A DNA stretch of 64,000 bases, taken from an archaeon. GTDB taxonomy: Archaea; Nanobdellota; Nanobdellia; Pacearchaeales; JAPDKA01. Made by a program: the position numbers and the translations under genes. The notes under the pieces were generated by a model that saw only the letters and a list, made by a program, of their open reading frames with translations, did not search any database and was not told where the DNA came from. Every line of letters starts with the position of its first letter. The stretch's first letter is position 1. Where the stretch lies: contig JAPDKA010000003.1 of NCBI GenBank assembly GCA_029258825.1, positions 66,065 to 130,064 of the forward strand, in the 5' to 3' direction. Positions 1 to 64,000 of the stretch are shown here, piece by piece.

Positions 1-421
1 TCCTAATGCTTATCTTGATGCCGCATGTGTTGCAGACAAAATAAAACGAGAACTAGAAAGGTTTGGCCCATTAAGTTTCAAAATTGTTGCTTATAGAAAT
101 TTAAGACGTATCAAAGAGGCTGGCGCGCTTGGTGGCGAAATAGTGCTAAGCGGAAAGTTGCCAAGTGAAAGAGCAAGAACTTGGCGATTCAGGTTTGGTT
201 ATATCAAAAAGACAGGAAATTATGCTAAATTACTTGTAGATAAAGCAAAAACAGTTGCTCAAACAAAGCCTGGCACGATCGGCATTAAAGTAGCTATAAT
301 GCCTCCAACAGTAAAGCTTCCAGATAAAATAGAAATACCGGAAAAACAAGAGCAAGCACAAGAACCGGCACAAGAACAAACACAGCAACAAATAAACGAA
401 CAAAAAAATCAAACAAAATAA
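1..421 (+). CDS. rps3: 30S ribosomal protein uS3, C-terminal part (5' end lies outside the window)
   Basis: The reading frame is open from base 2 with no upstream start. It carries the GIKVxIM-type motif of the uS3 C-terminal domain and a lysine/glutamine-rich tail. It sits immediately upstream of uL29, as in archaeal operons. Confidence 0.8.
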   Translation, partial: PNAYLDAACVADKIKRELERFGPLSFKIVAYRNLRRIKEAGALGGEIVLSGKLPSERARTWRFRFGYIKKTGNYAKLLVDKAKTVAQTKPGTIGIKVAIMPPTVKLPDKIEIPEKQEQAQEPAQEQTQQQINEQKNQTK

Positions 422-435
422 AATAAAAAATAAAG

Positions 436-687
436 ATGGCTATCCTAAAAGCAAGAGAGATTAGGCAACAAAGCGATGCTGAACTAAGAAAAAAGTTGAA
501 CGAGCTAAAACTAGAACTATTAAGACAGCGCGCACAAAAAAGTCAAGCCCAAGCTAAATTAAAGATTAGAGAAATAAAAAGAACTATTGCAAGAATTAAG
601 ACAATATTGCATGAAAGAAAAATGCAAGAATCAAAAAAGCAAGAAAACAAAAATAAAACTAATGCTCAAACCAAATCAAAAGCCTAA
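436..687 (+). CDS. rpl29: 50S ribosomal protein uL29
   Basis: 83-aa helical protein beginning MAILKAREIRQQSDAELRKKLNELKLELLRQR, the typical uL29 N-terminus. Its position between uS3 and SUI1 matches archaeal operons. Confidence 0.85.
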   Translation: MAILKAREIRQQSDAELRKKLNELKLELLRQRAQKSQAQAKLKIREIKRTIARIKTILHERKMQESKKQENKNKTNAQTKSKA

Positions 688-690
688 ACC

Positions 691-993
691 ATGGAAATTT
701 GTCCAAAGTGCGGATTGCCTAAAGAAGCATGCATTTGTGAAACACTGGCAAAAGAACAGGAAAAAATAGTAGTGAGGAAAGAAAAGCGAAAATTTGGCAA
801 AATAGTGACAGTAGTGAACTTTAACAATAAAATAAACCTTAAAGAGATAGCAAAAGAACTAAAAAAGAAACTCGCGTGTGGCGGCACTGTTAAAGACAAT
901 GAAATAGAATTGCAGGGAGATCACGCAGCGAAAATAAAGGAAAAGCTTGTTGAGCTGGGCTTTAACGCAGAGAACATAGAGATAGTAGAATAG
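691..993 (+). CDS. translation initiation factor aSUI1 (eIF1 homolog)
   Basis: 100-aa protein with an N-terminal CPKCG...C zinc motif followed by a SUI1 fold (KIVTVV...LACGGTVKD). Placement follows the conserved archaeal S3-L29-SUI1-Rpp29-S17 order. Confidence 0.8.
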   Translation: MEICPKCGLPKEACICETLAKEQEKIVVRKEKRKFGKIVTVVNFNNKINLKEIAKELKKKLACGGTVKDNEIELQGDHAAKIKEKLVELGFNAENIEIVE

Positions 994-1033
994 CATAGAT
1001 GAAGCATAAACGCATAAACAAACCAAAGCAAAA

Positions 1034-1312
1034 ATGAACATAAAAATAAAGCCAGAAGACATACTCACAAAAGTAACGTTGATCGGTGACAGCGTTGAGG
1101 TAATTGAAGCAAGCAATAAATTGCTTGTTGGCATTAAAGGCACTGTTATTGATGAGAGCAAAGAAATGTTAATACTTAAAGTTAACAAAGGCATAAAAAA
1201 ACTGCTGAAATCGCAAGTAACGTTGAAAGTGAAAAGCAAGGAATTGGGCAAAACTTATATAGTGGACGGAAAACTTTTAAGAGGAAGAATCGAAAAAAGA
1301 ATAAAAAAATAA
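1034..1312 (+). CDS. rnp1: RNase P protein component 1 (Rpp29/Pop4 homolog)
   Basis: 92-aa Sm-like protein (LIGDSVEVIEASNKLLVGIKGTVIDESKEMLILK). It lies between SUI1 and S17, as in other archaea. Confidence 0.7.
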   Translation: MNIKIKPEDILTKVTLIGDSVEVIEASNKLLVGIKGTVIDESKEMLILKVNKGIKKLLKSQVTLKVKSKELGKTYIVDGKLLRGRIEKRIKK

Positions 1313-1323
1313 AAAACATTAAA

Positions 1324-1698
1324 ATGGCAAAAGAAAGAGCAAAAGAAAAACAAAAAGAAAAAGAAACAAAACAAAAGGAAAACCAAAAGCAGAAAATTTG
1401 CAATGATAAAAACTGCCCTATTCATGGTAGTATAGCTTTAAGAGGTAGAAAGTTTAAAGGCATAGTAACAAGAAAGCACATCAAACAAAAAAAAGTAACC
1501 ATAGAGTTTGAACGTATGGTTTTCATTCGGAAATATGAAAGATTTGCAAAAAAGATAACACGTATTCATGCTCATTTGCCAGATTGCATGCAAGATGAAA
1601 TAGCAGTTGGTGATGTTGTTGAAGTGCATGAAACAAGACCAATAAGCAAGATGATACATTTTGTTGTAACAAGAAAAATAAAATCTAAAGCAAAATGA
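1324..1698 (+). CDS. rps17: 30S ribosomal protein uS17
   Basis: Core matches uS17 (KGIVTRKHIKQKKVTIEFERMVFIRKYERFAKKITRIHAHLP...VGDVVEVHETRPISK). It has a Lys/Glu-rich N-terminal extension. It overlaps the uL14 start by 4 nt. Confidence 0.9.
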   Translation: MAKERAKEKQKEKETKQKENQKQKICNDKNCPIHGSIALRGRKFKGIVTRKHIKQKKVTIEFERMVFIRKYERFAKKITRIHAHLPDCMQDEIAVGDVVEVHETRPISKMIHFVVTRKIKSKAK

Positions 1699-2096
1699 AA
1701 GCTGTAGCAGCACGAATTAACAAAGGGCTACACATAGGCAGCCTTGTGAATGTAGCAGACAATAGCGGCGCAAAACTAGTCAAAATCGTAGCAGTTAAGA
1801 AAGCAAAAAGTGTAAAAGGCAGACAAATCAGCTGTGGCGTTGCAGACCTTGTAAGAGTAAGTGTAAGAAAAGGTAACATAGAATTGAAAAAGCAAACACA
1901 TTGGGCAGTCATAGTCAGGCAGAGACGCCCTTACAGAAGAAAAACAGGCGAGCGTATATGTTTTGAAGACAATGCAGTAGTTTTGCTTAAAGATGAAAAA
2001 GGTAATCCAAAAGGAACACAAATAAAAGGACCTATAGCAAGAGAGGCCGCTGAAAGATGGCCTTTTGTTGCTAAAATAGCAAGCGTTGTTGTTTAA
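1695..2096 (+). CDS. rpl14: 50S ribosomal protein uL14
   Basis: MKAVAARINKGLHIGSLVNVADNSGAKLVKIVAVKK is a classic uL14 signature. Confidence 0.95.
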   Translation: MKAVAARINKGLHIGSLVNVADNSGAKLVKIVAVKKAKSVKGRQISCGVADLVRVSVRKGNIELKKQTHWAVIVRQRRPYRRKTGERICFEDNAVVLLKDEKGNPKGTQIKGPIAREAAERWPFVAKIASVVV

Positions 2097-2097
2097 A

Positions 2098-2520
2098 ATG
2101 GCTGCTAAATGGAGTAAAAGCTGGAAATCAAGCAAACAACCAAGAAAGCAACGCAAATATAGACGGAATGCTCCGCTACATGTAAGGCACAAATTTTTAG
2201 CAGCGAACCTAAGCAAAGAACTAAGAAAGAAATATGGCATTAGAGCATTGCCATTACGCAAAGGCGATACAGTAAAAATTATGCGTGGTAGTTTTAAAGG
2301 TAAGACAGGAAAAATAAGCAGGATAGATTTAAAAAAACTCAAAGTTTATGTTGAAAACATTACAATGCTTAAGCAAGACGGGAGAAAAGTACCGATGCCT
2401 TTAGAACCATCAAACTTACAAATTATAGCGCTGAATCTTGATGATAAAAAACGTCTCAAAGCAATAGAAAGAAAACAGAAAGCAAAAGAAAAAGAAAAAA
2501 GTAAAGCTAAACAGAAATAA
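2098..2520 (+). CDS. rpl24: 50S ribosomal protein uL24
   Basis: KOW motif KGDTVKIMRGSFKGKTGKISRIDLKKLKVYVENI. The start is chosen at MAAKW, just after the uL14 stop. It has a lysine-rich C-terminal tail. Confidence 0.9.
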   Translation: MAAKWSKSWKSSKQPRKQRKYRRNAPLHVRHKFLAANLSKELRKKYGIRALPLRKGDTVKIMRGSFKGKTGKISRIDLKKLKVYVENITMLKQDGRKVPMPLEPSNLQIIALNLDDKKRLKAIERKQKAKEKEKSKAKQK

Positions 2521-2528
2521 TTAGCAAA

Positions 2529-3224
2529 ATGTCAAGACACTTAAAAAGGTTGAGCATGCCGAAAACATGGCCCCTAGCAAGAAAAGGAACTAAATTCATA
2601 ACCAAACCCAGTCCTGGTTCTCATAGTTTAGAATATGGTTTGCCTCTAGTAATAGTATTGAGAGACATACTAAAGCTTGCAACTACAAGCAGAGAAGCAA
2701 AAAAAATTGTTAAGCATAAAACAGTAATCATTGATGGAAGGCAAATAAAAGATGAGAAATTTCCTTTCGGATTGTTTGACAGGATGTACATACCTGAAAT
2801 AGACAAAGCATATACTGTAGTGCTTAATAAAAAAGGAAAGCTACAAATTATCGAGATATCAAAAGACAAGGTTGACTTAAAGCCATTAAAAGTTATAGGC
2901 AAAAGAACTGTAAAGAAAGGACTAGTGCAGATAAACTGCTATGATGGAAAAAATATATTGTTAAAGCCTGATGAAGCTAAAAACATTAAGCCTCATGATT
3001 CTATTGTTTATGATCTAAAAAACAAAAAAATAGTTAAGCATTTGCCATTAAAGCAAAACGCCGATCTTGTTGTTATCAAAGGAAAACACACATGGGAATT
3101 CGGCAAAGTAAAAGAAATAACAAGAAAAGGTAACAAGAGATTTGTAGCAATACAAACTGAAAGGGGAGTGATTGAAACGCCTATCGAGCATGTTTTCGTA
3201 ATAGAAAAAAACTTAATACAATAA
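2529..3224 (+). CDS. rps4e: 30S ribosomal protein eS4
   Basis: N-terminus MSRHLKRLSMPKTWPLARKGTKFITKPSPGSH is diagnostic for S4e. It is 231 aa long. Confidence 0.95.
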   Translation: MSRHLKRLSMPKTWPLARKGTKFITKPSPGSHSLEYGLPLVIVLRDILKLATTSREAKKIVKHKTVIIDGRQIKDEKFPFGLFDRMYIPEIDKAYTVVLNKKGKLQIIEISKDKVDLKPLKVIGKRTVKKGLVQINCYDGKNILLKPDEAKNIKPHDSIVYDLKNKKIVKHLPLKQNADLVVIKGKHTWEFGKVKEITRKGNKRFVAIQTERGVIETPIEHVFVIEKNLIQ

Positions 3225-3225
3225 A

Positions 3226-3723
3226 ATGAATATGCGCGAAGTCAGGTTTGAGAAAGTTGTGCTTCATGCAACAACAGCCGATCAGGCAAAGCTGGAAAAG
3301 TACAAGAAATTGCTAAACGTAATTACAAACAGAAAGCCAGCTGTAACAAAAGCAAAACGCAGAATTGCAGCATTCAAGATTAGGCGGGGGCTCGTTATAG
3401 GTTGTAAAGTTACTGTTAGAGGCAAGCAAGGCGAAGAGCTTGCGAAAAGATTATTGAAAGCAATAGACAACACATTAAGTAAAAAACAGGTTGGGCCTGG
3501 CTTTGTCAGCTTTGGTATTAAAGAATATATTGAGATTCCAGGTGTTGAGTATATGCGTGATGTAGGCATAGTGGGCTTTGATGTTACGATATGCTTAACA
3601 AAACCTGGCAAAAGAGTAAAGCTAAGAAAAATTAAAAAAAGCAAAATAGGAAAAAAACAAACTGTAAGCAAAGAAGAAACAATTGAATTTTTAAAAAATA
3701 AATTTGGAGTAAAATTCAAGTAA
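3226..3723 (+). CDS. rpl5: 50S ribosomal protein uL5
   Basis: uL5 core ([33 protein letters not shown]...). The gene is tightly packed after S4e. Confidence 0.95.
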
Positions 3724-3724
3724 A

Positions 3725-3955
3725 ATGACGGCAAGCGACTGGAGGAAATTGTTAACGCAACTTAAAGCAAAACCGCAACTGCTAAAGAGATTTTTCAAGT
3801 ACAACAAACCGAAAGAAAGAAAATTCGGCGTAGCAGCATTCAAATGTGAAAGATGCGGAAGATTCGGCGCGCATATTCATAAATACGGACTGCATTTATG
3901 CAGGCAGTGTTTCAGAGAAATAGCTGAAAAATTAGGATTTAAAAAATATAATTAA
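3725..3955 (+). CDS. rps14: 30S ribosomal protein uS14 (type Z, zinc-binding)
   Basis: C-terminal [25 protein letters not shown] is the Cys4 zinc-ribbon S14 signature. Confidence 0.95.
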
Positions 3956-3991
3956 ATCGATATAATTAAATAAGCAAAATAAAAAAATAAA

Positions 3992-4378
3992 ATGGTCGTT
4001 AGAGATTGGTTAAGCAATGCATTGAACGATTTTATGAATTGCAAAAAGGTTGGAAAAACAGAGACAGTAATCTGCCCTGTATCCAATCTAATGCTTAGAG
4101 TGTTTGAAATAATGAAACAACACGGCTATCTTGAAGATGTTAAAGTTGAGCAGGACAAGTTCAGAAAAGCAATCGTAAAGCTAGGAAAATTAAACTATTG
4201 TAAAGCAATAAAGCCGCGATTTGTAGTAAAAAAGGACCAGTATGATAAATATATTAGACGTTACTTGCCGGCTAGACAACTTGGTATAATCATTGTTTCA
4301 ACAAATAAAGGTTTAATGACTCATAGAGAGGCAATGGAAAAAGGACTTGGTGGTGTGTTAATTGCTTATTGCTATTAA
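3992..4378 (+). CDS. rps8: 30S ribosomal protein uS8
   Basis: 128 aa. The fold signature (...GIIIVSTNKGLMTHREAMEKGLGGVLIAYCY at the C-terminus) and its position match uS8. Confidence 0.9.
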   Translation: MVVRDWLSNALNDFMNCKKVGKTETVICPVSNLMLRVFEIMKQHGYLEDVKVEQDKFRKAIVKLGKLNYCKAIKPRFVVKKDQYDKYIRRYLPARQLGIIIVSTNKGLMTHREAMEKGLGGVLIAYCY

Positions 4379-4423
4379 ATATAAGCTATTAATGTTAAAC
4401 TTGTAAAGTTAAAAAAAGTTAAA

Positions 4424-4981
4424 ATGAAAAAAGACATAAAAGAAAAGGTAGAATTGCCCCAGGGCATTAATGCAGAAGTAGACGACAATGCCAAGCACGT
4501 TAAAGTTAGTGGCAATGCTGGACAGCTTGAAAAAAGCTTCAAAGTAGTTGATAAAGTGCATTTGAAATTGGAAGGCAATAGCATAGTCATTTATGCTAAC
4601 AAAGCCACAAAAAGAGAAAAGAAAATGATAAAGACAATAAAGGCACACATAAAAAATATGATTAAAGGATTAATGCAACCTTGGGTTTACAAATTGCAAA
4701 TATGTTCTTCGCACTTTCCGATGAGTGTAAGCGTTGATAAGGAAAAAGGTTTAGTTATTATTAAGAACTTTCTTGGAGAAAATAAAGAAAGAACAGCAAA
4801 AATTTTGCCAGGCGTTGATGTTCAAGTTAAAGGCGATATTATTGAAGTCAAAAGTATAGATAAAGAAAAAGCTGGTCAAACTGCAGCAAACATAGAACAG
4901 GCAACAAGAATAACAAAACTTGACAGGCGTATATTCCAAGACGGCATTTGGATTATTGAAAAAGCTGGAAAACCTGTGTAA
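4424..4981 (+). CDS. rpl6: 50S ribosomal protein uL6
   Basis: 185 aa with the two-repeat uL6 architecture (VKVSGNAGQLEKSF...; VQVKGDIIEVKSIDKEKAGQTAANIEQATRI). Confidence 0.9.
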   Translation: MKKDIKEKVELPQGINAEVDDNAKHVKVSGNAGQLEKSFKVVDKVHLKLEGNSIVIYANKATKREKKMIKTIKAHIKNMIKGLMQPWVYKLQICSSHFPMSVSVDKEKGLVIIKNFLGENKERTAKILPGVDVQVKGDIIEVKSIDKEKAGQTAANIEQATRITKLDRRIFQDGIWIIEKAGKPV

Positions 4982-5015
4982 TTGCATAATAAAACAAACA
5001 AAGCAAAAAGAAAAA

Positions 5016-5702
5016 ATGACAAATACGAAAGAAGCAAAAAACGAAATGCAGAAACTGCTTGAAGAAAGAAAACGCATAAAGAAGAGAAAGCCTGACTATG
5101 TTAGACAAGATTCTCATAAAAAATCAAGGCTTGGAAGGGGCAGAAAGAAAAAACAAAAATGGAGAAGGCCAAAAGGCAGACACAGCAAGGTTAGAAAACG
5201 CATAAAAGGACATCTGCCACGCGTCGAAATAGGCTATGGTTCACCAAAAAAAGTTAAAGGCACTATTAATGGTTTAAAACCTGTAATTGTTACCTCACCA
5301 CAAGACATAGAAAAAATAAAACCAGATCAGATAGCATTTGTTGCTTCAACAGTTGGAAAAAAGAAAAAGCTAGAAATTGTTAAGAAAGCTCTCTCACTTA
5401 ATGTTCAGCTTGCAAATGTTGATGCAAGTTTTATTGAGTGTGTTGAAGCTGAAATGAAACAAAGAAAAGAAAAGCGTAAGGCTTATGAAAAAGCAAGAGC
5501 TGAGAAGGAAAAAAGAAAAGAAAAAGCAAAAGTGAAGGAAGAAGAGGTGAAAAAGAAAGAGATGGAAAAAGCAGAAGAAAAAGAAAAGCAAGAAGCAAAA
5601 AAGTTAACTGAGCGCATTGAAGCAGAAGCTGAAATGCATGCAAAAGAAAAATTTGAAAAACCAAAAAAAGTCGAAGCACATAGAAAAGCATTACAAAAAT
5701 AA
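5016..5702 (+). CDS. rpl32e: 50S ribosomal protein eL32, with a long K/E-rich C-terminal extension
   Basis: Core RLGRGRKKKQKWRRPKGRHSKVRKRIKGHLPRVEIGYGSPKKVKG matches eL32. An acidic-basic low-complexity tail of about 90 aa follows. The start is taken at MTNTKEAK, downstream of the uL6 stop. Confidence 0.85.
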   Translation: MTNTKEAKNEMQKLLEERKRIKKRKPDYVRQDSHKKSRLGRGRKKKQKWRRPKGRHSKVRKRIKGHLPRVEIGYGSPKKVKGTINGLKPVIVTSPQDIEKIKPDQIAFVASTVGKKKKLEIVKKALSLNVQLANVDASFIECVEAEMKQRKEKRKAYEKARAEKEKRKEKAKVKEEEVKKKEMEKAEEKEKQEAKKLTERIEAEAEMHAKEKFEKPKKVEAHRKALQK

Positions 5703-5724
5703 AATACTATGATAAGTTCACAAA

Positions 5725-6168
5725 ATGCCTGCCTTTAAAACACAAAAAAGAATCGCAGCGCAACTACTTGGTGTAGGCGTAAACAGGATTTGGCTAGATC
5801 CGAATAGGCTTGACGAGATAAAGCAAGCAATAACAAGAAAAGACATAGAAGAATTAATAAAAGAAAAAGCAATCAAGGCAAAACCTGTACATGGTGTAAA
5901 AAGAAGGGCAGGCAAAAAGCATGATGCAAGACGCAAGAAAGGACGCAAACGTGGGCCTGGTAAAAGAAAAAAAATTGTAAAGCAAAGAAAACGAGAATAT
6001 GTCATGCTTATAAGACGCTTACGAAGTTACCTTCGCGCATTAAAAAATAAAGGCGTGATAACAACAAACCAGTATCAAAAATTAAGGAGACTTGCAAAAG
6101 CTGGAATGTTTCCAAGCAAAAAAAGTGTTGATGAGTATATAAAATTAAAGTTAAAACAAGCTGAATAA
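5725..6168 (+). CDS. rpl19e: 50S ribosomal protein eL19
   Basis: N-terminus MPAFKTQKRIAAQLLGVGVNRIWLDPNRLDEI is diagnostic for L19e. Confidence 0.95.
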   Translation: MPAFKTQKRIAAQLLGVGVNRIWLDPNRLDEIKQAITRKDIEELIKEKAIKAKPVHGVKRRAGKKHDARRKKGRKRGPGKRKKIVKQRKREYVMLIRRLRSYLRALKNKGVITTNQYQKLRRLAKAGMFPSKKSVDEYIKLKLKQAE

Positions 6169-6169
6169 A

Positions 6170-6703
6170 ATGGGAAAATTGTTAGTGGTTAAAAAAAGAA
6201 GACGCAGAGAAGGAAAGACAAACTACAAAAAGCGCTTAGCTTTACTTAAATCAGAAAAGCCTCGGCTAGTTGTAAGAAAAACAAACAAGTATGTGATAGC
6301 TCAACTAGTAATTAGTGAAGAAGCTCAAGATAAAGTTGTTGTTGGTGTAACATCTAAAGTACTGGCAAAGTTCGGCTGGCAAAATAGTTTTAAAAATATT
6401 CCTGCATGCTACTTAACTGGAATAATTATTGGCAAGCTAGGACTAAGTAAAGGCATAAATGAAGCAATAGTTGATATCGGGCTGCATAGAGCAACAAAAG
6501 GCAATAGGCTGTTTGCTGTGGTTAAAGGTTGTATTGATGCTGGCATGCAAATAAAAGCTAATGCTGTATTTCCTGATGCTGAACGCATCAAAGGAAAACA
6601 CATTAATGATGCTGTACAAAGAACATTTGAAGAGATTTATGAAAAACTAAAGCAGGTTGATGATGTTGAAAAAATTATAAAAACAAAATCAAATAAAAAA
6701 TAA
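6170..6703 (+). CDS. rpl18: 50S ribosomal protein uL18
   Basis: KRRRREGKTNYKKRLALLKSEKPRLVVRKTNKYVIAQLV is the uL18 signature. Confidence 0.95.
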   Translation: MGKLLVVKKRRRREGKTNYKKRLALLKSEKPRLVVRKTNKYVIAQLVISEEAQDKVVVGVTSKVLAKFGWQNSFKNIPACYLTGIIIGKLGLSKGINEAIVDIGLHRATKGNRLFAVVKGCIDAGMQIKANAVFPDAERIKGKHINDAVQRTFEEIYEKLKQVDDVEKIIKTKSNKK

Positions 6704-6744
6704 ATAAAATAATAAAAAAATTAAAGAAAAAATCAAAAAACAAA

Positions 6745-7533
6745 ATGACAAAAGGAACGTCAAGGAAAAAGCAAGAACCTGAAGCAGTAAAAAAAGCAAT
6801 GAAAAGAGAAGGTACAGAAATGAAAGTTGAAGAAAAAGCTGAAGAACAAGCAAAGCAAGAAGCAAAACAAGTAAAGCAACAAAGCGAGGAGAAACTTGCA
6901 CAATGGAAACCAAAGACAGAACTAGGCAAGCTCGTTAAGCAAGGAAAAATAACAAATATTGATGAAGTATTCGAGAAAGGCTACAAAATTTTAGAGCCAG
7001 AAATTGTCGATGCTTTATTGCCTAATCTAGAGTATGACCTAATACTAATCGGCCAGGCAAAAGGTAAGTTTGGAGGTGGCAAAAGACGTGCATGGCGTCA
7101 AACACAGAAAAAAACTGCTGAAGGAAACGTACCAAAATTTGCAGCCCTTGCAGTTGTAGGCGATAGAAACGGTCATGTTGGTATAGGCTATGGGAAAGCT
7201 AAAGAAACATTACCAGCAAGAGAAAAAGCAATAAGAAAAGCCAAACTTAACATATTCAAAGTTAATAGAGGTTGTGGCAGCTTTGATTGTATATGCAATG
7301 ATCCACACTCCATTCCAGCTAAAACTGAAGGAAAAGAAGGTAGTGTAAGGATTATACTAATGCCTGCTCCAAGAGGTACCGGATTAGTAATTGAAGATGA
7401 ATGTAAAAAAATCATGAGGCTTGCTGGCATAAAAGACATATACAGTAGAACTTTCGGTAAAACAAGAACGAAATTCAACTTGATTAAGGCTTGCATAAAA
7501 GCACTAAAAAAACTAAACGATCTACACTTATAA
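6745..7533 (+). CDS. rps5: 30S ribosomal protein uS5, with a K/E-rich N-terminal extension
   Basis: uS5 core (VVGDRNGHVGIGYGKAKETLPAREKAIRKAKLNIF...RIILMPAPRGTGLV). It is preceded by a low-complexity extension of about 55 aa. Confidence 0.95.
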   Translation: MTKGTSRKKQEPEAVKKAMKREGTEMKVEEKAEEQAKQEAKQVKQQSEEKLAQWKPKTELGKLVKQGKITNIDEVFEKGYKILEPEIVDALLPNLEYDLILIGQAKGKFGGGKRRAWRQTQKKTAEGNVPKFAALAVVGDRNGHVGIGYGKAKETLPAREKAIRKAKLNIFKVNRGCGSFDCICNDPHSIPAKTEGKEGSVRIILMPAPRGTGLVIEDECKKIMRLAGIKDIYSRTFGKTRTKFNLIKACIKALKKLNDLHL

Positions 7534-7534
7534 A

Positions 7535-7999
7535 ATGTTATACGCTGCAATACGCATTCGAGGCCTTGTAGGAGTTCCTAAAATCATACAGCAAACATTA
7601 TTCATGCTTAGACTTAGACAGAAACATGCTTGTGTATTGTTACAGCCTACATCACAAAATTTGGGAATGTTAAAGAAAGCAAAATCATATATCGCATATG
7701 GACCTATAAACAAAGAAACGCTTATTGAATTGTTAAAAAAACGAGGAAAGCTAGTAGGCGACAAAAAGCTGAGCGATGACGCAATAGCAAAATATAAGCT
7801 TAACATTGAGAAACTTGCTGATATGTTGATTAAAAATGAGCTTAAACCAAAAGAACTTGTAAAATACAGCATAAAACCATTTTTTAGATTGCATCCTCCT
7901 AAAGGTGGTTTTAAAAAGTCCATAAAGCTTGAATGGCCTAAAGGTGTGCTTGGCAATGTTGGTGAATACATCAACGAGCTAATTAAAAAAATGTTGTAA
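7535..7999 (+). CDS. rpl30: 50S ribosomal protein uL30
   Basis: MLYAAIRIRGLVGVPKIIQQTLFMLRLRQKHACVLL is the uL30 signature. Confidence 0.9.
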   Translation: MLYAAIRIRGLVGVPKIIQQTLFMLRLRQKHACVLLQPTSQNLGMLKKAKSYIAYGPINKETLIELLKKRGKLVGDKKLSDDAIAKYKLNIEKLADMLIKNELKPKELVKYSIKPFFRLHPPKGGFKKSIKLEWPKGVLGNVGEYINELIKKML

Positions 8000-8009
8000 G
8001 AGCTAAAAA

Positions 8010-8444
8010 ATGGTAAAGATAAAGAAACGTGATAAACGCAGCAGATTGCGTGGAAAGCGCACATGTGGACATGGAAGTAGAAAAAAGGCAAGAGGTAAAG
8101 GAAGTAAAGGTGGTAAAGGTAAAGCTGGAACTGGAAAAAGAGCTGGCCAAAAATTGACTGCATTGCTAAAGCATAAGCAAAAATTAGGCAAGAAAGGCTT
8201 CACAAGCCATAAAAAATTGAAAAGACTTAAACAAGTTACGCTTAACATTAAGCATATTGCTGATAACCTTGAGAATTATGCTGAAAATAATGCTATAAAA
8301 CTAAATGCAAGACTGCTTGGGTTTGATGAATTAAGCATAAAACAGATAGCAAGCAAAATAAAAACAATAAAGTGTAAAAGCATAACAAAAAAACTTAAAG
8401 AAGCTTTAGAGCAAGCTGGAGTTAGTGTTGAAACAAATGAATAA
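8010..8444 (+). CDS. rpl15: 50S ribosomal protein uL15
   Basis: Gly/Lys-rich N-terminus (GHGSRKKARGKGSKGGKGKAGTGKRAG) is typical of uL15. It lies upstream of secY. Confidence 0.9.
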   Translation: MVKIKKRDKRSRLRGKRTCGHGSRKKARGKGSKGGKGKAGTGKRAGQKLTALLKHKQKLGKKGFTSHKKLKRLKQVTLNIKHIADNLENYAENNAIKLNARLLGFDELSIKQIASKIKTIKCKSITKKLKEALEQAGVSVETNE

Positions 8445-8458
8445 ACTAACAAAACAAA

Positions 8459-9817
8459 ATGAACATTAAGCAGTTGATTCTTGCCTTGCCGGAAGTGAAG
8501 AAACCACATTACAGAGTAAGTTTTAGAGAAAAGATAAAGTGGACGTTGATTGTTCTTATTGCTTTTTTTGTTATGTCAAACATAGCTTTGGTTGGACTCA
8601 GCGAGAATGCATTAACACGTTTTGAATATCTTGCAATTATCCTTGGTGCTAAGTTTGGCAGTTTGATGTCTCTTGGTATAGGTCCTATCGTTACAGCAAG
8701 CATTGTTTTGCAATTGTTGGTTGGAGCTAAAATACTAAACATTGATTTGCACACGCATGAAGGGAAAGCATATTTTCAAGGATTGCAGAAATTGCTTGCG
8801 ATTTTTTTTACACTACTTGAAGCAGCCATATATGTATTGATGGGAGGTCTACAGGCAATGCCTGGTCTTGCTTGGCTTGTTATAGCACAGTTGTTTATTG
8901 CAGGTTTGTTTGTTATTCTAATGGATGAAATAGTAAGCAAATATGGGTTTGGAAGTGGTATCAGCTTGTTCATTCTTGCCGGTGTTGCATCACAGCTATT
9001 CATAAGAAGCTTTAGTTTTATTGGGCCAACCGGTATTGCTCCAGTAGGTAAAGTGTTGCTGTTCTTTTATAGCTTAACACAAGGTAACCAGGTTGAGATG
9101 ACAGCAGCATTGTTAAGCATTATTGCAACAATAATTGTATTTTTGCTTGTTGTTTATGTACAATCGATCCGTGTTGAAGTTCCGCTAACATATGCCAGAA
9201 TACGTGGCTTAAGCTTAAGATGGCCTCTTGCGTTTCTTTATACTAGCAACATACCTGTTATACTTACTGCTGCTCTTGCCGCAAACATACAACTTTTTGC
9301 AACATTAATGGAAAGGTTTTTGGGCCATCCGACATGGCTAGGAACTTTCGCTAATGGTGTACCAATTAGAGGGCTTGCATTTTGGATAAATGCACCACAT
9401 TTGATGGAAGCAATTGTTAGAGGAAGTGTAACCCCAATAATGATTTTGCAAGCTATAACATTTACTTTATTCATGTGCACATTCGCAGTAATTTTCAGTG
9501 TGTTCTGGGTTCAGACAAGCGGTATGGATGCAAGAAGTCAAGCTGAAAATCTAATTGCATCTGGTTTGCATATGCCTGGATTTAGGCAGGATGTTAGAGT
9601 ACTTGAAAGTGTGCTTTCCCGTTATATAATGCCGCTTGCAGTAATGGGCGGGCTTGCTGTAGGTTTGCTTGCAAGTATTGCAGATTTGATGGGTGCTTTA
9701 GTTAGAGGAACAGCGTTGTTGCTAGCTGTGATGATAGCATATCGTCTTTATCAAGATATAGCCCAACACCATTTGTACGAGCTTAATCCAGCAGCAAGAA
9801 GATTTATTGGTGGTTAA
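8459..9817 (+). CDS. secY: preprotein translocase subunit SecY
   Basis: 452-aa polytopic membrane protein at the end of the ribosomal operon, with 10 predicted TM helices. A T-rich tract follows the stop. Confidence 0.95.
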   Translation: MNIKQLILALPEVKKPHYRVSFREKIKWTLIVLIAFFVMSNIALVGLSENALTRFEYLAIILGAKFGSLMSLGIGPIVTASIVLQLLVGAKILNIDLHTHEGKAYFQGLQKLLAIFFTLLEAAIYVLMGGLQAMPGLAWLVIAQLFIAGLFVILMDEIVSKYGFGSGISLFILAGVASQLFIRSFSFIGPTGIAPVGKVLLFFYSLTQGNQVEMTAALLSIIATIIVFLLVVYVQSIRVEVPLTYARIRGLSLRWPLAFLYTSNIPVILTAALAANIQLFATLMERFLGHPTWLGTFANGVPIRGLAFWINAPHLMEAIVRGSVTPIMILQAITFTLFMCTFAVIFSVFWVQTSGMDARSQAENLIASGLHMPGFRQDVRVLESVLSRYIMPLAVMGGLAVGLLASIADLMGALVRGTALLLAVMIAYRLYQDIAQHHLYELNPAARRFIGG

Positions 9818-9833
9818 GATTGTAAACCTAATA

Positions 9834-10196
9834 TCAAGCTAGTTTTTTAATTTTATTTATTGTTACTAAAATTGCTCCCTTACAAGGCTCAGATTCGTTT
9901 TCAGGAATTCGTTTTACTATTTCATACCACTTTCCTTCGGTAATATACTCAGCTGTTCCTCTTAATTCATAACCCACACAGTTCTTTTTTCAATCTTTAT
10001 TCCAAACAGTTAATGCAACATTTGGATTTTGTCGAATATTTTTCGTTGTTTCAACCATATAATTTTGATTTTTAGAAACAACTTTTACAAATGCCACAGC
10101 AATACAGTGAGGGTTTCCATTTTCATCCACAGTTGCAAACGTAGCAATAAAAAATCTTGGATGGGTGAGCGATTGAATATATGCATTTAATAAAGT
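9834..10196 (-). pseudogene. pyridoxamine 5'-phosphate oxidase-like (FMN-binding split-barrel) gene remnant
   Basis: Minus-strand translation gives ...RFFIATFATVDENGNPHCIAVAFVKVVSKNQNYMVETTKNIRQNPNVALTVWNKD*KKNCVGYELRGTAEYITEGKWYEIVKR..., which is PNPOx-like. It has no ATG/GTG/TTG start after the upstream TAG. There is an in-frame TGA at 9990-9992. Confidence 0.55.
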
Positions 10197-10263
10197 CTAA
10201 TGAAATGACGATGAGGAAAATTGAATCTGACTTAGTATCTCTGTAAAACATATTTGAAACCTA

Positions 10264-11412
10264 ATGGTTGAAAAAGGGCGACGAGAGCGAAAGATTTTAA
10301 TAAATAAAGCTTATTTACTATTTATGAGGAAAGTAAGAAAAGTAATTATTGATTGGCCTAAAGGAGAGGTTCGTTATGTGACAGAGAATGGTATGACAAG
10401 AATATCTTATAAGCATAATTATATAGAATTTCTCCCACATAACTACCGAGATGGTAAAGACACAGGTCCACCTATATATGTAAATGCTATTCTGGAAGAT
10501 TATAATGATGAGATATCTGAATATTTAGAAGATTTAGAGAAAGAAGGGAAGATTGATATTGAAAAAGAGTGGTTGGTTTATGAAATAAAAAAAGGGGAAA
10601 CTATTCGTTTTTCTTTTGAGAGATTAGAGATACATCCACTAGAAGGAGGTATAAAAGATTTTATCCAAAAATATACAGGGAGGTCTTCACCGTGGTTGAT
10701 GTACGAAAAAGAAATAGATCTGCTAGCAAAAATTCCTCCTTCGATTATGGAAATTGCTGTAAAAAAGGCTATAGATTTATATGAAGCAGATGAGTGGGAT
10801 ACTTTTAATAAGATGTTATATGCGTACCATGAATCTCAACCAGGTATAGGACCTCTTTCTAAAGAGGAAGAAGAACTACTTGAGAAACATGGAATAAAAG
10901 AGATTGTAGAGAAATTATTTGAACTAATACCTTGGAGCGCGTGCATTGTATGTGGAGAAATTTTATGGGAACTTAAGTATGGAAACAAAAATCGAATAAA
11001 AAGTCCGAAAGATGTCATAGATATAGCCTTGAAAGGTGAAGCTTCAAACTTATATTGCATTATTGGGCCTTGTTTAGGACTTGCCCGATACGAGAGATAC
11101 AAAGAATTAGATCGCCATGTTATTGTAATAGACGTAAGGAAAGATCCTACAGAGAAATACGGGTGGGAAGGGATACACCCTTTAGATCTACAAGAATTGG
11201 GTATCACAAGACTGTTAATTTATAAAAAATTAATGGAACTTGGAGAGGAAGAAATTTATGAAAAAGCAAAACGTATTTTTAGACCAGGAGCTTTACTTTA
11301 TTTTTTAATTGAATATATAAAGTGGAAAGAAAGAGAAAAGAAAGAAAAGAAAGCTCTTCCCCCTTCAAATTTAAAAAAGTTATTGAATTTTTTAGACAAG
11401 GACAGTAATTAA
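10264..11412 (+). CDS. hypothetical protein, 382 aa, Glu/Lys-rich; composition atypical for this window
   Basis: Long ORF with no motif I recognise. Its codon and amino-acid usage (many GGA/GGG, AGA/AGG, Glu-rich) differs from the flanking core genes. Confidence 0.5.
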   Translation: MVEKGRRERKILINKAYLLFMRKVRKVIIDWPKGEVRYVTENGMTRISYKHNYIEFLPHNYRDGKDTGPPIYVNAILEDYNDEISEYLEDLEKEGKIDIEKEWLVYEIKKGETIRFSFERLEIHPLEGGIKDFIQKYTGRSSPWLMYEKEIDLLAKIPPSIMEIAVKKAIDLYEADEWDTFNKMLYAYHESQPGIGPLSKEEEELLEKHGIKEIVEKLFELIPWSACIVCGEILWELKYGNKNRIKSPKDVIDIALKGEASNLYCIIGPCLGLARYERYKELDRHVIVIDVRKDPTEKYGWEGIHPLDLQELGITRLLIYKKLMELGEEEIYEKAKRIFRPGALLYFLIEYIKWKEREKKEKKALPPSNLKKLLNFLDKDSN

Positions 11413-11565
11413 ATTTACATGTTCGAGAAATTTTGTAGGGTACCGGATTATAGATTGGAGCTGAATGATTCTTCACCCAATAACTGTATCTCTCTTGAGC
11501 GAAGCGAGAGCCAGAATGACTTAGGAGTAGAAGTATCTTTAAGAATGCAAACATTGTTTAGCAAG

Positions 11566-11925
11566 TTACATCCTACCAAACCTTCGTCTTGCGCGTCTGC
11601 CCAATGGTTTGCCAATTGCTTTTTGCATTATCTTTATCCATTCAGGCTGACTTATGCGTATCGCTTTACCATTAACCAAAGCGTCAACAATTTTCTTTCT
11701 TGCTTCTATCAATAATCTATGCATTGTTGGTTGGGACACAGCCATCCTACTTGCAGCTTCTTCCTGGGTTAAACCAAGATAATCAACAAGTCTTAATGCT
11801 TCTAGTTCATCCATACCTAAAGCTACTTCACTAAGTTGTGCAAGAGCAACGCCAGCAGGCTTAAAATAAGCGACAGTTGGTTGAAACATAACAAACCTGC
11901 ATCGTCGCGGCCTAGCCATTTTCAA
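11566..11925 (-). CDS. DUF134 (UPF0251) family predicted DNA-binding protein
   Basis: N-terminus MARPRRCRFVMFQPTVAYFKPAGV and ...LGLTQEEAASRMAVSQPTMHRLLIEARKKIVDAL match the DUF134 / sigma70-region-4-like HTH family. A TATA-like atttttaaat lies about 27 bp upstream on the minus strand. Confidence 0.7.
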   Translation of the reverse strand: MKMARPRRCRFVMFQPTVAYFKPAGVALAQLSEVALGMDELEALRLVDYLGLTQEEAASRMAVSQPTMHRLLIEARKKIVDALVNGKAIRISQPEWIKIMQKAIGKPLGRRARRRFGRM

Positions 11926-12075
11926 ATTTAAAAAAACTTACATTTAAAAATTTAATGTAGATGTGCAACTTTGCATAGTTTTTTAAACATAAAAACACAT
12001 GGAAATAATAAACCAAAGATAAATAAAAAAGATAAAAAACTAAAATAAAACAAAATAAAAAACAAAAAAAACGAA

Positions 12076-12291
12076 ATGGAAAACGAAAAAACAGAAAATA
12101 GGCAAGATAACATTTCTAAAGAAGAAGAAATAGCATTTCATAAAGGAGCGTTAACAGTATTGGTAAAAGAAAGGCAAGAACTAGCAAGATTGCTTACAAT
12201 TGTACAGCAATTAATAACAGCACATGCAAAAAGGCTTGAACAGCTTGGAGTTAAAATAGAAAAAACTGAACAGGAAGAAAAGAAAGAATAA
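12076..12291 (+). CDS. small hypothetical coiled-coil protein (71 aa)
   Basis: ORF between the two minus-strand DUF genes with a helical, Glu/Lys-rich sequence. No clear promoter was identified. It may be spurious. Confidence 0.25.
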   Translation: MENEKTENRQDNISKEEEIAFHKGALTVLVKERQELARLLTIVQQLITAHAKRLEQLGVKIEKTEQEEKKE

Positions 12292-12412
12292 AATAAAAAA
12301 ATAAAAAGTATACTGAACACACTGCTACACTTAGTTACGCTTTGTTTGTTTTGTTTTTTGCAATTGTTACTTTCTTGATTTTATTTTTTCTGTCTTGCGT
12401 CTTGCTTTGCAC

Positions 12413-12736
12413 TTACTTGATTTTCTTTAGTTGCTCTTCAATTTGTTTTAGCTCTTGTTTTAATGCTTCTATTTCTGCATTTATTTCAGCTTTTTCTTGC
12501 TCTAACAATTCTCTCTGCTCTTCTTTAGTTAATGCTGGTGCTGCTAATGCTCTTGCTTGTGCTTGCTGTAATTGTTGTAATGCTGCTAATCTCCAGTAAC
12601 CAAGGCCTCTGCCGAACCTGCCCATTCCAAAGCGTCCAAATCCAAACCATCCAAAGCCTCTGCCAAATCCCAGTCGTCTTAAACAAACCCAATTGCCATT
12701 GGCCCACCAAGGGCCAGTTCCATCTCCCCAAGGCAT
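12413..12736 (-). CDS. DUF5320 family protein
   Basis: N-terminal MPWGDGTGPWW plus a Gly/Arg/Phe-rich GFGRGFGWFGFGRFGMGRFGRG repeat and a C-terminal coiled coil make the characteristic DUF5320 architecture. Confidence 0.7.
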   Translation of the reverse strand: MPWGDGTGPWWANGNWVCLRRLGFGRGFGWFGFGRFGMGRFGRGLGYWRLAALQQLQQAQARALAAPALTKEEQRELLEQEKAEINAEIEALKQELKQIEEQLKKIK

Positions 12737-12815
12737 TTTACATTTGGTTCTTATTTATTTAGTTTAGTTTTGATTTGATTTTAATTCTGAATTTGTACGC
12801 ATTTACCATCAATAG

Positions 12816-12895
12816 TTTTGAATATATATTCAAAACTCTATTATGAATATATATTCATAATTTAAAAACCTTTCGGTTATGAATATATATTCATA
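12816..12895. promoter_or_regulatory. three copies of the perfect palindrome TGAATATATATTCA bracketing a BRE/TATA element; putative operator array
   Basis: Palindromes at 12819-12832, 12844-12857 and 12880-12893. On the minus strand, CCGAAAGG + TTTTTAAATT (about 12855-12876) lies between copies 3 and 2, roughly 120-130 bp upstream of the DUF5320 ATG. Confidence 0.55.
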
Positions 12896-12938
12896 ACTCA
12901 ATCTTAGAAGCATTCAAGCTAGCAAAGAAAAAAATAAA

Positions 12939-13664
12939 CTAATGCAAGAACAGCTTAAAGCATAAAAGCAGAGCAATACCAAATAAAAACCACAAAAAGC
13001 TTAACCATGTTCTTATGCCTTCTTGCTTATGCAATTCAGGTATTAAATCACTGCTTGCAATATATAAGAAACCGCCAGCTGAGAATGCAAGAAGCACATA
13101 AATAAAAGTAGTAGTATGTACAAAAAACACAATTAAAGCACCAACAATACAAGTTAACTGAACAAGAAAATTGGCTAACAACGCTTTATGTTTTTTCCAA
13201 CCCCCATAAACAAGCACGGCAAAATCGCCCAGCTCTTGGGGTATCTCGTGAAGTATAATAAGAAGTGTGGTAATAAAACCGAAATGTAACGAAACTAAAA
13301 AGCTTGCACCAATGACAACACCATCAATAAAATTATGAACAGCGTCTCCTAACAGCGACAGATACGTAAAAGCGTGAATTTTACATTTAACATTATGGCA
13401 GTGCCTCCATCTTAAAATTTTTTCTAAGAAAAAGAAAAAGATAAAACCAAGCATCAACAAATAAAAAGCATTGCTATTAAGTTGCTCCATAGATTCTGCA
13501 AGCAAATGAAAAAAAGCACCAGCAAGTAACGCGCCTGATGCAAATGCGATCATTGAAAATATAAACTTGTCAAAGACATTGCGCCTTAACAACAATGAAA
13601 AAGCTCCAATTAAAGCGACCAAACTATTAAGGATTGTTGCAGCCAGTACATAAAGCAACAGCAT
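12939..13664 (-). CDS. ZIP family metal (Zn/Fe) transporter
   Basis: 8-TM protein with the HNFIDGVVIG and HEIPQELGDFAVL motifs characteristic of ZIP/ZupT transporters. Confidence 0.8.
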   Translation of the reverse strand: MLLLYVLAATILNSLVALIGAFSLLLRRNVFDKFIFSMIAFASGALLAGAFFHLLAESMEQLNSNAFYLLMLGFIFFFFLEKILRWRHCHNVKCKIHAFTYLSLLGDAVHNFIDGVVIGASFLVSLHFGFITTLLIILHEIPQELGDFAVLVYGGWKKHKALLANFLVQLTCIVGALIVFFVHTTTFIYVLLAFSAGGFLYIASSDLIPELHKQEGIRTWLSFLWFLFGIALLLCFKLFLH

Positions 13665-13715
13665 TTTAATAAAATTTTAAATTTAAAAATAAACAAAACA
13701 AAAAAATTGCGCAAG

Positions 13716-14138
13716 TTACTGCACTTTTATTTTTTTTGCTTGTCGTTTATGCTGTGTCGGCACTGTTATAGTTAATACACCATCTTTATAGGTTGCTTTT
13801 GCTTTTTCAGGCACTACTGGAACTGGCAATGAAAACGATCTATAAAAACCCTTATAACGTCGTTCAAGTTTATATGCATTTTTCGCTTTTGTTTCAGTTT
13901 TGGTTTTCTTTTCTGCTTTTACTGTGAGGCTATCTTTTGTCATTTCTATGCTTATATCTTCTTTACTAACACCAGGCAGTTCCATAGTGATTACTAAATT
14001 GCCGTTGCTTTCATGTATGTCAGCTAAAGGTTCGCGAAAATCGCCGAGCACTTTTGCGATAGGCTTGAACAATTCATCAAATGCTTTATTCATTCGTTCT
14101 TGAAATTTTCTTATTTCAGCATCAATATCAACAATCAT
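13716..14138 (-). CDS. Hsp20/alpha-crystallin family small heat-shock protein
   Basis: Alpha-crystallin domain (DIHESNGNLVITMELPGVSKEDISIEM...LPVPVVPEKAKATYKDGVLTITVP). The start is taken at the ATG, preceded by GAGGTG at appropriate spacing. The ORF track begins 6 nt upstream at a GTG. Confidence 0.85.
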   Translation of the reverse strand: MIVDIDAEIRKFQERMNKAFDELFKPIAKVLGDFREPLADIHESNGNLVITMELPGVSKEDISIEMTKDSLTVKAEKKTKTETKAKNAYKLERRYKGFYRSFSLPVPVVPEKAKATYKDGVLTITVPTQHKRQAKKIKVQ

Positions 14139-14233
14139 TTTCACCTCTTTTTATTTAATTTTAGTTGTTAGTATTAACGGATTAATGGTATTTAAATTTT
14201 CCTCAAGGATGAATCAAAGAATTAATAAAATTA

Positions 14234-14410
14234 CTACTTCGCTGATTTTTGCTTTTTTCTTACCCATTTCAACTTTCTTGGGTTGCGTTTCATAAAAAAA
14301 CTTTTTCTGCACTTGCTGCTGCAGAACCAATACTGTTTAGCATCATTAGTAACATAAAGCAAACCTTTGCCGGGTTTTATTTCAGCATTACAAAAATGGC
14401 ATTTAGGCAT
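14234..14410 (-). CDS. rpl24e: 50S ribosomal protein eL24
   Basis: Hand translation of the minus strand gives MPKCHFCNAEIKPGKGLLYVTNDAKQYWFCSSKCRKSFFMKRNPRKLKWVRKKQKSAK (58 aa). This has the L24e zinc-ribbon signature C..C...G.G..YV.ND.K...FCS.KC. It is below the ORF-track length cutoff. It lies directly downstream of S28e. Confidence 0.85.
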   Translation of the reverse strand: MPKCHFCNAEIKPGKGLLYVTNDAKQYWFCSSKCRKSFFMKRNPRKLKWVRKKQKSAK

Positions 14411-14411
14411 T

Positions 14412-14678
14412 TTATGTATATGTGCCTTTTGTTACTTTACTTGTTATTTTTCTTGCCTCAATTTCAGTTTCGCGCAACATCAAAATATCTTTAAGTCGAA
14501 CAGGGCCTTTAACATTTCTTCTTATAACATTGCCCTTATTCGGCCCACTCATAATGCGTACTCTAACTTGGGTAAGCTCTCCTCTAAAACCTGTCCTGCC
14601 TATAATTTCCTCTACAACAGCAGGATAAACTTCTTTTGCTTCTTTAGTTTGCTTTTTATCTTGCCTCTTCCTTGCCAT
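14412..14678 (-). CDS. rps28e: 30S ribosomal protein eS28
   Basis: [58 protein letters not shown] is the S28e signature. Confidence 0.9.
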
Positions 14679-14696
14679 TTTAGCAACTTTTTAGCA

Positions 14697-15023
14697 TTAC
14701 TTTTTTTCTAGCAATTCTGCAATAAGCTTTTCTGCTTCACCAGGATTAACAATCGCTACTGATGCTGCTGCAACATTCAAACCAGCAGCATTACCAAGCT
14801 TTTGCTTGCTATCAACTTCAACATATGGAATACCTTTTTCTTTGCATAACAATGGTAAATGCTGTACTATTTCTTTTGGTTGCACATCCTGGGCAATCAC
14901 TACAAGCTTGGCCTCATTACGCTCTACTGCTTTTGTTGTTTCATTAGTACCTTTTTTTATCTTTCCCGTTTTTCTTGCGATCTCAACTACTTCATAAGCA
15001 GAAACCATTTTTTCCTCCTTCAT
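14697..15023 (-). CDS. rpl7ae: 50S ribosomal protein L7Ae (eL8; also a box C/D and H/ACA RNP component)
   Basis: K-turn binding fold ([59 protein letters not shown]). It follows the conserved L7Ae-S28e-L24e order. Confidence 0.9.
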
Positions 15024-15085
15024 TTAATTCAGTCATCGTTGATTAAGCCAAGCTAAGTTAGCTTTAAAAAGGTTTCGCTATTTTT

Positions 15086-16096
15086 ATGTTGATGAAACAA
15101 GCCAGTATATTAGAAAAACAAAAAATAATGGGTGGACTAAAGGTGTTCATTACGCTAACAATTGTTTCTATATTAATAATTATGATTGTAACAGCAAATA
15201 AACAGACTATAGACGTTATTAAACAAGTGAACATACTTATTCTTGCTTTTGCTTTTATTTTGCTTTTTATTTATGTTTTGTTTGATGCATTAAAGTTAAA
15301 AGCACTAACGTTAGGCGTGACAAACCAGAACATAAGCGTAAAAACATGTGCTGAAATCATACTTACTGGGAATTTTCTCGCTGCTGTAACACCGTTTCAG
15401 ATGGGTGGCATTCCGATAGAGCTGTACATATTAAAGAAACACAAAGTTGGTTTAGGCAAGGGAAGCTTTATACTTATTGCACGCGGATTATTGTATGCCG
15501 TATTTATCCTGATTTTTACTCCGTTAATATTAAAGTACTATTTTAGTTATGCGAGAAATTTAGCAAAAAATTTAATGGTGTATGCGTTATTTATCTATTT
15601 CATAGCTGGTGTTAGCTTAGTGCTAATTTTATCAAAGCCAGAACCAATAAAGAGGTTCATATTAAGAAGGTTACGTAAAAAACGTTTTAGATTTAAAAAA
15701 GTTATAATAACGCTCATTCGCGAACTAGAAGAAATCAAACACGGTTTTTTACAGTTGATAAAACAAAATAGGGTTGCATTATATAAAGCATGCGCATATA
15801 CGATTGTTTCGCTAATTGCATATTACTTGATAGCACCAACAATCATATATGCATTAGGTTTTCATGTCAACATTATTGAAGTGATTGTAATTCAGTTATT
15901 AATTGTTGTGTTAACATTTTTCTTTCCAACGCCTGGAGCAAGCGGCATGGCAGAATTTGTTTCAGCAGGACTGTTCAGTATTGTGCTTCCTAAATATGCT
16001 TTAGGAATGTTCGTAGTTTTATCACGATTGATTATGTTTTATATAGGAGTAATAATCGGTGGGATACTAACATTAAGATTGGTATACAAAAAATAG
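15086..16096 (+). CDS. UPF0104 / lysylphosphatidylglycerol-synthase-TM-like (flippase-like) membrane protein
   Basis: Polytopic membrane protein with a C-terminal FFFPTPGASGMAEF motif typical of the LPG_synthase_TM/UPF0104 family. Confidence 0.55.
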   Translation: MLMKQASILEKQKIMGGLKVFITLTIVSILIIMIVTANKQTIDVIKQVNILILAFAFILLFIYVLFDALKLKALTLGVTNQNISVKTCAEIILTGNFLAAVTPFQMGGIPIELYILKKHKVGLGKGSFILIARGLLYAVFILIFTPLILKYYFSYARNLAKNLMVYALFIYFIAGVSLVLILSKPEPIKRFILRRLRKKRFRFKKVIITLIRELEEIKHGFLQLIKQNRVALYKACAYTIVSLIAYYLIAPTIIYALGFHVNIIEVIVIQLLIVVLTFFFPTPGASGMAEFVSAGLFSIVLPKYALGMFVVLSRLIMFYIGVIIGGILTLRLVYKK

Positions 16097-16149
16097 ATCA
16101 AAGCAAATAAACCAAACAGCAAAGTAAAAGTTTAAAAAATAAAACGTAT

Positions 16150-16341
16150 ATGCATAATAAAATGAACAAGTGGATAGAGTTGATAATAGGTTTAGTGTTA
16201 CTTGCTGTATCTATAGTTGTTCCTATCTGCTTGCATTTAGGAGAAGCGGTAAAGCAGTTTATAATTGGGGGTCTAGTAGTGTTTGTGTTTTTGCTTGGCT
16301 TATTGTTTCTTGCAATGGCTATCAGTGACATGAGAGAGTAA
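16150..16341 (+). CDS. small hypothetical membrane protein (63 aa, two TM helices)
   Basis: ORF with two hydrophobic helices. No homology recognised. Confidence 0.3.
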   Translation: MHNKMNKWIELIIGLVLLAVSIVVPICLHLGEAVKQFIIGGLVVFVFLLGLLFLAMAISDMRE

Positions 16342-16454
16342 TTTTGTATTTTGTTTTTTGCTTTTTTATTCGATTTTTTAACTTTCATTACGGGTTTTTT
16401 GCTTCCAATTAGCTAAGCATAAAAAATAAAAATAGTTCTGATTGTTAGTAATCA

Positions 16455-17702
16455 ATGAGAAATGCATATGAAGTAAAATGTGAGCCAATTTTATGCAGTA
16501 AATGTAAAGGCAAAGGATTATGTGGTATGCCATGTCCAATTCTCGCTAGACTCAAAGCAATTCATAAAACATTGAGCGATGAGGTATATGGCAATAGCCC
16601 TCCAGAAATATTTGTTGGAAGAATAGGCTATCCTTATGTTTATTCTGGCATATTAAGCCCTAATGAAATTGGAGAAACAAGCATATACAGCAGGCCGGAG
16701 TTATGGTTCAAAAATAATGCTGGCATAACTGATATAATTGAATATAGAACAAAACTTGTGTACTGCAGAGCAAAAGTGAATGTAAAAAATAGCTACTGGA
16801 ATAGGCGTATTATTGAGAGCATACAAGAGATTTCAGCCAGCTATAAACCAGTTGCTGTAGAAATCAAGCTAAAGCATAAACCAAAAGTAAAGCTTAGCTT
16901 CGATGCTGTTACGCCTCTCACAACAAACCCTGCAGAATTGCAAAAGTTAAGGATTGATGAAAACCCCAAAATAAAACCAAAAGTTGAAAAGCTTATTAAT
17001 GATGATGTCAAAGCAAGTGAAGCAGTAATACAGTTATACAATGCTAAAATCGAAATCAGCAGTATATATCAAGTGTTATCGGCAGGTTTGCTCGGCGTAA
17101 AACTCCAAAGACGTCTTGTGCCGACAAGGTGGAGTATAACAGCAACAGACGACATAATAAGTAAGTTTTTACTTAACAAAATAAAATATTACGATACTAT
17201 AGATAAGTTCATGGTGTTTCATTCCGATTATCTTGGCAATCATTATGAATTTATTTTGCTGCCATCAGTTTTTAGGTTTGAAGTGTTAGAAGCAAAGATG
17301 CCTGGTAGCGTTTGGAATCCTGGCAAGGAGTTATTTATCATGCAAGACTATGAGGATGTTTTTGGCAGAAAAACGTATGCAGAAAATGTAACAGGTGCAT
17401 ATTATGCTAATAGGCTTGCTGTTGCAGAATACTTAACACGCATAAGAAGGCAAGCTGCATGCCTTGTGCTGCGTGAAGTTCGTCCAGAGTATTTTGCACC
17501 ATGCGGCGTTGGCATTTTGCGAGAAGCGAGCAGGGATGCTTTCACGAGAAAGCCAGAGGTATTTGAAACATTGGAAGAAGCATTAAAGACAGTTGCATCA
17601 AGGTTAAAACTTAACATAAATGTGTTCATTAAAAAAAGTTGGTTACTAAAACAAATAAAACAACAAAAAACATTGTTCGAGTTTGTTAATAAAAATCACT
17701 AA
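16455..17702 (+). CDS. hypothetical protein, possibly NreA-like (archaeal DNA-repair-associated DUF650/DUF651 family)
   Basis: 415 aa with an N-terminal Cys cluster (CEPILCSKCKGKGLCGMPCP) reminiscent of Nre N-termini. The assignment is tentative. Its last 86 bp are duplicated about 2.9 kb downstream. Confidence 0.35.
   Translation: MRNAYEVKCEPILCSKCKGKGLCGMPCPILARLKAIHKTLSDEVYGNSPPEIFVGRIGYPYVYSGILSPNEIGETSIYSRPELWFKNNAGITDIIEYRTKLVYCRAKVNVKNSYWNRRIIESIQEISASYKPVAVEIKLKHKPKVKLSFDAVTPLTTNPAELQKLRIDENPKIKPKVEKLINDDVKASEAVIQLYNAKIEISSIYQVLSAGLLGVKLQRRLVPTRWSITATDDIISKFLLNKIKYYDTIDKFMVFHSDYLGNHYEFILLPSVFRFEVLEAKMPGSVWNPGKELFIMQDYEDVFGRKTYAENVTGAYYANRLAVAEYLTRIRRQAACLVLREVRPEYFAPCGVGILREASRDAFTRKPEVFETLEEALKTVASRLKLNINVFIKKSWLLKQIKQQKTLFEFVNKNH
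17611..17696. repeat. 86-bp direct repeat, copy 1 (attL-like); it forms the 3' end of the upstream CDS
   Basis: Identical to 20530-20615: ttaacataaatgtgttcattaaaaaaagttggttactaaaacaaataaaacaacaaaaaacattgttcgagtttgttaataaaaat. Confidence 0.9.
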
Positions 17703-17738
17703 ATTAAATTAAAACAAAATCAGGCAACTTGCTAAAAA

Positions 17739-18428
17739 TTAAAAAGACTTTTTCTTACTTCTTTTTTTAGGATTCTCGTACATCCCGAAACATTCTAATG
17801 TTCTTCTTGAATTCTTTTTTTCTTTTTTATACTCCATAATACATCTGAAAGGATATATCAAGCTATATGCCGCTACACCAGGCAAATAAATAACTGCAGA
17901 TGGCACTGCATAAAAAATTCTTTCTAACAATCCTGATAGCCCCGCTATCTCCTCTCTCCATTCTCGTATTATTTTTTTAGGATGATATTTTAGACTTTCT
18001 CTTCCCCGACTTTGAACAAAAGTGAAGAAATTGCCTTTACCAATTTCTTCAGCATATTCTATTTCTTCTTGTAACATTATTCGTAATAATAAACCACCAT
18101 CATAACCATATCCCCCCTCAGGAAATTTAGACCTATTCAAATTAGGCATGAAATAGTAAGGAAATTCGCCAGATTTAATCTTTTTTAAATGTCTCCTATA
18201 ATGCATATACTCGTTAGGCAAAGATAAGACAATTCTTATAACTCTCCCAAGGTTCTTACAATTTTTTGCTACTCGATAAAAAGAATCATGTAAAACCATT
18301 CCAAGTGCTTTTACCTCTTCCTTCAAATTTAAAGGAGTATTGTTTATTTTTTCTTCCTGTATATAGCTAGGTTCTCTAAATCTTTTATTAAGTTCTTTCC
18401 CAGTGAGTATTATATTTTCATTTTTCAT
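17739..18428 (-). CDS. hypothetical protein (229 aa), island gene
   Basis: Lies between the direct repeats and has atypical composition. On the minus strand a BRE/TATA (ATAACCGAAAGATTTAAATAC) sits about 25 bp upstream of the ATG, suggesting a leaderless transcript. No recognised domain. Confidence 0.5.
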   Translation of the reverse strand: MKNENIILTGKELNKRFREPSYIQEEKINNTPLNLKEEVKALGMVLHDSFYRVAKNCKNLGRVIRIVLSLPNEYMHYRRHLKKIKSGEFPYYFMPNLNRSKFPEGGYGYDGGLLLRIMLQEEIEYAEEIGKGNFFTFVQSRGRESLKYHPKKIIREWREEIAGLSGLLERIFYAVPSAVIYLPGVAAYSLIYPFRCIMEYKKEKKNSRRTLECFGMYENPKKRSKKKSF

Positions 18429-18685
18429 TTTATATAAAAAGTAATAACTAGTATTTAAATCTTTCGGTTATTTACCATTTAATAGGTATAACACTACTAA
18501 ATATATCACAAAAAACACTTACCTCCAAAAACGCCCCTAACTACGCTCCTTTACCCATTGCTTCACTTTATTTTTCGTAAAAAGTAAAAACCCTTAGCTA
18601 AAAAGATAAAATTATTATAGCCCTCGTATGACAGATTAGAAAGCAGAACAGAATAATTTATAAAGACTACCTATTATTCACTATT

Positions 18686-19957
18686 ATGTTACAACGAAAA
18701 GAAATAAGATATATTGTTAGTCTCTCTGCTATTGAAGATTTTATAAAAGAAATAAACAAAATTGCTAAAGAAGAAGTTTTTTCAACACCATATAATTGGA
18801 CGATATATTTCAACAATTCAGAACATGAAGTTCCATTTGAAGTCTCAATTAAAGGAAGAAAATATAGTAACCAACCATTTCATGGATCTCTTAATCTTGA
18901 CGAGAAATGGATCTTTGAAATTAAAGAAGACTACATAAACAAAAATTGTCGTTTTCGAAGAAAGAAAAGGAAAGTCCTAACTTTAGAAGAAATTTTAAAT
19001 ACACTTTCTGAAATGACTAATATAAAAACAAATCAAATCACTTCTCCATTGAGACCTTACCTACTTGATAGCTACAGAAGAAGACACTTTTTACTTGATG
19101 AAAATATCAGAATAACAATTGATACCGATTTAACTTATTATTTATTTGAGGACACATTTAACGGAAAGCAGATCGGAAATGAAAATTATGCTCGAATCGA
19201 AATCAAAATACGTTCAGAAAAAATTAATTCTACAAAATTTCATAAAATCGATTCGCTATTAAAAGATTTAGAAGCTGAAGAAACAATATCTAAAAAAGAT
19301 ATGGCTTACAATTTATTATCCAACTACTTAAGAAAGAAATCTGGAAGAAAAGTTGCTACTGGCGATGTAGAAATTGAAGCAAAATTATTATTGTCCAGGG
19401 ATGAGCAATATATATTTCATAAAATAAAGAGAGACTTTTATTATGGGTTAATAAAAGGGTTTACACTTTTAGATAATTTTCCTTATACTTTGGAAGGTGG
19501 AAAATTACATAAATACTTAGTGACTTCGAAAGACGAATTCTTTAGAGTGGGTATAAAAGGAAAATCAAAAACAATCATTCAAAAAGAAGGCTTCAAAGTA
19601 GTAGACGATCCTTACGGATTAAAATGTATTATAAAAAGAAAGGAAATCAGAAGACCATTCGATTCAAATATCGATTTATCTAAACTACAATTTAAGACGA
19701 TTTATCGAAAAAGAAAATACTTCTTAGTGGAAAATGAAAAAGATAAAAAAACTTACTGTATTCTAATAGATAGGTGCACCCATGAAGCCTCAGAATTGTT
19801 TCAAATGGAAATTGAAGGTTTATTAGATAGTCCGCTCAAAAACGAGGAAAGAGAGATTATTAGAGATATAGGATATTTGACATGTTGTCTAATCACAAAA
19901 TATCCTGTTCTTAAGCCAACTACTTTAACAAAATTGGAATGGCTAAGAAAAATATAA
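18686..19957 (+). CDS. hypothetical protein with CYTH/triphosphate-tunnel-metalloenzyme-like motifs (possibly tandem CYTH-like domains)
   Basis: Second half starts GDVEIEAKLLLSRDEQY (the ExExK signature of CYTH) and ends FQMEIEGLLD (the C-terminal acidic CYTH motif). The first half has related RIEIKIR/EIRYIV strings. The assignment is tentative. Confidence 0.4.
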   Translation: MLQRKEIRYIVSLSAIEDFIKEINKIAKEEVFSTPYNWTIYFNNSEHEVPFEVSIKGRKYSNQPFHGSLNLDEKWIFEIKEDYINKNCRFRRKKRKVLTLEEILNTLSEMTNIKTNQITSPLRPYLLDSYRRRHFLLDENIRITIDTDLTYYLFEDTFNGKQIGNENYARIEIKIRSEKINSTKFHKIDSLLKDLEAEETISKKDMAYNLLSNYLRKKSGRKVATGDVEIEAKLLLSRDEQYIFHKIKRDFYYGLIKGFTLLDNFPYTLEGGKLHKYLVTSKDEFFRVGIKGKSKTIIQKEGFKVVDDPYGLKCIIKRKEIRRPFDSNIDLSKLQFKTIYRKRKYFLVENEKDKKTYCILIDRCTHEASELFQMEIEGLLDSPLKNEEREIIRDIGYLTCCLITKYPVLKPTTLTKLEWLRKI

Positions 19958-20138
19958 TTTTAGATCTAGTCACATTTAAATCGTTCGATAGTTCCCCCTA
20001 CTAACGCCACAGCAAAATGTTATACTAACAAATTAAAAATCCTAAAAGTAAGATTTAAAAACAACAATAATTTTTATGCTTTTGCGCGCAACTTTTACTG
20101 CACTCACAAACTAAATTAAATTTTCAATTGTTTTTAAA

Positions 20139-20513
20139 ATGAAAGAGGGAAAACTGACGCACTACGATGTTTTGAAAGGTCTAGAAGGAGTAGTTATAGA
20201 ATGTAAAAAAGATATAGGTCTGTGGATATGTAAAGGTAATCCTTTAACTTTTTCGGATATAGATGGAGAAGTAAAAAGATTAAGAAGACTGGGCTGGCAT
20301 ATATTTTATAGTATAGAATTAAATGGAGAGATAGTTCAACCTGGACATTGGTATAATATAGACGATAGATCAAAAGTAAAATACATCGTTACAATCTACA
20401 ATTATAGAAAAACTGGACAAAGAGAACAAATAGCAAGAATTTTATTCGAGAGAAGAGAAAAAGTGTTAGATCTAATCAAAGAACTAAATCAAGAAGAATT
20501 TTACCAAGCTTAA
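20139..20513 (+). CDS. hypothetical protein (124 aa), island gene
   Basis: ORF with island-like composition. No recognised domain. Confidence 0.4.
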   Translation: MKEGKLTHYDVLKGLEGVVIECKKDIGLWICKGNPLTFSDIDGEVKRLRRLGWHIFYSIELNGEIVQPGHWYNIDDRSKVKYIVTIYNYRKTGQREQIARILFERREKVLDLIKELNQEEFYQA

Positions 20514-20529
20514 TTTTTGTTTGTTTTGT

Positions 20530-20615
20530 TTAACATAAATGTGTTCATTAAAAAAAGTTGGTTACTAAAACAAATAAAACAACAAAAAACATTGTTCGAG
20601 TTTGTTAATAAAAAT
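20530..20615. repeat. 86-bp direct repeat, copy 2 (attR-like), intergenic
   Basis: Perfect copy of 17611-17696. In the gene's frame it would read ...FVNKN-stop, against ...FVNKNH-stop at copy 1. Confidence 0.9.
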
Positions 20616-20623
20616 TAAAACGT

Positions 20624-21094
20624 TTAAACTAAATCGACCATATGATCATATTTAATTTCTTCGATAATGGAAGAAACTTCATAATCTTTTATAATTTTGG
20701 AAAATTTTCTTCTTATTTCCGTTAAAATCTCATCAAAATGTTTTAGGTCTTTTGCAACAATATTGATAGTAAAATCCCATTTTCCAGTTGTTTTAGCTAC
20801 ATAAACTACATTTGAATGTGATTTTAAGAAATTTATAAAAGATTTTTCACAAGTTTCACTCATATTTTGCAAAACAAAATTTACGAATGCGTAAACAGGG
20901 AAACCCAAAGCTACAGGGTCCAAAACAGTATGAAAAAATTTTATTATTCCAAATTTTTTCATCCTTTTTATTCTATAAACAACACTATCTCTTTGGATTC
21001 CTGTTTTTCTTTCTATTTCTGCTACACTTGCTCTAGCATTTTTATCAAGTATTTTTAATATTTTTTTATCTTTCAAATCGAGTTTTATTTTCAT
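20624..21094 (-). CDS. Lrp/AsnC family transcriptional regulator
   Basis: N-terminal HTH (LDKKILKILDKNARASVAEIERKTGIQRDSVVYRIKRM) plus a C-terminal RAM/ACT-like domain. Confidence 0.8.
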   Translation of the reverse strand: MKIKLDLKDKKILKILDKNARASVAEIERKTGIQRDSVVYRIKRMKKFGIIKFFHTVLDPVALGFPVYAFVNFVLQNMSETCEKSFINFLKSHSNVVYVAKTTGKWDFTINIVAKDLKHFDEILTEIRRKFSKIIKDYEVSSIIEEIKYDHMVDLV

Positions 21095-21224
21095 ATTTAT
21101 TAAAATAAGAACGTTAATTTAAAAATTTTTCGTTTTTTACGAAAAAATTTAAAGAAAGTTTTATAAATCTTAAATTTCATAATTTAACCACTATAAAATA
21201 ACTAAATTAAAAATAAAAATAAAA

Positions 21225-21611
21225 ATGGGAAGAGAAAATTTGAGGGTATATAATTTTGCTATTTTAACAACAAGAACAAGGGGGAGAGAGGAAGAGAGCT
21301 ATAGATTTATTAGGGCGGAAGAAAGATCTAGAGGAGAATCCATAGACGACTTAATAAATAGAGGTATAGAAGAAATAGAAAGAGGAAATGTGGAAGCTAT
21401 GAACCCAAAGATAGTAGAAGGATGTACAGGGGGAATAATCGTTATTAACGATGTTTCGAGAGACATTTACATTTTTGGAGAAAATCTAACTGAAGAGGTA
21501 ATAGAATACTTAGCGAATTGGACTTTTAGGAGGTACATCAAGGAATTGCATTACAATCTCCATTCCATCTATAAAGGAGAAATTCGCCATCATAAACCTA
21601 CACTAGTATAG
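21225..21611 (+). CDS. hypothetical protein (128 aa)
   Basis: ORF with Arg/Glu-rich, atypical composition. It is divergent from the Lrp gene. Confidence 0.35.
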   Translation: MGRENLRVYNFAILTTRTRGREEESYRFIRAEERSRGESIDDLINRGIEEIERGNVEAMNPKIVEGCTGGIIVINDVSRDIYIFGENLTEEVIEYLANWTFRRYIKELHYNLHSIYKGEIRHHKPTLV

Positions 21612-21662
21612 ACTTTATTGAGGGAATAGGTGAACTTGAAAATTTTGTTTTTTCTTTATTTT

Positions 21663-22304
21663 TTATTTCAAACCTAGTAAACGGTTAAGCATGATTACTT
21701 TTCTTCTGTATTTTATCCGCAAATAAAAACCAAACAACAATCCTGCAATCAAACCGCCGAGATGTGCTGTATTACCAATAGGCAAACCTGCTGCAGCTGA
21801 AGCAAGCCACAACACACTTAAAGCAATTATTGAAGCGATCCACATTGGCAATGGAAAAGGAAAAGGCATTATGTAAACCTTAAGTTTTGGTGTGAGTACA
21901 GCAATACAACCAGCCAAACCAAAAATTGCACCGCTTGCACCAACAGCAAGAGCATTCATGTCACGTTGAAATACAAATGCAAGCAATACAAACAAAAGAG
22001 AAGCAGAAATGCCACTAATAAAGTACAGCCACAAAAATCTCTTTTTGCCAATAATTTGTTCTAAAAAAGAACCGAGAAAAAACAAACTCATCATGTTAAT
22101 AAACAAATGAAAAAAACCTGCATGCATAAACATACTAGTAACGATCGTCCACAAATATTTTCCATTTATAATGTTTATCGGTTTTATCGCAATAAACTCA
22201 ACAAAATTTCCTGTTAGAAGTAACGGAAACATTGCAGCGAATAAGACACTATTTACAATAATTAACCACAGTGTTGCACTTAATTTGTGCTTGTATGATC
22301 GCAT
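21663..22304 (-). CDS. rhomboid family intramembrane serine protease
   Basis: Catalytic-Ser motif GASGAIFGLAGC and catalytic-His motif NTAHLGGLIAGLLFG, with 6 TM helices. Confidence 0.8.
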   Translation of the reverse strand: MRSYKHKLSATLWLIIVNSVLFAAMFPLLLTGNFVEFIAIKPINIINGKYLWTIVTSMFMHAGFFHLFINMMSLFFLGSFLEQIIGKKRFLWLYFISGISASLLFVLLAFVFQRDMNALAVGASGAIFGLAGCIAVLTPKLKVYIMPFPFPLPMWIASIIALSVLWLASAAAGLPIGNTAHLGGLIAGLLFGFYLRIKYRRKVIMLNRLLGLK

Positions 22305-22310
22305 TTGAAA

Positions 22311-23306
22311 TTACAACTTTAGAAATCTGAAAAATTTTTTTGTTTTCCCTTTCTTTTTGGCTTTTTCTTTACTTTTCCTTTGTTTTTGCTTTGATTTTTG
22401 TTTTTTCTTTTGTTTTTTTGTTTTTGATAATTTTTTGCCTGCTTTGTTTTGCTTGCTTTTCTTTTTCTTTGTCTTTGCCTTTACTGTCTTTACTTTCTTT
22501 ACTTTCGCTTTTCTTGTCTTTACTTTCTTTGCTTTTGTCTTTTTCGCTTTCTTTGCTTGCTTCTCTACTTTCAATTTTTTCTTAACTTTTACTTTTTCTC
22601 CTTTTATCTTTTGTTTTTCTTTTTTCTCTTTTGCTTTAACTTTTGGCTTAACTTCATATTGCTCAAGCAATGATTTGGCTTTCTCAATAATTTGCTCGTG
22701 TTTAGCTATTTCATGTTGCAATTTTTTTATTTCTGTTTCATTAGAGACTGGCTGCAACAACTCACCACAATCAGGACAAAAGAAATCATGCAAAAGCGCT
22801 GTTTCTTCTGTCATCGTTACACATTTATTAGGACAAGCATAATAAGTCTTTGTTTGTTTACTTTTTAATTCGTGTTGTAATCTAAACAATTGTTTATTTT
22901 CTTCAGCAATTAAAAATTCAAAGCAGTTTTTCATTTCAAGTGTCCAATAATAAATGTACCAACCTTTTCGCTTGTCTTTTTTACGTGTGTAACTTACTAA
23001 ACCCCTATCATGAAGCTTATATAACATATTTCTAACCTGATTTACTGTAATGTTAAGTTTTTTTGCAATATCGAACTCACTAATATTTTGTTTGTTGTAC
23101 AGCAAATCGACAATTTGCTTACTGTATTTATCTAACAAATAAGAAACAGTATAATAAAGAAGTTGTTTTTCTTTTTCCATTTCTGCTTTAGATTTTTTCA
23201 TATTAGAAATTGTTTTTTTAGCCCCCTTTTTAGTTTGATTTTTCTGTTTATTTTGTTTTTTGCTTTGCTTTTTGCTTTTCTTTTTTGTTTTTTTCAATTT
23301 AACCAT
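22311..23306 (-). CDS. tfe: transcription factor E (TFE, TFIIE-alpha homolog) with long lysine-rich N- and C-terminal extensions
   Basis: Winged helix (DIAKKLNITVNQVRNMLYKLHDRGLVSYTRKKDKRKGWYIYYW) followed by a zinc ribbon (CPNKC...CPDCG). The remainder is poly-Lys low complexity. Confidence 0.7.
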   Translation of the reverse strand: MVKLKKTKKKSKKQSKKQNKQKNQTKKGAKKTISNMKKSKAEMEKEKQLLYYTVSYLLDKYSKQIVDLLYNKQNISEFDIAKKLNITVNQVRNMLYKLHDRGLVSYTRKKDKRKGWYIYYWTLEMKNCFEFLIAEENKQLFRLQHELKSKQTKTYYACPNKCVTMTEETALLHDFFCPDCGELLQPVSNETEIKKLQHEIAKHEQIIEKAKSLLEQYEVKPKVKAKEKKEKQKIKGEKVKVKKKLKVEKQAKKAKKTKAKKVKTRKAKVKKVKTVKAKTKKKKSKQNKAGKKLSKTKKQKKKQKSKQKQRKSKEKAKKKGKTKKFFRFLKL

Positions 23307-23476
23307 GTTACAAGATAATAGTAAGCATTTTTAAATATTACCAAAGCAAAAGACAAGAAAAAGAACAAGAAGGTTTAATAACAAAAACTGTCTTAACTTT
23401 TTAGTGTTTACAAAAGATATTTAAATTAAATACAGCTTTTGAAATTGAAATAATCAACTAAATAAAAGAGGTTCAA

Positions 23477-23986
23477 ATGGCACTTTTTAAAAAGAAGAAA
23501 AAAGAGGTATCACTTCCTGAACCGCCAATACCTCCTGCAACACCTACAACACCACAAATACAACAAATCGATATAGAAAAATTGAGAACGTTGAAGCTAC
23601 CTGAAGTGCCTTCAATGCCAGAGATGCCAGAGCAACCAGCTCCAGTAAAACCAGAAGTGAAAGATCTAAGTGGACTAAGTTTGCCAGAACCAGAAGTCAC
23701 ACCAGAAAAACAATCAGTAGAAACTACAACAGAAGTCATGCCTACAAGTGAAGAAAAACCAACAGTAAAAGGGCCTATATTTGTGAAGATAGATAGATAC
23801 AAAGAAGCATTAGAGACTATCGAAGGTATAAACAAAAAGCTTGATGAAATAAACAAAGCAATACAAAAGGTAAAAGAAGTAAAGCAGAAGGAGATGGATG
23901 ACATAAGCAAATGGGAAAAAGAAGTTGAAGAAATGAAAAAAAAGCTAAGCAATGTAGAGAAGATTTTGTTTTCAAAACTAGAATAA
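23477..23986 (+). CDS. hypothetical protein, Pro-rich N-terminus and coiled-coil C-terminus
   Basis: The ATG is preceded by AGAGGT. Repetitive P-E-P segments are followed by a helical region. No family recognised. Confidence 0.45.
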   Translation: MALFKKKKKEVSLPEPPIPPATPTTPQIQQIDIEKLRTLKLPEVPSMPEMPEQPAPVKPEVKDLSGLSLPEPEVTPEKQSVETTTEVMPTSEEKPTVKGPIFVKIDRYKEALETIEGINKKLDEINKAIQKVKEVKQKEMDDISKWEKEVEEMKKKLSNVEKILFSKLE

Positions 23987-24022
23987 CTTAATTTTTTATT
24001 TAAATTTTAATTTGCATAAAAA

Positions 24023-24439
24023 ATGAAATTCGAAGAGGCGATTCATGTTAAAATTGATATAGATGAAGCAATGAATATAAGAAGGCAAATTCTAGAAGCA
24101 ATGATGTCTAGCATTAATAGTTTGGAAGTAATTGATGAACTAAAACAAAATACTAAAGAAGAGAAAAAACAATACAGTGAAGTTAAGCAGGCAACTAAAG
24201 AAGCAAAAATGATGGTTGCTGAACTTAACGAAATAATGCCAAAACCAAGAAAAACAGGAAAAACAAGAGCGAAAAAAGTAAAGGCAAAAACTAAAGCTAA
24301 AGCGAAGAAAAAAACAAAGGTAAAACAGAAAAAAGAAAAAACAAAAGCAGAAACAAAGCCGATAGCAATAAGCAAAAAAAGAATGAAATTAAAGGCTGAA
24401 CTAGAAGAAATAAGACGAAAACTGGAAATGCTTGGTTAA
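24023..24439 (+). CDS. hypothetical coiled-coil protein with a Lys-rich tail
   Basis: ORF. No family recognised. Confidence 0.4.
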   Translation: MKFEEAIHVKIDIDEAMNIRRQILEAMMSSINSLEVIDELKQNTKEEKKQYSEVKQATKEAKMMVAELNEIMPKPRKTGKTRAKKVKAKTKAKAKKKTKVKQKKEKTKAETKPIAISKKRMKLKAELEEIRRKLEMLG

Positions 24440-24459
24440 TTTATTTGATTTGTTTTTTA

Positions 24460-25521
24460 TTATTTTTCTGTTTTTTGCACGTCAATATTAAGCCAAGGAT
24501 AAAACATAAACCTCCAGTCTTGCCGCATTAAACAAATAGTATCTGCAAAACACTTTATTGCTTTCACATATGCTTTTTGCTTGTTGTAAGCATACAGTGC
24601 TGAATCAACAGAGTGATTAAAGTTATAAAGCGAAAGATAGCAAGCAACCATTCCAATAGCGTCATGCAAGCTAAAAATATCAAGACCATCGCTATTAACA
24701 TCGCAAAGATCAAGTAAACCTGAATTATAAAGCATTAAAATCGTGCTCGGCAGAAACTGAGCAGGGGTTATTGCACCAGCAAAACTGCAGTTGCAAAAAG
24801 GATTGTTAATTATGCCTTGTTCAAACAAGTTAAACAATGCATCCAGTTGTTTTATTGCAAATTGCTGCTTTCCAGCAAGATATAGCGTGACTAATGTATT
24901 AAACAATTTTTGCTTTCCGCAGTAATTGCCAAAGCATGATTCTAAAGCGAGAATTGCTGTTATAATCTCGATAGGTTTATGTTGCATATCTAATGAAAAT
25001 AAATTCACAGCATTAATTAAATCTTTCTCATAAGTGTTGATAAAATTTAATGCTTTGTTAAACATTTTTGGCGTATAAAAACCGAGCTCTGGTTTTAAGT
25101 AATAATCTTCGCTAATTTTATCGATTTTGTTGTAATGCTTCAATGTTTCTCTTAATTTTGCCACATCATAAATTTGAAAGTCATCGCTTGCAAACAATTT
25201 TTCTGCTAACCCTCCATAACGCGATGTCAAATAAAGCTTTAACTTAGCAAGATCATCAAGCTGTTTTCTTTGATGTTTACAGCCTTGAGCAACTTGTTCT
25301 AGTTTACGCTGGGTAATTTGAGCAGTTTGTTCAGTTACTTGTTGCTCAATCTGACATTGAGCTCGACTTGCTCTGCATTGGTTTTCATAATGGCAAGGAA
25401 AAAGAAAAGGCAAGATAAGTGCAAAATTTAAAGCATTAAACCGTGTCATGCTGTAATTAAAGCAAAGAAATATAAAAAGGTTATTGAAAAATAAAGGAGT
25501 TAACAAATTATAGACATTCAC
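24460..25521 (-). CDS. family-3 (MltB/SLT_2-like) lytic transglycosylase-like protein with an N-terminal hydrophobic segment
   Basis: ILALESCFGNYCG matches the catalytic-Glu ES motif. AGAITPAQFLPSTILMLYNSG matches the GA.GpaQFmPsT motif of MltB-type lytic transglycosylases. The N-terminal hydrophobic segment could be a signal peptide or anchor. Confidence 0.6.
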   Translation of the reverse strand: MNVYNLLTPLFFNNLFIFLCFNYSMTRFNALNFALILPFLFPCHYENQCRASRAQCQIEQQVTEQTAQITQRKLEQVAQGCKHQRKQLDDLAKLKLYLTSRYGGLAEKLFASDDFQIYDVAKLRETLKHYNKIDKISEDYYLKPELGFYTPKMFNKALNFINTYEKDLINAVNLFSLDMQHKPIEIITAILALESCFGNYCGKQKLFNTLVTLYLAGKQQFAIKQLDALFNLFEQGIINNPFCNCSFAGAITPAQFLPSTILMLYNSGLLDLCDVNSDGLDIFSLHDAIGMVACYLSLYNFNHSVDSALYAYNKQKAYVKAIKCFADTICLMRQDWRFMFYPWLNIDVQKTEK

Positions 25522-25803
25522 AAAGGTTTTTTATTCTATTTTTTTGTAAAAGTAAACCAGGCTTGCTGAAACACTTTTACAGATAAAAGAAAAATTTAAA
25601 AACATTATCGTCGAGCCGACCCTAGAAGATTTCAGAAGCTTTAAACCGAAAGATTTAAGTTTTTAAAAATATATGTTACATACATACTATACTCATTAAA
25701 AAGAAGAATTAAATATGCTATTCAAAGATAAACATATGCTTCATTCAATTGTATTTCATCGAGCTAATATTAAATCTAATATTAAATTAAATTTATCAGA
25801 TTA

Positions 25804-26151
25804 ATGCATAAGATGAAAATAGCTGTAAGTTCGATAGGAAAAAATCTTGAAAGCCAAATTAGTAATGTATTCGGGAGATGCCCGTATTTTATTATTGCTG
25901 AAATTGAAAACAAAAGAATTGTAAAAACTAAAACAATTAAAAACACAAGTGCTAATCAAATGGGCGGAGCAGGAATCTCTGCTGCTCAAATAATTGCAGA
26001 AGAAGGTGTAAAAGTTGTAATAACAGGAAATATTGGACCAAAGGCTTCTTCTGTTTTGAAACAATTTGATATTGAAGTTTATAGAGGAAGCGGGTTAGTA
26101 AAAGAGGTATTACAAAAATTTATTGAAGGAAAACTTGAAAGAATTCAATAA
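25804..26151 (+). CDS. NifX/NifB-like (dinitrogenase FeMo-cofactor biosynthesis domain, PF02579-like) protein
   Basis: MKIAVSS...FGRCPYFIIAEIEN...GAGISAAQIIAEEGVKVVITGNIGPKASSVL is the typical NifX_NifB fold pattern. The true start may be the third Met of the ORF (MKIAVSS), 9 nt into it at about 25813. Confidence 0.7.
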   Translation: MHKMKIAVSSIGKNLESQISNVFGRCPYFIIAEIENKRIVKTKTIKNTSANQMGGAGISAAQIIAEEGVKVVITGNIGPKASSVLKQFDIEVYRGSGLVKEVLQKFIEGKLERIQ

Positions 26152-26177
26152 AAGATAATAAAAATTTAAAATAAAAA

Positions 26178-26585
26178 ATGGAAGTAAAGATAGATAAAAA
26201 TAAGTGTATTGGTTGTGGAATCTGTGTTAACATATGTCCAGAAGGTATAGAAATAAGAAACGGAAAGGCTTCTATAAAAGATGAAAATGTGGATTGTTTA
26301 ATACAAGCTGCGAATTCATGCCCTAAACATGCTATTATTTTAGAAGCGAATAAACAACAATCAGAAAGTTTAGAAATCCCGCAGGGTTTTACAAGAATGG
26401 GAGTGGGCCGCAGAATTCATAGTAGAGGGCAAGGAAGGAGAAGAAGAATGGGTGGTTTTGCAGCTGGCCCTGAAGGTTATTGTGTATGCACAAAATGTGG
26501 ATATAAAATTTTACATCAGCGAGGAATTCCCTGCCACCAGCAGAAATGCCCTAAGTGCGGCTCTCCAATGATAAGAGCTAATTAA
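26178..26585 (+). CDS. 4Fe-4S ferredoxin domain fused to a DUF5320-like C-terminal domain
   Basis: N-terminal CIGCGICVNICP ... C..NSCP (a 2x[4Fe-4S] ferredoxin). C-terminal GRRIHSRGQGRRRRMGG ... CVCTKCGYKILHQRGIPCHQQKCPKCGSPM matches the Cys-rich DUF5320 variant. Confidence 0.65.
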   Translation: MEVKIDKNKCIGCGICVNICPEGIEIRNGKASIKDENVDCLIQAANSCPKHAIILEANKQQSESLEIPQGFTRMGVGRRIHSRGQGRRRRMGGFAAGPEGYCVCTKCGYKILHQRGIPCHQQKCPKCGSPMIRAN

Positions 26586-26589
26586 AATA

Positions 26590-26952
26590 TTGAAAATAAT
26601 AAAAGTGAAAATAGCAATTCCCACAGAAAATAAAAAAGGATTAAACGATAAAGTAACAGAACATTTTGGTAGATGCAATACTTTTACTTTTCTTAACGAG
26701 AAAGGAGAACTCATTGAAATAATTGATAATAAAAGTCAGCTAGGCTTATTGCCTCCACAACTTTTGAAAAAGCATGGAGCAAACGTTTTGTTATGCAAAG
26801 CTCTCGGTTTAAAAGCTTTTGATTTATGCAAACAACTTGGCATAGAGGTCTATATTTCAAAAGCAAAAACAGTTAAAGAAATTTTTGAAGAATGGAAAAA
26901 TAAAAAAATCAAAAAAGCTAATTTTGAAAATATTTGCAAACATGGAAAATGA
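26590..26952 (+). CDS. NifX/NifB-like (dinitrogenase FeMo-cofactor biosynthesis domain) protein, second copy
   Basis: KIAIPTENKKGLNDKVTEHFGRCNTFTF...LLKKHGANVLLCKALGLKAF. It overlaps the next gene by ATGA. Confidence 0.7.
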   Translation: MKIIKVKIAIPTENKKGLNDKVTEHFGRCNTFTFLNEKGELIEIIDNKSQLGLLPPQLLKKHGANVLLCKALGLKAFDLCKQLGIEVYISKAKTVKEIFEEWKNKKIKKANFENICKHGK

Positions 26953-27806
26953 AAATTACTTTTATGATTGTTTTTATCGTTATTTTTGTAATTATTTTAA
27001 TATTATTAGCATTAATTTATAAATTTATATTCAATATAAATACAATGAAGGAGAATAAAGAAAATATAACAAAAGATTTAGAAAAAAATTTTCTTTCTAA
27101 TATAACAATTTCTAACATAACAATTATTGATGTTTATGATAATGTTGAATTTAATCCAAAATTCAAAACAGGTTTCGGTTTTGCGTGTGTTGTAAAATTA
27201 AAGAATAATACAATTCTTTTTGATACCGGAAGCGATTCAAAAATACTATTAACAAATTTAGAAATAGCAGGAATCAAACCAGAGGAAATAGGGATTATTG
27301 TTTTATCACACATTCATGGAGACCATACTGGCGGTCTTTTAGGGTTTTTGAGGAGAAATTCCAATGTTAAGGTTTACGTTCCTGTTTCTTTTCCATCTTC
27401 ATTTAAAAAGGAAATAAAAGCAACAGGAGCAAAAGTAGTAAATGTTACTAATTTTATGAAAATAACAGAAGGAATTTATTCGACAGGAGAGCTTGGAACA
27501 TGGATTAAAGAACAATCTTTAGTAATTAATTCTGATAAAGGATTAATTATTATAACTGGTTGCGCCCATCCTGGTATTGTTAACATAGTAAAGAAAGTAA
27601 AGGAATTAACAAATAAAAATATTTATATTGTTATGGGAGGATTTCATCATCCTCCAATTGAAATAGTAAAAGAATTTAAAAAACTTGATGTGAAAAAAGT
27701 AGCACCGAGCCATTGCACAGGAGATGAAGCAATAAATGCTTTCAAAAAAGAATATCAAGAAGATTTTATAAAATCTGGGGTTGGAAAGATTATTGTAATA
27801 AAATAA
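26949..27806 (+). CDS. MBL-fold metallo-hydrolase (COG1237-like) with an N-terminal TM helix
   Basis: LSHIHGDHTGGL (HxHxDH) and a downstream GGFHH motif. The start is chosen at the ATG that overlaps the upstream TGA as ATGA. Confidence 0.7.
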   Translation: MKITFMIVFIVIFVIILILLALIYKFIFNINTMKENKENITKDLEKNFLSNITISNITIIDVYDNVEFNPKFKTGFGFACVVKLKNNTILFDTGSDSKILLTNLEIAGIKPEEIGIIVLSHIHGDHTGGLLGFLRRNSNVKVYVPVSFPSSFKKEIKATGAKVVNVTNFMKITEGIYSTGELGTWIKEQSLVINSDKGLIIITGCAHPGIVNIVKKVKELTNKNIYIVMGGFHHPPIEIVKEFKKLDVKKVAPSHCTGDEAINAFKKEYQEDFIKSGVGKIIVIK

Positions 27807-27835
27807 AACAAAAAATAAAAATCGACAGCAATTAA

Positions 27836-28672
27836 ATGCTAAAGGAAGTGCTTTTTAAAACACTTTTTGAAACACTGAAAATAGTAGGAATAGTAACAAT
27901 TTTAATGATCTTTATTGAGTATTTACAAATAAAGTTCAAGAAAAAAATTGAAAAGTACATCACAAAAAACAAGAAAAATCAAATAATAGGTTCTTCTTTG
28001 CTTGGCGCAATTCCTGGTTGCATAGATGCGTTTTTTATTGTTTCTTTATATTCTCACGGCTTGGTAGGCTTTGGTGCTTTAACAGCAGTTATGCTCTCAA
28101 CAGCAGGTGATGAAGCTTTCGTCATGCTTGCCATGGTTCCAAAGACCGCTTTTTTAATTTTTGCATCATGTGTCATTCTAGGAATTCTTGGTGGTTTTCT
28201 TGCTGATGCTATAGTAAAGAAAACAAAATTAAAAAGGTCGAAACCTTGTATCATAAAAATTCATAAAAAAGAAAAACTTGGACATTTTTTTAAAGAACAT
28301 GTATACAACCATATTATCAAAAAGCATGCATTAAAACTTTTCTTATGGATTTTTTTTACTTTGTTAATAGTTGAATTGTTAATGGAGAAGTTTGATCTCG
28401 CTAGTTTTCTGCCAAAAAATGTTTTGTTAATGATTTTAATTGCTGCATTGGTTGGGATAATTCCTGAATCAGGACCTCATCTGATATTTCTTACTTTGTT
28501 TGCTAAAGGCCTAATTCCTTTTTCAGTTTTGTTGACTTCTTCATTGGTGCAAGACGGTCATGGCCTACTTCCTTTACTTTCCTATTCTGTTAAGGATGCA
28601 ATTAAAGTTAAAATTTTTAATGTTGTTTTTGGACTCATTGTTGGAATAGCTTTATTTTTAGTTGGAATTTAA
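27836..28672 (+). CDS. putative permease (two-repeat polytopic membrane protein), function unknown
   Basis: About 8 TM segments with GAIPGC and IPESGPH motifs in the two halves. It co-operonic with the ATPases. The family assignment is uncertain. Confidence 0.45.
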   Translation: MLKEVLFKTLFETLKIVGIVTILMIFIEYLQIKFKKKIEKYITKNKKNQIIGSSLLGAIPGCIDAFFIVSLYSHGLVGFGALTAVMLSTAGDEAFVMLAMVPKTAFLIFASCVILGILGGFLADAIVKKTKLKRSKPCIIKIHKKEKLGHFFKEHVYNHIIKKHALKLFLWIFFTLLIVELLMEKFDLASFLPKNVLLMILIAALVGIIPESGPHLIFLTLFAKGLIPFSVLLTSSLVQDGHGLLPLLSYSVKDAIKVKIFNVVFGLIVGIALFLVGI

Positions 28673-28673
28673 A

Positions 28674-29504
28674 ATGAGAATAGCAATTACTGGCGGAAAA
28701 GGAGGAACAGGAAAATCAACAATAGCAACAGCTTTGGCTTACAAATTAGCAAAAACAAAAAAAGTCTTACTTCTTGATTTAGATGTTGATTGCCCAAACG
28801 ATGATTTGATTCTTGGAATTAAAACAAAAAAAGTAAAAGATGTTGAAAGCATGATTCCAAAATTTGATTATAAAAAATGTAAAAAATGTGGTTTGTGTTC
28901 TAAAATCTGTAAAGAACATGCAATCGTTTTTGTTAAAGGAAATTTTCCCTTTGTAATTCCTGAGCAATGCATTGGTTGCAAAGCTTGTAAGATTGTATGC
29001 CCTTTCCATGCTATAACAGAAGAAAAACAAAAAATAGGTGAAATTTTTATCGGCAAAAAAGGAAACCTCACTTTAATAGGCGGAAAAATGAAACCTGTGA
29101 TTGAAGAATCAAGTTTGGTTGTAAATGCGGTAAAAAAATTTTCACAGGAATATGAGAAAAAGTATGATTATGTAATTGTTGATACTGCGGCAGGAACACA
29201 TTGTCCTGTTATTTCTGCCTTACTTAATTGTGATATCGCTTTTGCTGTAACAGAGCCAACACCTCTTGGCCAGCATGATTTAGAATTAATTTTAAAATTA
29301 ACAAAAAAATTGAAAATTAAATCTTATGTTATTTTAAACAGATCTGACATTGCTAATAAAAAAATGATTGAGAACATTGCAAGAAAATACAAAACAAAAA
29401 TTATTGCAGAAATCCCTTACAGTAAGGAAATTGAAAAAAATTATTCAGTTGGAAAACCAATTGAGCATGAAGCTATAGATCAGATTATAAACATGGTAAA
29501 ATGA
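28674..29504 (+). CDS. MinD/ParA-superfamily P-loop ATPase with an inserted 4Fe-4S ferredoxin domain (COG1149-like)
   Basis: Walker A ITGGKGGTGKST, two CxxCxxCxxxCP ferredoxin motifs (CKKCGLCSKICKEHA; CIGCKACKIVCP), then the ParA core (VIVDTAAGTHCP). Confidence 0.8.
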   Translation: MRIAITGGKGGTGKSTIATALAYKLAKTKKVLLLDLDVDCPNDDLILGIKTKKVKDVESMIPKFDYKKCKKCGLCSKICKEHAIVFVKGNFPFVIPEQCIGCKACKIVCPFHAITEEKQKIGEIFIGKKGNLTLIGGKMKPVIEESSLVVNAVKKFSQEYEKKYDYVIVDTAAGTHCPVISALLNCDIAFAVTEPTPLGQHDLELILKLTKKLKIKSYVILNRSDIANKKMIENIARKYKTKIIAEIPYSKEIEKNYSVGKPIEHEAIDQIINMVK

Positions 29505-30412
29505 AAACAATAACAATTTTATCTGGTAAAGGAGGTGTTGGAAAAAGTTCCATTACTGCTTCTTTAGCTGTGTTGTTAGCAAGAAAATATAAAATTGTTA
29601 CAGCCGATTGTGATGTTGATACACCAAATCTTGGTTTGTTGTTTGGCATTAAAAATTTTAAAAATTTGAAGAAAGTATCAACAAACTATAAAGCATTTGT
29701 AAATAAAAAGGTTAAAAAATGCCCTAATGTAAAAAAATTATCTGATGTATGCACTTTTTTTGCCATTTCTTGGAATGAAAAAATGAATATACCAATAATA
29801 AACAGATTTTTGTGCGAAGGTTGTGGTGCGTGTAAATTATTATGTCCGGAAGGAATAGAATTGAAGAGAGTGAAAAATGCTGTTATTGGCCAAACAAAAA
29901 CAAAATACGGTTTTTATATTGTTTTTGGCCAGCTAAAAGTTGGGGAATCAGGAAGTGGGAACATTGTTGAAATTATTAAAGAAAGAACAAGAAAAATCGC
30001 TGAAAATGTTAAAGCAGATTTCATCATTATTGATTCGTCTGCAGGAATTGGTTGTCCTGTTATTGCCTCAATCAGAGATTCTGATTTTGTTATCGCAGTT
30101 ACAGAACCAACTCCTTCTGCTTTACGTGACTTAAAGAGAGCACTAAAGGTTGTTGAACATTTCAAAATACCTTACGGGGTTATTATTAATAAATATGATC
30201 TTAACAAAAAATTCACAAAAAAAATAGAAAATTTTGCAAATAACCATGGAATTCCAATATTTGGAAAATTACCTTATGACAAATCATTTGTTGAATCAAT
30301 AGTGAATCTTATGCCAGTTGTTGTTTATGATAAAAGATTTGAAAGATTATTTTTAAGTATTTTAAATAATGTCAAAAATAATCTCGATAAAATTTACAAT
30401 AAAAATTTATGA
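29501..30412 (+). CDS. MinD/ParA-superfamily P-loop ATPase with an inserted 4Fe-4S ferredoxin domain (COG1149-like), paralog 2
   Basis: Walker A LSGKGGVGKSS, CEGCGACKLLCP, and IIIDSSAGIGCPV. The start overlaps the upstream stop as ATGA. Confidence 0.8.
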   Translation: MKTITILSGKGGVGKSSITASLAVLLARKYKIVTADCDVDTPNLGLLFGIKNFKNLKKVSTNYKAFVNKKVKKCPNVKKLSDVCTFFAISWNEKMNIPIINRFLCEGCGACKLLCPEGIELKRVKNAVIGQTKTKYGFYIVFGQLKVGESGSGNIVEIIKERTRKIAENVKADFIIIDSSAGIGCPVIASIRDSDFVIAVTEPTPSALRDLKRALKVVEHFKIPYGVIINKYDLNKKFTKKIENFANNHGIPIFGKLPYDKSFVESIVNLMPVVVYDKRFERLFLSILNNVKNNLDKIYNKNL

Positions 30413-30451
30413 AAATTTTTCTAATTTGAGTAGAAACAGCTATTTTAATAG

Positions 30452-32344
30452 CTACCTTAACCGCACTACTTCTAGGTTGCGCGGCACAGTAGTTTCTATC
30501 TTGAAAAATTTATGAAGTGTCGATGCTAAATCAAGACTTTTACTTTGTTCACCATGGTTAATAATTATTCGTCGTGGTGTAGGTTTGAGATTGTTAACAA
30601 AATTAATAAGCTGATTTCTATCGCTGTGTCCGCTTAAACCTTCAATGCTAACAACTTCTAACTTTATAGGAACTTTTTCTTCTTTACCTTCAACCACAAA
30701 CCTTGCTTCTTTCAAACCTTCTTGCACTTGTCGACCAAGACTATTTACACCCTGATAGCTAACAAATATGATCATGTTTTTCTTATTGTCGGCAAGTTCT
30801 CTAAAGTACTCTACACTTGCGCCTCCAACAAGCATACCGCTTGTCGCAAGAATAATGCATGGACCACTATTAATAACTTCCTCTCGCTCGGTTGGAGAAC
30901 CAACACGCTTAAACGTTTCACTTAAGAAAGGATTTTCACCAGCTATAATTTGCTTTCTCACATTAACACCAAGGAACTCTGGATAAGCTGTATGGATAGT
31001 TGTTACATCCCAGACCATACCATCTATGTACACCGGTACGTTCTGCAATAAGCCCTGCTTTATTGCATCATCAATGATAAGCATTACTTCTTGACTGCGG
31101 CCGACTCCTAAAACAGGAATAAGCACTTTACCTTTTCTTTTGATAGTCCTGGCTATATTTTCAATGAGTGCTTTCTCACTCTGTTTTCTTGGAGGCATAA
31201 CATCGTTTCTACCGCCATAAGTTGATTCCATGATTAATGTTTCTACTCTCGCATATTTTGTGCGAGGAGGATCAAACAATCTTGTTTTGCTGTATTTAAA
31301 ATCACCTGTATAAAGTACATTATGCAAGCCATTACCAATATTAAGGTGTACTAAACTGCTACCAAGCGCGTGACCTGCATTAAAAAAGGTTAATCTAACA
31401 TCTGGCGCTATATCAGTAACTTCACCATAGTTCAATGTTATAGTGTGCTTTACCATTTCCTTTATATCGCTAACAGAAAAAATTGGTTGTGCTGCTTGTT
31501 TGTAGCTAACACCAATATAATCTAATGCAAGTAATGCTGCTATATCTCTTGTTGGAGCCGTCATGTATACAGGCCCCCTATAACCAAGCTTAAACAAGTA
31601 TGGCACTAAACCGGAATGATCGAGATGTGCGTGACTAATTATTACAGCATCAATATCTTTTATGTCAAATTCAGGAACATTCAAATATGGAAACTTTTCA
31701 CTGTTAGTTGCAGCAACATCAATGCCACAATCAATAATAATTTTACTTTCTGGCGTTTGCAACAATAAGCAACTTCTGCCAACTTGTCTGGCACCGCCAA
31801 GAAAACTAACACGTATCCATTCTTGTTTTTTTTCAGCTGTCCAACCTTTATAAATTGCTTTTCCAACTTTATTAAGGAATTTTTTTCTGTATTCGCTGCT
31901 GGCGTATAAAACATGAATGATAGCTTCAGTAATGCGGCTCCTTACAGCAGGGCTTCGTTTGACTTGTGGCGTCCAGCATGTTTGTTTTTTTATTTCTTTA
32001 AGTATGCTCGCATTTTCACCAATAGCCATAGAAGGGTTTTTCACATTCAACACAACAATACTGCGTTGCTCATCAAATTCAATGTTATCAAGACCTGCTT
32101 CTTTAGGTAGTAACATTTTTATAATTTTTTCAGTTTCCTCTTTATTCACAAGAATTTCTGGCACAGCTCTAAGTTCTATCCGTTTTTTTATTTCATTAAC
32201 TATTTGCTTTATTATTGGCTCACCTTCAACAAGAAATTTCTTATCATGAGTATAAAGAATAATGTTTGCACCTTCAAAATATGCAGAATCGATTAGTTTT
32301 GCATCTGGCAATTTACTTAAGATTGTTTTTATGATGTCTGCCAT
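30452..32344 (-). CDS. aCPSF1/FttA (KH-domain beta-CASP metallo-beta-lactamase ribonuclease, archaeal transcription termination factor)
   Basis: N-terminal KH domains, an MBL motif (ISHAHLDHSG) and a beta-CASP region. About 630 aa. The start is taken at MADIIK. It lies downstream of psmB, as is commonly seen. Confidence 0.85.
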   Translation of the reverse strand: MADIIKTILSKLPDAKLIDSAYFEGANIILYTHDKKFLVEGEPIIKQIVNEIKKRIELRAVPEILVNKEETEKIIKMLLPKEAGLDNIEFDEQRSIVVLNVKNPSMAIGENASILKEIKKQTCWTPQVKRSPAVRSRITEAIIHVLYASSEYRKKFLNKVGKAIYKGWTAEKKQEWIRVSFLGGARQVGRSCLLLQTPESKIIIDCGIDVAATNSEKFPYLNVPEFDIKDIDAVIISHAHLDHSGLVPYLFKLGYRGPVYMTAPTRDIAALLALDYIGVSYKQAAQPIFSVSDIKEMVKHTITLNYGEVTDIAPDVRLTFFNAGHALGSSLVHLNIGNGLHNVLYTGDFKYSKTRLFDPPRTKYARVETLIMESTYGGRNDVMPPRKQSEKALIENIARTIKRKGKVLIPVLGVGRSQEVMLIIDDAIKQGLLQNVPVYIDGMVWDVTTIHTAYPEFLGVNVRKQIIAGENPFLSETFKRVGSPTEREEVINSGPCIILATSGMLVGGASVEYFRELADNKKNMIIFVSYQGVNSLGRQVQEGLKEARFVVEGKEEKVPIKLEVVSIEGLSGHSDRNQLINFVNNLKPTPRRIIINHGEQSKSLDLASTLHKFFKIETTVPRNLEVVRLR

Positions 32345-32482
32345 TTTAACAAAAACAAATTTCAAATTTAACTTCAAACTAAATTTAATTAAATTTCAAT
32401 TAAACCCATCCAAGCTATTCAATTAACATTACCAAATTTCAAATTTGCCCGGGTTTGCCAGGTAAAATAAAAGAGATATACT

Positions 32483-33202
32483 TTATTTTTTGATTTCCTT
32501 GAGCACGATTTCAGCTTTACCTTCAAGCACTTTTTTTGCACCATCTTTAGTAATAACCACAACATCGAAACCGCTTCCTGTAGGTGTATCTCTCTGCATT
32601 GCAGCATTTAAAGCATCAACAACAAGTTTTACGCCCTGCTCAACATTGATATCTTGCTTGTATTTGCTTTCAAGCACGCCGTAAGCCATAACCATACCAC
32701 TACCTACGGCAACATAATCATCGTGCAATGCTACAGATCCATCTGGAGATACTTCATAAAGCCAAAAACCTTTGCTGTCTTTACCGCCAACAAGAAATGC
32801 TGCGATACTCATTAAAGGTGAAAAATTTCTTATGCTTTGATAGGCTAATGATGCCAACAGATTAGCAGCTTGTTTTACTGTTGGTTCTATTTTCGAGCGC
32901 AATTGTTTTAACTTTAACTCAGCTTTTGTAATTTTCAAAAACAGTTGAATATCTGAAACATTGCCTGCTGTCGCAACAACAACATTCGGCATTAAAAAAA
33001 CTACCTTCTGCATCTTCTTGTGGGCAATAAACGTGCCCCCAAGAGTAGCACGCCTATCTGCTCCTATCACAATTCCATCTTTACAGACAACACCAACAAC
33101 AGTGGTTCCAGTTTTCATCACTTGATCTTTTAGCTCCATTTTAGAAACTAAAGCACTAAGCAATCTTGCATTTATAAAGGTTTCGATAGACAATAACAGC
33201 AT
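32483..33202 (-). CDS. psmB: proteasome subunit beta
   Basis: A propeptide is followed by the mature N-terminus TTVVGVVCKDGIVIGADRRAT... (Ntn-hydrolase Thr1). The start may be at the internal Met (MELKD, 33139). Confidence 0.9.
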   Translation of the reverse strand: MLLLSIETFINARLLSALVSKMELKDQVMKTGTTVVGVVCKDGIVIGADRRATLGGTFIAHKKMQKVVFLMPNVVVATAGNVSDIQLFLKITKAELKLKQLRSKIEPTVKQAANLLASLAYQSIRNFSPLMSIAAFLVGGKDSKGFWLYEVSPDGSVALHDDYVAVGSGMVMAYGVLESKYKQDINVEQGVKLVVDALNAAMQRDTPTGSGFDVVVITKDGAKKVLEGKAEIVLKEIKK

Positions 33203-33261
33203 AACAAAATAATAAACTGTGATACACTATAGACACAGTATATAATATGTAGGTTGGTAGC

Positions 33262-33834
33262 CTATTTTTTTCTCATTCCTAGCTTATTCAGTAAAGGTTC
33301 TGCTTTCTCGGATGAAAAATAATCATATACATACTCAAATGTCCAAATAGTTAAAACTGGATAAATGTTCCATGAATATAAAGAGTAACCTAAAGCAATT
33401 ATGTACCAATATAGTTTAAAATCAATAAAAAAGAATTTCATTATTCCTCTAATATTTTGATTTTTATACTGAAAATAATCGTGGATTAATCCAGTTATGG
33501 TAAATAATGAAGCAAAATATATAAAAGGAATCAAGTTATCCCATAAACTATAATTTATATAAAGCATAGCAATAAACCAAATTCCGGCGGCAATTCCATG
33601 GTTAAGATAATCCAACCTGTACCTAACTATAAAACAAAACAATACAGATATCCAAATAGTTGCAAGAATTTGGTTTATAGTAATCAAATATGCTCCTGAA
33701 ATTCCCCATAACAAACCAAACAATAAATCAGAATATTTGAACCACCTATAATTATGTTCGTCTAATAAATCTGCAATTTTCATGGTTGCTCCTAAGAAAG
33801 CAGATACCAAAACCACAATTATGTAATCAATCAT
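33262..33834 (-). CDS. hypothetical polytopic membrane protein (190 aa)
   Basis: ORF with about 6 TM helices. No family recognised. Confidence 0.45.
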   Translation of the reverse strand: MIDYIIVVLVSAFLGATMKIADLLDEHNYRWFKYSDLLFGLLWGISGAYLITINQILATIWISVLFCFIVRYRLDYLNHGIAAGIWFIAMLYINYSLWDNLIPFIYFASLFTITGLIHDYFQYKNQNIRGIMKFFFIDFKLYWYIIALGYSLYSWNIYPVLTIWTFEYVYDYFSSEKAEPLLNKLGMRKK

Positions 33835-34002
33835 AAAATGAATAGTTGGGAACAGTATATATATTAATTTTTCGGTTCCAATTGAGTAATGTCAATGATA
33901 AGAAATCTATTTGCTTTGAAGTTTTTTTACCAAAATATGTTAGCCATAACAAAATAATAAAAACTAAACATTTAAATAAATACAAACAACTTTCAAATAC
34001 AT

Positions 34003-34087
34003 AAACTGCAATGCCCGGGTGGCGGAATTTTGGTAGACGCGCACGCCTGGAGAGCGTGTGGGCTTTGCCCATGTGGGTTCGAGTCCC
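34003..34087 (+). tRNA. tRNA-Ser (anticodon GGA)
   Basis: Acceptor stem GCCCGGG/CCCGGGC; anticodon loop CTGGAGA; long variable arm; T-loop TTCGAGT. The CCA is not encoded. Confidence 0.85.
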
Positions 34088-34226
34088 ACCCCGGGCGTTT
34101 CGATTCGGCTTTTGATTGTTTGTGTTTGTTGTTTACGAGTTATTTAAGAATTAAATTGTAGCTATTGTATAAACAAAATAACACGCAAAGAAAAACAATT
34201 ACAAAGAATACGAAAAAACAAAACAA

Positions 34227-36395
34227 TTATATTTGTCCTTCTTTCAAACCTTTTCTTTCTCTAATTTGCTTGATTAATTTGTCTTGCAGTTCTTTTGGCA
34301 CTTGTTCAAACAGCTGATCAACAACGAAAAATGTTGCACGGCCTTCTGTTGCTGAACGCAAGTCATTGCTTAGACCAAACATCTCTGCTACAGGTATTTT
34401 TGCTTTAATACTCACATGCTCGCCTTCTTGATCCACATTGAGTAATTGTCCTCTTTTGCTTTGTATTATCTTGGTCATTTCTCCCATGAAACGCATTGGC
34501 CCTTCTATTTGAATGACTTGTACTGGTTCAAATAAAACAGGCTGAGCATCCATGATAGCATTTATTAGAGCTTCTCTCACAGCAGGAATAACTTGGGATG
34601 GACCTCTATGAATAGCATCCTCATGCAGTTTACAGTCCATCAAGCTAACCTTGAGTTTCATACAAGGTTCTCTGGCAAGAGCACCAGCATCGACGATTTG
34701 CTCGAATGCTTGCATAACTAGTTCGATAACTTCACCTATGTGCACAATACCCCTTGTTTTATCAAGGAAAACACAATCTTTGTAAATCTCTCTGTACTGT
34801 CTTGCTTCTTCATTGCTTACACCAAGTTCTGCCAGTTTTTTCCACAATTCTTCATTTTTCTTCTTGATTTTTCCTTCTGGTATTTCACCAGATTTAATTG
34901 CTTTATACACTGCATCTTCAAGAGGTTCAACCTTTAACCAGAAAATATTATGCTTGTTAGGGCTTCTACCCTCGAACACTCTCGACGGTTTTAGTACAGT
35001 TTCACGATAAACAACAATCGGCTTACTTGCTATAACATCAACACCTTTTTCAGTTTTTATTCTGTTAGTTATAACTTCAAGGTGCAATTCACCCATACCG
35101 CTTAGCAAGTGCTGGCCAGTTTCCTCATTAATTTCTACTTTTACTGTTGGGTCTTCTTTTGCAACAACACGCAATACTTCTATAAGCTTTGGTAAATCAA
35201 CTGGTCTCTTTGCTTCAATGCTGCAAGTAACGACTGGCTCAAAAATGTGTTTTATCGCTTCAAATGGCTCAATAGGTTTACTACTTACAGTTTCACCAGC
35301 AAAAACATCTGTAAGGCCAACAATACCAATTATATTGCCAGCAGGAACTTCATCAATAACAAGTCTTTGCGGACCTTTGTAAACATTCACCTGCTGTACT
35401 TTCACCCATCTTTTAGCTTGGTTTAAGTAAAGCTCTTGACCTTTTTTTACAGTACCGCTAAATAATCTACCACCAGCAACTTCACCAGCATGTTTATCAT
35501 AAACAATTTTTGTCGGCACAAATACAACAGGACCGTTAGGATCACAATTAAGCAGTGCTTTTCCTTCTTCACTATCCAAATCACCGTGCCACAATCGAGG
35601 AATACGGTATTTTTGCGCTTCAACAGGATTTGGCAAATGCTTAACAACCATATCAAGAACTGCAACATAAAGCGGAACTGTTTTTGCAAGCTCGTCAACT
35701 TTATTTTGCTCGTATGCTTTAATTACATCGGCAAATGTTATGTTTTTCTTTTGCATTACAGGAAAGCTTAAGGCCCACCTGTCTTTTGCAGAACCAAACG
35801 CAACACTACCATTTTTAACATCCACTTTCCATGCCTGTTTGAATTGTTCAGGCGCTACAGTTTCTATAAATTTGTTTATATCAGAAATAATCTTTGCCAG
35901 TCTTTGCTGCATTTCTTGTGGTGTTAACTTCAACTCTTTTATGAGTCTATCAACCTTGTTAATAAATAAAACAGGCTTAACATATTCCCTAAGCGCTTGT
36001 TTTAGCACAGTTTCTGTTTGAGGCATCATGCCTTCAGCAGCATCAACAAGCACTACAGCACCATCGCACGCACGCATCGCTCTTGTTACTTCACCACCAA
36101 AATCAACGTGTCCTGGCGTATCTATAAGATTAATTAAATAATCTTTACCATCAACATTGTGGACCATATTAACATTAGCAGAATCAATAGTAATTCCTCT
36201 TTGCTTCTCATCTTCGTGAAAATCCATAACAAGAAGTTTGCCTGCAAGTTCTTCACTTATCATTCCAGCACCAGCCAGCAAAGAATCAGTCATAGTTGTT
36301 TTTCCATGATCGATATGGGCCGCTATACCGATGTTGCGTATTCTTTCTGGTTTAAGCATAAGTTCTTTAATTTTTGCTATCTTGTCCTCGGCCAT
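34227..36395 (-). CDS. fusA: elongation factor 2 (aEF-2)
   Basis: G-domain NIGIAAHIDHGKTT, DTPGHVDF, NKVDR, and full-length five-domain EF-2 architecture (722 aa). Confidence 0.95.
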   Translation of the reverse strand: MAEDKIAKIKELMLKPERIRNIGIAAHIDHGKTTMTDSLLAGAGMISEELAGKLLVMDFHEDEKQRGITIDSANVNMVHNVDGKDYLINLIDTPGHVDFGGEVTRAMRACDGAVVLVDAAEGMMPQTETVLKQALREYVKPVLFINKVDRLIKELKLTPQEMQQRLAKIISDINKFIETVAPEQFKQAWKVDVKNGSVAFGSAKDRWALSFPVMQKKNITFADVIKAYEQNKVDELAKTVPLYVAVLDMVVKHLPNPVEAQKYRIPRLWHGDLDSEEGKALLNCDPNGPVVFVPTKIVYDKHAGEVAGGRLFSGTVKKGQELYLNQAKRWVKVQQVNVYKGPQRLVIDEVPAGNIIGIVGLTDVFAGETVSSKPIEPFEAIKHIFEPVVTCSIEAKRPVDLPKLIEVLRVVAKEDPTVKVEINEETGQHLLSGMGELHLEVITNRIKTEKGVDVIASKPIVVYRETVLKPSRVFEGRSPNKHNIFWLKVEPLEDAVYKAIKSGEIPEGKIKKKNEELWKKLAELGVSNEEARQYREIYKDCVFLDKTRGIVHIGEVIELVMQAFEQIVDAGALAREPCMKLKVSLMDCKLHEDAIHRGPSQVIPAVREALINAIMDAQPVLFEPVQVIQIEGPMRFMGEMTKIIQSKRGQLLNVDQEGEHVSIKAKIPVAEMFGLSNDLRSATEGRATFFVVDQLFEQVPKELQDKLIKQIRERKGLKEGQI

Positions 36396-36473
36396 GTTAA
36401 ATTTGTTCTAGCATGCTTTTTAAATCTTTTGTCATAAAGCAAGCACAAAAACAACAAGCCCAACACAAAGCAA

Positions 36474-37490
36474 TTAAATTAGCAATAACGCAAGCATTAA
36501 GCCAGATAAACAACCAACAGTGATCGGAGGCATAGCAGGATATGGTTTATCATCACTAAACAACATGAGCAGCAATAAAGCAAGAGTTGAGCATAAAGTA
36601 ACAATCAACGCATATAACCAACCAAAATAAACTAAAACCACAGAGGCAAACATTAAGCTGAATGCGAGATCACCTCCGCCAAGAATTGCAACAGCAACCT
36701 TAAGTTTTTTTTGCTTTGCTTTCTTTTTTATGCGCGCTAAGTATTTTGATTTTAGTAATTGTAATTGCTTTTTACTCAAATAAGGAATCAATAATCCTGC
36801 AATAATGCCTAGTTTCTGTATTTGAAATTTTGCCATCTCAACCATATGGCCTGTTTTAAATACAGCTATCACATCATAAAGCGAAATGAGCAACAATAAA
36901 GCAATGATTATTTGCAGGTTTAGTAATGGTAAAAAAATCACTGCAATGCCGGCATAAACAAACAACTCACTAAGATTATGCGCTATAATATCACGTTTAA
37001 ATACTTTAAGGTATGTGAAAAATAAAGCAAGTAAAACGCCTAATAATTCTGCAAGATTAGTAAAAGCAAAGCTAAAGCGTGAAAGTAGCGGGTAAAGCAA
37101 TAAACTAAAACTTATTGTTAACGCGATAAATATTACAAAAGCAAACCAAAGTTTAATTGCTTTTAGGCTTTTTATTCTTGTAAAAAATAAAAAAATGATT
37201 GTAGCAATAACAATAGCCATAATAAGGTTAGTAAGCAAAACCAAAGCATCAATCGTTTGTTTTATTTCAACTTTTTCTGGAACAAGTTGACTGATCAGAG
37301 TTAGGTTTTGCTTTTGTGAAATCTGACTTGGTTGGGTTATCTGCTTTAATGTTTTATTTTCAAACACTGGAAAAAAAGTCACAGGAGTAGCAAAATATTT
37401 TTGGTAATTTGCAACAACAAATAAGCCTATAATATGGGTTAGAAGAAACATGCACAACAACAAAGCAACAATCTTTGGTGTGTGTTTCAT
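36474..37490 (-). CDS. presenilin/signal-peptide-peptidase-like (A22 family) intramembrane aspartyl protease
   Basis: Polytopic protein with a YD motif (LYDVIAVFKTG), a GxGD motif (AILGGGDLAF) and a PAL-like motif (YPAMPPI) in the canonical order. Confidence 0.55.
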   Translation of the reverse strand: MKHTPKIVALLLCMFLLTHIIGLFVVANYQKYFATPVTFFPVFENKTLKQITQPSQISQKQNLTLISQLVPEKVEIKQTIDALVLLTNLIMAIVIATIIFLFFTRIKSLKAIKLWFAFVIFIALTISFSLLLYPLLSRFSFAFTNLAELLGVLLALFFTYLKVFKRDIIAHNLSELFVYAGIAVIFLPLLNLQIIIALLLLISLYDVIAVFKTGHMVEMAKFQIQKLGIIAGLLIPYLSKKQLQLLKSKYLARIKKKAKQKKLKVAVAILGGGDLAFSLMFASVVLVYFGWLYALIVTLCSTLALLLLMLFSDDKPYPAMPPITVGCLSGLMLALLLI

Positions 37491-37521
37491 TTTATTATAA
37501 AATTTATTTATTATAATTTAC

Positions 37522-38481
37522 CTATAATTTTGATTGTAAATGTTTTATTCTTGTCCGCACATCAGCAATTTTTGATTTTATCTTTTTTAACTCTTCTTGT
37601 AAAACACCGTTTTGAGTGTATTGTCTATACCATGCTTTATAAAGTTGTCTCCCCTTTTCTGTTTTTGTCCATCCTGCCCTTGTTGCTTCTGCATGTAGTT
37701 TAGCTGCTTTTTTGTAGCCCTCCTGCAATTTTTTGTAAGTTTCTCTATACAATTCAGCAAGTTGTTTCAGTTCTCTTTGTAAATTCGCAAGACCAATGCG
37801 CCTTGCTAAAGCTAAAGCTCTTTTTGTGTCTGCTGGTGGAAAAGGTTTAGAAGGTTGAGGTCCAACAGGCTGTTTTACAGGTAATTTTGGCTCTCGTATA
37901 GGGTTTGGCAAAGTAAACATTTTCCGAATAAGTAAAAATAATAACCAAAAAACTAAAAGCAAAATAAATATAAAAAGCAAGGATAGAGAAATAGATTTGA
38001 CAACATCACAGATCGAAACATAAGGTGGACAAACAAAAAAAGCTGCAAATAAACCAAGTAATGCCAGCACAAACAACACTACAAGAAAAAGCTTTCCACC
38101 AAATCTGAATATAAGACTAAAAATCCAAGCGATAACTAAGATAATCATACCAATAACTACATACTTATTAGTGAGAATGTTTCCATAAGCATAGATTATA
38201 CTAAAAGAAGCGATTAATGCTATTGCCAGACTTGCGATTACTGCACTAGCATAAGGTTTTATAAATTTGTTTAATGCAAATAATATGAAAAGAAAAAAGA
38301 TCACAAACAAAAGTGTAGCATTAAACCACTCGTTATTAACAATGTTTCTAAAGCTAAAATAAGAATAACTTGGGGCTGCACCCACATATAAAGCCCTTGA
38401 TAGAGGCAAATAAAAGATAAACATAGATAAACAAAATATAAAAAAAACAAGTTTTAGTTTGTTTTTTGATATTTTTTTCAT
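37522..38481 (-). CDS. hypothetical membrane protein with a cytoplasmic coiled-coil tail
   Basis: Multiple TM helices are followed by a helical Arg/Lys-rich C-terminal region. Confidence 0.45.
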   Translation of the reverse strand: MKKISKNKLKLVFFIFCLSMFIFYLPLSRALYVGAAPSYSYFSFRNIVNNEWFNATLLFVIFFLFILFALNKFIKPYASAVIASLAIALIASFSIIYAYGNILTNKYVVIGMIILVIAWIFSLIFRFGGKLFLVVLFVLALLGLFAAFFVCPPYVSICDVVKSISLSLLFIFILLLVFWLLFLLIRKMFTLPNPIREPKLPVKQPVGPQPSKPFPPADTKRALALARRIGLANLQRELKQLAELYRETYKKLQEGYKKAAKLHAEATRAGWTKTEKGRQLYKAWYRQYTQNGVLQEELKKIKSKIADVRTRIKHLQSKL

Positions 38482-38591
38482 CCCTCTTTTTTAACTTTTA
38501 ATTGGTTGTATTTGGTTTGTTGTCTTGACTAGATTTCTTTATTTATAAACAACAAGTATTAAAAACTTTTCCAAACATTAAAGATTCTGTG

Positions 38592-39245
38592 TTAACTTTT
38601 ATTTTTAACACCTATTGCTTTCGGAATAACCATTAAACCTTCTCGTTTGTCACCTATGCATTTTGCTTTTCCTTCTACATAAAGTTTAGCCAACCATGCA
38701 CATGTTATAGCATCAAGCTCGTCGTGTGTTGCCGTAACTTTAATATTATTTATGCCAAGTTTTGTTAATGCTTCTCTCAATTTTTTTATGCCGTGCTGTT
38801 TTCTAGGAATGTTCAGCAGGTCTTGCACTGCACCAGGATAAGTCTCGATAACATTAAAGCCCATTCTCGTTAGTGATTGCTTTAATTTTATTCCGCGCAG
38901 CGTTAATTTTCTCATTGGACCTAGTGTTATAGGAAAAAACCTAATACCAAGTTTTCTCAACATTAAATCACACTTTCTAAAATGCCCCTTACTTTTTTCT
39001 TTCTTGCTTAAACTAGTTCTGCCATAAGGTAAACTTAAAGGTGCATCTATTGCTATAACAAGCACTTTTGCTTTTCTTGCAATTCTTTTGCATGCATTAA
39101 CAATATCACGAAACAAAAATAAATTTGACGTTTCAACTTTGTTGTTGTGTAACCACAAAACACAAAACCCTGTTCTACGTTTTTGACTTCCGGCAAGATC
39201 TATGCCTATTACGCATCGCTTTTTAGCTTTGACTGTCTTGACCAT
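38592..39245 (-). CDS. DUF429 family protein (predicted RNase-H-fold nuclease)
   Basis: CVIGIDLAGSQKRRTG...VIAIDAPLSLPYG...THDELDAITCAWLA match the DUF429 motifs. The start is taken at MVKTVKAKK, so the gene is divergent from trpS. Confidence 0.5.
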   Translation of the reverse strand: MVKTVKAKKRCVIGIDLAGSQKRRTGFCVLWLHNNKVETSNLFLFRDIVNACKRIARKAKVLVIAIDAPLSLPYGRTSLSKKEKSKGHFRKCDLMLRKLGIRFFPITLGPMRKLTLRGIKLKQSLTRMGFNVIETYPGAVQDLLNIPRKQHGIKKLREALTKLGINNIKVTATHDELDAITCAWLAKLYVEGKAKCIGDKREGLMVIPKAIGVKNKS

Positions 39246-39303
39246 TTCTTCCATAACATCATAATAACACAAACTTTTAAAATGATTATGCATAAAACAT
39301 AAC

Positions 39304-40428
39304 ATGCAAGTTACGCCATGGAAGGTCGAGCTTGAAAGTTTTAGCGATAAAACATACAGCAAGCTTGCCAAACAATTCGGTGTAAAGTTAATTGATGAAG
39401 AATTGCTAGAGAGGATAAAAAAACATACAAAAGATTTGCACTTTATGTTAACACGTAGGGTTTTTTTCGCTCATCGTGATCTTGATTGGGTTATTGCAAA
39501 ATATGAGCAGAAAGAAAAATTTTTCCTGTATACAGGACGTGCCCCAAGCGGGCCAGTGCATTTAGGGCATTTAATGCCTTGGCTATTAACAAAGTGGTTG
39601 CAAGACAAGTTTGATGTTGAACTATGGTTCCAGTTTCCAGATGAAGAGAAATTTCTATTTAAAAAAGAATTAACACTTAAAGATACAGAAAAGTGGACAT
39701 ATGAAAATATGCTAGATGTAGTCGCGCTTGGTTTCAAAAAAGGAAAAACACACTTTTTAATTGATACAAAGCATGCCGGCATTATGTATAAGCATGCAGT
39801 AAGAGTATCCAAAAGAATAACATTTTCTACAGCTAAAGCTGTATTTGGTTTTACGCACGAGACAAATATTGGAGCAATATTTTACACTGCAATGCAAGCT
39901 GTTCCAGCATTTTTGCCTAGTGTATTAAAAGGCAAAAACATTCCTTGCTTGATTCCTCTTGGCTTAGACCAAGACCCACATTTTAGAGTTGCAAGAGATG
40001 TACTGCCTAAGTTAGGCTATTATAAGCCAGCAATAATGCATTGCAAGTTTTTACCTGCACTAACTGGACAGAGTAAAATGTCGGCATCAAATGCTGTTAC
40101 AGCAATTTATACAACAGACAGTCCTGAAGAAGTGGAAAGAAAAATAATGAAGCATGCGTTTTCTGGAGGGCAACCAACAGTTGAAGAGCATAGAAAAAAA
40201 GGTGGCAATCCTGACATTGATGTTAGTTTCCAATGGCTTTACATGATGTTCGAACCGGACAATAAAAAAATTAGTGAGATTTACCATGCTTATAAAACAG
40301 GAGCAATGCTAACATCTGAATTAAAGCACTATTTAATCGATAAGGTCAATGCTTTCTTAAAAAAACATCAAAAGGCAAGAGAAAAAGCGCGAAAGATAGT
40401 GCACAAATATATTTTGGAAGTTGACTAA
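39304..40428 (+). CDS. trpS: tryptophanyl-tRNA synthetase (archaeal/eukaryotic type)
   Basis: Class I HIGH region (TGRAPSGPVHLGHLMPW) and a KMSAS (KMSKS-like) motif, 374 aa. Confidence 0.85.
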   Translation: MQVTPWKVELESFSDKTYSKLAKQFGVKLIDEELLERIKKHTKDLHFMLTRRVFFAHRDLDWVIAKYEQKEKFFLYTGRAPSGPVHLGHLMPWLLTKWLQDKFDVELWFQFPDEEKFLFKKELTLKDTEKWTYENMLDVVALGFKKGKTHFLIDTKHAGIMYKHAVRVSKRITFSTAKAVFGFTHETNIGAIFYTAMQAVPAFLPSVLKGKNIPCLIPLGLDQDPHFRVARDVLPKLGYYKPAIMHCKFLPALTGQSKMSASNAVTAIYTTDSPEEVERKIMKHAFSGGQPTVEEHRKKGGNPDIDVSFQWLYMMFEPDNKKISEIYHAYKTGAMLTSELKHYLIDKVNAFLKKHQKAREKARKIVHKYILEVD

Positions 40429-40447
40429 ACTCTAAAGTGATAAAAAC

Positions 40448-40463
40448 CGAAAGGTTTAAAAAG
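40448..40463 (+). promoter_or_regulatory. BRE/TATA promoter element (ACCGAAAGGTTTAAAAA) upstream of the TrmB gene
   Basis: A purine-rich BRE (CGAAA) is followed immediately by TTTAAAAA, about 55 bp before the ATG. The same oriented motif recurs at 12855-12876(-), 18449-18470(-), 25607-25630(+) and 56728-56750(-). Confidence 0.5.
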
Positions 40464-40518
40464 GGCAAAAACATTATTCTTTAGTGATAAAAATTGAATT
40501 AAATTGTAAAAACAAAAA

Positions 40519-41316
40519 ATGAAAAAAACAAGCACAGTGTTTGATGAAAACCTAATTAATAAGGTTCGTGCCCAGTTTGGCTTGAATGTTTATGAAACTA
40601 AAGTGTGGCTTTCATTACTTGCTAAAGGACAAGCAACAATAGGTGAAATAGCCGAAATAAGCGGCGTGCCTAGAAGCAGAATATATGATGTTCTTGAAAG
40701 TTTGGAAAAAGAAGGATTTGTTGTTGCTCATCTAGGAAAGCCTATGAAGTACATGGCAATCAAGCCAGAATTGGTTATAGAAAGGTTAAAAACAAAAGTA
40801 CTAAAAAAAGCTGAAGAAAAGGCAAAAATATTAAACAAGGTTAAAGAAACAGCAGAATATAAACAACTTGAATTGTTACATAAACAAGGAATAAAACCAG
40901 TACAACCTGAAGAGATTGCTGTTTCTATTAAAGGAAGGCTTAATATTTATACTCAACTTAAACAAATTATGGGCAATGCTAAAAAGGAAGTGGTGCTTGT
41001 AACAAACATAAATGCATTAAAAAGAAAGGCAAGGCACTTAAAGCAGGTGCTGCCTAAACTAAAAAAACAAAAAGTATCAATCGTACTCGCTGCAAGTGGT
41101 GAGCCAGAAGAAAAAACAAATATTTCTGAACAACTCGGTGTAAAGGTAAGAAAAATAAACCTCGATGCGAGATTTTGTGTTGTAGATGGTAAAGAAGCCT
41201 TAATAATAACAACACCGTTTTCAAAGCAAAACGAAGACATTGCAATACATATAAAAAGCGAATTCGTAGCTAGAGCATTACTTAATTTATTTAAAAATAC
41301 ACTAAAAAACGAATAA
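40519..41316 (+). CDS. TrmB family transcriptional regulator
   Basis: N-terminal wHTH (YETKVWLSLLAKGQATIGEIAEISGVPRSRIYDVLESLEKEGFVV) plus a C-terminal TrmB-like domain. Confidence 0.8.
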   Translation: MKKTSTVFDENLINKVRAQFGLNVYETKVWLSLLAKGQATIGEIAEISGVPRSRIYDVLESLEKEGFVVAHLGKPMKYMAIKPELVIERLKTKVLKKAEEKAKILNKVKETAEYKQLELLHKQGIKPVQPEEIAVSIKGRLNIYTQLKQIMGNAKKEVVLVTNINALKRKARHLKQVLPKLKKQKVSIVLAASGEPEEKTNISEQLGVKVRKINLDARFCVVDGKEALIITTPFSKQNEDIAIHIKSEFVARALLNLFKNTLKNE

Positions 41317-41376
41317 CCAGCGAATTCGTTTTTTACAAAATATTTAACGCACTACAATTAAGTTTTTAATATATTA

Positions 41377-42129
41377 ATGCCTGCTAGTTACATGCTGTAC
41401 CAACACGCTAAGGAACTTCTCAATGTGTTAGCTAAGTTAAAAGCTTTGAATGAAAAAATAAAAAACAAAAGAATTTTGCAGAACGATTTTGAAAAACACC
41501 AGCAAGAGTATTATGAGAGAGTTATCAATGCAAAAATAAAAATAATAACGAATGCGATTGAAGAAGTAAAAAGAGTATCAAAAAGAAAAGCAGATGAATT
41601 AAGTGAGTATACAGCAAGACTGAAGCAAGAGTTAAACAAGCAAGAATTAGAAAAAGCGATAATAACTGCTGAACAATTGGTTGATGTTTGTTTTGCATTA
41701 AAAGAAAGCATGCCTAAACAACAACACTATAGATTCGCGTTAAATGTACAACTTCCTGAAGCGATAAAGCACGAGCTTCTCGCAGATCTCGAAGAGATAA
41801 AAAAATGTTTTGCTAATCAATGCTACAGAAGTTGTGTCATTATGGCAGGCCGTATGTTAGAAACAGCATTACATAGAAAGTATTATGAGATTACTGGTAA
41901 CGATTTATTGGAAAAAGCGCCAGGCATAGGATTAGGCAATCTTGTTGCAAGACTTGCTGAGCTGAAAGTAAAGCTTGATCCTGCAATAATGCAACAAATC
42001 CATTTAATAAACCAAGTCAGAATTTTTTCAGTACATAAAAAAAGGCAACCATTCAAACCAAGTAAAGAACAAACCTTAGCAATAATACTTTATACTCTTG
42101 ACATAATAAAAAAGTTATTTGAAAAATAA
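41377..42129 (+). CDS. DUF4145/HEPN-like domain protein (C-terminal), N-terminal coiled coil
   Basis: C-terminal CYRSCVIMAGRMLETALHRKYYEI ... LGNLVARLAELKVKLDPAIMQQIHLINQVRIFSVH matches the DUF4145 pattern, including an Rx4H HEPN-type motif. Confidence 0.5.
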   Translation: MPASYMLYQHAKELLNVLAKLKALNEKIKNKRILQNDFEKHQQEYYERVINAKIKIITNAIEEVKRVSKRKADELSEYTARLKQELNKQELEKAIITAEQLVDVCFALKESMPKQQHYRFALNVQLPEAIKHELLADLEEIKKCFANQCYRSCVIMAGRMLETALHRKYYEITGNDLLEKAPGIGLGNLVARLAELKVKLDPAIMQQIHLINQVRIFSVHKKRQPFKPSKEQTLAIILYTLDIIKKLFEK

Positions 42130-42235
42130 TTACTAAGATTAGGACTAATTGTAAATTTTGTGTAGTACTTCTAAAGTGATTAAACGAAAGATTTATAAAG
42201 ATCTCAAAAAGTATTAAAAGATTAAAACAAACAAA

Positions 42236-43720
42236 ATGGGAAAGAAGAAAACACGGTCAAAAAAAGAAAATAAAGAAAAGAAACTCGAACGATTGATAAA
42301 GAAATGTGTTGATTTAAAAAACGGAAATCGTGTAAGACAGATAGTAAGGATTGTAACGAAGGCTTATGAGAAAAATCCTGAAAAATTAAGAAAGTATTTT
42401 AACCACAGAAACGAATTAATAGCAGGAATTGCTACATCGGCATACTATTCTTTAACAGGAAATATTAAGCCAATCCGAAACATCGAGTATGGAGGGTTAG
42501 GAGCAATAATAGAAGAGAGTAAAGAAGGATTAAAGTTTGAAAGAAAGCAGTTGTGGTTTGCAAAATTGAGTGGAGAAGCATTAAAAAGATCTAAAAATTC
42601 TGGAAAAGCATTATGGTATTCAGAAAATTCGGGAAGGGCTTTAGAATTGTCAGTAAATTGTGGACAAGCTTTACGGTATTCTAAGAATTTTGGAGGGGCA
42701 TTAAACCATTCTAAAAATTCGGAACAAGCTTTATGGTACTCTATAAACTATGAAGGGGCGTTGGATCGTTCTGAGAATTGTGGTAGAGCACTAAAAGAAT
42801 CTAGAAATTCCGGGTATGCATTATGGTATTCTAAGAATTATGGTAAAGCACTGGAAAATTCTAAAAATTTGGAAGAGGCATTAAAGAACTCTAAAAATTT
42901 TGAGCAGGCATTACGGAATTCTGAGAATTCAGGAGAGGCGTTACAGAGTTCTATGAATTCTGGGCAAGCATTACAGTATTCTAGGAATTTGGGAGAAGCC
43001 TTAAAATATTCTAGAAATTGTGGAGAAGCCCTCTACGGTTCAGACAATTGGGACGAAGCGTTACAGAATTCTGAGAATTGGGGAAGGGCGTTACAGAGTT
43101 CCGATAATTGGGGAAAGGCGTTACAGAATTCAGAAAATTCTGGGCAAGCATTATGGTATTCTGGGAACCAACGAGAAGCGTTACAAGGTTCTAGAAATTC
43201 GGAATCTGCCCTAAGGTATTCTATAAATGTGGGGTCAGCATTACAAAATTCTAAGAATTCTGGGCAAGCATTATGGTATTCTAGGAATTTCAATCATGCA
43301 TTACAGTTCTCAGAGAACTCGGACGAATCTTTACATTATTCTGAAAATGTTGGGGTGGTATTAAGGTATTCAAAAAACTTCGGAAAGACACTACACCACT
43401 CTAGGAATAGTGAACGTGCACTTCAATATTCTAAAAATCTAGAAGAAGCATTACAGGATTCTGAGAATCGAGAAAAAGCATTGCAATATTCTGAGAATTC
43501 AGGAAAAACTTTACAGCATTCTAAAAACTATGGGGAGGCCTTACAACATTCCAAAAACTCAGAATATGCTCTATGGTATTCTAAAAATTGTGAAGATGCA
43601 TTAAAATATTCTAAGAATTCAGGACAAGCATTAAAACACTCTCAAAATTCAGAAAATGCCTTAAAAAAATCTAAAAATTCTGTTAGAGTGTTATGGTATA
43701 TAAAAAGAGGAATAAGGTAA
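42236..43720 (+). CDS. tandem decapeptide-repeat protein (about 38 copies of ALxYSxNSGx) with a roughly 100-aa non-repeat N-terminal domain
   Basis: One continuous ORF. The repeat consensus is A-L-[QWK]-[YN]-S-[KE]-N-S-G-[QE], encoded by near-identical 30-bp DNA repeats. Composition is atypical. Confidence 0.7.
   Translation: MGKKKTRSKKENKEKKLERLIKKCVDLKNGNRVRQIVRIVTKAYEKNPEKLRKYFNHRNELIAGIATSAYYSLTGNIKPIRNIEYGGLGAIIEESKEGLKFERKQLWFAKLSGEALKRSKNSGKALWYSENSGRALELSVNCGQALRYSKNFGGALNHSKNSEQALWYSINYEGALDRSENCGRALKESRNSGYALWYSKNYGKALENSKNLEEALKNSKNFEQALRNSENSGEALQSSMNSGQALQYSRNLGEALKYSRNCGEALYGSDNWDEALQNSENWGRALQSSDNWGKALQNSENSGQALWYSGNQREALQGSRNSESALRYSINVGSALQNSKNSGQALWYSRNFNHALQFSENSDESLHYSENVGVVLRYSKNFGKTLHHSRNSERALQYSKNLEEALQDSENREKALQYSENSGKTLQHSKNYGEALQHSKNSEYALWYSKNCEDALKYSKNSGQALKHSQNSENALKKSKNSVRVLWYIKRGIR
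42548..43690 (+). repeat. 30-bp tandem DNA repeat array (coding), about 38 units
   Basis: Period-30 repeats (consensus about GCATTACAGAATTCTGAGAATTCTGGGCAA) visible across the whole span. They lie inside the CDS 42236-43720. Confidence 0.85.
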
Positions 43721-43751
43721 GTGTTACTAAAGGTTAGATTTAATTAGGGTG

Positions 43752-45977
43752 TTATTCAACAATTGTCTCTGAATTTTCTTTTCTTAACCTTATAATGTTA
43801 TCCACAAAACCTTCTATTTTAGGTTCATGACTAACAATAATCAATTGCTCAGCATTAATTTCTTGAAGCACATCTCTGATTTTATCAAGCTGCTTGTCAG
43901 AAAATCCATCGGTAGGCTCGTCAAGAATAATTAACCCTTTTGTATTTATATTACCCAATAAACAATTGATTGTTTGATTTAAGGCTAGCCTATATGCTAG
44001 TGCCAAAGCTGTACGCTCGCCTCCAGAAAGATACTCATAGCTTGTTTCGTAGCCGTTCTGCTCTATTATCGGGGTAAAATCTATATCAACTTTAACAGAG
44101 ATTGTATCATCATCGATAAGCATGTTAAACCATCGTTGAAAAAATGCATTAAACTCTCTATTTATTGTTACCATAACCTGCTTCTCAATTTCGTCAACTG
44201 CTTTAATAAACTCTGTCGTTAAGAAATCATCAAACAGTTTAAGTTGTCTCATTTTTTCTAACTCTTCTTGTTTTTGTTTTACTTCAAGTTTTACTGCTAG
44301 AAGCTCATCAGAAAGAGATTTGACAATGCCATCAACATTTGCTTTCTGCTTAACAAGATTAAGTTCTCTTGCGTCAATTTCTAGTTTTAGTTGTTTTAGT
44401 TTATTTAGCTCTGATTCAACATTAGCAAGCTGTTGTCTAATTTTTGAATCGTCCTTAAGCTTTAACGACAGTTCATTAATCTCCTTATCCAATTTATTTA
44501 TAGCTTCTCTCTTTTCTTGTTGTTGTTTTATGGCATCGATAACAGCCCTAGCATGTAATGAGGCTTTATCTACTACATGGATTAAGTTGTCGATAGCTTC
44601 GATATAAGTTTTTATGCTGTTCTTGTCATTTTTCAAGCAATCAAGTTTTTGTTGCATAGAAAGTATAAGCTTATTAATAGCTTCAATTTTTTGTTTTTGC
44701 TCATTTTGAATAGATTCTTTATGTTGTTGCGGCACTATTTGTTTACACTTTGGACATTTATTAAGGTTTAAAATATCATTAAGTTCTTTTTCTAGATCTC
44801 GCTTTTTAGTATTTAACGAGTATAATTTTGCTGTTATGGTATTTATATTTTCTTCAAGTTTGTCTCTCACTTCTTTTGCTAATTTTAGATGGTCTCGTAA
44901 TTGATATTCTCTTAATTGATGTGCTATATTTAATTCATGTTCAGCACTAGCATTAAGTTGTTCGAGCAGCGTTAATAACTGCATAATCCTTGGAGTAATA
45001 GAAACAGCAGCATCAGTTAGCTTAATACAGTTTTCATCATTGCTGCATAGATTTAGATGAAATACATCTTTATCAATGCTAGAAGTAATTGAGCATATCT
45101 CTTCTATAGCTCTATTTTTTCTTTCCTCATACAACCTAAGCTCTTGCTGATAATCTTGCTTTAATTTTTGCTTTTCCCTTATTATTTCCGATAATGCTGC
45201 ATAGCTATTAACAAGCTCGTTAAGTTGCTTGTATTGTTTTTCTAATTGCTCTATATTAGCCTGTAATGCTTGTTTTTGTTGTTTAACGCGCTCTATTTCG
45301 CTACTAAGTTGTTCGGCTTGTTGTTTATATTGTGTCATTTGCTGGTCGATCTGCTTTAACCTTTGTAATTTTTCATCGATATCAGCAGTAAAACCTTGTT
45401 TTTCCTTAATAACGTTCTTAAGAAAATCGTGCAATATCTTAGCATTTTCTTTTATGCGATTATATTTTTCTATGTCGAACAGCTTTCTAAGCACTTCTAT
45501 ACGTGTTTCTGCTTTATCTTGGATAATTCTCTTCATCTCTTCTTGAGGTGTATAAACAGTAAACCTGTAAATGAGAGATTTCTTATTGAGATATTGCTTA
45601 GGATAATTCAACAATTCAAATACTCTAGCTTTAAGTTCAGTGGCACTTAAGCTAGCTTTACTGCCATCAATAACAATACTACCAGAATCTTGCGCAACGC
45701 TTGATTTAGTTCGTTTTAATGTTCGCATTATAATTACGTCTTTACCGTTAATATCAAGATGTAATTCGACACTGCCGCTCGATTGTCCATGTCTCAATAG
45801 ACTCGCGCCATCTATTTCACCTTTCTGTAAACCGAATAAAGCAAATTCTATTGCATAAAGAATACTACTTTTGCCAGTTCCTATGTCTCCAGCAAGCAAT
45901 ACCGAACCGGTCGGAAATTCGATTGAAGCGTTTGTATAGCTCCTAATATTGCGCAGTTTTACTTTTTTTATTCTCAT
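43752..45977 (-). CDS. rad50: Rad50/SbcC-family DNA double-strand-break repair ATPase
   Basis: Walker A GDIGTGKSS, a long coiled coil with a central CPKC zinc hook, the signature motif LSGGERTALALA and Walker B LIILDEPTDGFS. At 741 aa it is short for Rad50. Confidence 0.85.
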   Translation of the reverse strand: MRIKKVKLRNIRSYTNASIEFPTGSVLLAGDIGTGKSSILYAIEFALFGLQKGEIDGASLLRHGQSSGSVELHLDINGKDVIIMRTLKRTKSSVAQDSGSIVIDGSKASLSATELKARVFELLNYPKQYLNKKSLIYRFTVYTPQEEMKRIIQDKAETRIEVLRKLFDIEKYNRIKENAKILHDFLKNVIKEKQGFTADIDEKLQRLKQIDQQMTQYKQQAEQLSSEIERVKQQKQALQANIEQLEKQYKQLNELVNSYAALSEIIREKQKLKQDYQQELRLYEERKNRAIEEICSITSSIDKDVFHLNLCSNDENCIKLTDAAVSITPRIMQLLTLLEQLNASAEHELNIAHQLREYQLRDHLKLAKEVRDKLEENINTITAKLYSLNTKKRDLEKELNDILNLNKCPKCKQIVPQQHKESIQNEQKQKIEAINKLILSMQQKLDCLKNDKNSIKTYIEAIDNLIHVVDKASLHARAVIDAIKQQQEKREAINKLDKEINELSLKLKDDSKIRQQLANVESELNKLKQLKLEIDARELNLVKQKANVDGIVKSLSDELLAVKLEVKQKQEELEKMRQLKLFDDFLTTEFIKAVDEIEKQVMVTINREFNAFFQRWFNMLIDDDTISVKVDIDFTPIIEQNGYETSYEYLSGGERTALALAYRLALNQTINCLLGNINTKGLIILDEPTDGFSDKQLDKIRDVLQEINAEQLIIVSHEPKIEGFVDNIIRLRKENSETIVE

Positions 45978-47176
45978 TCTACGAGTTGCTTAAGCAATTT
46001 ATTATCAATTTTTAAACCATTCAAACAAGACTGCAATAAACGTTGATTAAACACAGCAGTAATTTCGCCTTCTTGTTTCTCAATGTTAAGCAAATTAAAA
46101 AGTGTAAAAACATCAAACTGTTTAAGCTTAGCCAATAGTTTATTTTCTATCTCTTCTACATTGCTAGCCTGTATTTCTGTTGCTGTTTCAAATTCCTTAG
46201 TCGTAAGTTTCGAGAAATTACGTAATAAACAAAAAACACGCTTCTCGTTTGCGATTTTTTGCACAGCCTTAAGATCTATTTCAGAAGGTTTGCCAGACTT
46301 TAACACACCACTTGCCTTAAGCAAAACAATTTTATCTTGCACATCTCTACTTTCAAATTGCTTCACAATTTGTTGAGTGATTTCGTATGGTGTTAAATTG
46401 TTTGCATCAATATTAATGCATTCCACATCTTTTACAACAATAGGCAACAACTCAATTTTAGTATTGCTGTTTAACTCTACAATACAACAAGAACCATGTT
46501 TTATTTTTTCTAATTCATCAAAAGAGTTCGGAAATAAACAGCCAGGATAACAACAATTGTTAAATACTTTAGCTATATGAATATGGCCTAAAGCATAATA
46601 ATCTGCTTCAGGCAATGAAGAGAGCTTAACTTTGTTTACAAAGTTTGTTAGACTTTCATCAACGCATTCAGCAACATTTGTGTGCAGAACAAGGATAAGC
46701 TTTTTGTCAGGCCATAACTCTTTAATGGCATTAACTTTGTTGTTAAATTCATCTATGTTTTCAAGCTCCAAATTTCGTTTTTTTCCTTGTAGCCCTACAA
46801 TCACATAAGGCTTATCATTAAACATTGATTCAAGCTTATCATCATCAAGAGTGTCAAATGCTACATTGTAGCATAAACCTGCTGAAGACAGAACATCTAT
46901 GATACTAACACCACTTAAACTTGAATCATGACTACCAGCAATAACATAACAAGGAATCTTTGCTTCATTCAATTGTTTTAATTTTTCTGCAACATGCTTT
47001 ACAACCTTCATGTTGGGAACAGCAACGTCAAATAGGTCGCCTGCTATAATGACAAAATCAACATGCTTACTTAGAGCTATGTCTATGGCTTTATCAAATG
47101 CTTGCAAATTAAGTTGCATTAATCTTTCGTCACGCCAACCGCCAAGATGGCAGTCTGCAATATGTAAAAATTTCAT
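45974..47176 (-). CDS. mre11: Mre11/SbcD-family nuclease
   Basis: Phosphoesterase motifs MKFLHIADCHLGG, ...GDLFD..., ...GNHD-like..., GHIH. It is co-operonic with rad50, overlapping by 4 nt. Confidence 0.85.
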   Translation of the reverse strand: MKFLHIADCHLGGWRDERLMQLNLQAFDKAIDIALSKHVDFVIIAGDLFDVAVPNMKVVKHVAEKLKQLNEAKIPCYVIAGSHDSSLSGVSIIDVLSSAGLCYNVAFDTLDDDKLESMFNDKPYVIVGLQGKKRNLELENIDEFNNKVNAIKELWPDKKLILVLHTNVAECVDESLTNFVNKVKLSSLPEADYYALGHIHIAKVFNNCCYPGCLFPNSFDELEKIKHGSCCIVELNSNTKIELLPIVVKDVECINIDANNLTPYEITQQIVKQFESRDVQDKIVLLKASGVLKSGKPSEIDLKAVQKIANEKRVFCLLRNFSKLTTKEFETATEIQASNVEEIENKLLAKLKQFDVFTLFNLLNIEKQEGEITAVFNQRLLQSCLNGLKIDNKLLKQLVE

Positions 47177-47325
47177 GATAATTCCAAAATTATTGATTTT
47201 TAAATGTTTTATGCAAACAAGATTGTTGTATTAAAATTGATAGATTAGAGTATATGGATAAGTATATGGACAAGCAAAGAAAGCAGTTTGGTTAAGTTTT
47301 TAAAGCATAAATGCTGTAGAAGCGT

Positions 47326-47733
47326 ATGCAATTACCAAGCTATGACGAGATGCTTGAACAGGCTTTTAAAGAAGTAAAACCAGTCGAAGTAGGTGAGCGT
47401 TTTGAAGTGCCAAAAGCAAAAGTGTATAATGAAGGCATAAAAACAATTATAATAAACTTTAGTCAGATATGCTCACTCTTGAACAGAAAGCCTGAACACG
47501 TTGCAAAGTTTTTAATGCGTGAACTAGCTGTTTCTGCCACCATAGACGGGCAAAGGCTTGTACTTAATAGACGTGTTAGAGTTGATAAGATAAATGAAAA
47601 AATAGAAGCATATGTCAAAAAATATGTGCTATGTCCAGAGTGTAAAAAACCTGACACAAAACTAATTAAGCAAGATCGCTTTACATTTATTCAATGTCTT
47701 GCATGTGGTGCAAAGCATGCTGTGGCCGAATAA
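47326..47733 (+). CDS. translation initiation factor 2 subunit beta (aIF2-beta)
   Basis: Conserved core with a C-terminal C4 zinc ribbon (CPECKKPDTKLIKQDRFTFIQCLACG). Confidence 0.8.
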   Translation: MQLPSYDEMLEQAFKEVKPVEVGERFEVPKAKVYNEGIKTIIINFSQICSLLNRKPEHVAKFLMRELAVSATIDGQRLVLNRRVRVDKINEKIEAYVKKYVLCPECKKPDTKLIKQDRFTFIQCLACGAKHAVAE

Positions 47734-47766
47734 ACAAAATAAAAGCTACAAAAAAAGTTAAACAAA

Positions 47767-48072
47767 ATGATAAAAATTAAATTGCATAAATCTATGCATA
47801 ATGTTGTTGTTGCTATAGCTGATGCCGAACTTATTGGAAAAAAGTTTGAAACAGAAAAATTACAGCTTGAAGTTAACAGCATATTTTATGATGGGGAAAC
47901 ATTAACTGAAGCACAAGCAGAAGAAAAAATGAAGCAACTAAAGGAAAGGCCTTGCAGTTTTAACATAGTAGGGGAAAGGGCAGTGCAGCTTGCAATAAAG
48001 TTAAAAATTATTGACGAACAAAACGTGATTAAGATCGGTGGTGTGCCGCACGCTTTATCATTTTCTATATGA
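47767..48072 (+). CDS. small conserved hypothetical protein (about 100 aa), possibly the DUF424-like partner of aIF2-beta
   Basis: ORF immediately after aIF2-beta. The family assignment is from memory of the archaeal neighbourhood and is tentative. Confidence 0.3.
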   Translation: MIKIKLHKSMHNVVVAIADAELIGKKFETEKLQLEVNSIFYDGETLTEAQAEEKMKQLKERPCSFNIVGERAVQLAIKLKIIDEQNVIKIGGVPHALSFSI

Positions 48073-48124
48073 TGCTTTTGCTCGAGAAATTTCGACACAT
48101 TTTTAAATCCTACTTATATTTAGT

Positions 48125-48457
48125 ATGGTTATGGAATACGAAGAAAAATACCAAAATGTGAAAAGTAAAACTGGCGAGGTAATTAGAGTTAGATTGCCGC
48201 AGGGAAGACAAGTTATAGGCATAGTAGAAACAAGACTTGGAGCCAATAAAATGCTTGTAAGATGTTTTGATGGCAACTCTAGAGTATGTCGTGTCCCTGG
48301 TAAATACAACAAAAGATTATGGATAAGACCAAACGACGTTGTGCTAGTTGAACCGTGGGAGTTCCAATCAGATAAAAAAGGGGATATAATTTACAAATAT
48401 AGTCATGCTGCTGTTGAATGGTTAAAACAAAACGGTTATATTAAGGTTGAATTTTAA
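48125..48457 (+). CDS. translation initiation factor 1A (aIF-1A)
   Basis: S1-like OB fold (IGIVETRLGANKMLVRCFDGNSRVCRVPGKYNKRLWIRPNDVVLVEPWEFQ). Confidence 0.85.
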   Translation: MVMEYEEKYQNVKSKTGEVIRVRLPQGRQVIGIVETRLGANKMLVRCFDGNSRVCRVPGKYNKRLWIRPNDVVLVEPWEFQSDKKGDIIYKYSHAAVEWLKQNGYIKVEF

Positions 48458-48462
48458 TTAAC

Positions 48463-49242
48463 ATGAGAAAACCCAAGAGAGAAAAATTTAAGGTGTATAA
48501 AGATGTGTTTGATGCTTCTACCAGCAAAGTTATATTCGATTTAATGGCTAAACATATCATAGAAGGTCTAGAAGCACCGATAAAGATAGGAAAAGAAAGT
48601 AATGTGTTTTCTGCTCTAAAAAAGAAAAAAAAGCGAATCGAGAGGGTCGCTGTAAAGATATACAGAGTAATGACGTGTGATTTTAGAAGGATGAATAAAT
48701 ATCTAACAATAGACCCAAGATTCATTGTTAGAAAAAGTAGAAAAGCAACGGTTAGTGCTTGGGCTAAACGAGAATTCACCAACTTGAACAAAGCGTATAA
48801 GGCAGGCGTCGTATGTCCTAAACCAATCGCAGTAAAAGAAAACGTACTAGTGATGGAGTTTATAGGTAGCAAGTATGGAAAAATGCCGACTCCGGCGCCT
48901 TTACTCAAAGATGTATTGCCTAACAACATGAAACAATTCTTTTTACTGCTAGCAGAACAAACAGCAATACTATTTCAAAAAGCAAAACTTGTTCATGGTG
49001 ATTTATCAGAATTTAACATCATGAACTATAAAGAAAAACCTATCATTATAGATTTATCTCACGCACTGCCTGTAAGTTTTGCGACACTGCATTACAGAGA
49101 ATTTTTACAGAGGGACATAAACAACTTAGCCAGGTTTTTCACCAAGCATGGATTAAACATAAACAAGCAAGCACTGTATAATTACATTGTTGGAAAAATA
49201 ACAAAACAAGAGTTTAGTAGCAAGGTTTTTAATGATAAATAG
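48463..49242 (+). CDS. RIO-type serine/threonine protein kinase (RIO1)
   Basis: Kinase catalytic motif LVHGDLSEFNIM and a RIO-specific flexible loop. The aIF1A-RIO1-KH neighbourhood is conserved in archaea. Confidence 0.8.
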   Translation: MRKPKREKFKVYKDVFDASTSKVIFDLMAKHIIEGLEAPIKIGKESNVFSALKKKKKRIERVAVKIYRVMTCDFRRMNKYLTIDPRFIVRKSRKATVSAWAKREFTNLNKAYKAGVVCPKPIAVKENVLVMEFIGSKYGKMPTPAPLLKDVLPNNMKQFFLLLAEQTAILFQKAKLVHGDLSEFNIMNYKEKPIIIDLSHALPVSFATLHYREFLQRDINNLARFFTKHGLNINKQALYNYIVGKITKQEFSSKVFNDK

Positions 49243-49281
49243 CAATAGCAATAAAACTAAAAAACAAAACACAAAAACAAC

Positions 49282-49839
49282 TTGACAAAAATGCAACTTG
49301 AGATTCCTGCTACAACCGAAGAAATTGCAAACATTGTAGGCAGGAAAGGAAGGAAAAAAAGAAAAATTGAAAGACTGTTAAAAGTAAAACTAAAAGTAGA
49401 ACCAAACAAGATTATTGTTATAACAAAAGAAGCGCCCCTTCAAGAATATTTGCTAAGACAAGTATTTGATGCTTTGTTGCTTGGTTTTGAACCAGAAACA
49501 GCTAGGTTATTGCTTGATCCAGAATATATCTTTAGAAAAATTTACATAAAGAATGTTGTCCGTCGTTCGAGATTGCATGATACTTTGGCTAGGCTGATAG
49601 GTAGACAAGGAAAAACCATAAGAAAAATTGAGGAAACTGCAGAGTGCTTTATGCGTATTAAGGGTTATGAAGTTGGTCTTATAGGAAAAGCAGAAAATGT
49701 ACAACTTGCAATAAATGCACTCAATGCTTTGTTTAGAGGTAAACCTCTTGCCAGCATTTACAGAATGCTCGAACACGGAAGAACAAGACTAAAGCACATG
49801 AAAGAACTTACAGCTGAACAACTTGCTGAACTTGAGTAA
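49282..49839 (+). CDS. KH-domain RNA-binding protein (archaeal Dim2/Pno1-like)
   Basis: Two KH-like segments (IVGRKGRKKRKIE...; LIGRQGKTIRKIEE). It lies downstream of RIO1. Confidence 0.6.
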   Translation: MTKMQLEIPATTEEIANIVGRKGRKKRKIERLLKVKLKVEPNKIIVITKEAPLQEYLLRQVFDALLLGFEPETARLLLDPEYIFRKIYIKNVVRRSRLHDTLARLIGRQGKTIRKIEETAECFMRIKGYEVGLIGKAENVQLAINALNALFRGKPLASIYRMLEHGRTRLKHMKELTAEQLAELE

Positions 49840-49888
49840 AGCTGACTATTGGAAAGTTTTTTAAATTTGTTTCTGTTTGTGCAATTGT

Positions 49889-49962
49889 GCCCCGGTAGCT
49901 CAGTTGGTTAGAGCACACGGCTGTTAACCGTGGGGTCGGAGGTTCGAGTCCTCCCCGGGGCG
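49889..49962 (+). tRNA. tRNA-Asn (anticodon GUU)
   Basis: Acceptor stem GCCCCGG/CCGGGGC; D-loop AGTTGGTTAGAG; anticodon loop CTGTTAA; T-loop TTCGAGT. CCA is not encoded. Confidence 0.85.
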
Positions 49963-50036
49963 TTTTGATTAATGATCACCAAACCAATTCTAAAGAGTTC
50001 ATTCAAAGCATTATTCAGAAAAAACATTAAACATAG

Positions 50037-51596
50037 CTAAATAGTTGCGCTAAGTCCTTCAAACATTATTCGCTTTACTAATTCTTTCGGATTCTGCATT
50101 AAGAAAATTTTGCTGTCAAATGCGCGTTTAAGCAATTGCTCATAATAGTGCTGTATATGCTTGTTAGACTCAAACATAAAAGGAAAACCAAAATGGACGT
50201 CAACACCAAGTGCAGCAAAGAAATGACCGATGGCAATACTTTTTTCAGTTATCGGCATTGGTGCAGAAACAAGAAATGGCATATCTGTAATTTTGCGACG
50301 CGCTTTAGCAGCAATACGCTTGAATATTTCTGCTATTCTTGCATTGTTAACACAACTACCAAGATGAAAGAAACGTTTACCATCAAGCAATCCTGCTTTA
50401 CCAAACTCGAAAGCCATACAACCAGTAGTTAATATAATATATCGTTTACTCAATGTTTTATATGCATTAATCCATTGTTTACGTGTTGCTTCATCAATGC
50501 GAGGGTTAACACAACCTATAACTGCAATAATGCCATCAATATCTTTACATAGTATGCGTTCTGTCAATTGCTTAACGCCAATGTTATACTCGCTAAATCC
50601 GACTACAGCATTTACTGGCTTTGATTTGTTTATGTTAACGCTTGTATTCAAAATTCTATTTGCATGATTTTTTCTTGCTATCTCAACAATTTGCTTAGCT
50701 ATTTTTATTGCATCAGCTTTATTATGCACTGGCAAGTGAATTGCATTAGGCATTCTGCAAAGTTTATTTGTGGTTATTATACGTGTATGATAGCATTCTG
50801 CCAGATCAGCAAGAGAAGGCATAATACATTGAACATCAACAACGAATGCATCAATTAAACCTGTAGCAATGACTGCTTCTTGCATCAATACATGTCCTGC
50901 CATTGGTATGCCATGCCTAGCCAATATACTTGCTCCACTACAGCAAACACCAACGAGATTAATGTCATTCTTCATGCATATTTTTGCGAGAGCTTCTGCA
51001 AGCATAGGTTCATGACCATGAACAGCTATGTTAATCTTATCTGGTTTTATTACACCAAGATTTAGCTTGGCTTGCTGAATTTTAGGCTTTCCGTAGCATA
51101 AATCTTCTAATTCTGTAGCGAGATACATACCATAGTAACCGTCAACTATACCAAGCTCAACAGCCCTGTTAAGCAAAATTTTATAGTCAGCATTAACACC
51201 CATAGTTGTTTCATGCAATGCTTCACTAATATGCTTGAAATGTTCAAACTTTATTTTTGGCAATATCTGCAATTTATCCCATAATTTATACAAGTATGCA
51301 GGGGCTTTTTTCTTTATGTAATTTGTTGGAAATTGCTTATGCAAGAATTTTAAAAAGTGATATGCATGTCCGCAATGTGCCGCTGCTCCTCCAGCGACAA
51401 ATCTTACTATGTTTTTTGCTATAACCAATTCCTGCGTAGCACCGCATGCACTTCTTGAATTGTCTACAACCATGCAAGGCCCCATTAAGCATGCCCTACA
51501 ACATATACCAGAAAGGCCTAATTTGCATTGTGGCCTCTTAAGTCTTGCGTCAAGCAATTCAATGCCATTGCTTTTATTTTTTTGTTGTTTTGGCAT
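50037..51596 (-). CDS. CooS-like prismane-family protein (Ni-CODH catalytic-subunit-like; short form)
   Basis: N-terminal CKLGLSGICCRACLMGPCM matches the B/D-cluster Cys pattern of CooS. VHGHEP, VGVCCSGASILARHG and HLGSCVNNARI match CODH C-cluster regions. At about 520 aa it is shorter than a canonical CooS. Confidence 0.6.
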   Translation of the reverse strand: MPKQQKNKSNGIELLDARLKRPQCKLGLSGICCRACLMGPCMVVDNSRSACGATQELVIAKNIVRFVAGGAAAHCGHAYHFLKFLHKQFPTNYIKKKAPAYLYKLWDKLQILPKIKFEHFKHISEALHETTMGVNADYKILLNRAVELGIVDGYYGMYLATELEDLCYGKPKIQQAKLNLGVIKPDKINIAVHGHEPMLAEALAKICMKNDINLVGVCCSGASILARHGIPMAGHVLMQEAVIATGLIDAFVVDVQCIMPSLADLAECYHTRIITTNKLCRMPNAIHLPVHNKADAIKIAKQIVEIARKNHANRILNTSVNINKSKPVNAVVGFSEYNIGVKQLTERILCKDIDGIIAVIGCVNPRIDEATRKQWINAYKTLSKRYIILTTGCMAFEFGKAGLLDGKRFFHLGSCVNNARIAEIFKRIAAKARRKITDMPFLVSAPMPITEKSIAIGHFFAALGVDVHFGFPFMFESNKHIQHYYEQLLKRAFDSKIFLMQNPKELVKRIMFEGLSATI

Positions 51597-51873
51597 TTGT
51601 AGTTTTGGATTTATTAAGCAAATTGTAAATATCATGTGCTAATTCATCTGCATCAATTCCATGAGCAACAGCTGCCTGTTCTAAAGTTTCGTTCATTGCA
51701 AGAGGACATGCGATACATAACATACCTTTGCTAAATAAATACTGCGCTATACTTTCATGCTTAACTAGCTCATAAATTTTCATATGCTTTATCATGTTAA
51801 TATCATGCTTGATTATTTTGTTTTTACTAGCTAGCTTTTTTGTTTTATTTTTGCTCGGAGTTTTGCTTTTCAT
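51574..51873 (-). CDS. DUF1858 (hybrid-cluster/prismane-associated redox-disulfide domain) protein
   Basis: MLCIACPLAMNETLEQAAVAHGIDADELAHDIYNLL matches the DUF1858 pattern. The N-terminal Lys-rich portion may not be translated. Confidence 0.55.
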   Translation of the reverse strand: MKSKTPSKNKTKKLASKNKIIKHDINMIKHMKIYELVKHESIAQYLFSKGMLCIACPLAMNETLEQAAVAHGIDADELAHDIYNLLNKSKTTNAKTTKK

Positions 51874-52075
51874 TTTCCTGCTTTAGCTGTTTAACAAAAT
51901 TTTCAAAACTTCTATCGTAACTTGCCTCAAATTTAGTGTTGAAAAAACATGCTGGCAATTCATTTCTGCTTAGATGATAGGCAAGACATTCACAGCATAT
52001 ACCTTTACGTGGACAAGAAGGCCATGTACAATTACACCTCTGCAAGTTTTGCTTGTAATTCTTGCATTTCTGCAT
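51845..52075 (-). CDS. small Cys-rich hypothetical protein (76 aa)
   Basis: CNCTWPSCPRKGICCECLAYH ... C cluster suggests a metal- or Fe-S-binding protein. It may be co-transcribed with the CooS-like gene. Confidence 0.4.
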   Translation of the reverse strand: MQKCKNYKQNLQRCNCTWPSCPRKGICCECLAYHLSRNELPACFFNTKFEASYDRSFENFVKQLKQENEKQNSEQK

Positions 52076-52100
52076 GTTAGTTAAGCCAAAACAATCAATT

Positions 52101-53267
52101 TTAAATATTTTTTGTTAAAAGTAAAGCAAGAAAAAACAAAAAGGCAGAAACGAATAGCACATAATGAAGAGGAATCACAAAAGCAAGAATAAGCACAAAC
52201 AACCTTCCAACAGTTAAAAATAACTCTCTAAACACCATTATGCTTGCGTTATGTTTTGCTATTCTACAGCTTAAAGCAAAAATAGGAATGTCAAAAGGAT
52301 AAGCAACGAGTCCGAGCAGTATCGAAAACAAAAATACAAAAAATGCGTTAAAGTGGAAGTATTCATAAAGCAAAAACAATAAGATAAGCAATGCAGCATT
52401 AGAAATACAACCAAAAACAAAAACATTTCTGTTGCCATGTTTATCTATCAACCAACCGATAAACAAACTAACAAGAGCAGATGCAAGATAAACGACGCTC
52501 ATTGCGCTTCCTATGCTAAAATAGGTGTGAAGTATCGTATAAATGAATATTAACCAAATCCATCCAGATGAGTAAAATGCGCCTTGTACAATGTAAAGCA
52601 ATCCAAGATTCAAATTTTTTTTAATTATGTATTTATTAATGTAAAACGCGCTACCTTTAATCACATCCTGTCTGCTAAAGAAAAACGGCACTATAGAAAA
52701 AACTATTAGGATGCATGACAAGAGGAAAAGCATCCTAGCATTTAACGTAGCAATTATGCCACCAAAAAAAGGAGCGATAGCTGCTGTAAAACTTGGCAAT
52801 GCTGCAAGAATGCCGATCTTTACACCTAAGTTATGACCAGCATGCCTCGCAAATAGGATGTTTATGCTAACCCAATATAACGCATTGTATATACCTGCAG
52901 TTAAGCCTGTAAAAAACACAAATAAGTGTTTCTGTAACTGGGTAAATGCATAAAAGTGAAAAGGAAATATAAAAAACAACAGATGTAATATAAGGAAAGG
53001 TGTGCTAAGCATAATGCATTTCTTTATACCAATTTTTTCTTGTAATATGCCAACATAAAATGAAGCAATGCCAAACACTAAATACATGTAAAAAATATAT
53101 GCTATTGCAAGATTAAGCGAGAAATTGTTCTTAAGCAAGAATATTGGAACAAAAATAGAAAATAGTGCTAAAGCAAATGTTTGGATAGCCCTGTTTAAGT
53201 AAATTTCATCTGTTTCATCTTTTAACTTCCTTAATGCAATTCGTATCAGCGATGCCATAACAAACAT
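52101..53267 (-). CDS. MFS-type transporter
   Basis: 388 aa with about 12 TM helices and a two-fold repeat architecture. Confidence 0.6.
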   Translation of the reverse strand: MFVMASLIRIALRKLKDETDEIYLNRAIQTFALALFSIFVPIFLLKNNFSLNLAIAYIFYMYLVFGIASFYVGILQEKIGIKKCIMLSTPFLILHLLFFIFPFHFYAFTQLQKHLFVFFTGLTAGIYNALYWVSINILFARHAGHNLGVKIGILAALPSFTAAIAPFFGGIIATLNARMLFLLSCILIVFSIVPFFFSRQDVIKGSAFYINKYIIKKNLNLGLLYIVQGAFYSSGWIWLIFIYTILHTYFSIGSAMSVVYLASALVSLFIGWLIDKHGNRNVFVFGCISNAALLILLFLLYEYFHFNAFFVFLFSILLGLVAYPFDIPIFALSCRIAKHNASIMVFRELFLTVGRLFVLILAFVIPLHYVLFVSAFLFFLALLLTKNI

Positions 53268-53280
53268 AAATTTTTATTTT

Positions 53281-55353
53281 TTAAGTTTGCCTACTTTTTA
53301 ACTTTTTCAAAAAATGATGTTTACAGTTTGGATTAAAACAAAATTCAATACTTTTACGCTTTAGAGTCAACTTTAATAGTGGAAATCCACATTCGCACTG
53401 TTTTTTTGTAACATTGATTTTTCCTTTTTGTGGTATTGTATACGCTACTTTACATTCTGGATAGTTGCTACATGCAATAAATCGTTTTCCATTTTTAGTT
53501 TTCTTTATACACAACATTCCCTTGTTGCATGTAGGACAATTGCATATAGCATTTTCTGTTTTTCTTCTTGTTATTTCACCATCGGCAAGAATTACTGCTA
53601 TATCTTGCTTTACTTTTTCGTACTGCTTGAATATATGGCTTAATACTTGCTTTGCTTTCTCTAAGATTTTTTTCTGTTCCTCTAGTGGTTGTTTACTTGT
53701 TGTAATTGCTTCAAGATGTTTTTCAAATTGTCTTGTTAAGCCTTCATCAGTTATTAAAGTGCTGAACTTATCAAGAGCATTTTCAACAGCACTGCCTAAC
53801 GGGGTTAGCTTTATTGAATTACCTTCTATATAGTTACGCTTGTATAATGTTTCTATTATTAATGCGCGCGTCCCTTTTGTACCTAGATTGCGTTTTGCAA
53901 GTTCTTTAACTAAGCTTGCTGGTGTGTATCGCTTTGGCGGCTGTGTTTGTTTTTGTTCAAAGCATACAGATTTTATTACAGCAAGTTCATTAATGCTTAA
54001 CTTTTCCTCATCGATTTTTGCATTGTATACTTTCAACCATCCTTGTTGCAATATTTGTTTTGCTGTTTTACTAAAAACAAAATTGTTAATGTTAAGTTTT
54101 ATTGTTTTCTGCTGTATTTCCGCATTTTCTGCAAAGCATGCAACAAAACGCCTAACAATCAGCTCATATACATTGCGTTCTTGCTTGTTAAGCTTATCGA
54201 TACCTTGCGTTACGCCTGTTGGGTATATAGCTGGATGTGCAGGATCTGCTGCCTTGCCCTCTATCGGTTTTTGCCTTACAGCGTATTTTACAAAGTTAAA
54301 TGCATTAGCTAACTTTTGTAGAATTTGCTTATACATTATGCTTGCTGGCAATTTTTGACTGCTTGTGCGCGGGTAGCTTATTAAACCATCAAGATATAGC
54401 TTTTGCGCAATTGCCAATAATCTTGCTGGTGTAATGTTAAAAAATTTATATGCTTCAGTTTGCAATGTAGTCAAGTCAAATGGGTGTGGTGGCTCAACAA
54501 CAATTTTTTTTGTTGTTATATCGAGCTTTACTTGTTTTCCTTCTAACTGTTTAAACTGCTGGAGTTTATCTTTTTCTTTAATTTCTTTATTTAGTTCAAG
54601 TTTAACAGTATTTCCTTTACTATCTTGCACAACCACAAAAACCTTCCAATAGGTTTCTGGCTTAAAATTTGCAATTTGTTTTTCTTTAAGCGCAACTAAC
54701 TTTAATGCGGGGCCTTGAACACGGCCTATACTCAATATTTTAAACAACCCTCTTAGCTTTATTGCTCTCATCAAGGCGCGGCTTAGATTTATACCATAAA
54801 ACCAATCTAGTATGTGTCTTGTTTCACCAGCAATGGCTTGACCGAAATCTATATGTTGCATTTTGTTTTCATATGCTTTAACTAACTCTTGCTTCGTTAA
54901 AGTGCTAAACTTCATTCTGTTTGCTTTAGTTGTATTTGCAAGAAACCGTAACACATTATAGCCAATCAGCTCGCCTTCTATATCATAATCGCATGCGATG
55001 GTTATTTCTTTCGCTTTGCTAATCAATTGTTTTAACACATTAATGTAATTACTGACATAATCTGTTTGGCTTTTCCTCCATTCAACATCAAATATGGGAA
55101 GTGAAATAGTGTTGTATTTTGCGCTAAGCGAAAATAAATGACCGACAGCGCTTGCAACAACAATTTTTTTGCTGTTCCTTTCTAGCACAAAGATGGGCAC
55201 ACCATTAACAACAATTTTTTCTGGTTTGCTGTCAGCTAAAGCATCAGCTATCTTTAATGCAGCCTTTGGCTTTTCTGCTATAATCAACTCGTAGTTTAGC
55301 CCAGCTAAATGCTCCAGATGAGTTGCTTTTGCTTGGACAAACTGTTTAGGCAT
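53281..55353 (-). CDS. topA: DNA topoisomerase, type IA (TopA/Topo III-like)
   Basis: N-terminal Toprim (ELIIAEKPKAALKIADAL), active-site Tyr motif DGLISYPRTSSQ, and C-terminal zinc ribbons (CNCPTCNKG; CSNYPECK). Confidence 0.85.
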   Translation of the reverse strand: MPKQFVQAKATHLEHLAGLNYELIIAEKPKAALKIADALADSKPEKIVVNGVPIFVLERNSKKIVVASAVGHLFSLSAKYNTISLPIFDVEWRKSQTDYVSNYINVLKQLISKAKEITIACDYDIEGELIGYNVLRFLANTTKANRMKFSTLTKQELVKAYENKMQHIDFGQAIAGETRHILDWFYGINLSRALMRAIKLRGLFKILSIGRVQGPALKLVALKEKQIANFKPETYWKVFVVVQDSKGNTVKLELNKEIKEKDKLQQFKQLEGKQVKLDITTKKIVVEPPHPFDLTTLQTEAYKFFNITPARLLAIAQKLYLDGLISYPRTSSQKLPASIMYKQILQKLANAFNFVKYAVRQKPIEGKAADPAHPAIYPTGVTQGIDKLNKQERNVYELIVRRFVACFAENAEIQQKTIKLNINNFVFSKTAKQILQQGWLKVYNAKIDEEKLSINELAVIKSVCFEQKQTQPPKRYTPASLVKELAKRNLGTKGTRALIIETLYKRNYIEGNSIKLTPLGSAVENALDKFSTLITDEGLTRQFEKHLEAITTSKQPLEEQKKILEKAKQVLSHIFKQYEKVKQDIAVILADGEITRRKTENAICNCPTCNKGMLCIKKTKNGKRFIACSNYPECKVAYTIPQKGKINVTKKQCECGFPLLKLTLKRKSIEFCFNPNCKHHFLKKLKSRQT

Positions 55354-55534
55354 TTTAGTATATTACAAGATAAAAGAAGGTATTTTAAAGGTATCGAAAC
55401 AAATTAATGAAAATGCAAGTCAAAAAGCAAGTTTAACATTAAGTTTATAAGTTTATAAAATTCAAATAAAGTAAAAAACAAAACAAGACAAAACAAGCTT
55501 AAGTAAACTTAAGTAAAATAAAAATAAACAAAAA

Positions 55535-56050
55535 ATGGAAAAACATACATATATAGCAATATTTTTGATAACATTACTTGCTGGTGTTGCAATAGGTTTA
55601 AGCATAGCAGCATACTACCAAAGCAAAACTACTGCAGTAACAACAATGGCATGGTTTGATTTGTTTAAGAAACAACAAATGCAAAAACAATTACCACCGC
55701 CAGACCATGTTATGCCTTGGGAAGAAACGAGTATGATTGATATCAGTGATTTTAAAGACAAAATAAATGAAACAAGATTGCAAAAGCTTATACAATATAA
55801 TGCAAACTTAACAAATGCAACAAAAAAATTGACAGCAGTAAGCAATGAATATGAACAAGCTCTAAAAGAAGCAATAAAACAAGAGATAATTGCGGCAATG
55901 AATGAAGCTAACGGTAGTTTTGACAAATTTACTTCAGGAGTATTGTGTGGAAGTAACTGTGAGTACATAGGAAAGCACTGTAAATATTGTTGGTGTAAAA
56001 CATGGTTCGGCTATCCAATAGCAGTAGTCAAGTGTACAGATTACTTTTAA
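55535..56050 (+). CDS. hypothetical secreted/membrane-anchored protein with a Cys-rich C-terminus
   Basis: An N-terminal TM helix or signal peptide, and a C-terminal CGSNCEYIGKHCKYCWCK...C segment. Confidence 0.4.
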   Translation: MEKHTYIAIFLITLLAGVAIGLSIAAYYQSKTTAVTTMAWFDLFKKQQMQKQLPPPDHVMPWEETSMIDISDFKDKINETRLQKLIQYNANLTNATKKLTAVSNEYEQALKEAIKQEIIAAMNEANGSFDKFTSGVLCGSNCEYIGKHCKYCWCKTWFGYPIAVVKCTDYF

Positions 56051-56092
56051 TTTGTTTTAAGATAATTATTTATTTTATTCCCTTTTTCTTTT

Positions 56093-56698
56093 TTATTTTC
56101 CCATTAACCACAACTTAATCCAACCAAGTTTTGGTATTCTAGCGATAGCTTTGCCGACAATTGCGTCTTGTGTTATGTTAAACTCAAAAGGCAATTGACC
56201 TTGGTTGTTGTCGCCTTTAGTTTGATAATAGCAATATCCATTAATGCATGTTTTATTTACAATTCTATGAATGACAGGTACTGCATTCTTATTTCCCATA
56301 GGCCAGAAAATGATTACATCTCCAATATTATAAGCATCTTTGTTTATACCTTTAACTATAACAACATCGCCTTTATACAAACCTTGTACAAATGGCCAAC
56401 CCATAAATTGAGCCTTGCTAATATTATGCTTCACATACCATAAACCATAACTAATCCAATAATCATCAAAACCACAGCAATGTTCCATGCTTGTTGATTC
56501 TATGACAACAAAAGGCATTTCTGTATGCAGGATCGCACTTGCGCAAGGAAAAATGACAAACTTCACAAGCAAAAAAGCAAATACAAGCATGAACAAATAA
56601 CTCCAATTGCTCTCCCACAAATAGTATTTAAGCAATTTGCAAAACTTTGCTCGTGTTAATGATCTTGCTTTATCTTTGCTTGATTTAACTTTATTCAT
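56093..56698 (-). CDS. signal peptidase I (archaeal Sec11/S26B type)
   Basis: An N-terminal TM helix, a catalytic Ser region (VVIESTSMEH) and the conserved His region (VIHRIV). A BRE/TATA (CCGAAATATCTTTAAATA) lies about 30 bp upstream. Confidence 0.6.
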   Translation of the reverse strand: MNKVKSSKDKARSLTRAKFCKLLKYYLWESNWSYLFMLVFAFLLVKFVIFPCASAILHTEMPFVVIESTSMEHCCGFDDYWISYGLWYVKHNISKAQFMGWPFVQGLYKGDVVIVKGINKDAYNIGDVIIFWPMGNKNAVPVIHRIVNKTCINGYCYYQTKGDNNQGQLPFEFNITQDAIVGKAIARIPKLGWIKLWLMGK

Positions 56699-56800
56699 GC
56701 CAACCTTAACATTTACCTATTTAAAGATATTTCGGTAATTATAAATAAATATAGAAAAAGCAACGAAAAGTTTAAATACTAAAATAGATTAGTACTAATC

Positions 56801-58195
56801 ATGATTAGGTTTGTTAATAGAAATAGAGAGTTGAACATTTTAAATAGAGATTGGAATAATTTGAATAATGGATTTATAGTTATTTATGGTAGAAGAAGGA
56901 TCGGAAAGACAAAGCTTATAGAGGAATTTGTAAAAGACAAAAAAGGAATAAGTTATACTGCCGAAGATACAAGCAAGAAAATTCAGATAAGAGAATTCAA
57001 AGATGCTATAGCAAGTTTTTTGGATGATGATTTTTTGAAAAACCAAGAGATAGTAAGTTGGTCTTCTTTGTTTGAGTATTTACAAAAAGTGCTAGATAGA
57101 AATAAGCGTTTTTATATATGGATAGACGAATTTTCTTATTTGTTAAAAAATGATAAATCATTACCAAGCATATTACAAAAATTCATTGATAAATTCTTGA
57201 GGAACTCTAAAATTTTCTTTATTGTAAGTGGCTCATTATTTGGTTTAATGAAAGAAAAGGTTTTATCAAATTCTTCCCCCCTTTACGGAAGGAGAACAAG
57301 AGACATATTACTTAGAGAACTAAATTTCGAACATGCAATCAAATTCGTTAATTTTAATTTTGAAGACAAATTAAAAACATTCCTTACAATTGGAGGAATT
57401 CCAGAATATCTTTTAGTAGCTTCAAAATTCAAAACTTATGAAGAATTTATAAAACAAGAATTTTTTACTCATGAAGGATATTTCTACAGAGAGCCTTATT
57501 TCCTACTATCCCAAGAATTTAAAGAGATAAGGATCTATTTTTCTATACTTAATGCGATTGCATATGGTAATACAAAACCAAGCGAGATAGCAAATTTTGT
57601 TGGGATAAAAACAAGGGAAATATACCCTTATCTTGAATTACTTAATGCTTACGGATTCGTTACAAGAGAGAAACATCTATTCAAAGAAAAGCTAGGAATC
57701 TATTTAATCAAAGATTGTTTTTTTGATTTCTGGTTTAATTTTGTACATAAGAATAGAGAGCTTATAGAAAGAGGAGCTTATGAATTAAATAAAAAAAAGA
57801 TAAACACATATCTTGGAAAAAGATTCGAGATTTTCATTAAAGATAACTTCCATTACTTTTTCAAGGATTATACAAAAATCGGCAGATGGTGGCACAAAGA
57901 CAGAGAAATTGATATTGTAGCTATCAACGAAAAAAACAAGCAAATTCTTGCTTGTGAATGCAAATGGCAAAGCAGGGTTAATGCTGAAAAGATAGCTAAA
58001 GAACTAAACGAAAAGCTTGGCTATGTTGATTGGCAAAAAGATAAAAGAAAAGAAAGTTTTGCTATTTTTGCAAAAAGCTTTAGCAAACGCATTAAGGAAT
58101 GGCAAGGCAAGCCTGTTTATTGCTTTGATTTGAAGGATTTAGAGAAAGCAATGAAACACAAAACAAAACACAAAAAATTTTTAAAGAGTAAATGA
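56801..58195 (+). CDS. archaeal AAA-type ATPase fused to a DUF234 domain
   Basis: Walker A IYGRRRIGKTKL, Walker B WIDEFSYL, then a C-terminal DUF234-like region. This is a common archaeal architecture. Confidence 0.6.
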   Translation: MIRFVNRNRELNILNRDWNNLNNGFIVIYGRRRIGKTKLIEEFVKDKKGISYTAEDTSKKIQIREFKDAIASFLDDDFLKNQEIVSWSSLFEYLQKVLDRNKRFYIWIDEFSYLLKNDKSLPSILQKFIDKFLRNSKIFFIVSGSLFGLMKEKVLSNSSPLYGRRTRDILLRELNFEHAIKFVNFNFEDKLKTFLTIGGIPEYLLVASKFKTYEEFIKQEFFTHEGYFYREPYFLLSQEFKEIRIYFSILNAIAYGNTKPSEIANFVGIKTREIYPYLELLNAYGFVTREKHLFKEKLGIYLIKDCFFDFWFNFVHKNRELIERGAYELNKKKINTYLGKRFEIFIKDNFHYFFKDYTKIGRWWHKDREIDIVAINEKNKQILACECKWQSRVNAEKIAKELNEKLGYVDWQKDKRKESFAIFAKSFSKRIKEWQGKPVYCFDLKDLEKAMKHKTKHKKFLKSK

Positions 58196-61100
58196 GTTGG
58201 GTGAGTATGAAGAGGGGTGTAAAATATTTAATTATGTTATTTTTTTTCATGTTATTATTATTTATGAATATCGATCACAACGTTAAAGCGGCAACACAAA
58301 AAAAAGAGCTATTAATATTATTTACGTTGAAATTAAATAGTGATGGGAGTACACACCCACATACTACAAACTTGAAAGGATGGGTAATAGACTTTTCCGA
58401 TCAACAACAACCAACAAAGAGATTAAAGAAAGAAGGGGAAAGCAATAATATTTTTGTTGAGAATGTACCAATAGAGTTTGAAACAGGAGTATGGGATCAC
58501 AATTTTGGATATGGTGTGGGAGCTACTTTGGGTGATTACGATTGTGATAAAAAACCTGATTTGATAATAGCATATGGTACAGGTTGGAACAATAACAAAC
58601 CTCAATGGATAAAATTATTAATATTTGAAAATATAAAACTAGTAGAACGTGGCGGTGTGGTAACATACTATGAACTTCAATATGATAGAGAAAAAGAAAT
58701 TGATTTAACAAGAGATTATGATGGAATAAAATATTTACTTGGTGATCATGTTGGAGGAATAGGAATCACATTTGTAGGATGTAGAGGCGACATTAGTAAA
58801 TTTAGAATAGTAGTATTCGATCCTGAAAAAGACTGTAAAGCTAGAGCAGTCGATGTAGAGTTATGTAACTGTAAATACTATGGAAGTTCAAGTATAAGTT
58901 GGTGGAGTGGTTGGCCAAGCGGAAGTATAGCAAATGAAAGAGGAAGTGGAGTCGGAGTAATTAATAAAACTTATTTTATGATATATACTACTTACTTTAA
59001 GGAAACTGAAAATCTTCTTGATATATTCGAATGTGATGAAAGTTCTGAGAAGTGTACAAAAAAAGAGGGAAAAGATCTTAATTGGAATGTAGCTTCTGGC
59101 ATAGGGGCCACATCAAAATCAAAAGATACGGTAATTATAGCAATTACTTCCTATAAACCAAATGATGATGTTGCAAAAATAAAATTGATGAAGCTAGACA
59201 CTACAAAGTTACACGAATTTGGTGTTTTCAATTCACCAAGATTAAGTGAAGGATTATCGACATTCGGCATTGGTTTAGCACGGGCCGTTATAAACCCTTT
59301 TAGTGGGAAACTTATAGAAGACTGCTCAAATGGCTTAGATGATGATTTCGATGGAAAGATTGATGATAATGATAAAGATTGTGATGAAAGTCAGCATTGT
59401 GGTGATGGAATAGACAATGATGATGATGGTAAGAAAGATTGCGCCGATCCAGACTGCTGGGGAAAAACAGGTCCAAATGGAGTGAGATGTTGTGGTTCAG
59501 ATGATGATTGTGGTAATAAGTGTAAAAATTGTAAGTATTATAAGGGTGAATGTAATAATAACATATGTACATGGGAGGAACATATAGGTACTGACGAGGA
59601 TAATGATGAACACGATGTAGAGTGTGGATATCAATGTGAATGTAATGACAGTGATGATACTATTCATAAAGACGCAACTGAAATCTGCACTGACGAAATA
59701 GACAATGATTGTGATGACCTAATCGACTGCGATGATCCTGATTGTACAAACAACCCTGCGTGTGCTCCTCAAACAGAAACAGACTGTTCAAACGAAATTG
59801 ATGATGATGGAGATGGTTTTATTGATTGTGAGGATCCTGACTGTGCTGGACGTGAAGGTCCAAATGGGAAAATTTGTTGTCAAGAAAGCTGGGACTGTCC
59901 TGGATGGCCAACACAATTTTGTAGTAAACCTACCCACGCATGCACATATTGTAGTAAATCTGGTGAATGTAGCATAGAAAAATGCGATTATAAAATATTC
60001 GGATGTTGTATTTCTCAAGGAAAAGTATGCAAAGATTCTACATGCCAAACAGCATGTCAAGTAGTAAAAAATCGCAAAATTAATTTAAAAGAGTTGGAAG
60101 ATATTCCACAGTGCTTAGTACTTCGAGGAAACGTAACTCTAGATTGTCAAAACCAGATATTAGACGGAAGTCATACTAATTTTCCTGCTGCGATAGTTAT
60201 TTCTAACGAAAATGGAGAGGACGGTCCGATAATAATTAAGAACTGTAAACTACAAAATTGGGTATACGGAATTTTAGCATATTATTCTGCAAACATTATA
60301 TTAGAGAATGTAGAAATAAATAACTCTAAACGACAGTGCGATACAGGAGGTATAGGAGCAGCATTCTACGAAAGTAAAGATATAACAATAATCAATAGCA
60401 AGATTGTTAATAACAGTTGGGATGGTATTGGAATCTACGCTAGACGATATAATGTAAGTAACATAACAATACGTGGTAGCACCATTTACTACAACGGCTG
60501 GCAATCAACAAACGGCGGAGCTGGTATTTCGTTCTATACCCCAAGCAACAACAAGTTAAGTGATATAACGGTAAAAAACAGCCATATTTACAACAATTCA
60601 TTTTCAGGTATATACTTGAAAAATGTTGAGAATGTCAAAATAATAGGCAACAACATACATGATAATAACATAGGTATTAACGTTAATGGAAATAGTAGTG
60701 GTATAACGATAATAGACAACATAATACACAGAAACGTAAATAATACAAACAATTTTCCAGAGAATATTAAAAAAGATGAATATGGTTTAAATGAAGCTGG
60801 ACAAGGAATAAGGCTTAAAACAATTGTTGGAGAAAAAATACGAAATGTAACAATAAAAAATAACGAGATTTACGATAATGATGCAGAAGGTATTGATAGT
60901 TACTGGAGGGATAGTGGAAACTTATTTGATATTCAAATACTACAAAACACATTAAAAGACAATAGACATGGCATTTCTCTGAAGAATGTTGACAGATTCG
61001 TAATAAGAAATAAATTAACTCAAACTAATGTTTTTAAAAATGGAGAGGAACCATTATGGGAGTGGGAGTGCGTCCCAATTGAAAACCATGACTCTGCGAT

Positions 61101-63375
61101 CACAATAGCTAAAAGCAAAAATGGTATTATTAGCGTATGCTCTATTAATAACTGCTTCGGTGAATACGCAAGAGGTATAGGAATAGGCGACTCAGAAAAT
61201 ATTATTATCAGGTATACAAAGGTAACAAACTGTCAAGGCAATGGCACAGTTTTCTGGAGAAGCAGAAATATCACATTTATCAACGATGTTTTCTGCAACA
61301 ATACGGTTGATGTTAATAATTTTACTGGGAATAGCGAGATAACAATAGAGAATGTGACGTGTGATAAGAGTATAAATTTTAAGTGCACAAATAATTGTAC
61401 GCCCGGCAGGGAAGAAGGAAGATATATACTGGCTACTTGTTGGGAAAAGGGAAATTTCAAAAAATGCAATGGAAGCTATGAGGTAAAGGTTGATACTACT
61501 GTGAACGCTAGAGTAGAGGTTAACACATCATTGATAAATGGAAGGAAAGCAAAAGTAAACATAACAATCTATAAACGCACGTGCTGGTCTAGTGGTGTTA
61601 CTTTTGCTGTGTGGAGTGGAATGGCAACTGGAGGGATACCACCAGATGATGGAGAACAAATTTGTGAAGATAAATTAATCGACACAGCGGTTGTAGATGT
61701 AACAGATGGTATAGCAAGACTATCGTTTACGCCTGAAGAGCTGGCCACTCGAGAGGAAGACTCATGGTACTGGTTTAAAGCAAGATTGATAATAGATAAC
61801 AACGTTATAGAAGAAAAAAACAGCTACAGGCTTTATGTTTATAGAGAACTACCAAACCGCCCACCAGTAGCTATAATAACATCGCCAACGCCGGAATGTG
61901 ATCCAAACGTGCATGAATGTATATGCTATGAGAATGGAGTAGCAAAAGAATGTGGTCCTGATAATCCATGTGGCGACAATATAGGCCCATGCTATTACAA
62001 AAATAATACAGCAATCTGGTTTAATCAAACAAGTTATGATCCTGACGGTTACGATGATATTGTTGAATGGTACTGGAACATGAGTGATGGAAAGACATAT
62101 AATGTAGATTGGAGCAATAATAAAAATGTGAATCTAACACATAAATATCAAGCTAATACTGTTCCAGCATTTTATATGCCTTTTGTGTATTTAAAAGATA
62201 AAGCAAAAAATGAATCAATAGCATCTTCTAATATATGGGTAATTACTAAAGACATTACAAATTGGCCACCGATATTAGAAATATTAAGTCCAAAACAAGG
62301 AGAAACTATAAATAAAAATAAAATAGAATTGAAAATACGATTTGAGGATCCTGATAATGATATTTCTGAATATTCATTTTGGTATCTTTTATCCTCATAT
62401 GATGGAAGATATACATACTCTACAATATGTAGTCCAGCACAATCATTAGATTGCCCTAACATAACACTCACACTTCCTATAAATGGAAAATATGGCCTAC
62501 TAGTTTTTGCTTTTAATGGTGAAAGTAATAATAACTGGGCAATATCTTATATAGAATTCGATGTAGAAGGTATTGATGAATGTGTATGCTCAACAAGCAG
62601 CGGGCTAATTCCATGCGGAATGTGTTTCGATAATGGAAAATACTGCAATGATAAAGGGGAGGTGGTTGATAATTGTACAGCGTGTGGATGTAACGATGGT
62701 TATTACTGTGCAGAATCAGGCAAGTGTGTAGAAGGCCACACTACTGAAGAGTGTGCGCAAAAAACAGATATAGAAAGTTGTCATGAATTGGAAGGATGTT
62801 ATTGGGACGATTGTAAAGCATGTGAAGATGTGACAACTCCATCCTGTAGTGTATATACAAATGACACAACATGTTGGCTTGATCCTTGTATATTTAATGA
62901 TGAGGAGGCACAGGCGATAACTTCAAATTTAAATAATGGAGAACAGTTTATAGGCGGAAACTGTGCTTGGGACGAAACGCAGAATAAATGTTATTATAAC
63001 TATACAGTTATTGGGCCTAATGGTGGGTATATTTGTAAGAAAACAACAACTGTAGTACAAGAATGTAGTAATGTTAACAGAAAAAGAATTGTAGAAATAA
63101 AGTACTATAAATGTGATTTGAATGGGGAAAATTGTGTAGAAGATAGTTCAAATGAGTGTCCAGGTCAACCTAGAGGGATAGTCGAATATAACTGCCCACA
63201 AACACCTGGCGAGCAATTGCCAGCAATTAGCACAACAGCTATAGGTCTTGCTATAGCATTAGTCATACTTTACTACATGATTAAAGCGAGCAAGATTGGC
63301 AGTAAGAAGCCAATTAAGAAAAGAGGGAAAAAGAAAAAGAGAAAATCAAAAAAGAGAAAAGTCAAGAAAAAATAG
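58192..63375 (+). CDS. giant (1727 aa) cell-surface protein: signal peptide, MopE-like Cys/Asp putative metal-binding repeats, a right-handed beta-helix (PbH1-like) region, a PKD-like domain, and a C-terminal TM anchor with a poly-Lys tail
   Basis: N-terminal hydrophobic leader. At least 5 C-x-D-x-DDD-DG-x-ID-x-D-DC-x-DPDC repeats (aa about 375-560). NNxIxxN/GIxL beta-helix repeats (aa about 640-900). A DPDGYDDIVEWYWNMSDGK PKD-like motif. The C-terminus is PGEQLPAISTTAIGLAIALVILYYMIKASK + KKRGKKKKRKSKKRKVKKK. Confidence 0.75.
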   Translation: MSWVSMKRGVKYLIMLFFFMLLLFMNIDHNVKAATQKKELLILFTLKLNSDGSTHPHTTNLKGWVIDFSDQQQPTKRLKKEGESNNIFVENVPIEFETGVWDHNFGYGVGATLGDYDCDKKPDLIIAYGTGWNNNKPQWIKLLIFENIKLVERGGVVTYYELQYDREKEIDLTRDYDGIKYLLGDHVGGIGITFVGCRGDISKFRIVVFDPEKDCKARAVDVELCNCKYYGSSSISWWSGWPSGSIANERGSGVGVINKTYFMIYTTYFKETENLLDIFECDESSEKCTKKEGKDLNWNVASGIGATSKSKDTVIIAITSYKPNDDVAKIKLMKLDTTKLHEFGVFNSPRLSEGLSTFGIGLARAVINPFSGKLIEDCSNGLDDDFDGKIDDNDKDCDESQHCGDGIDNDDDGKKDCADPDCWGKTGPNGVRCCGSDDDCGNKCKNCKYYKGECNNNICTWEEHIGTDEDNDEHDVECGYQCECNDSDDTIHKDATEICTDEIDNDCDDLIDCDDPDCTNNPACAPQTETDCSNEIDDDGDGFIDCEDPDCAGREGPNGKICCQESWDCPGWPTQFCSKPTHACTYCSKSGECSIEKCDYKIFGCCISQGKVCKDSTCQTACQVVKNRKINLKELEDIPQCLVLRGNVTLDCQNQILDGSHTNFPAAIVISNENGEDGPIIIKNCKLQNWVYGILAYYSANIILENVEINNSKRQCDTGGIGAAFYESKDITIINSKIVNNSWDGIGIYARRYNVSNITIRGSTIYYNGWQSTNGGAGISFYTPSNNKLSDITVKNSHIYNNSFSGIYLKNVENVKIIGNNIHDNNIGINVNGNSSGITIIDNIIHRNVNNTNNFPENIKKDEYGLNEAGQGIRLKTIVGEKIRNVTIKNNEIYDNDAEGIDSYWRDSGNLFDIQILQNTLKDNRHGISLKNVDRFVIRNKLTQTNVFKNGEEPLWEWECVPIENHDSAITIAKSKNGIISVCSINNCFGEYARGIGIGDSENIIIRYTKVTNCQGNGTVFWRSRNITFINDVFCNNTVDVNNFTGNSEITIENVTCDKSINFKCTNNCTPGREEGRYILATCWEKGNFKKCNGSYEVKVDTTVNARVEVNTSLINGRKAKVNITIYKRTCWSSGVTFAVWSGMATGGIPPDDGEQICEDKLIDTAVVDVTDGIARLSFTPEELATREEDSWYWFKARLIIDNNVIEEKNSYRLYVYRELPNRPPVAIITSPTPECDPNVHECICYENGVAKECGPDNPCGDNIGPCYYKNNTAIWFNQTSYDPDGYDDIVEWYWNMSDGKTYNVDWSNNKNVNLTHKYQANTVPAFYMPFVYLKDKAKNESIASSNIWVITKDITNWPPILEILSPKQGETINKNKIELKIRFEDPDNDISEYSFWYLLSSYDGRYTYSTICSPAQSLDCPNITLTLPINGKYGLLVFAFNGESNNNWAISYIEFDVEGIDECVCSTSSGLIPCGMCFDNGKYCNDKGEVVDNCTACGCNDGYYCAESGKCVEGHTTEECAQKTDIESCHELEGCYWDDCKACEDVTTPSCSVYTNDTTCWLDPCIFNDEEAQAITSNLNNGEQFIGGNCAWDETQNKCYYNYTVIGPNGGYICKKTTTVVQECSNVNRKRIVEIKYYKCDLNGENCVEDSSNECPGQPRGIVEYNCPQTPGEQLPAISTTAIGLAIALVILYYMIKASKIGSKKPIKKRGKKKKRKSKKRKVKKK

Positions 63376-63398
63376 TTATTAAATATTAAAATTAAATT

Positions 63399-63998
63399 TT
63401 ATTTCTTCTTATTAAAATAATCACAAACATCTGTAAGAGGGCAAATATTGCAACGTGGCTTTGCTGTTGTGCATATTTGCTTTCCGAAAAACACAAAACC
63501 TCTGTTAATATATTTAAGTTGATCTGGTTTTATAACGTTTAAAAACAAATCTTGTAATGTTTGTTGTATTTCATCATAGTTTGTGCTGTCAACTAAGCCT
63601 AAACGTCTTGCAATAACTGCAACATGGACGTCAACAGCGATGATAGGCATACCAAAAGCGTCTGCCAAAACAACGTCTGCAATTTTATTACCAACACCCG
63701 GCAACTTCATAAGTTGCTTCTTGTTTGAAGGCACAATTGAATTGAACTGATACTGCAACATTCTAGCAAGTTGTTTAAGCTTTTTCGCTTTCTGTTTATA
63801 AAAGCCTACAGGCTTAATTAGAGAAGCTATTTTTGTTATGCTTAAACGTGCTAGTTTCTCTGGAGTATCAGCAATGCGTAACAATTTTGCTGCTGCCTTT
63901 TCAGTTATTTCTTCTTTAGTTCTCGCGCTTAACACGGCAAACACAAGCACATGAAAAGGTTCACTAAACAAATTAGGCTTGTAATATTGTTTCAACAC
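63399..63998 (-). CDS. nth: endonuclease III (Nth), HhH-GPD family with a 4Fe-4S cluster; N-terminus possibly beyond the window end
   Basis: HhH motif LMKLPGVGNKIADVVL, catalytic Asp region, and a C-terminal CTTAKPRCNICPLTDVC FCL cluster. Confidence 0.8.
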   Translation of the reverse strand: MLKQYYKPNLFSEPFHVLVFAVLSARTKEEITEKAAAKLLRIADTPEKLARLSITKIASLIKPVGFYKQKAKKLKQLARMLQYQFNSIVPSNKKQLMKLPGVGNKIADVVLADAFGMPIIAVDVHVAVIARRLGLVDSTNYDEIQQTLQDLFLNVIKPDQLKYINRGFVFFGKQICTTAKPRCNICPLTDVCDYFNKKK

Positions 63999-64000
63999 AG

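Follow-up and report, generated by a model that had tools for sequence, protein, structure and literature searches.

What reads the three palindromes that lie between a ZIP metal transporter gene and a DUF5320 gene in this archaeal DNA, and what do they do there? The window (the whole stretch of 64,000 nucleotides that was analysed) has a GC content of 33%, and the genes concerned are all on the minus strand, in the order Hsp20, ZIP, palindromes, DUF5320, DUF134, as assigned with Pfam. As a side observation, the window of this AT-rich archaeon also encodes L7Ae, S28e, L24e, TFIIE-alpha, Nre, EF-2 and the proteasome. The three palindromes are probably operators of the DUF134 protein (UPF0251, COG1342) at a regulated promoter of DUF5320, and their occupancy would repress that promoter.

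An exact search finds the 14-mer TGAATATATATTCA three times in the 64 kb, at 12819-12832, 12844-12857 and 12880-12893, where about 0.004 exact copies would be expected, as estimated from base composition. At up to two mismatches there are five matches in the window against 0.91 expected, and none of 100 dinucleotide-preserving shuffles reaches five. The first-pass annotation, made from the sequence alone, had reported these three exact copies and is borne out by both the search and the shuffles. It had described perfect 14-bp palindromes, with extended flanks shared by copies 1 and 2. The exact 14-bp core stands, but the symmetry is longer, at 22-24 bp per copy, and it is copies 2 and 3 that are identical over 20 bp. 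They share the 20-mer TTATGAATATATATTCATAA, which is also the class consensus, while copy 1 has flanks of its own and departs from the consensus only at the W flank positions. The putative operators are as follows.

12814-12837, no strand: copy 1, a 24-bp palindrome (AGTTTTGAATAT / ATATTCAAAACT) with its 20-bp core TTTTGAATATATATTCAAAA at 12816-12835
12840-12861, no strand: copy 2, a 22-bp palindrome (ATTATGAATAT / ATATTCATAAT) with its 20-bp core TTATGAATATATATTCATAA at 12841-12860
12876-12897, no strand: copy 3, a 22-bp palindrome (GTTATGAATAT / ATATTCATAAC) with its 20-bp core at 12877-12896

Start to start, which is the same as centre to centre, the palindromes are 25 and 36 bp apart. Adjacent sites at these distances lie on different helix faces, so simple cooperative face-to-face binding is not suggested. 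In a position weight matrix (PWM) scan of the window the three sites score 23.4-26.5 bits (copy 3 scores 26.5), the next best match scores 15.2, and the maximum in shuffled sequence is 16.1. The relaxed pattern TGAATANNTATTCA, at up to one mismatch, has no copy in the 64 kb beyond the three. Both scans thus agree with the earlier statement that the motif occurs nowhere else in the window. The two-mismatch matches at 24994 and 27020 lie within genes, have PWM scores in the range of the shuffles, and were rejected as sites.

The genes and signals around the palindromes are listed here; L003 is the corresponding locus of a sister species, to which we return below.

12413-12736, minus strand: DUF5320 gene, 107 aa (Pfam PF17253, E 7.5e-10), the gene under the putative operator cluster
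11566-11919, minus strand: DUF134/UPF0251 gene, 117 aa from the ATG at 11919 (Pfam PF02001), the proposed cognate regulator
11943-11950, minus strand: a separate TATA box TTTTTAAA in front of DUF134, at -31 to -24 relative to its ATG
12076-12291, plus strand: gene for a 71-aa protein between DUF5320 and DUF134, called in L001, L002 and L003
12939-13664, minus strand: ZIP metal transporter gene (Pfam PF02535), a neighbour
12924-12938, minus strand: T-run TTTATTTTTTTCTTT, directly after the TAG stop codon of ZIP and upstream of the palindromes

The 71-aa gene is 80% identical to its L003 counterpart and has no Pfam or NCBIfam match. With this opposite-strand gene in between and a separate TATA box in front of DUF134, DUF5320 and DUF134 are separate transcription units, and the sites would control the DUF5320 promoter only. 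The palindromes had been assigned to the promoter of both genes, which holds for DUF5320 and fails for DUF134. In this window the DUF134 promoter has no operator by relaxed-pattern or PWM scan, unlike that of most of its relatives, and this counts against reading the palindromes as DUF134 operators. The same is true of a second set of genes. The NifX-like and CbiA-Fer4 proteins of the window (25.8-30.4 kb) match NCBIfam MrpORP, but a PWM scan finds no site in this ORP-like module, and its promoter (25522-25803) has none by relaxed-pattern or PWM scan. Since neither the module nor the DUF134 promoter has a site, the local regulon consists of a single gene. ZIP lies upstream of the sites, which therefore cannot control it from their position. 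A functional link of ZIP is probable; the gene recurs beside DUF134/DUF5320 in L006, L021, L063, L067, L069, L096 and L100, and several DPANN loci, along with some bacterial ones (gammaproteobacterial MAG), have a ZIP importer next to or within the cassette. Oligo-T tracts terminate transcription in archaea, and the T-run TTTATTTTTTTCTTT is likely to be the terminator of ZIP. It is worth adding that a 1.7-kb indel is found beside DUF134; no terminal inverted repeats or target duplication were seen there, and its ORF matches nothing in Pfam, NCBIfam or PHROG.

Three further features describe the promoter on which the palindromes lie.

12869-12876, minus strand: BRE-like element CCGAAAGG, recognised by the pattern CGAAANNTTTWWW that is enriched before starts in the window
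12861-12868, minus strand: TATA box TTTTTAAA, recognised by its sequence pattern and kept in L003
12836-12838, minus strand: predicted transcription start, placed by the TATA-to-ATG distance at leaderless promoters

The pattern CGAAANNTTTWWW occurs nine times in the 64-kb window (1.9 expected). By ORF coordinates, eight of the nine occurrences are on the correct strand and precede an annotated or re-inferred start codon by no more than about 60 nt, several of them at leaderless distance. That eight further genes of the window have this consensus in front of them backs the BRE/TATA assignment at DUF5320. This enrichment before start codons marks CCGAAAGG-TTTTTAAA as the BRE/TATA signature of the host organism, and it has the archaeal form, with a purine-rich BRE directly 5' of an 8-bp A/T box and a consensus that recurs. 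The first-pass annotation had placed a minus-strand BRE/TATA between copies 3 and 2, some 120-130 bp from the DUF5320 ATG, and this proves accurate: the element runs from 12876 to 12861, and the low-coordinate end of the TATA box at 12861 is 124 nt upstream of the start codon (first base 12736). The sites are therefore on the core promoter itself, as the BRE and copy 3 share base 12876, the first of the BRE, and the 14-bp core of copy 2 begins 3 nt past the TATA box.

The distance from TATA to ATG is 24-26 nt at leaderless promoters in the window and at other DUF134 loci. By this measure transcription would begin about 24-25 nt downstream of the TATA box, near 12836-12838. Relative to this predicted start, copy 3 would lie at about -39 to -60 and copy 1 at about +1 to +24, with copy 2 occupying the interval between TATA and start. 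The predicted DUF5320 leader would be about 100 nt long. This far exceeds the other promoters in the window, and as an outlier it is another point counted against DUF134 operators.

A comparison of orthologous DUF5320 loci, which had been proposed as a check, shows that the sites are under selection. In the sister species the DUF5320 protein is 80% identical to that of the window, and all three sites are retained with identical spacing. The 20-bp cores are identical at 60 of 60 positions, while the rest of the spacer has diverged and agrees at only 108 of 134 (19% differ; Fisher p = 4.6e-5). The TATA box is conserved as well. In the same locus ZIP is a pseudogene, reduced to fragments, and since the sites persist despite this decay they must be independent of ZIP. 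The BRE-like element CCGAAAGG reads TCGAAAAG in L003, which breaks the pairing of a hairpin that could be drawn there and so argues against a structural RNA.

A much wider comparison comes from the site itself. The exact 20-mer TTWTGAATATATATTCAWAA was scanned over one genome per species (185,579 species), which gave at least 120 loci. Genes at the fetched loci were called with tblastn and simple motifs, DUF5320 being recognised by its N-terminal D-G-T-G-P motif. In 73 of the at least 120 listed loci the start of a DUF134 gene follows the site by no more than 600 bp, and it is often just about 10-12 bp away from the site centre. Either DUF134 or DUF5320 starts within 450 bp in 96 of 120 listed loci (73 of 87 archaeal and 23 of 33 bacterial), and DUF5320 is the first gene past the site in many loci. 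Seven more of the listed loci have a NifX-like or ferredoxin gene in this place. Among the listed matches the archaeal hosts are Methanobacteriaceae, Methanosarcinales, Thermoplasmata, Asgard groups and DPANN groups, and the bacterial ones are CPR/Patescibacteria, Babeliales, gammaproteobacterial MAGs, Syntrophorhabdus and a deltaproteobacterium. The remaining listed loci are mostly of three kinds. Some are bacterial genomes whose fetched block contains no module gene, and there the match is probably due to chance; in others the site is at the edge of the fetched block; and in Methanobacteriota (Methanobrevibacter and relatives) the site is followed by a small Cys-rich zinc-ribbon protein. Four site matches in 2.9 million viral contigs have no DUF134, DUF5320 or module genes nearby and are chance matches. 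In close relatives the typical order is site, DUF5320, in some cases a weaker site, DUF134, and then in varying combination NifX, CbiA-Fer4, ferredoxin and ZIP. The first-pass annotation had said that relatives of DUF5320 and DUF134 accompany a NifX-like/Fe-S ATPase module, and a set of this kind travels with the site elsewhere.

The survey was also run in the other direction. From metagenomes, 80 DUF134 loci were chosen by protein pattern alone, and 77 of these had enough upstream sequence to be scored. The exact 14-mer lies within 600 bp upstream of DUF134 in 30 of these 77 protein-selected loci, and a match at up to two mismatches in 50 of them. In the controls, again at up to two mismatches, only 1 of 71 downstream sequences of equal length and 1 of 77 shuffled upstream sequences has a match. 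About one third of the protein-selected loci are without a good site within 600 bp, which again counts against DUF134 operators. Where sites differ, the variation is concentrated in the central two bases (TGAATA-NN-TATTCA) and the half-site TGAATA is invariant. The flanks TTA...TAA, which were outside the selection, are conserved too, and for this reason the real unit is a 20-bp palindrome as in copies 2 and 3. L004 and L006 were found through DUF5320 homology, independently of the motif. The first has one site with one mismatch upstream of DUF134, and the second has a one-mismatch and a two-mismatch site upstream of DUF134. The window belongs to the same class, with a match to the consensus, a core-promoter position before DUF5320, and a DUF134 gene. 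The association of the site with DUF134 and DUF5320 genes is tight in both directions and across two domains.

The position of the site relative to the promoter is also similar from locus to locus. In archaea the site commonly takes up the space from TATA to a leaderless start codon, the usual form being TTTATATA, 5-7 nt, palindrome, 3-5 nt, ATG. Pairs of sites 34-38 bp apart that flank a CGAAA/TATA unit are found in L139, L179, L076, L006 and the window, and tandem pairs 23-25 bp apart in L017, L141, L169 and L173. In one bacterial locus (L202) a site is followed by TTGACA and by a second site over the -10 region. Most clusters are single (226), with 19 double clusters and one triple, and among the loci collected the only triple cluster outside the window is that of the sister species. 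The window unites both designs, a pair flanking TATA and an adjacent tandem pair. The earlier suggestion that sites for a dimeric regulator bracket the BRE/TATA is strongly supported by three lines of comparative evidence: the two-way link to the genes, the conservation in L003, and an arrangement of site, BRE/TATA and site that recurs in unrelated lineages.

The DUF134 protein of the window scores 98.1 bits against PF02001 (cut-off 27) and has Sigma70_r4/r4_2-like helix-turn-helix (HTH) matches. With 76.6 against a cut-off of 115 for the NCBIfam equivalog PRK04217, it is a member of the family but not that equivalog. The family has 1,324 cluster representatives at E <= 1e-10; the closest named relatives of the window's protein are in Woesearchaeota MAGs. 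In alignments of the relatives the recognition helix M-x-[IV]-SQPTFHR and the N-terminal arm M-x-RPR-x-x-R are near-invariant and a YFKP-x-G motif is conserved, and the window's protein has the arm (M-x-RPR), the YFKP and the SQPTFHR. The same alignments show no conserved cysteine in the DUF134 core, which is counted against the proposed role. A confident AF2 model (pLDDT 83.7) gives an HTH that superposes on region 4 of ECF sigma factors, which binds the -35 element, and on the DNA-binding domain of B. subtilis DeoR, with an rmsd of 0.5-0.9 A over 40-48 residues for 7bhy, 2h27 and 3vfz. In Foldseek the HTH alone matches (E >= 0.05, TM about 0.4); a PDB sequence search finds no relative, and in the fold search no solved structure spans the whole fold. 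Despite the likeness DUF134 is not a sigma factor, since it has no sigma region 2, it adds an N-terminal arm and a small beta-sheet, and the site proposed for it is two-fold symmetric. An arm beside an HTH is known from Hin, whose GRPR arm is a minor-groove arm, and the RPR arm of DUF134 recalls such arms. Longer forms of the protein also exist. In one relative, P0013, DUF134 is joined to the N-terminal motif of DUF5320 and to a Cys-rich ribbon, and other long-form proteins have zinc-ribbon-like C-termini; these additions are candidates for a sensing part.

Taken as a mechanism, the proposal is that DUF134, encoded about 0.9 kb away at 11566-11919, acts on the DUF5320 promoter. It would be the binder on the grounds of co-localisation and of having the only DNA-binding domain consistently present. 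One dimer would occupy each 20-bp site (consensus TTATGAATATATATTCATAA), the sigma-70-region-4-like HTH with its recognition helix SQPTFHR would read the TGAATA half-sites, and the N-terminal RPR-x-x-R arm may sit in the A/T minor groove, reading the A/T centre or the flanks. Dimers at copies 3 and 2 would exclude TFB/TBP, and dimers at copies 2 and 1 would exclude RNA polymerase. As copy 3 abuts the BRE, copy 2 fills the interval from TATA to the predicted start and copy 1 covers that start, occupancy would switch DUF5320 off, and the effect of DUF134 on this promoter would be repression. A signal would then release DUF134, sensed through DUF5320 or, in the long-form relatives, through the fused Cys-rich domain.

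Other explanations have to be weighed against this one. The sites could be operators of a different regulator (TrmB, Lrp/AsnC or another factor), with DUF134 merely a regulated neighbour. A TrmB protein (40519-41316) and an AsnC-type protein (20624-21094) are indeed encoded in the window, where the DUF134 gene itself is not preceded by a site, and the first-pass annotation had listed TrmB and Lrp as candidates together with the DUF134 HTH protein. Only the last of these is supported by the two-way association of site and gene. DUF134 is the sole DNA-binding gene that travels with the site over about 200 loci and two domains, including CPR and deltaproteobacterial loci, and the near-invariance of the operator parallels that of the DUF134 recognition helix. 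For TrmB and Lrp no co-localisation with the site is seen at other loci; tblastn with the window's own proteins gives one TrmB match and no Lrp match near any site. A different regulator is thus quite unlikely. It is unlikely, to a lesser degree, that DUF134 is the binder but works as an activator or dual regulator, copy 3 recruiting TFB/TBP while copies 2 and 1 modulate. Known archaeal activators bind where copy 3 lies, immediately upstream of the BRE, and pairs with the order site, BRE/TATA, site recur in other loci. On the other side, the first base of the BRE belongs to copy 3 as well, and the site most often stands alone between TATA and start codon, or over the bacterial -10, which is the position of a repressor.

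Palindromes can also act as RNA, either as terminator or 3'-UTR hairpins of ZIP or as hairpins in the DUF5320 5' leader. Perfect palindromes do fold into RNA hairpins, CCGAAAGG followed by TTTTT resembles a small hairpin with a T-run, and copy 1 lies at the 5' end of the predicted transcript. Such a role is nevertheless extremely improbable, for a terminator scan and Rfam give no match at the locus, the pairing of CCGAAAGG is lost in L003 (TCGAAAAG), the sites are retained there beside a ZIP pseudogene, and in most archaeal loci the site is between TATA and a leaderless ATG and so is untranscribed. An intrinsic or oligo-T terminator of ZIP at the palindromes was rejected for the lack of a terminator-scan match, the lost pairing, and the separate T-run that ZIP has directly after its stop codon. 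The last explanation is that AT-rich, TA-repeat sequence produced the sites by chance, or that they are functionless remnants of a small repeat element. The low GC content of the window and the presence of ATATATAT in the core would make this easier, but it is effectively refuted by the shuffles, by a motif that is unique in the window and perfectly conserved in L003 amid diverging flanks, and by the recurrence of the site beside the same gene families in distant phyla.

Palindromic operators that place an HTH regulator on a core promoter are nothing out of the ordinary, and several known systems resemble the DUF134 operators proposed here. MDR1, LrpA, Phr and TrmB are classical archaeal repressors that bind between TATA and start. 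As here, their palindromic operators are over or just downstream of the BRE/TATA, where a bound repressor would block TFB or RNA polymerase, and their own genes are usually among the targets, like DUF134 in most relatives. The differences are that DUF134 belongs to a family distinct from DtxR, Lrp, wHTH and TrmB, that its operator is nearly invariant across two domains, and that the promoter here has three sites, where most of the loci collected have one. The metal-responsive 12-2-12 operators of SmtB/ArsR contain TGAA...TTCA, and the present sites are like them in being A/T-rich inverted repeats with outer TGAA/TTCA and an adjoining metal transporter gene. An SmtB/ArsR operator was rejected, as there is no ArsR/SmtB gene near the sites, the sole HTH_5 signal in the window is faint and lies inside TrmB, and in other genomes the site tracks DUF134 and not ArsR.

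The gene set that travels with the site (NifX-like/ORP proteins, MinD/CbiA 4Fe-4S ATPases and ferredoxin) is that of the OrpR/orp system of Desulfovibrio vulgaris Hildenborough. The orp operons of Desulfovibrio have a dedicated regulator, OrpR, and respond to redox potential (PMC8359166, PMC3897727, PMC6345978). OrpR belongs to the sigma54 enhancer-binding proteins, carries an Fe-S PAS domain and is restricted to deltaproteobacteria, and the ORP system is thought to come from archaea (PMC8359166). DUF134 is mentioned in none of PMC8359166, PMC3897727 and PMC6345978. DUF134, which is found in archaea, differs from OrpR in being a small sigma-region-4-like HTH protein with its proposed sites on the core promoter. 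To our knowledge archaea have no sigma54, and no sigma54 enhancer-binding protein appears in the window's gene lists. Another relevant system is IssA, the thioferrate store of Pyrococcus furiosus, in which a NifX-like domain (IPR003731) is joined to a cationic Gly/Arg/aromatic tail with a single Cys (PMC5524996). The NifX-like proteins of the module linked to DUF134 differ in being tail-less. The middle region of DUF5320, GPWWANGNWVCLRRLGFGRGFGWFGFGRFGMGRFGRGLGYWR, resembles the IssA tail in composition only. AmzR, of the PAS-GAF family, was considered and found to be unrelated.

What signal would DUF134 respond to? The least secure step of the proposal is that it is Fe-S, metal or redox status. 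ORP-type genes and ZIP travel with the site, which makes such control plausible, and this regulon content is the reason to suggest that the locus may be metal- or redox-responsive. Going further, DUF134 and DUF5320 might form a cross-domain switch, common to methanogens, Asgard and DPANN archaea, CPR bacteria and deltaproteobacteria, for ORP/IssA-like handling of Fe-S (and for ZIP in reduced genomes), in which DUF5320 is an IssA-tail-like reporter of Fe-S or thioferrate to DUF134. This is a tentative idea that we hold to be rather doubtful as it stands. DUF5320 has a Gly/Arg/aromatic-rich region and a single Cys followed by a coiled coil, and this build fits a reporter role. If the idea is true, DUF134 fills the role of orp regulator that OrpR holds only in deltaproteobacteria.

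Source annotations name these proteins only as "DUF134 domain-containing" or "predicted DNA-binding protein (UPF0251)". In the literature searched, which did not extend to subscription literature, nothing was found on the function of DUF134, UPF0251 or DUF5320 or on the site; UPF0251 has incidental mention only, and the site sequence gives primer-like matches only. What is new is that the element is assigned to the orphan family DUF134 and that, in two domains, the site hardly varies. It is unusual for a site to be almost the same in Asgard archaea and CPR bacteria, which points either to very strong constraint or to a cassette transferred repeatedly among organisms with small genomes. The "predicted DNA-binding protein" DUF134/UPF0251 (COG1342) is widespread in anaerobes, and it is now given a function that can be tested, with a precise operator, a core regulon (DUF5320, DUF134, NifX/ORP-like proteins, Fe-S ATPases, ferredoxin and ZIP) and a promoter logic proposed for it. 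If the proposal is true, a regulator of the archaeal orp/IssA-type Fe-S modules would thereby have been named.

The region next to the DUF134 gene (encoding the HTH protein proposed to bind the 20-bp palindromic operators) contains a stretch that differs between close relatives:

9818-11562: variable stretch of 1,745 bp between SecY and DUF134
9834-10130, minus strand: two short neighbouring ORFs within this stretch (47 and 46 aa), with a stop codon between them
10288-10300: promoter CGAAAGATTTTAA, the stretch's own

In L001, a contig that is 99.9% identical elsewhere, contig comparison shows that the 1,745 bp are missing and that 19 bp are found in their place. Logan contigs of SRR22064148 break exactly at both edges of the same stretch. 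Neither terminal inverted repeats nor a target duplication was seen there; the stretch could represent an insertion that varies between strains, or a mobile gene. Because of the position of the promoter, it is likely that the true start of its ORF is the ATG at 10324, giving a protein of 362 aa, for which no match was found in Pfam, NCBIfam or PHROG. The pair of short ORFs looks like a disrupted gene; when the span is translated as a whole on the minus strand, it contains one stop. Another start codon is called into question by a promoter signature elsewhere in the window:

33173-33185, minus strand: BRE/TATA consensus match within the annotated ORF of a proteasome subunit (32483-33202), at its 5' end

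For this ORF, the true start codon may lie farther downstream.

Closer to the operators, one small gene is found between DUF5320 and DUF134:

12076-12291, plus strand: 71-aa coiled-coil-like gene, on the opposite strand to both neighbours

It is probably a real gene, since it is 80% identical to its counterpart in L003, the sister-species locus; Pfam and NCBIfam searches with it gave no match. On the other side of the operators, the ZIP transporter gene that lies between Hsp20 and the palindromes has degenerated in L003 (780-1434): only fragments are left, and the interval has no called gene. All three operators are preserved intact in L003, as is DUF5320. The DUF5320 protein itself (12413-12736) and its homologs P0002-P0007 have a cationic middle with a single Cys and many Gly, Arg, Trp and Phe residues. 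For IssA, an Fe-S storage protein, a tail of cationic, Gly/Arg/aromatic-rich, single-Cys character has been described (PMC5524996); this tail and the DUF5320 middle are alike in composition only.

A further locus in the window encodes an Fe-S-associated gene set:

25804-30412, plus strand: ORP-like module, with protein matches to NCBIfam MrpORP

It comprises a NifX-like protein, a ferredoxin, a second NifX-like protein, a metallo-beta-lactamase, an ArsP_2 permease and two CbiA/MinD ATPases with 4Fe-4S domains. In contrast to many other genomes, no DUF134-type site lies ahead of this module; a promoter-like string, CCGAAAGATTTAAG, is present at ~25637.

Among DUF134 relatives, P0013 is a fusion that joins DUF134 to the N-terminal DUF5320 motif 'MPGGDGTGP', to a segment rich in Gly and Arg and to a Cys-rich ribbon. 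Other long-form proteins (P0015 and P0017, and those of loci L033 and L107) end in zinc-ribbon-like 4-Cys domains. In the Methanobacteriota loci L056, L061, L120 and L088, mostly Methanobrevibacter, the first gene after the site encodes a separate small Cys-rich protein. Other Methanobrevibacter loci (L020, L026, L040, L066, L101) have a distinct layout: the site occurs as a pair with a spacing of 17 bp, the two copies overlapping or lying side by side (e.g. TTATGAATATATATTCATAATAAATATATATTCATAAT), and a long-form DUF134 gene with a Shine-Dalgarno-like GGAGAG follows ~60-90 bp downstream.

The cassette of site, DUF5320 and DUF134, in some cases with ZIP, is common to DPANN archaea and to CPR/Patescibacteria, Babeliales and small gammaproteobacterial MAGs (bacterial loci compared: L013, L014, L021, L034, L036, L044, L057, L078, L079, L084, L123 and L126). 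That bacteria and DPANN share it with an identical 20-mer suggests that the cassette has moved between domains among small-genome organisms.

Follow-up and report, generated by a model that had tools for sequence, protein, structure and literature searches.

In the 64-kb stretch of DNA analysed here (the window), which belongs to a tiny Pacearchaeota-like archaeon, three genes form a 2.8-kb island between two perfect 86-bp direct repeats, the first of which is the coding end of the DNA-repair gene nreA (Table 1). This structure was probably made by a single crossover between the chromosome and a circle.

Table 1. Coordinates of the features in and around the island (positions within the window)
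Feature	Position	Strand	Description and basis
nreA, DNA-repair gene, 415 aa	16455..17702	+	Pfam Nre_N and Nre_C; NCBIfam NreA
Direct repeat copy 1, attL-like	17611-17696	+	86 nt, inside nreA
Island interior, 2833 bp	17697..20529		three separately promoted genes; GC 0.291
229-aa ORFan	17739..18428	-	no family match; one hydrophobic stretch near residue 174
423-aa VTC/CYTH protein (VTC423), predicted two TTM domains	18686..19957	+	Pfam VTC, AF2, Foldseek
124-aa ORFan	20139..20513	+	no family match at E <= 0.01
Direct repeat copy 2, attR-like, with following TAA	20530-20618 (repeat 20530-20615)	+	orphan nreA 3' fragment
Lrp/AsnC-family regulator, outside the repeats	20624..21094	-	Pfam
128-aa ORFan, outside the repeats, lineage-specific	21225..21611	+	family searches, synteny
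Rhomboid protease gene	21663..22304	-	Pfam; right-hand anchor of the conserved nreA-rhomboid-TFE block

A repeat search of the window returned the two 86-nt copies where the original prediction had placed them, 100% identical and spaced by 2919 nt. Their boundaries are sharp, C in one copy facing T in the other at position -1 and likewise at +1. The 86-mer is the sole long exact dispersed repeat across the 64 kb, and 100 dinucleotide-preserving shuffles gave no match. A third copy was absent from the window at up to 3 mismatches, and no degenerate further copy was found at the DNA or protein level; within the window the 86-mer is thus not a dispersed multi-copy repeat. That the repeat has no mismatch, has sharp borders and occurs nowhere else in the window argues for the crossover.

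Copy 1 covers nreA from base 2 of codon 386 to codon 414, i.e. its last 29 codons. The encoded protein matches Nre_N (E 5e-89) and Nre_C (E 1e-34), the latter match reaching residue 410, and the tail encoded by copy 1 aligns with the conserved NreA residues F391, S395 and Q404 (27-28 homologues aligned). By the Nre_C match and this alignment, copy 1 is the authentic conserved C-terminal coding end of nreA, a point for the crossover; the closest NreA outside the species has 60% identity. Codon 415 (His) and the stop codon come from the island side. Copy 1 is followed by CAC TAA (His, stop) and copy 2 directly by TAA, in agreement with the C-termini FVNKNH-stop and FVNKN-stop that had been predicted. 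Because TAA comes right after copy 2, the empty site would read ...FVNKN-stop; as copy 2 ends at the last sense codon and a stop follows, nreA would be intact at this site and would face the convergent Lrp gene at close range. The predicted att-like footprint at a gene 3' end is indeed what is seen: copy 1 completes nreA and copy 2 is an orphan fragment of it. As in attL/attR pairs, the segment lies between repeats, one of which forms the target gene's 3' end and leaves this gene intact.

The best-fitting course of events is that a circular DNA bearing a duplicate of the terminal 86 coding bases of nreA met the chromosomal nreA, and that one reciprocal (Campbell-type) crossover inserted the 2.83-kb segment, with an 86-mer left on each side. 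The left copy would keep nreA whole, the extra His codon and the stop being contributed by the incoming DNA. The right copy would be the displaced original gene end with its original stop, which is separated by 5 nt from the stop codon of Lrp, a convergent gene. The end of copy 2 at the last sense codon suits DNA bearing the coding end of its target. The enzyme of the crossover would most likely be a site-specific integrase, encoded elsewhere or since deleted. In that case the island would be what remains of an element, cis-mobilizable but without an integrase and similar to the CIMEs discussed below. Its cargo comprises, besides two ORFans, a putative VTC/CYTH-type enzyme with a double triphosphate tunnel. 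On whether an integrase made this Campbell-type crossover and left an integrase-less, CIME-like island at the nreA 3' end, we are close to evenly divided. The repeat, how it relates to nreA, which genes lie inside and the lack of recombinase domains are observed; the circular intermediate and the enzyme, as well as any present-day mobility, are what we infer.

No island gene looks like one from a mobile element. The three ORFs fill the island, with intergenic spaces of just 257 and 181 bp, and none of them has a recombinase match in Pfam, PHROGs, PADLOC or NCBIfam, which bears out the earlier statement that no integrase lies inside. Among the genes annotated in window positions 6960-64000 there is no match to a family of integrases, transposases, replication proteins or virion proteins, and hence no family match for a cognate integrase. 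The three island proteins have no match among GenBank phages, and neither a VTC423 relative nor a copy of the 86-mer was found in IMG/VR. All this counts against the crossover. An SSV-type split integrase was considered and rejected: the terminal ORFs (229 aa on the minus strand, 124 aa on the plus strand) both end at the repeats instead of starting there or running on, and neither has an integrase match.

The flanking direct repeats would also fit an insertion of the transposon, casposon or integron-cassette type, in which case the 86-mer would be a target-site duplication or an attC. This is scarcely credible. Known target-site duplications reach about 15 bp, far below 86 bp. Transposons and casposons were dismissed for this 86-nt duplication, the lack of a transposase or Cas1 and the lack of significant terminal inverted repeats at the island ends, where the best pair (26 nt, 77%) is one of 51 such pairs in 8 kb. 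An integron gene cassette was dismissed as well, since there is no IntI and the repeat, folded with its flanks on both strands and compared with shuffles, forms no attC-like hairpin (z -0.3 to +1.4).

The island had been described as foreign-looking, with a composition visibly different from that of its surroundings. It is the lowest-GC 2.8-kb stretch of the window (mean GC of the window 0.331, sd 0.02), which is in line with insertion by the crossover. Its tetranucleotide distance lies within the top ~6% of the window, and the codons AGA, GGA and TTA are moderately enriched. Separately, the genes at 25.8-30.4 kb have a GC3 below that of the island genes. The codon-usage distance of each island gene is ordinary for its length and none is an outlier. 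The claim is therefore confirmed only in part, and "foreign-looking" is a weak description because the GC shift amounts to only ~2 sd and codon usage is not outlying. So mild a shift speaks against the crossover, and so do the genes themselves: each has its own promoter-like upstream region, and three unrelated, separately promoted genes resemble the ordinary content of a variable region and not a streamlined element.

The same observations (codon usage not clearly foreign, mobile-element genes absent), together with the identity of the island in both strains of the species, would also fit a local rearrangement in which no foreign DNA took part. The three genes would already have been located downstream of nreA, and the second 86-mer would have arisen by unequal crossing-over, by a tandem duplication followed by a deletion, or by a join that was homologous on one side and illegitimate on the other. 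We consider this quite improbable: two or more precise events would be needed, the exact end of the duplicate at the last nreA sense codon would be left unexplained, and there is no further trace of duplicated island sequence.

The gene content is as first described, with a 229-aa, a CYTH/TTM-like 423-aa and a 124-aa gene between the copies. The middle protein, VTC423, is predicted to have a triphosphate tunnel metalloenzyme-type fold and is a candidate VTC/CYTH enzyme. Its Pfam VTC match (E 2.7e-9) is above the family cut-off, and in its layout a VTC-like N-terminal half precedes a CYTH-like C-terminal half whose ExExK motif (E229, E231, K233) is invariant. A homologue search found 66 sequences. 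The AF2 model (pLDDT 94) consists of two beta-rich halves and in Foldseek matched Vtc4 best (E 5e-11), then YgiF and the CYTH cyclases. These lines of evidence agree with the CYTH/TTM assignment of the original prediction. A TATA-like TTTATAAA lies ~25 nt upstream of the VTC423 ATG. VTC423 shares the tunnel fold, the Pfam VTC match and the ExExK motif with Vtc4/CYTH TTMs, and Foldseek ties it to YgiF and class IV adenylate cyclases too. Unlike the Vtc4/CYTH TTMs, it has two predicted tunnel domains in one 423-aa chain and lacks an SPX or membrane domain. The family is limited to metagenomic genomes of the DPANN/CPR type: it occurs in DPANN archaea and one CPR-like bacterium, in a different neighbourhood every time. 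Seven other VTC423 loci are ordinary chromosomal settings without flanking repeats, which is a point against the crossover.

For the 229-aa protein, a search of 5.8 billion proteins returned only itself, Pfam, PHROGs, PADLOC and NCBIfam gave no match, and the AF2 model made from the single sequence was unusable (pLDDT 41). With the 124-aa protein, a HMMER search of 1.84 billion representatives found the protein itself and one short repeat-like match (E 2e-5); in the family libraries there were just weak matches to Pfam Nop5_N (E 0.028) and phrog_18494 (E 0.015). Two ORFans next to a member of a scattered family suit transferable accessory DNA, as the crossover would have it. It is a long shot that one of the two ORFans is an undescribed recombinase of a new minimal integrative element or, alternatively, that DPANN cassettes with the last ~90 coding bases of a host gene move in and out by the host's homologous recombination, without a dedicated recombinase.

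The region behind nreA differs among relatives. Synteny of the rhomboid gene with nreA was found in 89 of their loci. The gap from nreA to rhomboid-TFE, measured in 79 relatives, ranges from -13 to 7121 bp (median 880), and in 45 of the 79 it holds a SpoIIM-like gene. VTC423 and the 229-aa and 124-aa genes occur in this gap in none of the 79. Annotation agrees that an Lrp regulator and an atypical 128-aa gene lie just outside the repeats; neither is found near nreA in relatives. Lrp adjoins nreA at none of 160 related loci, the sole tblastn match being ~9.4 kb upstream of nreA (L070). The content of the nreA-rhomboid interval is thus lineage-specific here and the island genes are absent from the gap in relatives, which favours the crossover. 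What counts against it is that none of 146 related loci has a duplicated nreA end, so that this gene end does not recur among them as an att site.

The species is present in only two samples, and the island is found in both. Since both are occupied, an empty site, i.e. nreA without the island, was not found. Distant relatives have rhomboid behind nreA and lack the island genes, which indicates lineage-specific content but is not a precise empty site. As no recombinase or mobile-element gene and no copy-free relative were found, we regard the island as a modest and probably ordinary case. The two assemblies come from different samples, are 12 SNPs and two indels apart and have the identical integrated order, a further point for the crossover; in the second strain (L001) the island sequence is identical. 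Eight of the SNPs fall within 424 bp of nreA and four in the other ~18 kb.

The clustering of these eight SNPs resembles a recombination tract at the very same gene, and this could point to host homologous recombination without any mobile element. A fragment of a sibling strain with nreA and the three genes would have been circularised and recombined once via RadA across the 86 bp, so that two downstream versions are now stacked. This accounts for the missing integrase and mobile-element genes. The identity would end at the nreA coding end because homologous genes cease to be alike there. In favour, too, the downstream region varies among relatives and contains ordinary accessory genes. Yet this seems unlikely. 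Judged from archaeal pop-in genetics, a shared stretch of 86 bp is short for homologous recombination, VTC423 is a neighbour of nreA at none of the 160 related loci, and both a donor strain that has not been observed and a circularisation step are required.

There is also a slim chance that a free 2.9-kb circle (86-mer plus 2833 bp) exists beside an empty chromosomal site and was threaded in by the assemblers at the common 86-mer. With k < 86, an assembler would build one and the same graph from the integrated form and from an empty site plus circle. The Logan k=31 unitigs break 30 nt into the repeat (L002 starts at 17667, L012 ends at 20586), as expected when a repeat forms a branching node. 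However, the integrated order recurs in both assemblies from two samples, ordinary reads can span 86 bp and so allow assemblers to resolve the repeat, and the segment has no replication gene. Even if this were true, the element would still bear an attP-like nreA end, and the core finding would stand.

If insertion by a single crossover is the correct reading, the locus bears the clean scar of a gene gain that took place very recently in an ultra-small archaeon of the DPANN group, whose mobile DNA has hardly been mapped. It would then show that accessory genes can join a conserved gene block without disrupting the block. With the exact junction sequences given, excision can be searched for in reads. 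Taken by itself it is one small island without an integrase, of a kind already familiar, and its value is mainly that of a documented example, along with the pointer to a double-tunnel VTC/CYTH family common to DPANN archaea and a CPR-like bacterium.

Several known systems resemble the island. The genomic islands of Prochlorococcus have tRNA 3'-end repeats at their flanks and often no integrase. Common to both are a small-genome host, a variable island, a repeat of a gene 3' end and the lack of a recombinase inside. Prochlorococcus islands target tRNA genes, are of far greater size and reappear in different strains at the same sites, whereas the target here is the protein gene nreA and the island has 2.8 kb. 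Phage 21 and e14 integrate into E. coli icd and bring a substitute 3' gene end; as in our case, a near-identical 3' end is supplied and an orphan gene-end fragment remains on the far side. Both are prophages with their own integrases, however, and the island has none.

Integration at the 3' end of protein genes is on record for archaea, and a class of integrase-less islands is known from streptococci; both precedents favour the crossover (PMC6563490; PMC5704250). In Thaumarchaeota, 14 of 68 elements are integrated in 3'-distal parts of protein genes, with direct repeats as att sites (PMC6563490). These archaeal tyrosine-recombinase elements and the island share repeats around accessory DNA, one of them a host gene end, and an intact gene; in contrast to them, the island lacks integrase, replication and virion genes, is only 2.8 kb long and has a longer repeat (PMC6563490). 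Crenarchaeal att sites have 29-69 bp and thaumarchaeal ones a median of 17 bp, so that 86 bp exceeds the crenarchaeal range, which speaks against the crossover (PMC6563490). CIMEs are decayed streptococcal ICEs or IMEs that have kept attL and attR and lost the genes for integration and transfer (PMC5704250). The island has this same make-up, with att-like repeats where a target gene ends and no integration or transfer genes between them. CIMEs are bacterial and adjoin, or derive from, an identifiable integrase-supplying ICE or IME (PMC5704250), whereas the host of the island is a DPANN archaeon.

The perfect 86-bp direct repeats that the original prediction had placed around three genes were confirmed by the repeat search. 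The two identical copies (see table) are spaced 2919 nt apart, and identity is lost sharply at both of their edges. In the whole-window scan the 86-mer was the sole long exact dispersed repeat; the other family of like size is a 30-nt tandem array within one gene. At up to three mismatches only the two copies are present in the window, and none of 100 dinucleotide-preserving shuffles gave a match. Sensitive DNA and protein searches revealed no decayed third copy, and tandem accretion, i. e. a decayed att copy beyond the Lrp gene and the 128-aa gene, was rejected for this reason. No 44-mers of the repeat were found in IMG/VR.

Features of the window around the repeat-bounded segment and elsewhere
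Feature	Position	Size	Observation
Strain-variable stretch	9818-11562	1745 bp	directly after secY stop
ORFan in this stretch	10264-11412	382 aa	no Pfam or NCBIfam match
nreA	16455-17702	415 aa	Nre_N E 5e-89, Nre_C E 1e-34 (Pfam); NreA also by NCBIfam
SNP-rich stretch in nreA	16544-16967	424 bp	at least three amino-acid changes
Repeat, copy 1	17611-17696	86 nt	codons 386-414 of nreA, then CAC TAA
Island interior	17697-20529	2833 bp	three genes
VTC423	18686-19957	423 aa	Pfam VTC match
124-aa ORF and orphan nreA fragment	20139-20618		same reading frame
Repeat, copy 2	20530-20615	86 nt	TAA immediately after
Lytic transglycosylase domain gene	24460-25521 (-)		PF13406 (SLT_2)
Strain-variable stretch	42133-43753		494-aa repeat protein
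Beta-helix protein	58192-63375	1727 aa	right-handed beta-helix/NosD repeats

Because the Nre_C match reaches as far as residue 410 of NreA, and because F391, S395 and Q404, invariant in an alignment with 27 homologues, fall in the repeat-encoded tail, copy 1 is on domain and alignment evidence the genuine end of nreA. Copy 2 directly precedes a TAA, and the convergent Lrp gene has its stop codon only 5 nt away. Thus at an empty site nreA would be intact, compactly paired with Lrp and ending ...FVNKN-stop, which bears out the C-terminus originally foreseen for it. Between the 124-aa ORF and the orphan nreA fragment of copy 2 lie the TAA stop of the ORF and five sense codons; their shared frame is probably a coincidence, for which the chance is one in three.

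Since a perfect direct repeat duplicates the gene end, with nreA intact and an orphan end on the opposite side, we propose that one reciprocal crossover joined the chromosome and a circle carrying the nreA end. The empty site would then read GCATCAAGGTTAAAAC + 86-mer + TAAAACGTTTAAACTAAATCGACC, and the predicted circle junction CCAAGCTTAATTTTTGTTTGTTTTGT + 86-mer + CACTAAATTAAATTAAAACAAAATCAGG. The right edge of identity is the last sense codon of nreA. This fits either an element under selection for restoring the target gene or a donor whose similarity stops at the gene end. A purely local duplication, which would produce the second copy with no incoming circle, we regard as improbable.

Among the genes annotated in window 6960-64000 no integrase or transposase family was matched, tblastn of all three island proteins against GenBank phages gave no matches, and PHROGs and PADLOC yielded noise-level matches only. 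Terminal inverted repeats at the island ends did not rise above background, and the two tRNAs that are the only Rfam matches in the window are both far from the island. An attC-like hairpin was rejected, as the 86-mer forms none; with a duplication of 86 nt, no hairpin and the matching enzymes absent, a transposon, casposon or integron origin was rejected as well. In composition, the GC content of the island (0.291; window mean 0.331, sd 0.02) is the lowest among 2.8-kb stretches, its tetranucleotide distance lies in the top ~6% of the window, and codon preference is modestly shifted towards AGA, GGA and TTA. However, codon distances of the individual island genes are ordinary, and GC3 is lower in genes at 25.8-30.4 kb, so that the description of the island as foreign-looking is only weakly supported. 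The integration originally envisaged is upheld in part: a real, att-like scar exists, but the foreignness is mild and no mark of a self-mobile element is present.

A search of 5.8 billion sequences found no relative of the 229-aa protein, which also lacks a family match in Pfam, PHROGs, PADLOC and NCBIfam; its single-sequence AF2 model (pLDDT 41) was unusable. For the 124-aa protein, 1.84 billion representatives contained no real relative. No paralogy was found among the ORFans of the window (229, 124, 128, 382 and 494 aa). The 423-aa protein, VTC423, has 66 homologues, the full-length members of which measure 412-479 aa, with an ExExK motif of the C-terminal half among the residues that are invariant. 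The AlphaFold model is confident (pLDDT 94) and consists of two beta-rich halves; in Foldseek searches of the PDB the tunnel domain of the Vtc4 polyphosphate polymerase ranked first (E 5e-11), followed by YgiF and by CYTH-type cyclases and triphosphatases. This double-tunnel VTC/CYTH family, for which NCBIfam holds no model, appears to be uncharacterised. It is present at loci L003-L009 and L176, in DPANN archaea and also on one contig, L009, that carries sigma-70, peptide deformylase and formyltransferase genes and is of CPR-like bacterial type. The homologues lie among housekeeping genes that differ from locus to locus; none of them adjoins nreA, is accompanied by the two ORFans or has flanking repeats. 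A role of VTC423 as a cassette elsewhere was rejected on these varied contexts and on the lack of flanking repeats at the seven other loci. IMG/VR contained no relative of VTC423.

The best non-self NreA matches, from Pacearchaeota, Woesearchaeota and Nanoarchaeota MAGs, are 55-60% identical; the host is a Pacearchaeota-like DPANN archaeon from a group with few samples. A single NreA protein as the query found no matches among genome contigs. Profile scans yielded 160 nreA loci, all distant (NreA at most 58% identical), and in these a block of a small ORF (orf63), nreA, rhomboid (-), TFE (-) and a 169-aa gene is widely conserved. In the 79 loci of this orientation the nreA-rhomboid gap ranges from -13 to 7121 bp (median 880); 45 of them hold a SpoIIM-like gene in it, and the bigger gaps contain metabolic genes and no recombinases. 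The gap of 3960 bp in the window comprises the island, Lrp and the 128-aa ORFan. Because neither of the latter two adjoins nreA in any of the 160 loci, and SpoIIM is absent from the window, the whole interval is judged to be lineage-specific, with the repeat-bounded part as its newest layer. None of the 146 loci having downstream sequence showed a duplicated nreA end, and the nreA 3' end as a recurrent att site was rejected accordingly. The sole other notable repeat across these loci is intergenic, in a Woesearchaeota MAG: 38 nt at 95% identity, direct, starting just after the nreA stop (L052:1418-1455) and recurring ~740 bp further downstream.

Exact look-ups with the NreA, Lrp and rhomboid proteins found the species in only two samples, both with the site occupied, and no species-level empty site is on record in them. 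Besides the source contig (326,575 bp, NCBI), the island and both repeats are present in an assembly of the other sample (ENA ERZ25515926 NODE_10, 67,950 bp), which is 99.93% identical to the window over 18.4 kb. That assemblers threaded a free circle into the chromosome would be compatible with the k-mer graph, but two independent assemblies oppose it and make it very improbable. The Logan unitigs of SRR22064148 end 30 nt into the repeat, which is inevitable in a k=31 graph. The right end of one of them, L002, lies at 20531 instead of the expected 20559; a variant junction was given no weight here, because this sample also has Logan contigs that end away from any detected long repeat (L012, 1096 bp; L175, 901 bp).

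Of the 12 SNPs between the two strains, eight fall in 424 bp of nreA and two in Lrp. The island has none; at this SNP density, a count of zero over 2.8 kb lacks significance. The cluster in nreA, which causes at least three amino-acid changes (KVKLSFDAVTPL vs KVKFNFDAVMPL), resembles a recombination tract or a stretch in the course of local diversification. Homologous recombination with a circularised fragment of a sibling strain would agree with such a tract and account for the total absence of mobile-element genes; we consider it possible though unlikely.

Other parts of the window vary between strains as well. The second strain (L001) has 19 bp in place of the stretch behind secY, the borders of which show no flanking direct repeat. 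At 42133-43753, where the encoded protein consists of ~38 tandem 10-residue units (...SKNSGQALWY..., 30-nt DNA period) and deviates in codon usage more than any other long ORF, the other strain (L010) instead carries 651 bp encoding a DUF2283 protein and one of 76 aa; Logan contig L011 terminates exactly at 42132. The SLT_2 protein, encoded in an archaeal genome, may act on bacterial peptidoglycan, and the beta-helix protein, whose region deviates in tetranucleotide composition as much as the island does, is probably a surface protein.

An integrase-mediated event, with the integrase now elsewhere or lost, is the interpretation we tentatively favour, since archaeal elements flanked by att repeats are documented in the 3'-distal parts of protein genes (PMC6563490) and since bacteria have a defined class of elements, the CIMEs, that keep both att sites but no integration genes (PMC5704250). 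Like a CIME, the island has att-like copies on both sides and no integration genes; unlike the members of that bacterial class, it is archaeal. We class it as a small insertion without an integrase, of a kind known in general, from an archaeal lineage that has received little study.

Follow-up and report, generated by a model that had tools for sequence, protein, structure and literature searches.

The gene, its start codon and its N-terminal extension

The window, by which we mean the whole 64,000-nucleotide stretch of DNA that was analyzed, contains on its minus strand the open reading frame that a preliminary description of this DNA had placed at positions 24460 to 25521; in the ORF listing it has 353 amino acids from a GTG start. 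The start at 25521 given there was not borne out, and this GTG was rejected in favor of an ATG at 25449, which is the start in the public gene calls (P0001, an identical product of 329 amino acids) and is also favored by upstream conservation. The 35 nt preceding this ATG are nearly identical at L001, a locus carrying a 77%-identical ortholog, and the sequence farther upstream differs. Because this conservation begins only approximately 35 nt before the ATG, the 24 codons between the GTG and the ATG (25450 to 25521, minus strand) are most likely promoter and not protein, and this promoter or leader stretch probably goes untranslated. The ATG at 25449 is probably the true start, which gives a coding sequence for the lytic transglycosylase homolog of 24460 to 25449 (minus strand), stop codon included.

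The upstream stretch conserved with L001 contains a TATA-like box, TTTTTATA, at -29 to -22 from the ATG (25471 to 25478, minus strand), which is invariant in the window, L002, and L001 and has flanks that diverge farther upstream. Archaeal TATA elements lie at approximately -26, a spacing that this box fits, and its distance from the ATG suggests that the transcript would be leaderless or near-leaderless and of the archaeal type. The 8-bp inverted repeat noted earlier upstream of the gene is present and in fact has 9-bp arms of the TGTAAAGT type (25545 to 25553 and 25573 to 25581, with a 19-nt loop; 25545 to 25581 overall), approximately 100 to 130 nt upstream of ATG 25449. Its significance did not hold up, since it is absent from L001 and such a repeat arises in approximately 20% of shuffled versions of the 24%-GC intergenic region; across the 64-kb window, 99 such 8-bp repeats were counted. 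We therefore rejected it as a regulatory element and judged it to lie outside the system.

The first 20 residues, MTRFNALNFALILPFLFPCH (25390 to 25449, minus strand), form a putative export signal or membrane anchor. The presence of an N-terminal hydrophobic segment, claimed in the preliminary description, was supported by hydropathy, but its sequence had to be revised with the start codon, the true segment being MTRFNALNFALILPFLFPC. An Arg occupies position 3, and a hydrophobic core of 12 to 14 residues comes after it. The Kyte-Doolittle value is 2.31 over an 11-residue window but only 1.24 over 19 residues, so that the segment falls short of the length of a standard transmembrane helix; the signal or anchor call was made by eye and hydropathy only. 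The segment is kept in P0002. By inspection, neither LFPC in the window protein nor FSFHC in the ortholog satisfies the canonical lipobox [LVI][ASTVI][GAS]C. Residues 27 to 78 (25216 to 25371, minus strand), which are rich in Gln and Lys, were modeled by AlphaFold2 as a single long alpha-helix, here called the stalk, with a pLDDT of 78 to 97 from residue 31 onward. Similar N-terminal extensions occur in the archaeal proteins P0004, P0012, P0098, and P0273; the bacterial proteins P0007 and P0008 have none. The enzyme is probably exported on this helical stalk and would act on bacterial walls.

Fold and catalytic residues of a family-3 lytic transglycosylase homolog

The Pfam family SLT_2 (PF13406), to which the preliminary description had pointed, matched the protein at 66.3 bits, where the cut-off is 24.3, with an E value of 3.5e-18 that lies far outside chance; the match covers profile positions 57 to 204 of 292, and no other Pfam family was matched at E<=1. 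The AlphaFold2 model had a pLDDT of 90.4. Its top eight Foldseek matches in the PDB were all Slt35, SltB1, SltB2, or SltB3 (probability 1.0, TM-score 0.55 to 0.64), and all remaining PDB matches had E>0.3. By model and matches together, the protein has the lysozyme-like core plus alpha domain fold that is found in Slt35/MltB of E. coli and SltB1 of P. aeruginosa, although the identity in structural alignments with Slt35 and SltB1 was just 16 to 19%. This catalytic region of the family-3 lytic transglycosylase fold comprises approximately residues 80 to 305 (24535 to 25212, minus strand) and consists of alpha and core domains without the beta domain. In Slt35 we take the beta domain to be residues 275 to 334, approximately, inserted between core helices. 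A profile of the clade aligned to Slt35 with an E value of 1e-42 while skipping 60 residues that correspond to the Slt35 beta domain (chain position 233 of Slt35 is followed directly by 294 in the alignment), and in the multiple alignment this gap was common to the window protein and all short relatives.

The counterparts of the active-site residues were each located. The motif ILALESCFG, which holds the family's (I/V)E(S/T) signature, lies at 24928 to 24954, and both pairwise and profile HMMER alignments paired the Glu of ILALES with Slt35 Glu162. This predicted catalytic acid is Glu170 (Glu194 in the 353-amino-acid ORF; codon at 24940 to 24942, minus strand), and its column was invariant across 131 relatives. 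In the second motif, GAITPAQFLPST at 24742 to 24777, SFAGA..Q..PS pairs with Slt35 SFAGAMGYGQFMPSS, to which the longer segment S222-FAGAITPAQFLPST (24742 to 24786, minus strand) was aligned. Within it, S222 (24784 to 24786) is the nearly invariant counterpart of Slt35 Ser216, and Q231 is the invariant counterpart of Gln225. A C-terminal YN..(K/S).YV motif was also found, in which the clade profile segment ifsYNpsksYVkav aligned to Slt35 ITRYNHSTHYAMAV; its Y288 and N289 (24583 to 24588, minus strand) are nearly invariant, and N289 corresponds to Slt35 Asn339. Both signature motifs quoted in the preliminary description are thus present and align to family-3 positions in the profile and PDB alignments. 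That description had named misaligned motifs or clustering with a nonglycosidase family as outcomes that would count against its reading; instead, the motifs align and only family-3 lytic transglycosylase structures match significantly.

Other features depart from the characterized enzymes. An EF-hand-like loop, D250-VNSDGL-D257 (24679 to 24702, minus strand), occupies the place of the Slt35 Ca2+ site, which we take to be Asp237 to Asp248, but is one residue shorter: in the HMMER alignment of DVNSDGLD with Slt35 DFSGDGHINLWD there is a one-residue deletion, and the acidic residue at loop position 12 is missing. The family consensus at this loop is D...DG..D. One of the two Arg residues of Slt35 that bind the peptide stem aligns with Gly. 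With no beta domain and a shorter Ca2+ loop, the protein may differ in substrate range from characterized enzymes. The cut-offs for MltB equivalogs were far from reached (TIGR02282, 58.2 bits versus 281.4; NF008029, 45 versus 449; MltB_2, 49.7 versus 248), and the N terminus, with its short hydrophobic segment and 50-residue helix in a host archaeon without murein, differs from the lipobox-bearing one of MltB, an outer-membrane lipoprotein. By profile, fold, and residues, the ORF therefore encodes a homolog of the family-3 lytic transglycosylases (Pfam SLT_2, CAZy GH103), and the part of the earlier claim that would make it an MltB ortholog fails on the scores and the missing beta domain.

Archaeal setting, relatives and origin of the gene

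The aEF-2 encoded in the window was 77 to 81% identical to proteins named Candidatus Pacearchaeota and 66 to 69% identical to proteins of Woesearchaeota and Nanoarchaeota, and on these identities the host is a Pacearchaeota-like DPANN archaeon. The archaeal context claimed earlier was independently confirmed by genes for TFIIE-alpha, aEF-2, proteasome, aCPSF1, Nre, and TrmB. The same archaeal housekeeping neighborhood was found in three independent assemblies, on contigs of 326 kb and 68 kb and on the 2.7-kb contig of a divergent relative; for the P0001 cluster the neighborhood was read from P0003, a member at 99.7% identity. The ortholog group is rare, occurring in only 3 assemblies among 1.84 billion representative proteins and forming just two clusters at 90% identity. 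The composition of the gene (GC 0.34, GC3 0.28) matches that of neighboring genes. Compared with its ortholog, the gene had a dN/dS of 0.17 at a dS of 0.62, and by region the values were 0.11 (dS 0.63) for the catalytic domain and 0.23 for the stalk, which indicates that the gene is intact and selectively maintained. No PHROG matches were obtained for the gene and four neighboring genes, and no integrase or transposase was found in the Pfam annotation of the neighboring genes; with housekeeping genes as flanks and no PHROG matches, a provirus or mobile-element origin was rejected.

Outside its own ortholog group, the protein was no more than 35% identical to anything, and its nearest relatives (25 to 35%), which likewise have an N-terminal anchor and then a helical stalk, were mostly on other archaeal contigs. 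Four such contigs carried archaeal genes beside the relative: aEF-1beta and PAN with P0004, L15e with P0098, aIF-2 with P0012, and aCPSF1 with P0105. The protein is one of a loose group of SLT_2 proteins, stalked and lacking the beta domain, that occur on several archaeal contigs of DPANN type and are only 25 to 35% identical to one another, versus approximately 65% for housekeeping proteins such as aCPSF1. A scan of species-representative genomes in a genome collection with a 4-sequence alignment, which did not retrieve the window's own genome, returned bacterial loci only, at 25 to 36% identity. The labeled relatives in those genomes were all bacterial, as is, overwhelmingly, the SLT_2 family. 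A word-indexed search with the single sequence found the protein itself and one ortholog and nothing more, and a word-indexed profile search found few sequences, the sole organism name among them being Deltaproteobacteria bacterium; neither word-indexed search pinned down the donor lineage.

Among the close bacterial parallels are P0007 and P0008, uncharacterized short SLT_2 proteins of approximately 250 to 290 amino acids with an equally beta-domain-less core, which are 31 to 33% identical to the window protein over the catalytic region. P0007 also shares with it an extra insertion before the EF-hand-like loop. In both bacterial proteins, however, an ordinary signal peptide leads directly into the domain, and of the three only the window protein has the long stalk. 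The contexts of P0007 and P0008 are diderm (RND/OEP, T2SS ATPase, SecDF, RecG), and bacterial proteins of this type presumably remodel their own wall.

A phylogeny, proposed earlier as a route to the donor and built here by neighbor joining, paired the two orthologs in 100% of bootstrap replicates; P0004 and P0007 came out as their sister in approximately 39%, which does not fix the sister group. The archaeal P0004 and the bacterial P0007 were themselves grouped in 181 of 200 replicates, a pairing that hints at repeated exchange between archaea and bacteria. The closeness of L068 and L021 in a first tree was rejected as an artefact of fragmentary ORF extraction, and both were left out of the final tree. 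Horizontal acquisition, as the preliminary description had supposed, is supported insofar as the labeled relatives point to a bacterial origin of the family, and the event can be refined as an old one. Because GC and GC3 are host-like, dN/dS is 0.17 at a dS of 0.62, and the nearest relatives lie on archaeal contigs, the evidence points to an old bacterial acquisition that became established in DPANN archaea and not to a recent one-off transfer.

Proposed role, alternatives and significance

Earlier work read the lytic transglycosylase domains of Pacearchaeota and Woesearchaeota as tools against bacterial walls (PMC8204110, PMC9723730). The large DPANN proteins concerned (Castelle 2021, fam00969; Vigneron et al. 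2022, GH23) are like the window protein in their DPANN host, predicted chemistry, and logic of bacterial-wall attack or attachment, but they carry GH23 (SLT, family-1-type) domains within proteins of up to approximately 3000 amino acids (PMC8204110, PMC9723730), whereas the window protein is a 329-amino-acid, single-domain GH103 with SLT_2 alone detected. It therefore shares with the fam00969/GH23 class a Pacearchaeota/Woesearchaeota host but not the placement of a GH23/SLT domain in an extracellular protein of very large size. The window encodes a single large surface protein, a 1727-amino-acid ORF, which was rejected as the giant lytic transglycosylase protein of the literature, as it has beta-helix/NosD repeats only and no lytic transglycosylase domain. 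For peptidoglycan hydrolases of archaea, killing of bacteria has been demonstrated (PMC12352652). The GH25 muramidase of A. boonei and the halobacterial M23/PG_binding_1 enzymes are likewise murein degrading, of bacterial origin, and archaeally encoded (PMC12352652), but they are hydrolases or peptidases in other hosts and carry cell-wall-binding modules, whereas the window protein would be a nonhydrolytic transglycosylase and has no such module; with one Pfam family only at E<=1, it falls outside the definition that PMC12352652 gives for archaeal peptidoglycan hydrolases. In a CAZy survey of 2012, GH103 occurred in 0 of 101 archaeal genomes, and no report of an archaeal GH103 enzyme was found in the literature searched. 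DPANN lytic transglycosylases are thus already known as GH23 in large proteins, GH103 not being the family reported.

On balance we favor the reading that the gene encodes a catalytically competent, short-form GH103 enzyme of a Pacearchaeota-like DPANN archaeon, long resident, exported, stalked, and cutting bacterial murein; we regard this as fairly probable. Against it weigh the missing beta domain and the shorter Ca2+ loop, the Gly aligned with a peptide-stem-binding Arg, the rarity of the ortholog group, and the lack of an adjacent peptidoglycan-binding domain, secretion system, or toxin gene in the Pfam annotation of the protein and its neighbors. An archaeal TATA promoter would give a leaderless mRNA, and the 329-amino-acid product would be exported by Sec through its short N-terminal signal or anchor. 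The helix of approximately 50 residues is predicted to keep the catalytic domain off the archaeal membrane. The single acid Glu170, ringed by Ser222, Gln231, and Asn289, would then cut the beta-1,4 MurNAc-GlcNAc bond of bacterial peptidoglycan and, by homology to Slt35 and SltB1, leave 1,6-anhydroMurNAc ends. Murein is not made by the archaeon itself, so the substrate must come from elsewhere, and the enzyme would likely cleave bacterial murein outside the cell, whether that of a host, of prey, or of debris. The most likely substrate would be the bacterial wall where the archaeon touches its host or prey, and we infer a bacterial partner or prey as the target.

The same chemistry could instead serve nutrition, a secreted or tethered enzyme solubilizing the peptidoglycan of dead bacteria for uptake of amino sugars and amino acids by a metabolically limited archaeon and not for attack on or attachment to a living host. 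A paper on chimney Pacearchaeota proposes dead-bacteria peptidoglycan as an amino-acid source (PMC11537232), and no secretion machinery, toxin, or adhesin was found next to the gene. An MFS transporter and other uptake genes do lie elsewhere in the window, though unlinked to the gene, but no amidase, NagZ, AnmK, or LdcA-type genes were seen in its annotated part, and a membrane-proximal stalk fits contact-dependent action better than a diffusing scavenger. We regard a nutritional role as unlikely, though by no means negligible. The nutritional and contact-dependent roles are not mutually exclusive.

Improbable, in our judgment, is that the protein was repurposed for a nonmurein glycan (chitin or chito-oligosaccharides, an archaeal surface glycan, or the pseudomurein of a methanogen host) or became a mere glycan-binding module. 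Its high divergence (<=35% identity beyond its own ortholog group), the missing beta domain, and the replaced peptide-stem-binding Arg would allow this, and the related GH23 fold includes chitinases, which appeared as weak Foldseek matches at E>=0.4. All GH103 catalytic and substrate-cleft signature residues are nevertheless kept under purifying selection, and GH103 is not known to have any nonmurein activity. The lytic transglycosylase reaction depends on a beta-1,4 bond and on MurNAc with its C6-OH free, and pseudomurein has beta-1,3-linked N-acetyltalosaminuronic acid, the C6 of which is a carboxylate. On this established chemistry, pseudomurein is implausible as a substrate. The overwhelmingly bacterial distribution of SLT_2 and the mere two 90%-identity ortholog clusters might point to bacterial contamination, mis-assembly, cargo of a mobile element, or a one-off transfer of very recent date, with no established role in the archaeon. 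This reading is effectively refuted by the archaeal neighborhood shared among the three contigs, the host-like composition, the divergence and constraint between orthologs, the conserved archaeal-type promoter, and the lack of PHROG, integrase, and transposase matches.

DPANN archaea are believed to live on other cells, and only a minority of their lineages has an identified host. A conserved, exported, murein-cleaving enzyme would be among the few genomic clues that some Pacearchaeota interact with bacteria and not archaea, an interaction that could involve living hosts, prey, or bacterial debris. The theme itself is known, and the present case enriches it without introducing a new principle. 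Compared with the giant GH23 proteins, a small, single-domain GH103 on a stalk would lend itself far more easily to expression and assay, and a practical test of the hypothesis that DPANN archaea attack bacterial walls would therefore become possible. More tentatively, and with clear doubt on our part, the stalked, beta-domain-less GH103 proteins may constitute a fast-evolving, DPANN-specific weapon or adhesion family that stems from one acquisition from diderm bacteria and diversified in an arms race. If so, this family would flag Pacearchaeota and related lineages with bacterial, not archaeal, hosts, and its presence would be a sequence marker of cross-domain episymbiosis.

Fold, catalytic residues, and architecture

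The open reading frame on the minus strand at 24460-25521 (353 aa if counted from its GTG) matched the SLT_2 profile (PF13406) at an E value of 3.5e-18 and 66.3 bits, compared to a gathering score of 24.3. A search of PDB sequences with its product, the LT protein, recovered only family-3 lytic transglycosylases (SltB3, Slt35, SltB2, and SltB1). An AlphaFold2 model computed from a 131-sequence alignment had a mean pLDDT of 90.4 and a pTM of 0.82, and its eight top PDB matches were all structures of Slt35, SltB1, SltB2, or SltB3, with a probability of 1.0 and TM-scores of 0.55 to 0.64; beyond these eight, the next matches had E values above 0.3. Because the NCBIfam MltB models were matched far under their cutoffs (58/281, 50/248, and 45/449), the protein is, as judged by profile scores, a superfamily member and not an MltB ortholog.

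The catalytic motif was correctly recognized, since the Glu of ILALES pairs with Slt35 Glu162 in the PDB sequence alignment. A profile of the LT protein and its 15 nearest relatives matched Slt35 at an E value of 1e-42, and in this alignment the catalytic Glu, the SFAGA.G..QF.PSS motif (which holds Slt35 Ser216 and Gln225), the D...DG..D loop, the DAIG.VANY helix, and the YN.S..Y motif (with Slt35 Asn339 within it) were all paired. When 23 and then 131 relatives were aligned, two residues, E170 and Q231 (numbered on the 329-aa product), proved invariant, and S222, G225, A226, P234, D263, Y288, and N289 were nearly so. The motifs thus aligned with Slt35, and the PDB matches placed the protein in no non-glycosidase family. 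These results demonstrate that the LT protein retains the family-3 fold with its catalytic constellation.

Compared to Slt35, the LT protein is missing a beta domain of approximately 60 residues, has a Ca2+-binding loop shortened by one residue and with no acid at position 12, and carries a Gly opposite one of the two peptide-stem arginines. In the model, one long helix (residues 27 to 78) precedes the catalytic region, and a stalk is predicted. The protein has 12 cysteines (3.6%). Six of these, all in the catalytic region (C172, C177, C219, C221, C249, and C270), are kept in the 77%-identical ortholog, which does not conserve those of the signal and stalk regions; disulfides may possibly form if the protein is exported. 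The final 24 residues have a dN/dS of approximately 1.2.

Gene start and upstream region

Public gene calls begin the gene at ATG 25449, giving 329 aa (P0001), rather than at the GTG at 25521 that was initially taken as the start. The 35 nt 5' of this ATG are nearly identical in the window and in L001, the locus carrying the ortholog, although L001 has a different upstream gene, and no conservation was found beyond this stretch further upstream. Within it lies a TATA-like box, TTTTTATA (25471-25478, minus strand, -29 to -22 from the ATG), which would fit an archaeal TATA box giving a leaderless transcript, and the gene is likely to be expressed in archaeal fashion. Since this conserved promoter-like DNA directly precedes the ATG, the GTG-to-ATG segment is probably not translated.

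The N-terminal hydrophobic segment noted in the preliminary description is present, but its true sequence begins at ATG 25449 and reads MTRFNALNFALILPFLFPC. In it, a basic residue precedes a hydrophobic core of 12 to 14 residues, and the Kyte-Doolittle mean over 19 residues is only 1.24. A core of this length would suffice for a signal peptide and would be short for a transmembrane helix.

The inverted repeat described upstream of the gene is real, with 9-bp arms (25545-25581), but it is missing from L001, and approximately 20% of shuffled copies of the AT-rich intergenic region contain one. It was therefore rejected as part of the LT system. Across the 64-kb window, 99 8-bp inverted repeats of comparable kind were counted versus 70 +/- 9 in first-order Markov shuffles, and perfect 9-bp repeats (loops of 3 to 25 nt) numbered 43 versus 20 +/- 6, or about twice as many. 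Terminators and operators are possible sources of this excess.

Host, neighborhood, and origin

The archaeal host was borne out by genes in the window for TFIIE-alpha, SecY, aEF-2, proteasome, aCPSF1, Nre, TrmB, Rad50/Mre11-type, and topoisomerase proteins. The aEF-2 was 77 to 81% identical to proteins named Candidatus Pacearchaeota and 66 to 69% identical to Woesearchaeota and Nanoarchaeota proteins, which points to a Pacearchaeota-like DPANN host. The LT gene neighborhood is common to three contigs (326-kb NCBI, 68-kb ENA, and 2.7-kb Logan, the last from a diverged relative), and contamination or chimerism is therefore excluded for practical purposes. The GC (0.34) and GC3 (0.28) of the LT gene equal those of neighboring genes; compared to the ortholog, it has a dN/dS of 0.17 over its full length and of 0.11 within the catalytic region (dS of approximately 0.62); a PHROG search of the gene and its neighbors gave no matches; and no integrase or transposase occurred among its Pfam-annotated neighbors. 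Together, these results show that the gene is resident in the archaeal chromosome and under purifying selection.

Between the LT gene and aCPSF1, the window carries genes (25804-30412) for Nitro_FeMo-Co-domain proteins, a ferredoxin, a metallo-beta-lactamase, ArsP_2, and two ParA/MRP-like ATPases. This block is absent from L001 (3-637), where 56 nt separate the end of aCPSF1 from the start of the LT gene, and the difference is an insertion or deletion of approximately 4.6 kb between close relatives. An SLT_2 gene lies beside or near aCPSF1 in three archaeal loci (L087, 302-3228; L001, 3-1651; and the window, 24460-32377), in convergent orientation in L087 and in tandem in L001. The SLT_2 proteins there are only about 25% identical (P0105 versus the window protein), and the proximity may be coincidental or may have been inherited from a common ancestor. 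Two small convergent genes beside the LT gene (23477-23986 and 24023-24439) encode Lys/Glu-rich coiled-coil-like proteins; both are conserved at L001, and neither is assigned to a family. The TFIIE-alpha homolog (22311-23306, minus strand) is 30% lysine, with long poly-Lys-rich tails on either side (N- and C-terminal) of its winged-helix domain. A 1,727-aa protein (58192-63375, plus strand; 5.4% Cys) with Beta_helix/NosD repeats is presumably a large surface protein and contains no lytic transglycosylase domain.

When 1.84 billion representative proteins were scanned exhaustively with HMMER, only 345 matched at an E value of 1e-3 or lower, the best outside the protein's own cluster being 35% identical (E = 5.5e-26), and the branch is long. 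Among eight close relatives, four were on archaeal contigs and two on clearly bacterial ones; P0005 and P0009 had too little surrounding DNA for assignment of a host domain. The archaeal contigs carried aEF-1beta and PAN (P0004), ribosomal protein L15e (P0098), aIF-2 together with an archaeal-type nucleoside phosphorylase (P0012), or an adjoining aCPSF1 (P0105). NCBIfam matches confirmed these contigs, with three markers above their cutoffs and the aCPSF1 (E = 1e-154) below its cutoff because its gene call was split. The bacterial contigs carried RND/OEP efflux genes and a T2SS ATPase (P0007) or SecDF, RecG, and GGDEF genes (P0008). A pattern scan of species-representative genomes found 74 loci, all bacterial and 25 to 36% identical, mainly from Desulfobaccales and other Desulfobacterota, Sulfurovum and other Campylobacterota, and Spirochaetota. 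Archaeal members are 330 to 380 aa long and combine a hydrophobic segment at the N terminus with a helical extension; bacterial short forms are 260 to 290 aa long and have a plain signal peptide.

Horizontal acquisition, as first proposed, agrees with a labelled wider family that is bacterial, but the host-like composition and the dS of approximately 0.62 from the ortholog speak against a recent event. Neighbor-joining bootstraps gave no supported sister group for the window protein and singled out no donor lineage, and archaeal P0004 paired with bacterial P0007 (loci L077, 10001-11029, and L081, 8001-8846) in 181 of 200 replicates. This pairing suggests a separate bacterium-archaeon exchange inside the subfamily, and more than one inter-domain exchange is therefore possible. 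Besides aEF-1beta and PAN, the P0004 contig carries Arf/Roadblock and a Cas10-palm protein.

Substrate and role

The LT protein would be Sec-exported or anchored, and Glu170 would cleave the MurNAc-beta-1,4-GlcNAc bond, forming 1,6-anhydroMurNAc. Since the archaeon makes no murein, the substrate is likely to be a foreign bacterial wall, and our best guess for the role is contact-dependent weakening of the wall of a bacterial host or prey; alternatively, the enzyme may instead scavenge peptidoglycan debris. Pseudomurein, also suggested initially, is an unlikely substrate, because the reaction requires the MurNAc C6 hydroxyl and a beta-1,4 bond, whereas pseudomurein contains beta-1,3-linked N-acetyltalosaminuronic acid with a carboxylate at C6 and, by established chemistry, offers neither.

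Lytic transglycosylase domains have been noted in DPANN archaea since 2013-2015 and have been described as common among Pacearchaeota and Woesearchaeota with small genomes, where they are GH23 domains belonging to giant extracellular proteins (PMC8204110, PMC9723730, PMC10936187, PMC11537232). Bacteria-killing archaeal peptidoglycan hydrolases of other enzyme classes have been demonstrated (PMC12352652), and none of the 101 archaeal genomes in a CAZy survey of 2012 had GH103 (PMC3541169). Unlike the reported DPANN proteins, the LT protein is a GH103 enzyme of a single domain and 329 aa, with a predicted stalked architecture of its own. That DPANN archaea carry murein-degrading enzymes that came from bacteria is an already known theme, to which the LT gene adds a new member, and a specialist is unlikely to be surprised by it; the gene offers a way to approach DPANN-bacteria interactions that is experimentally tractable.
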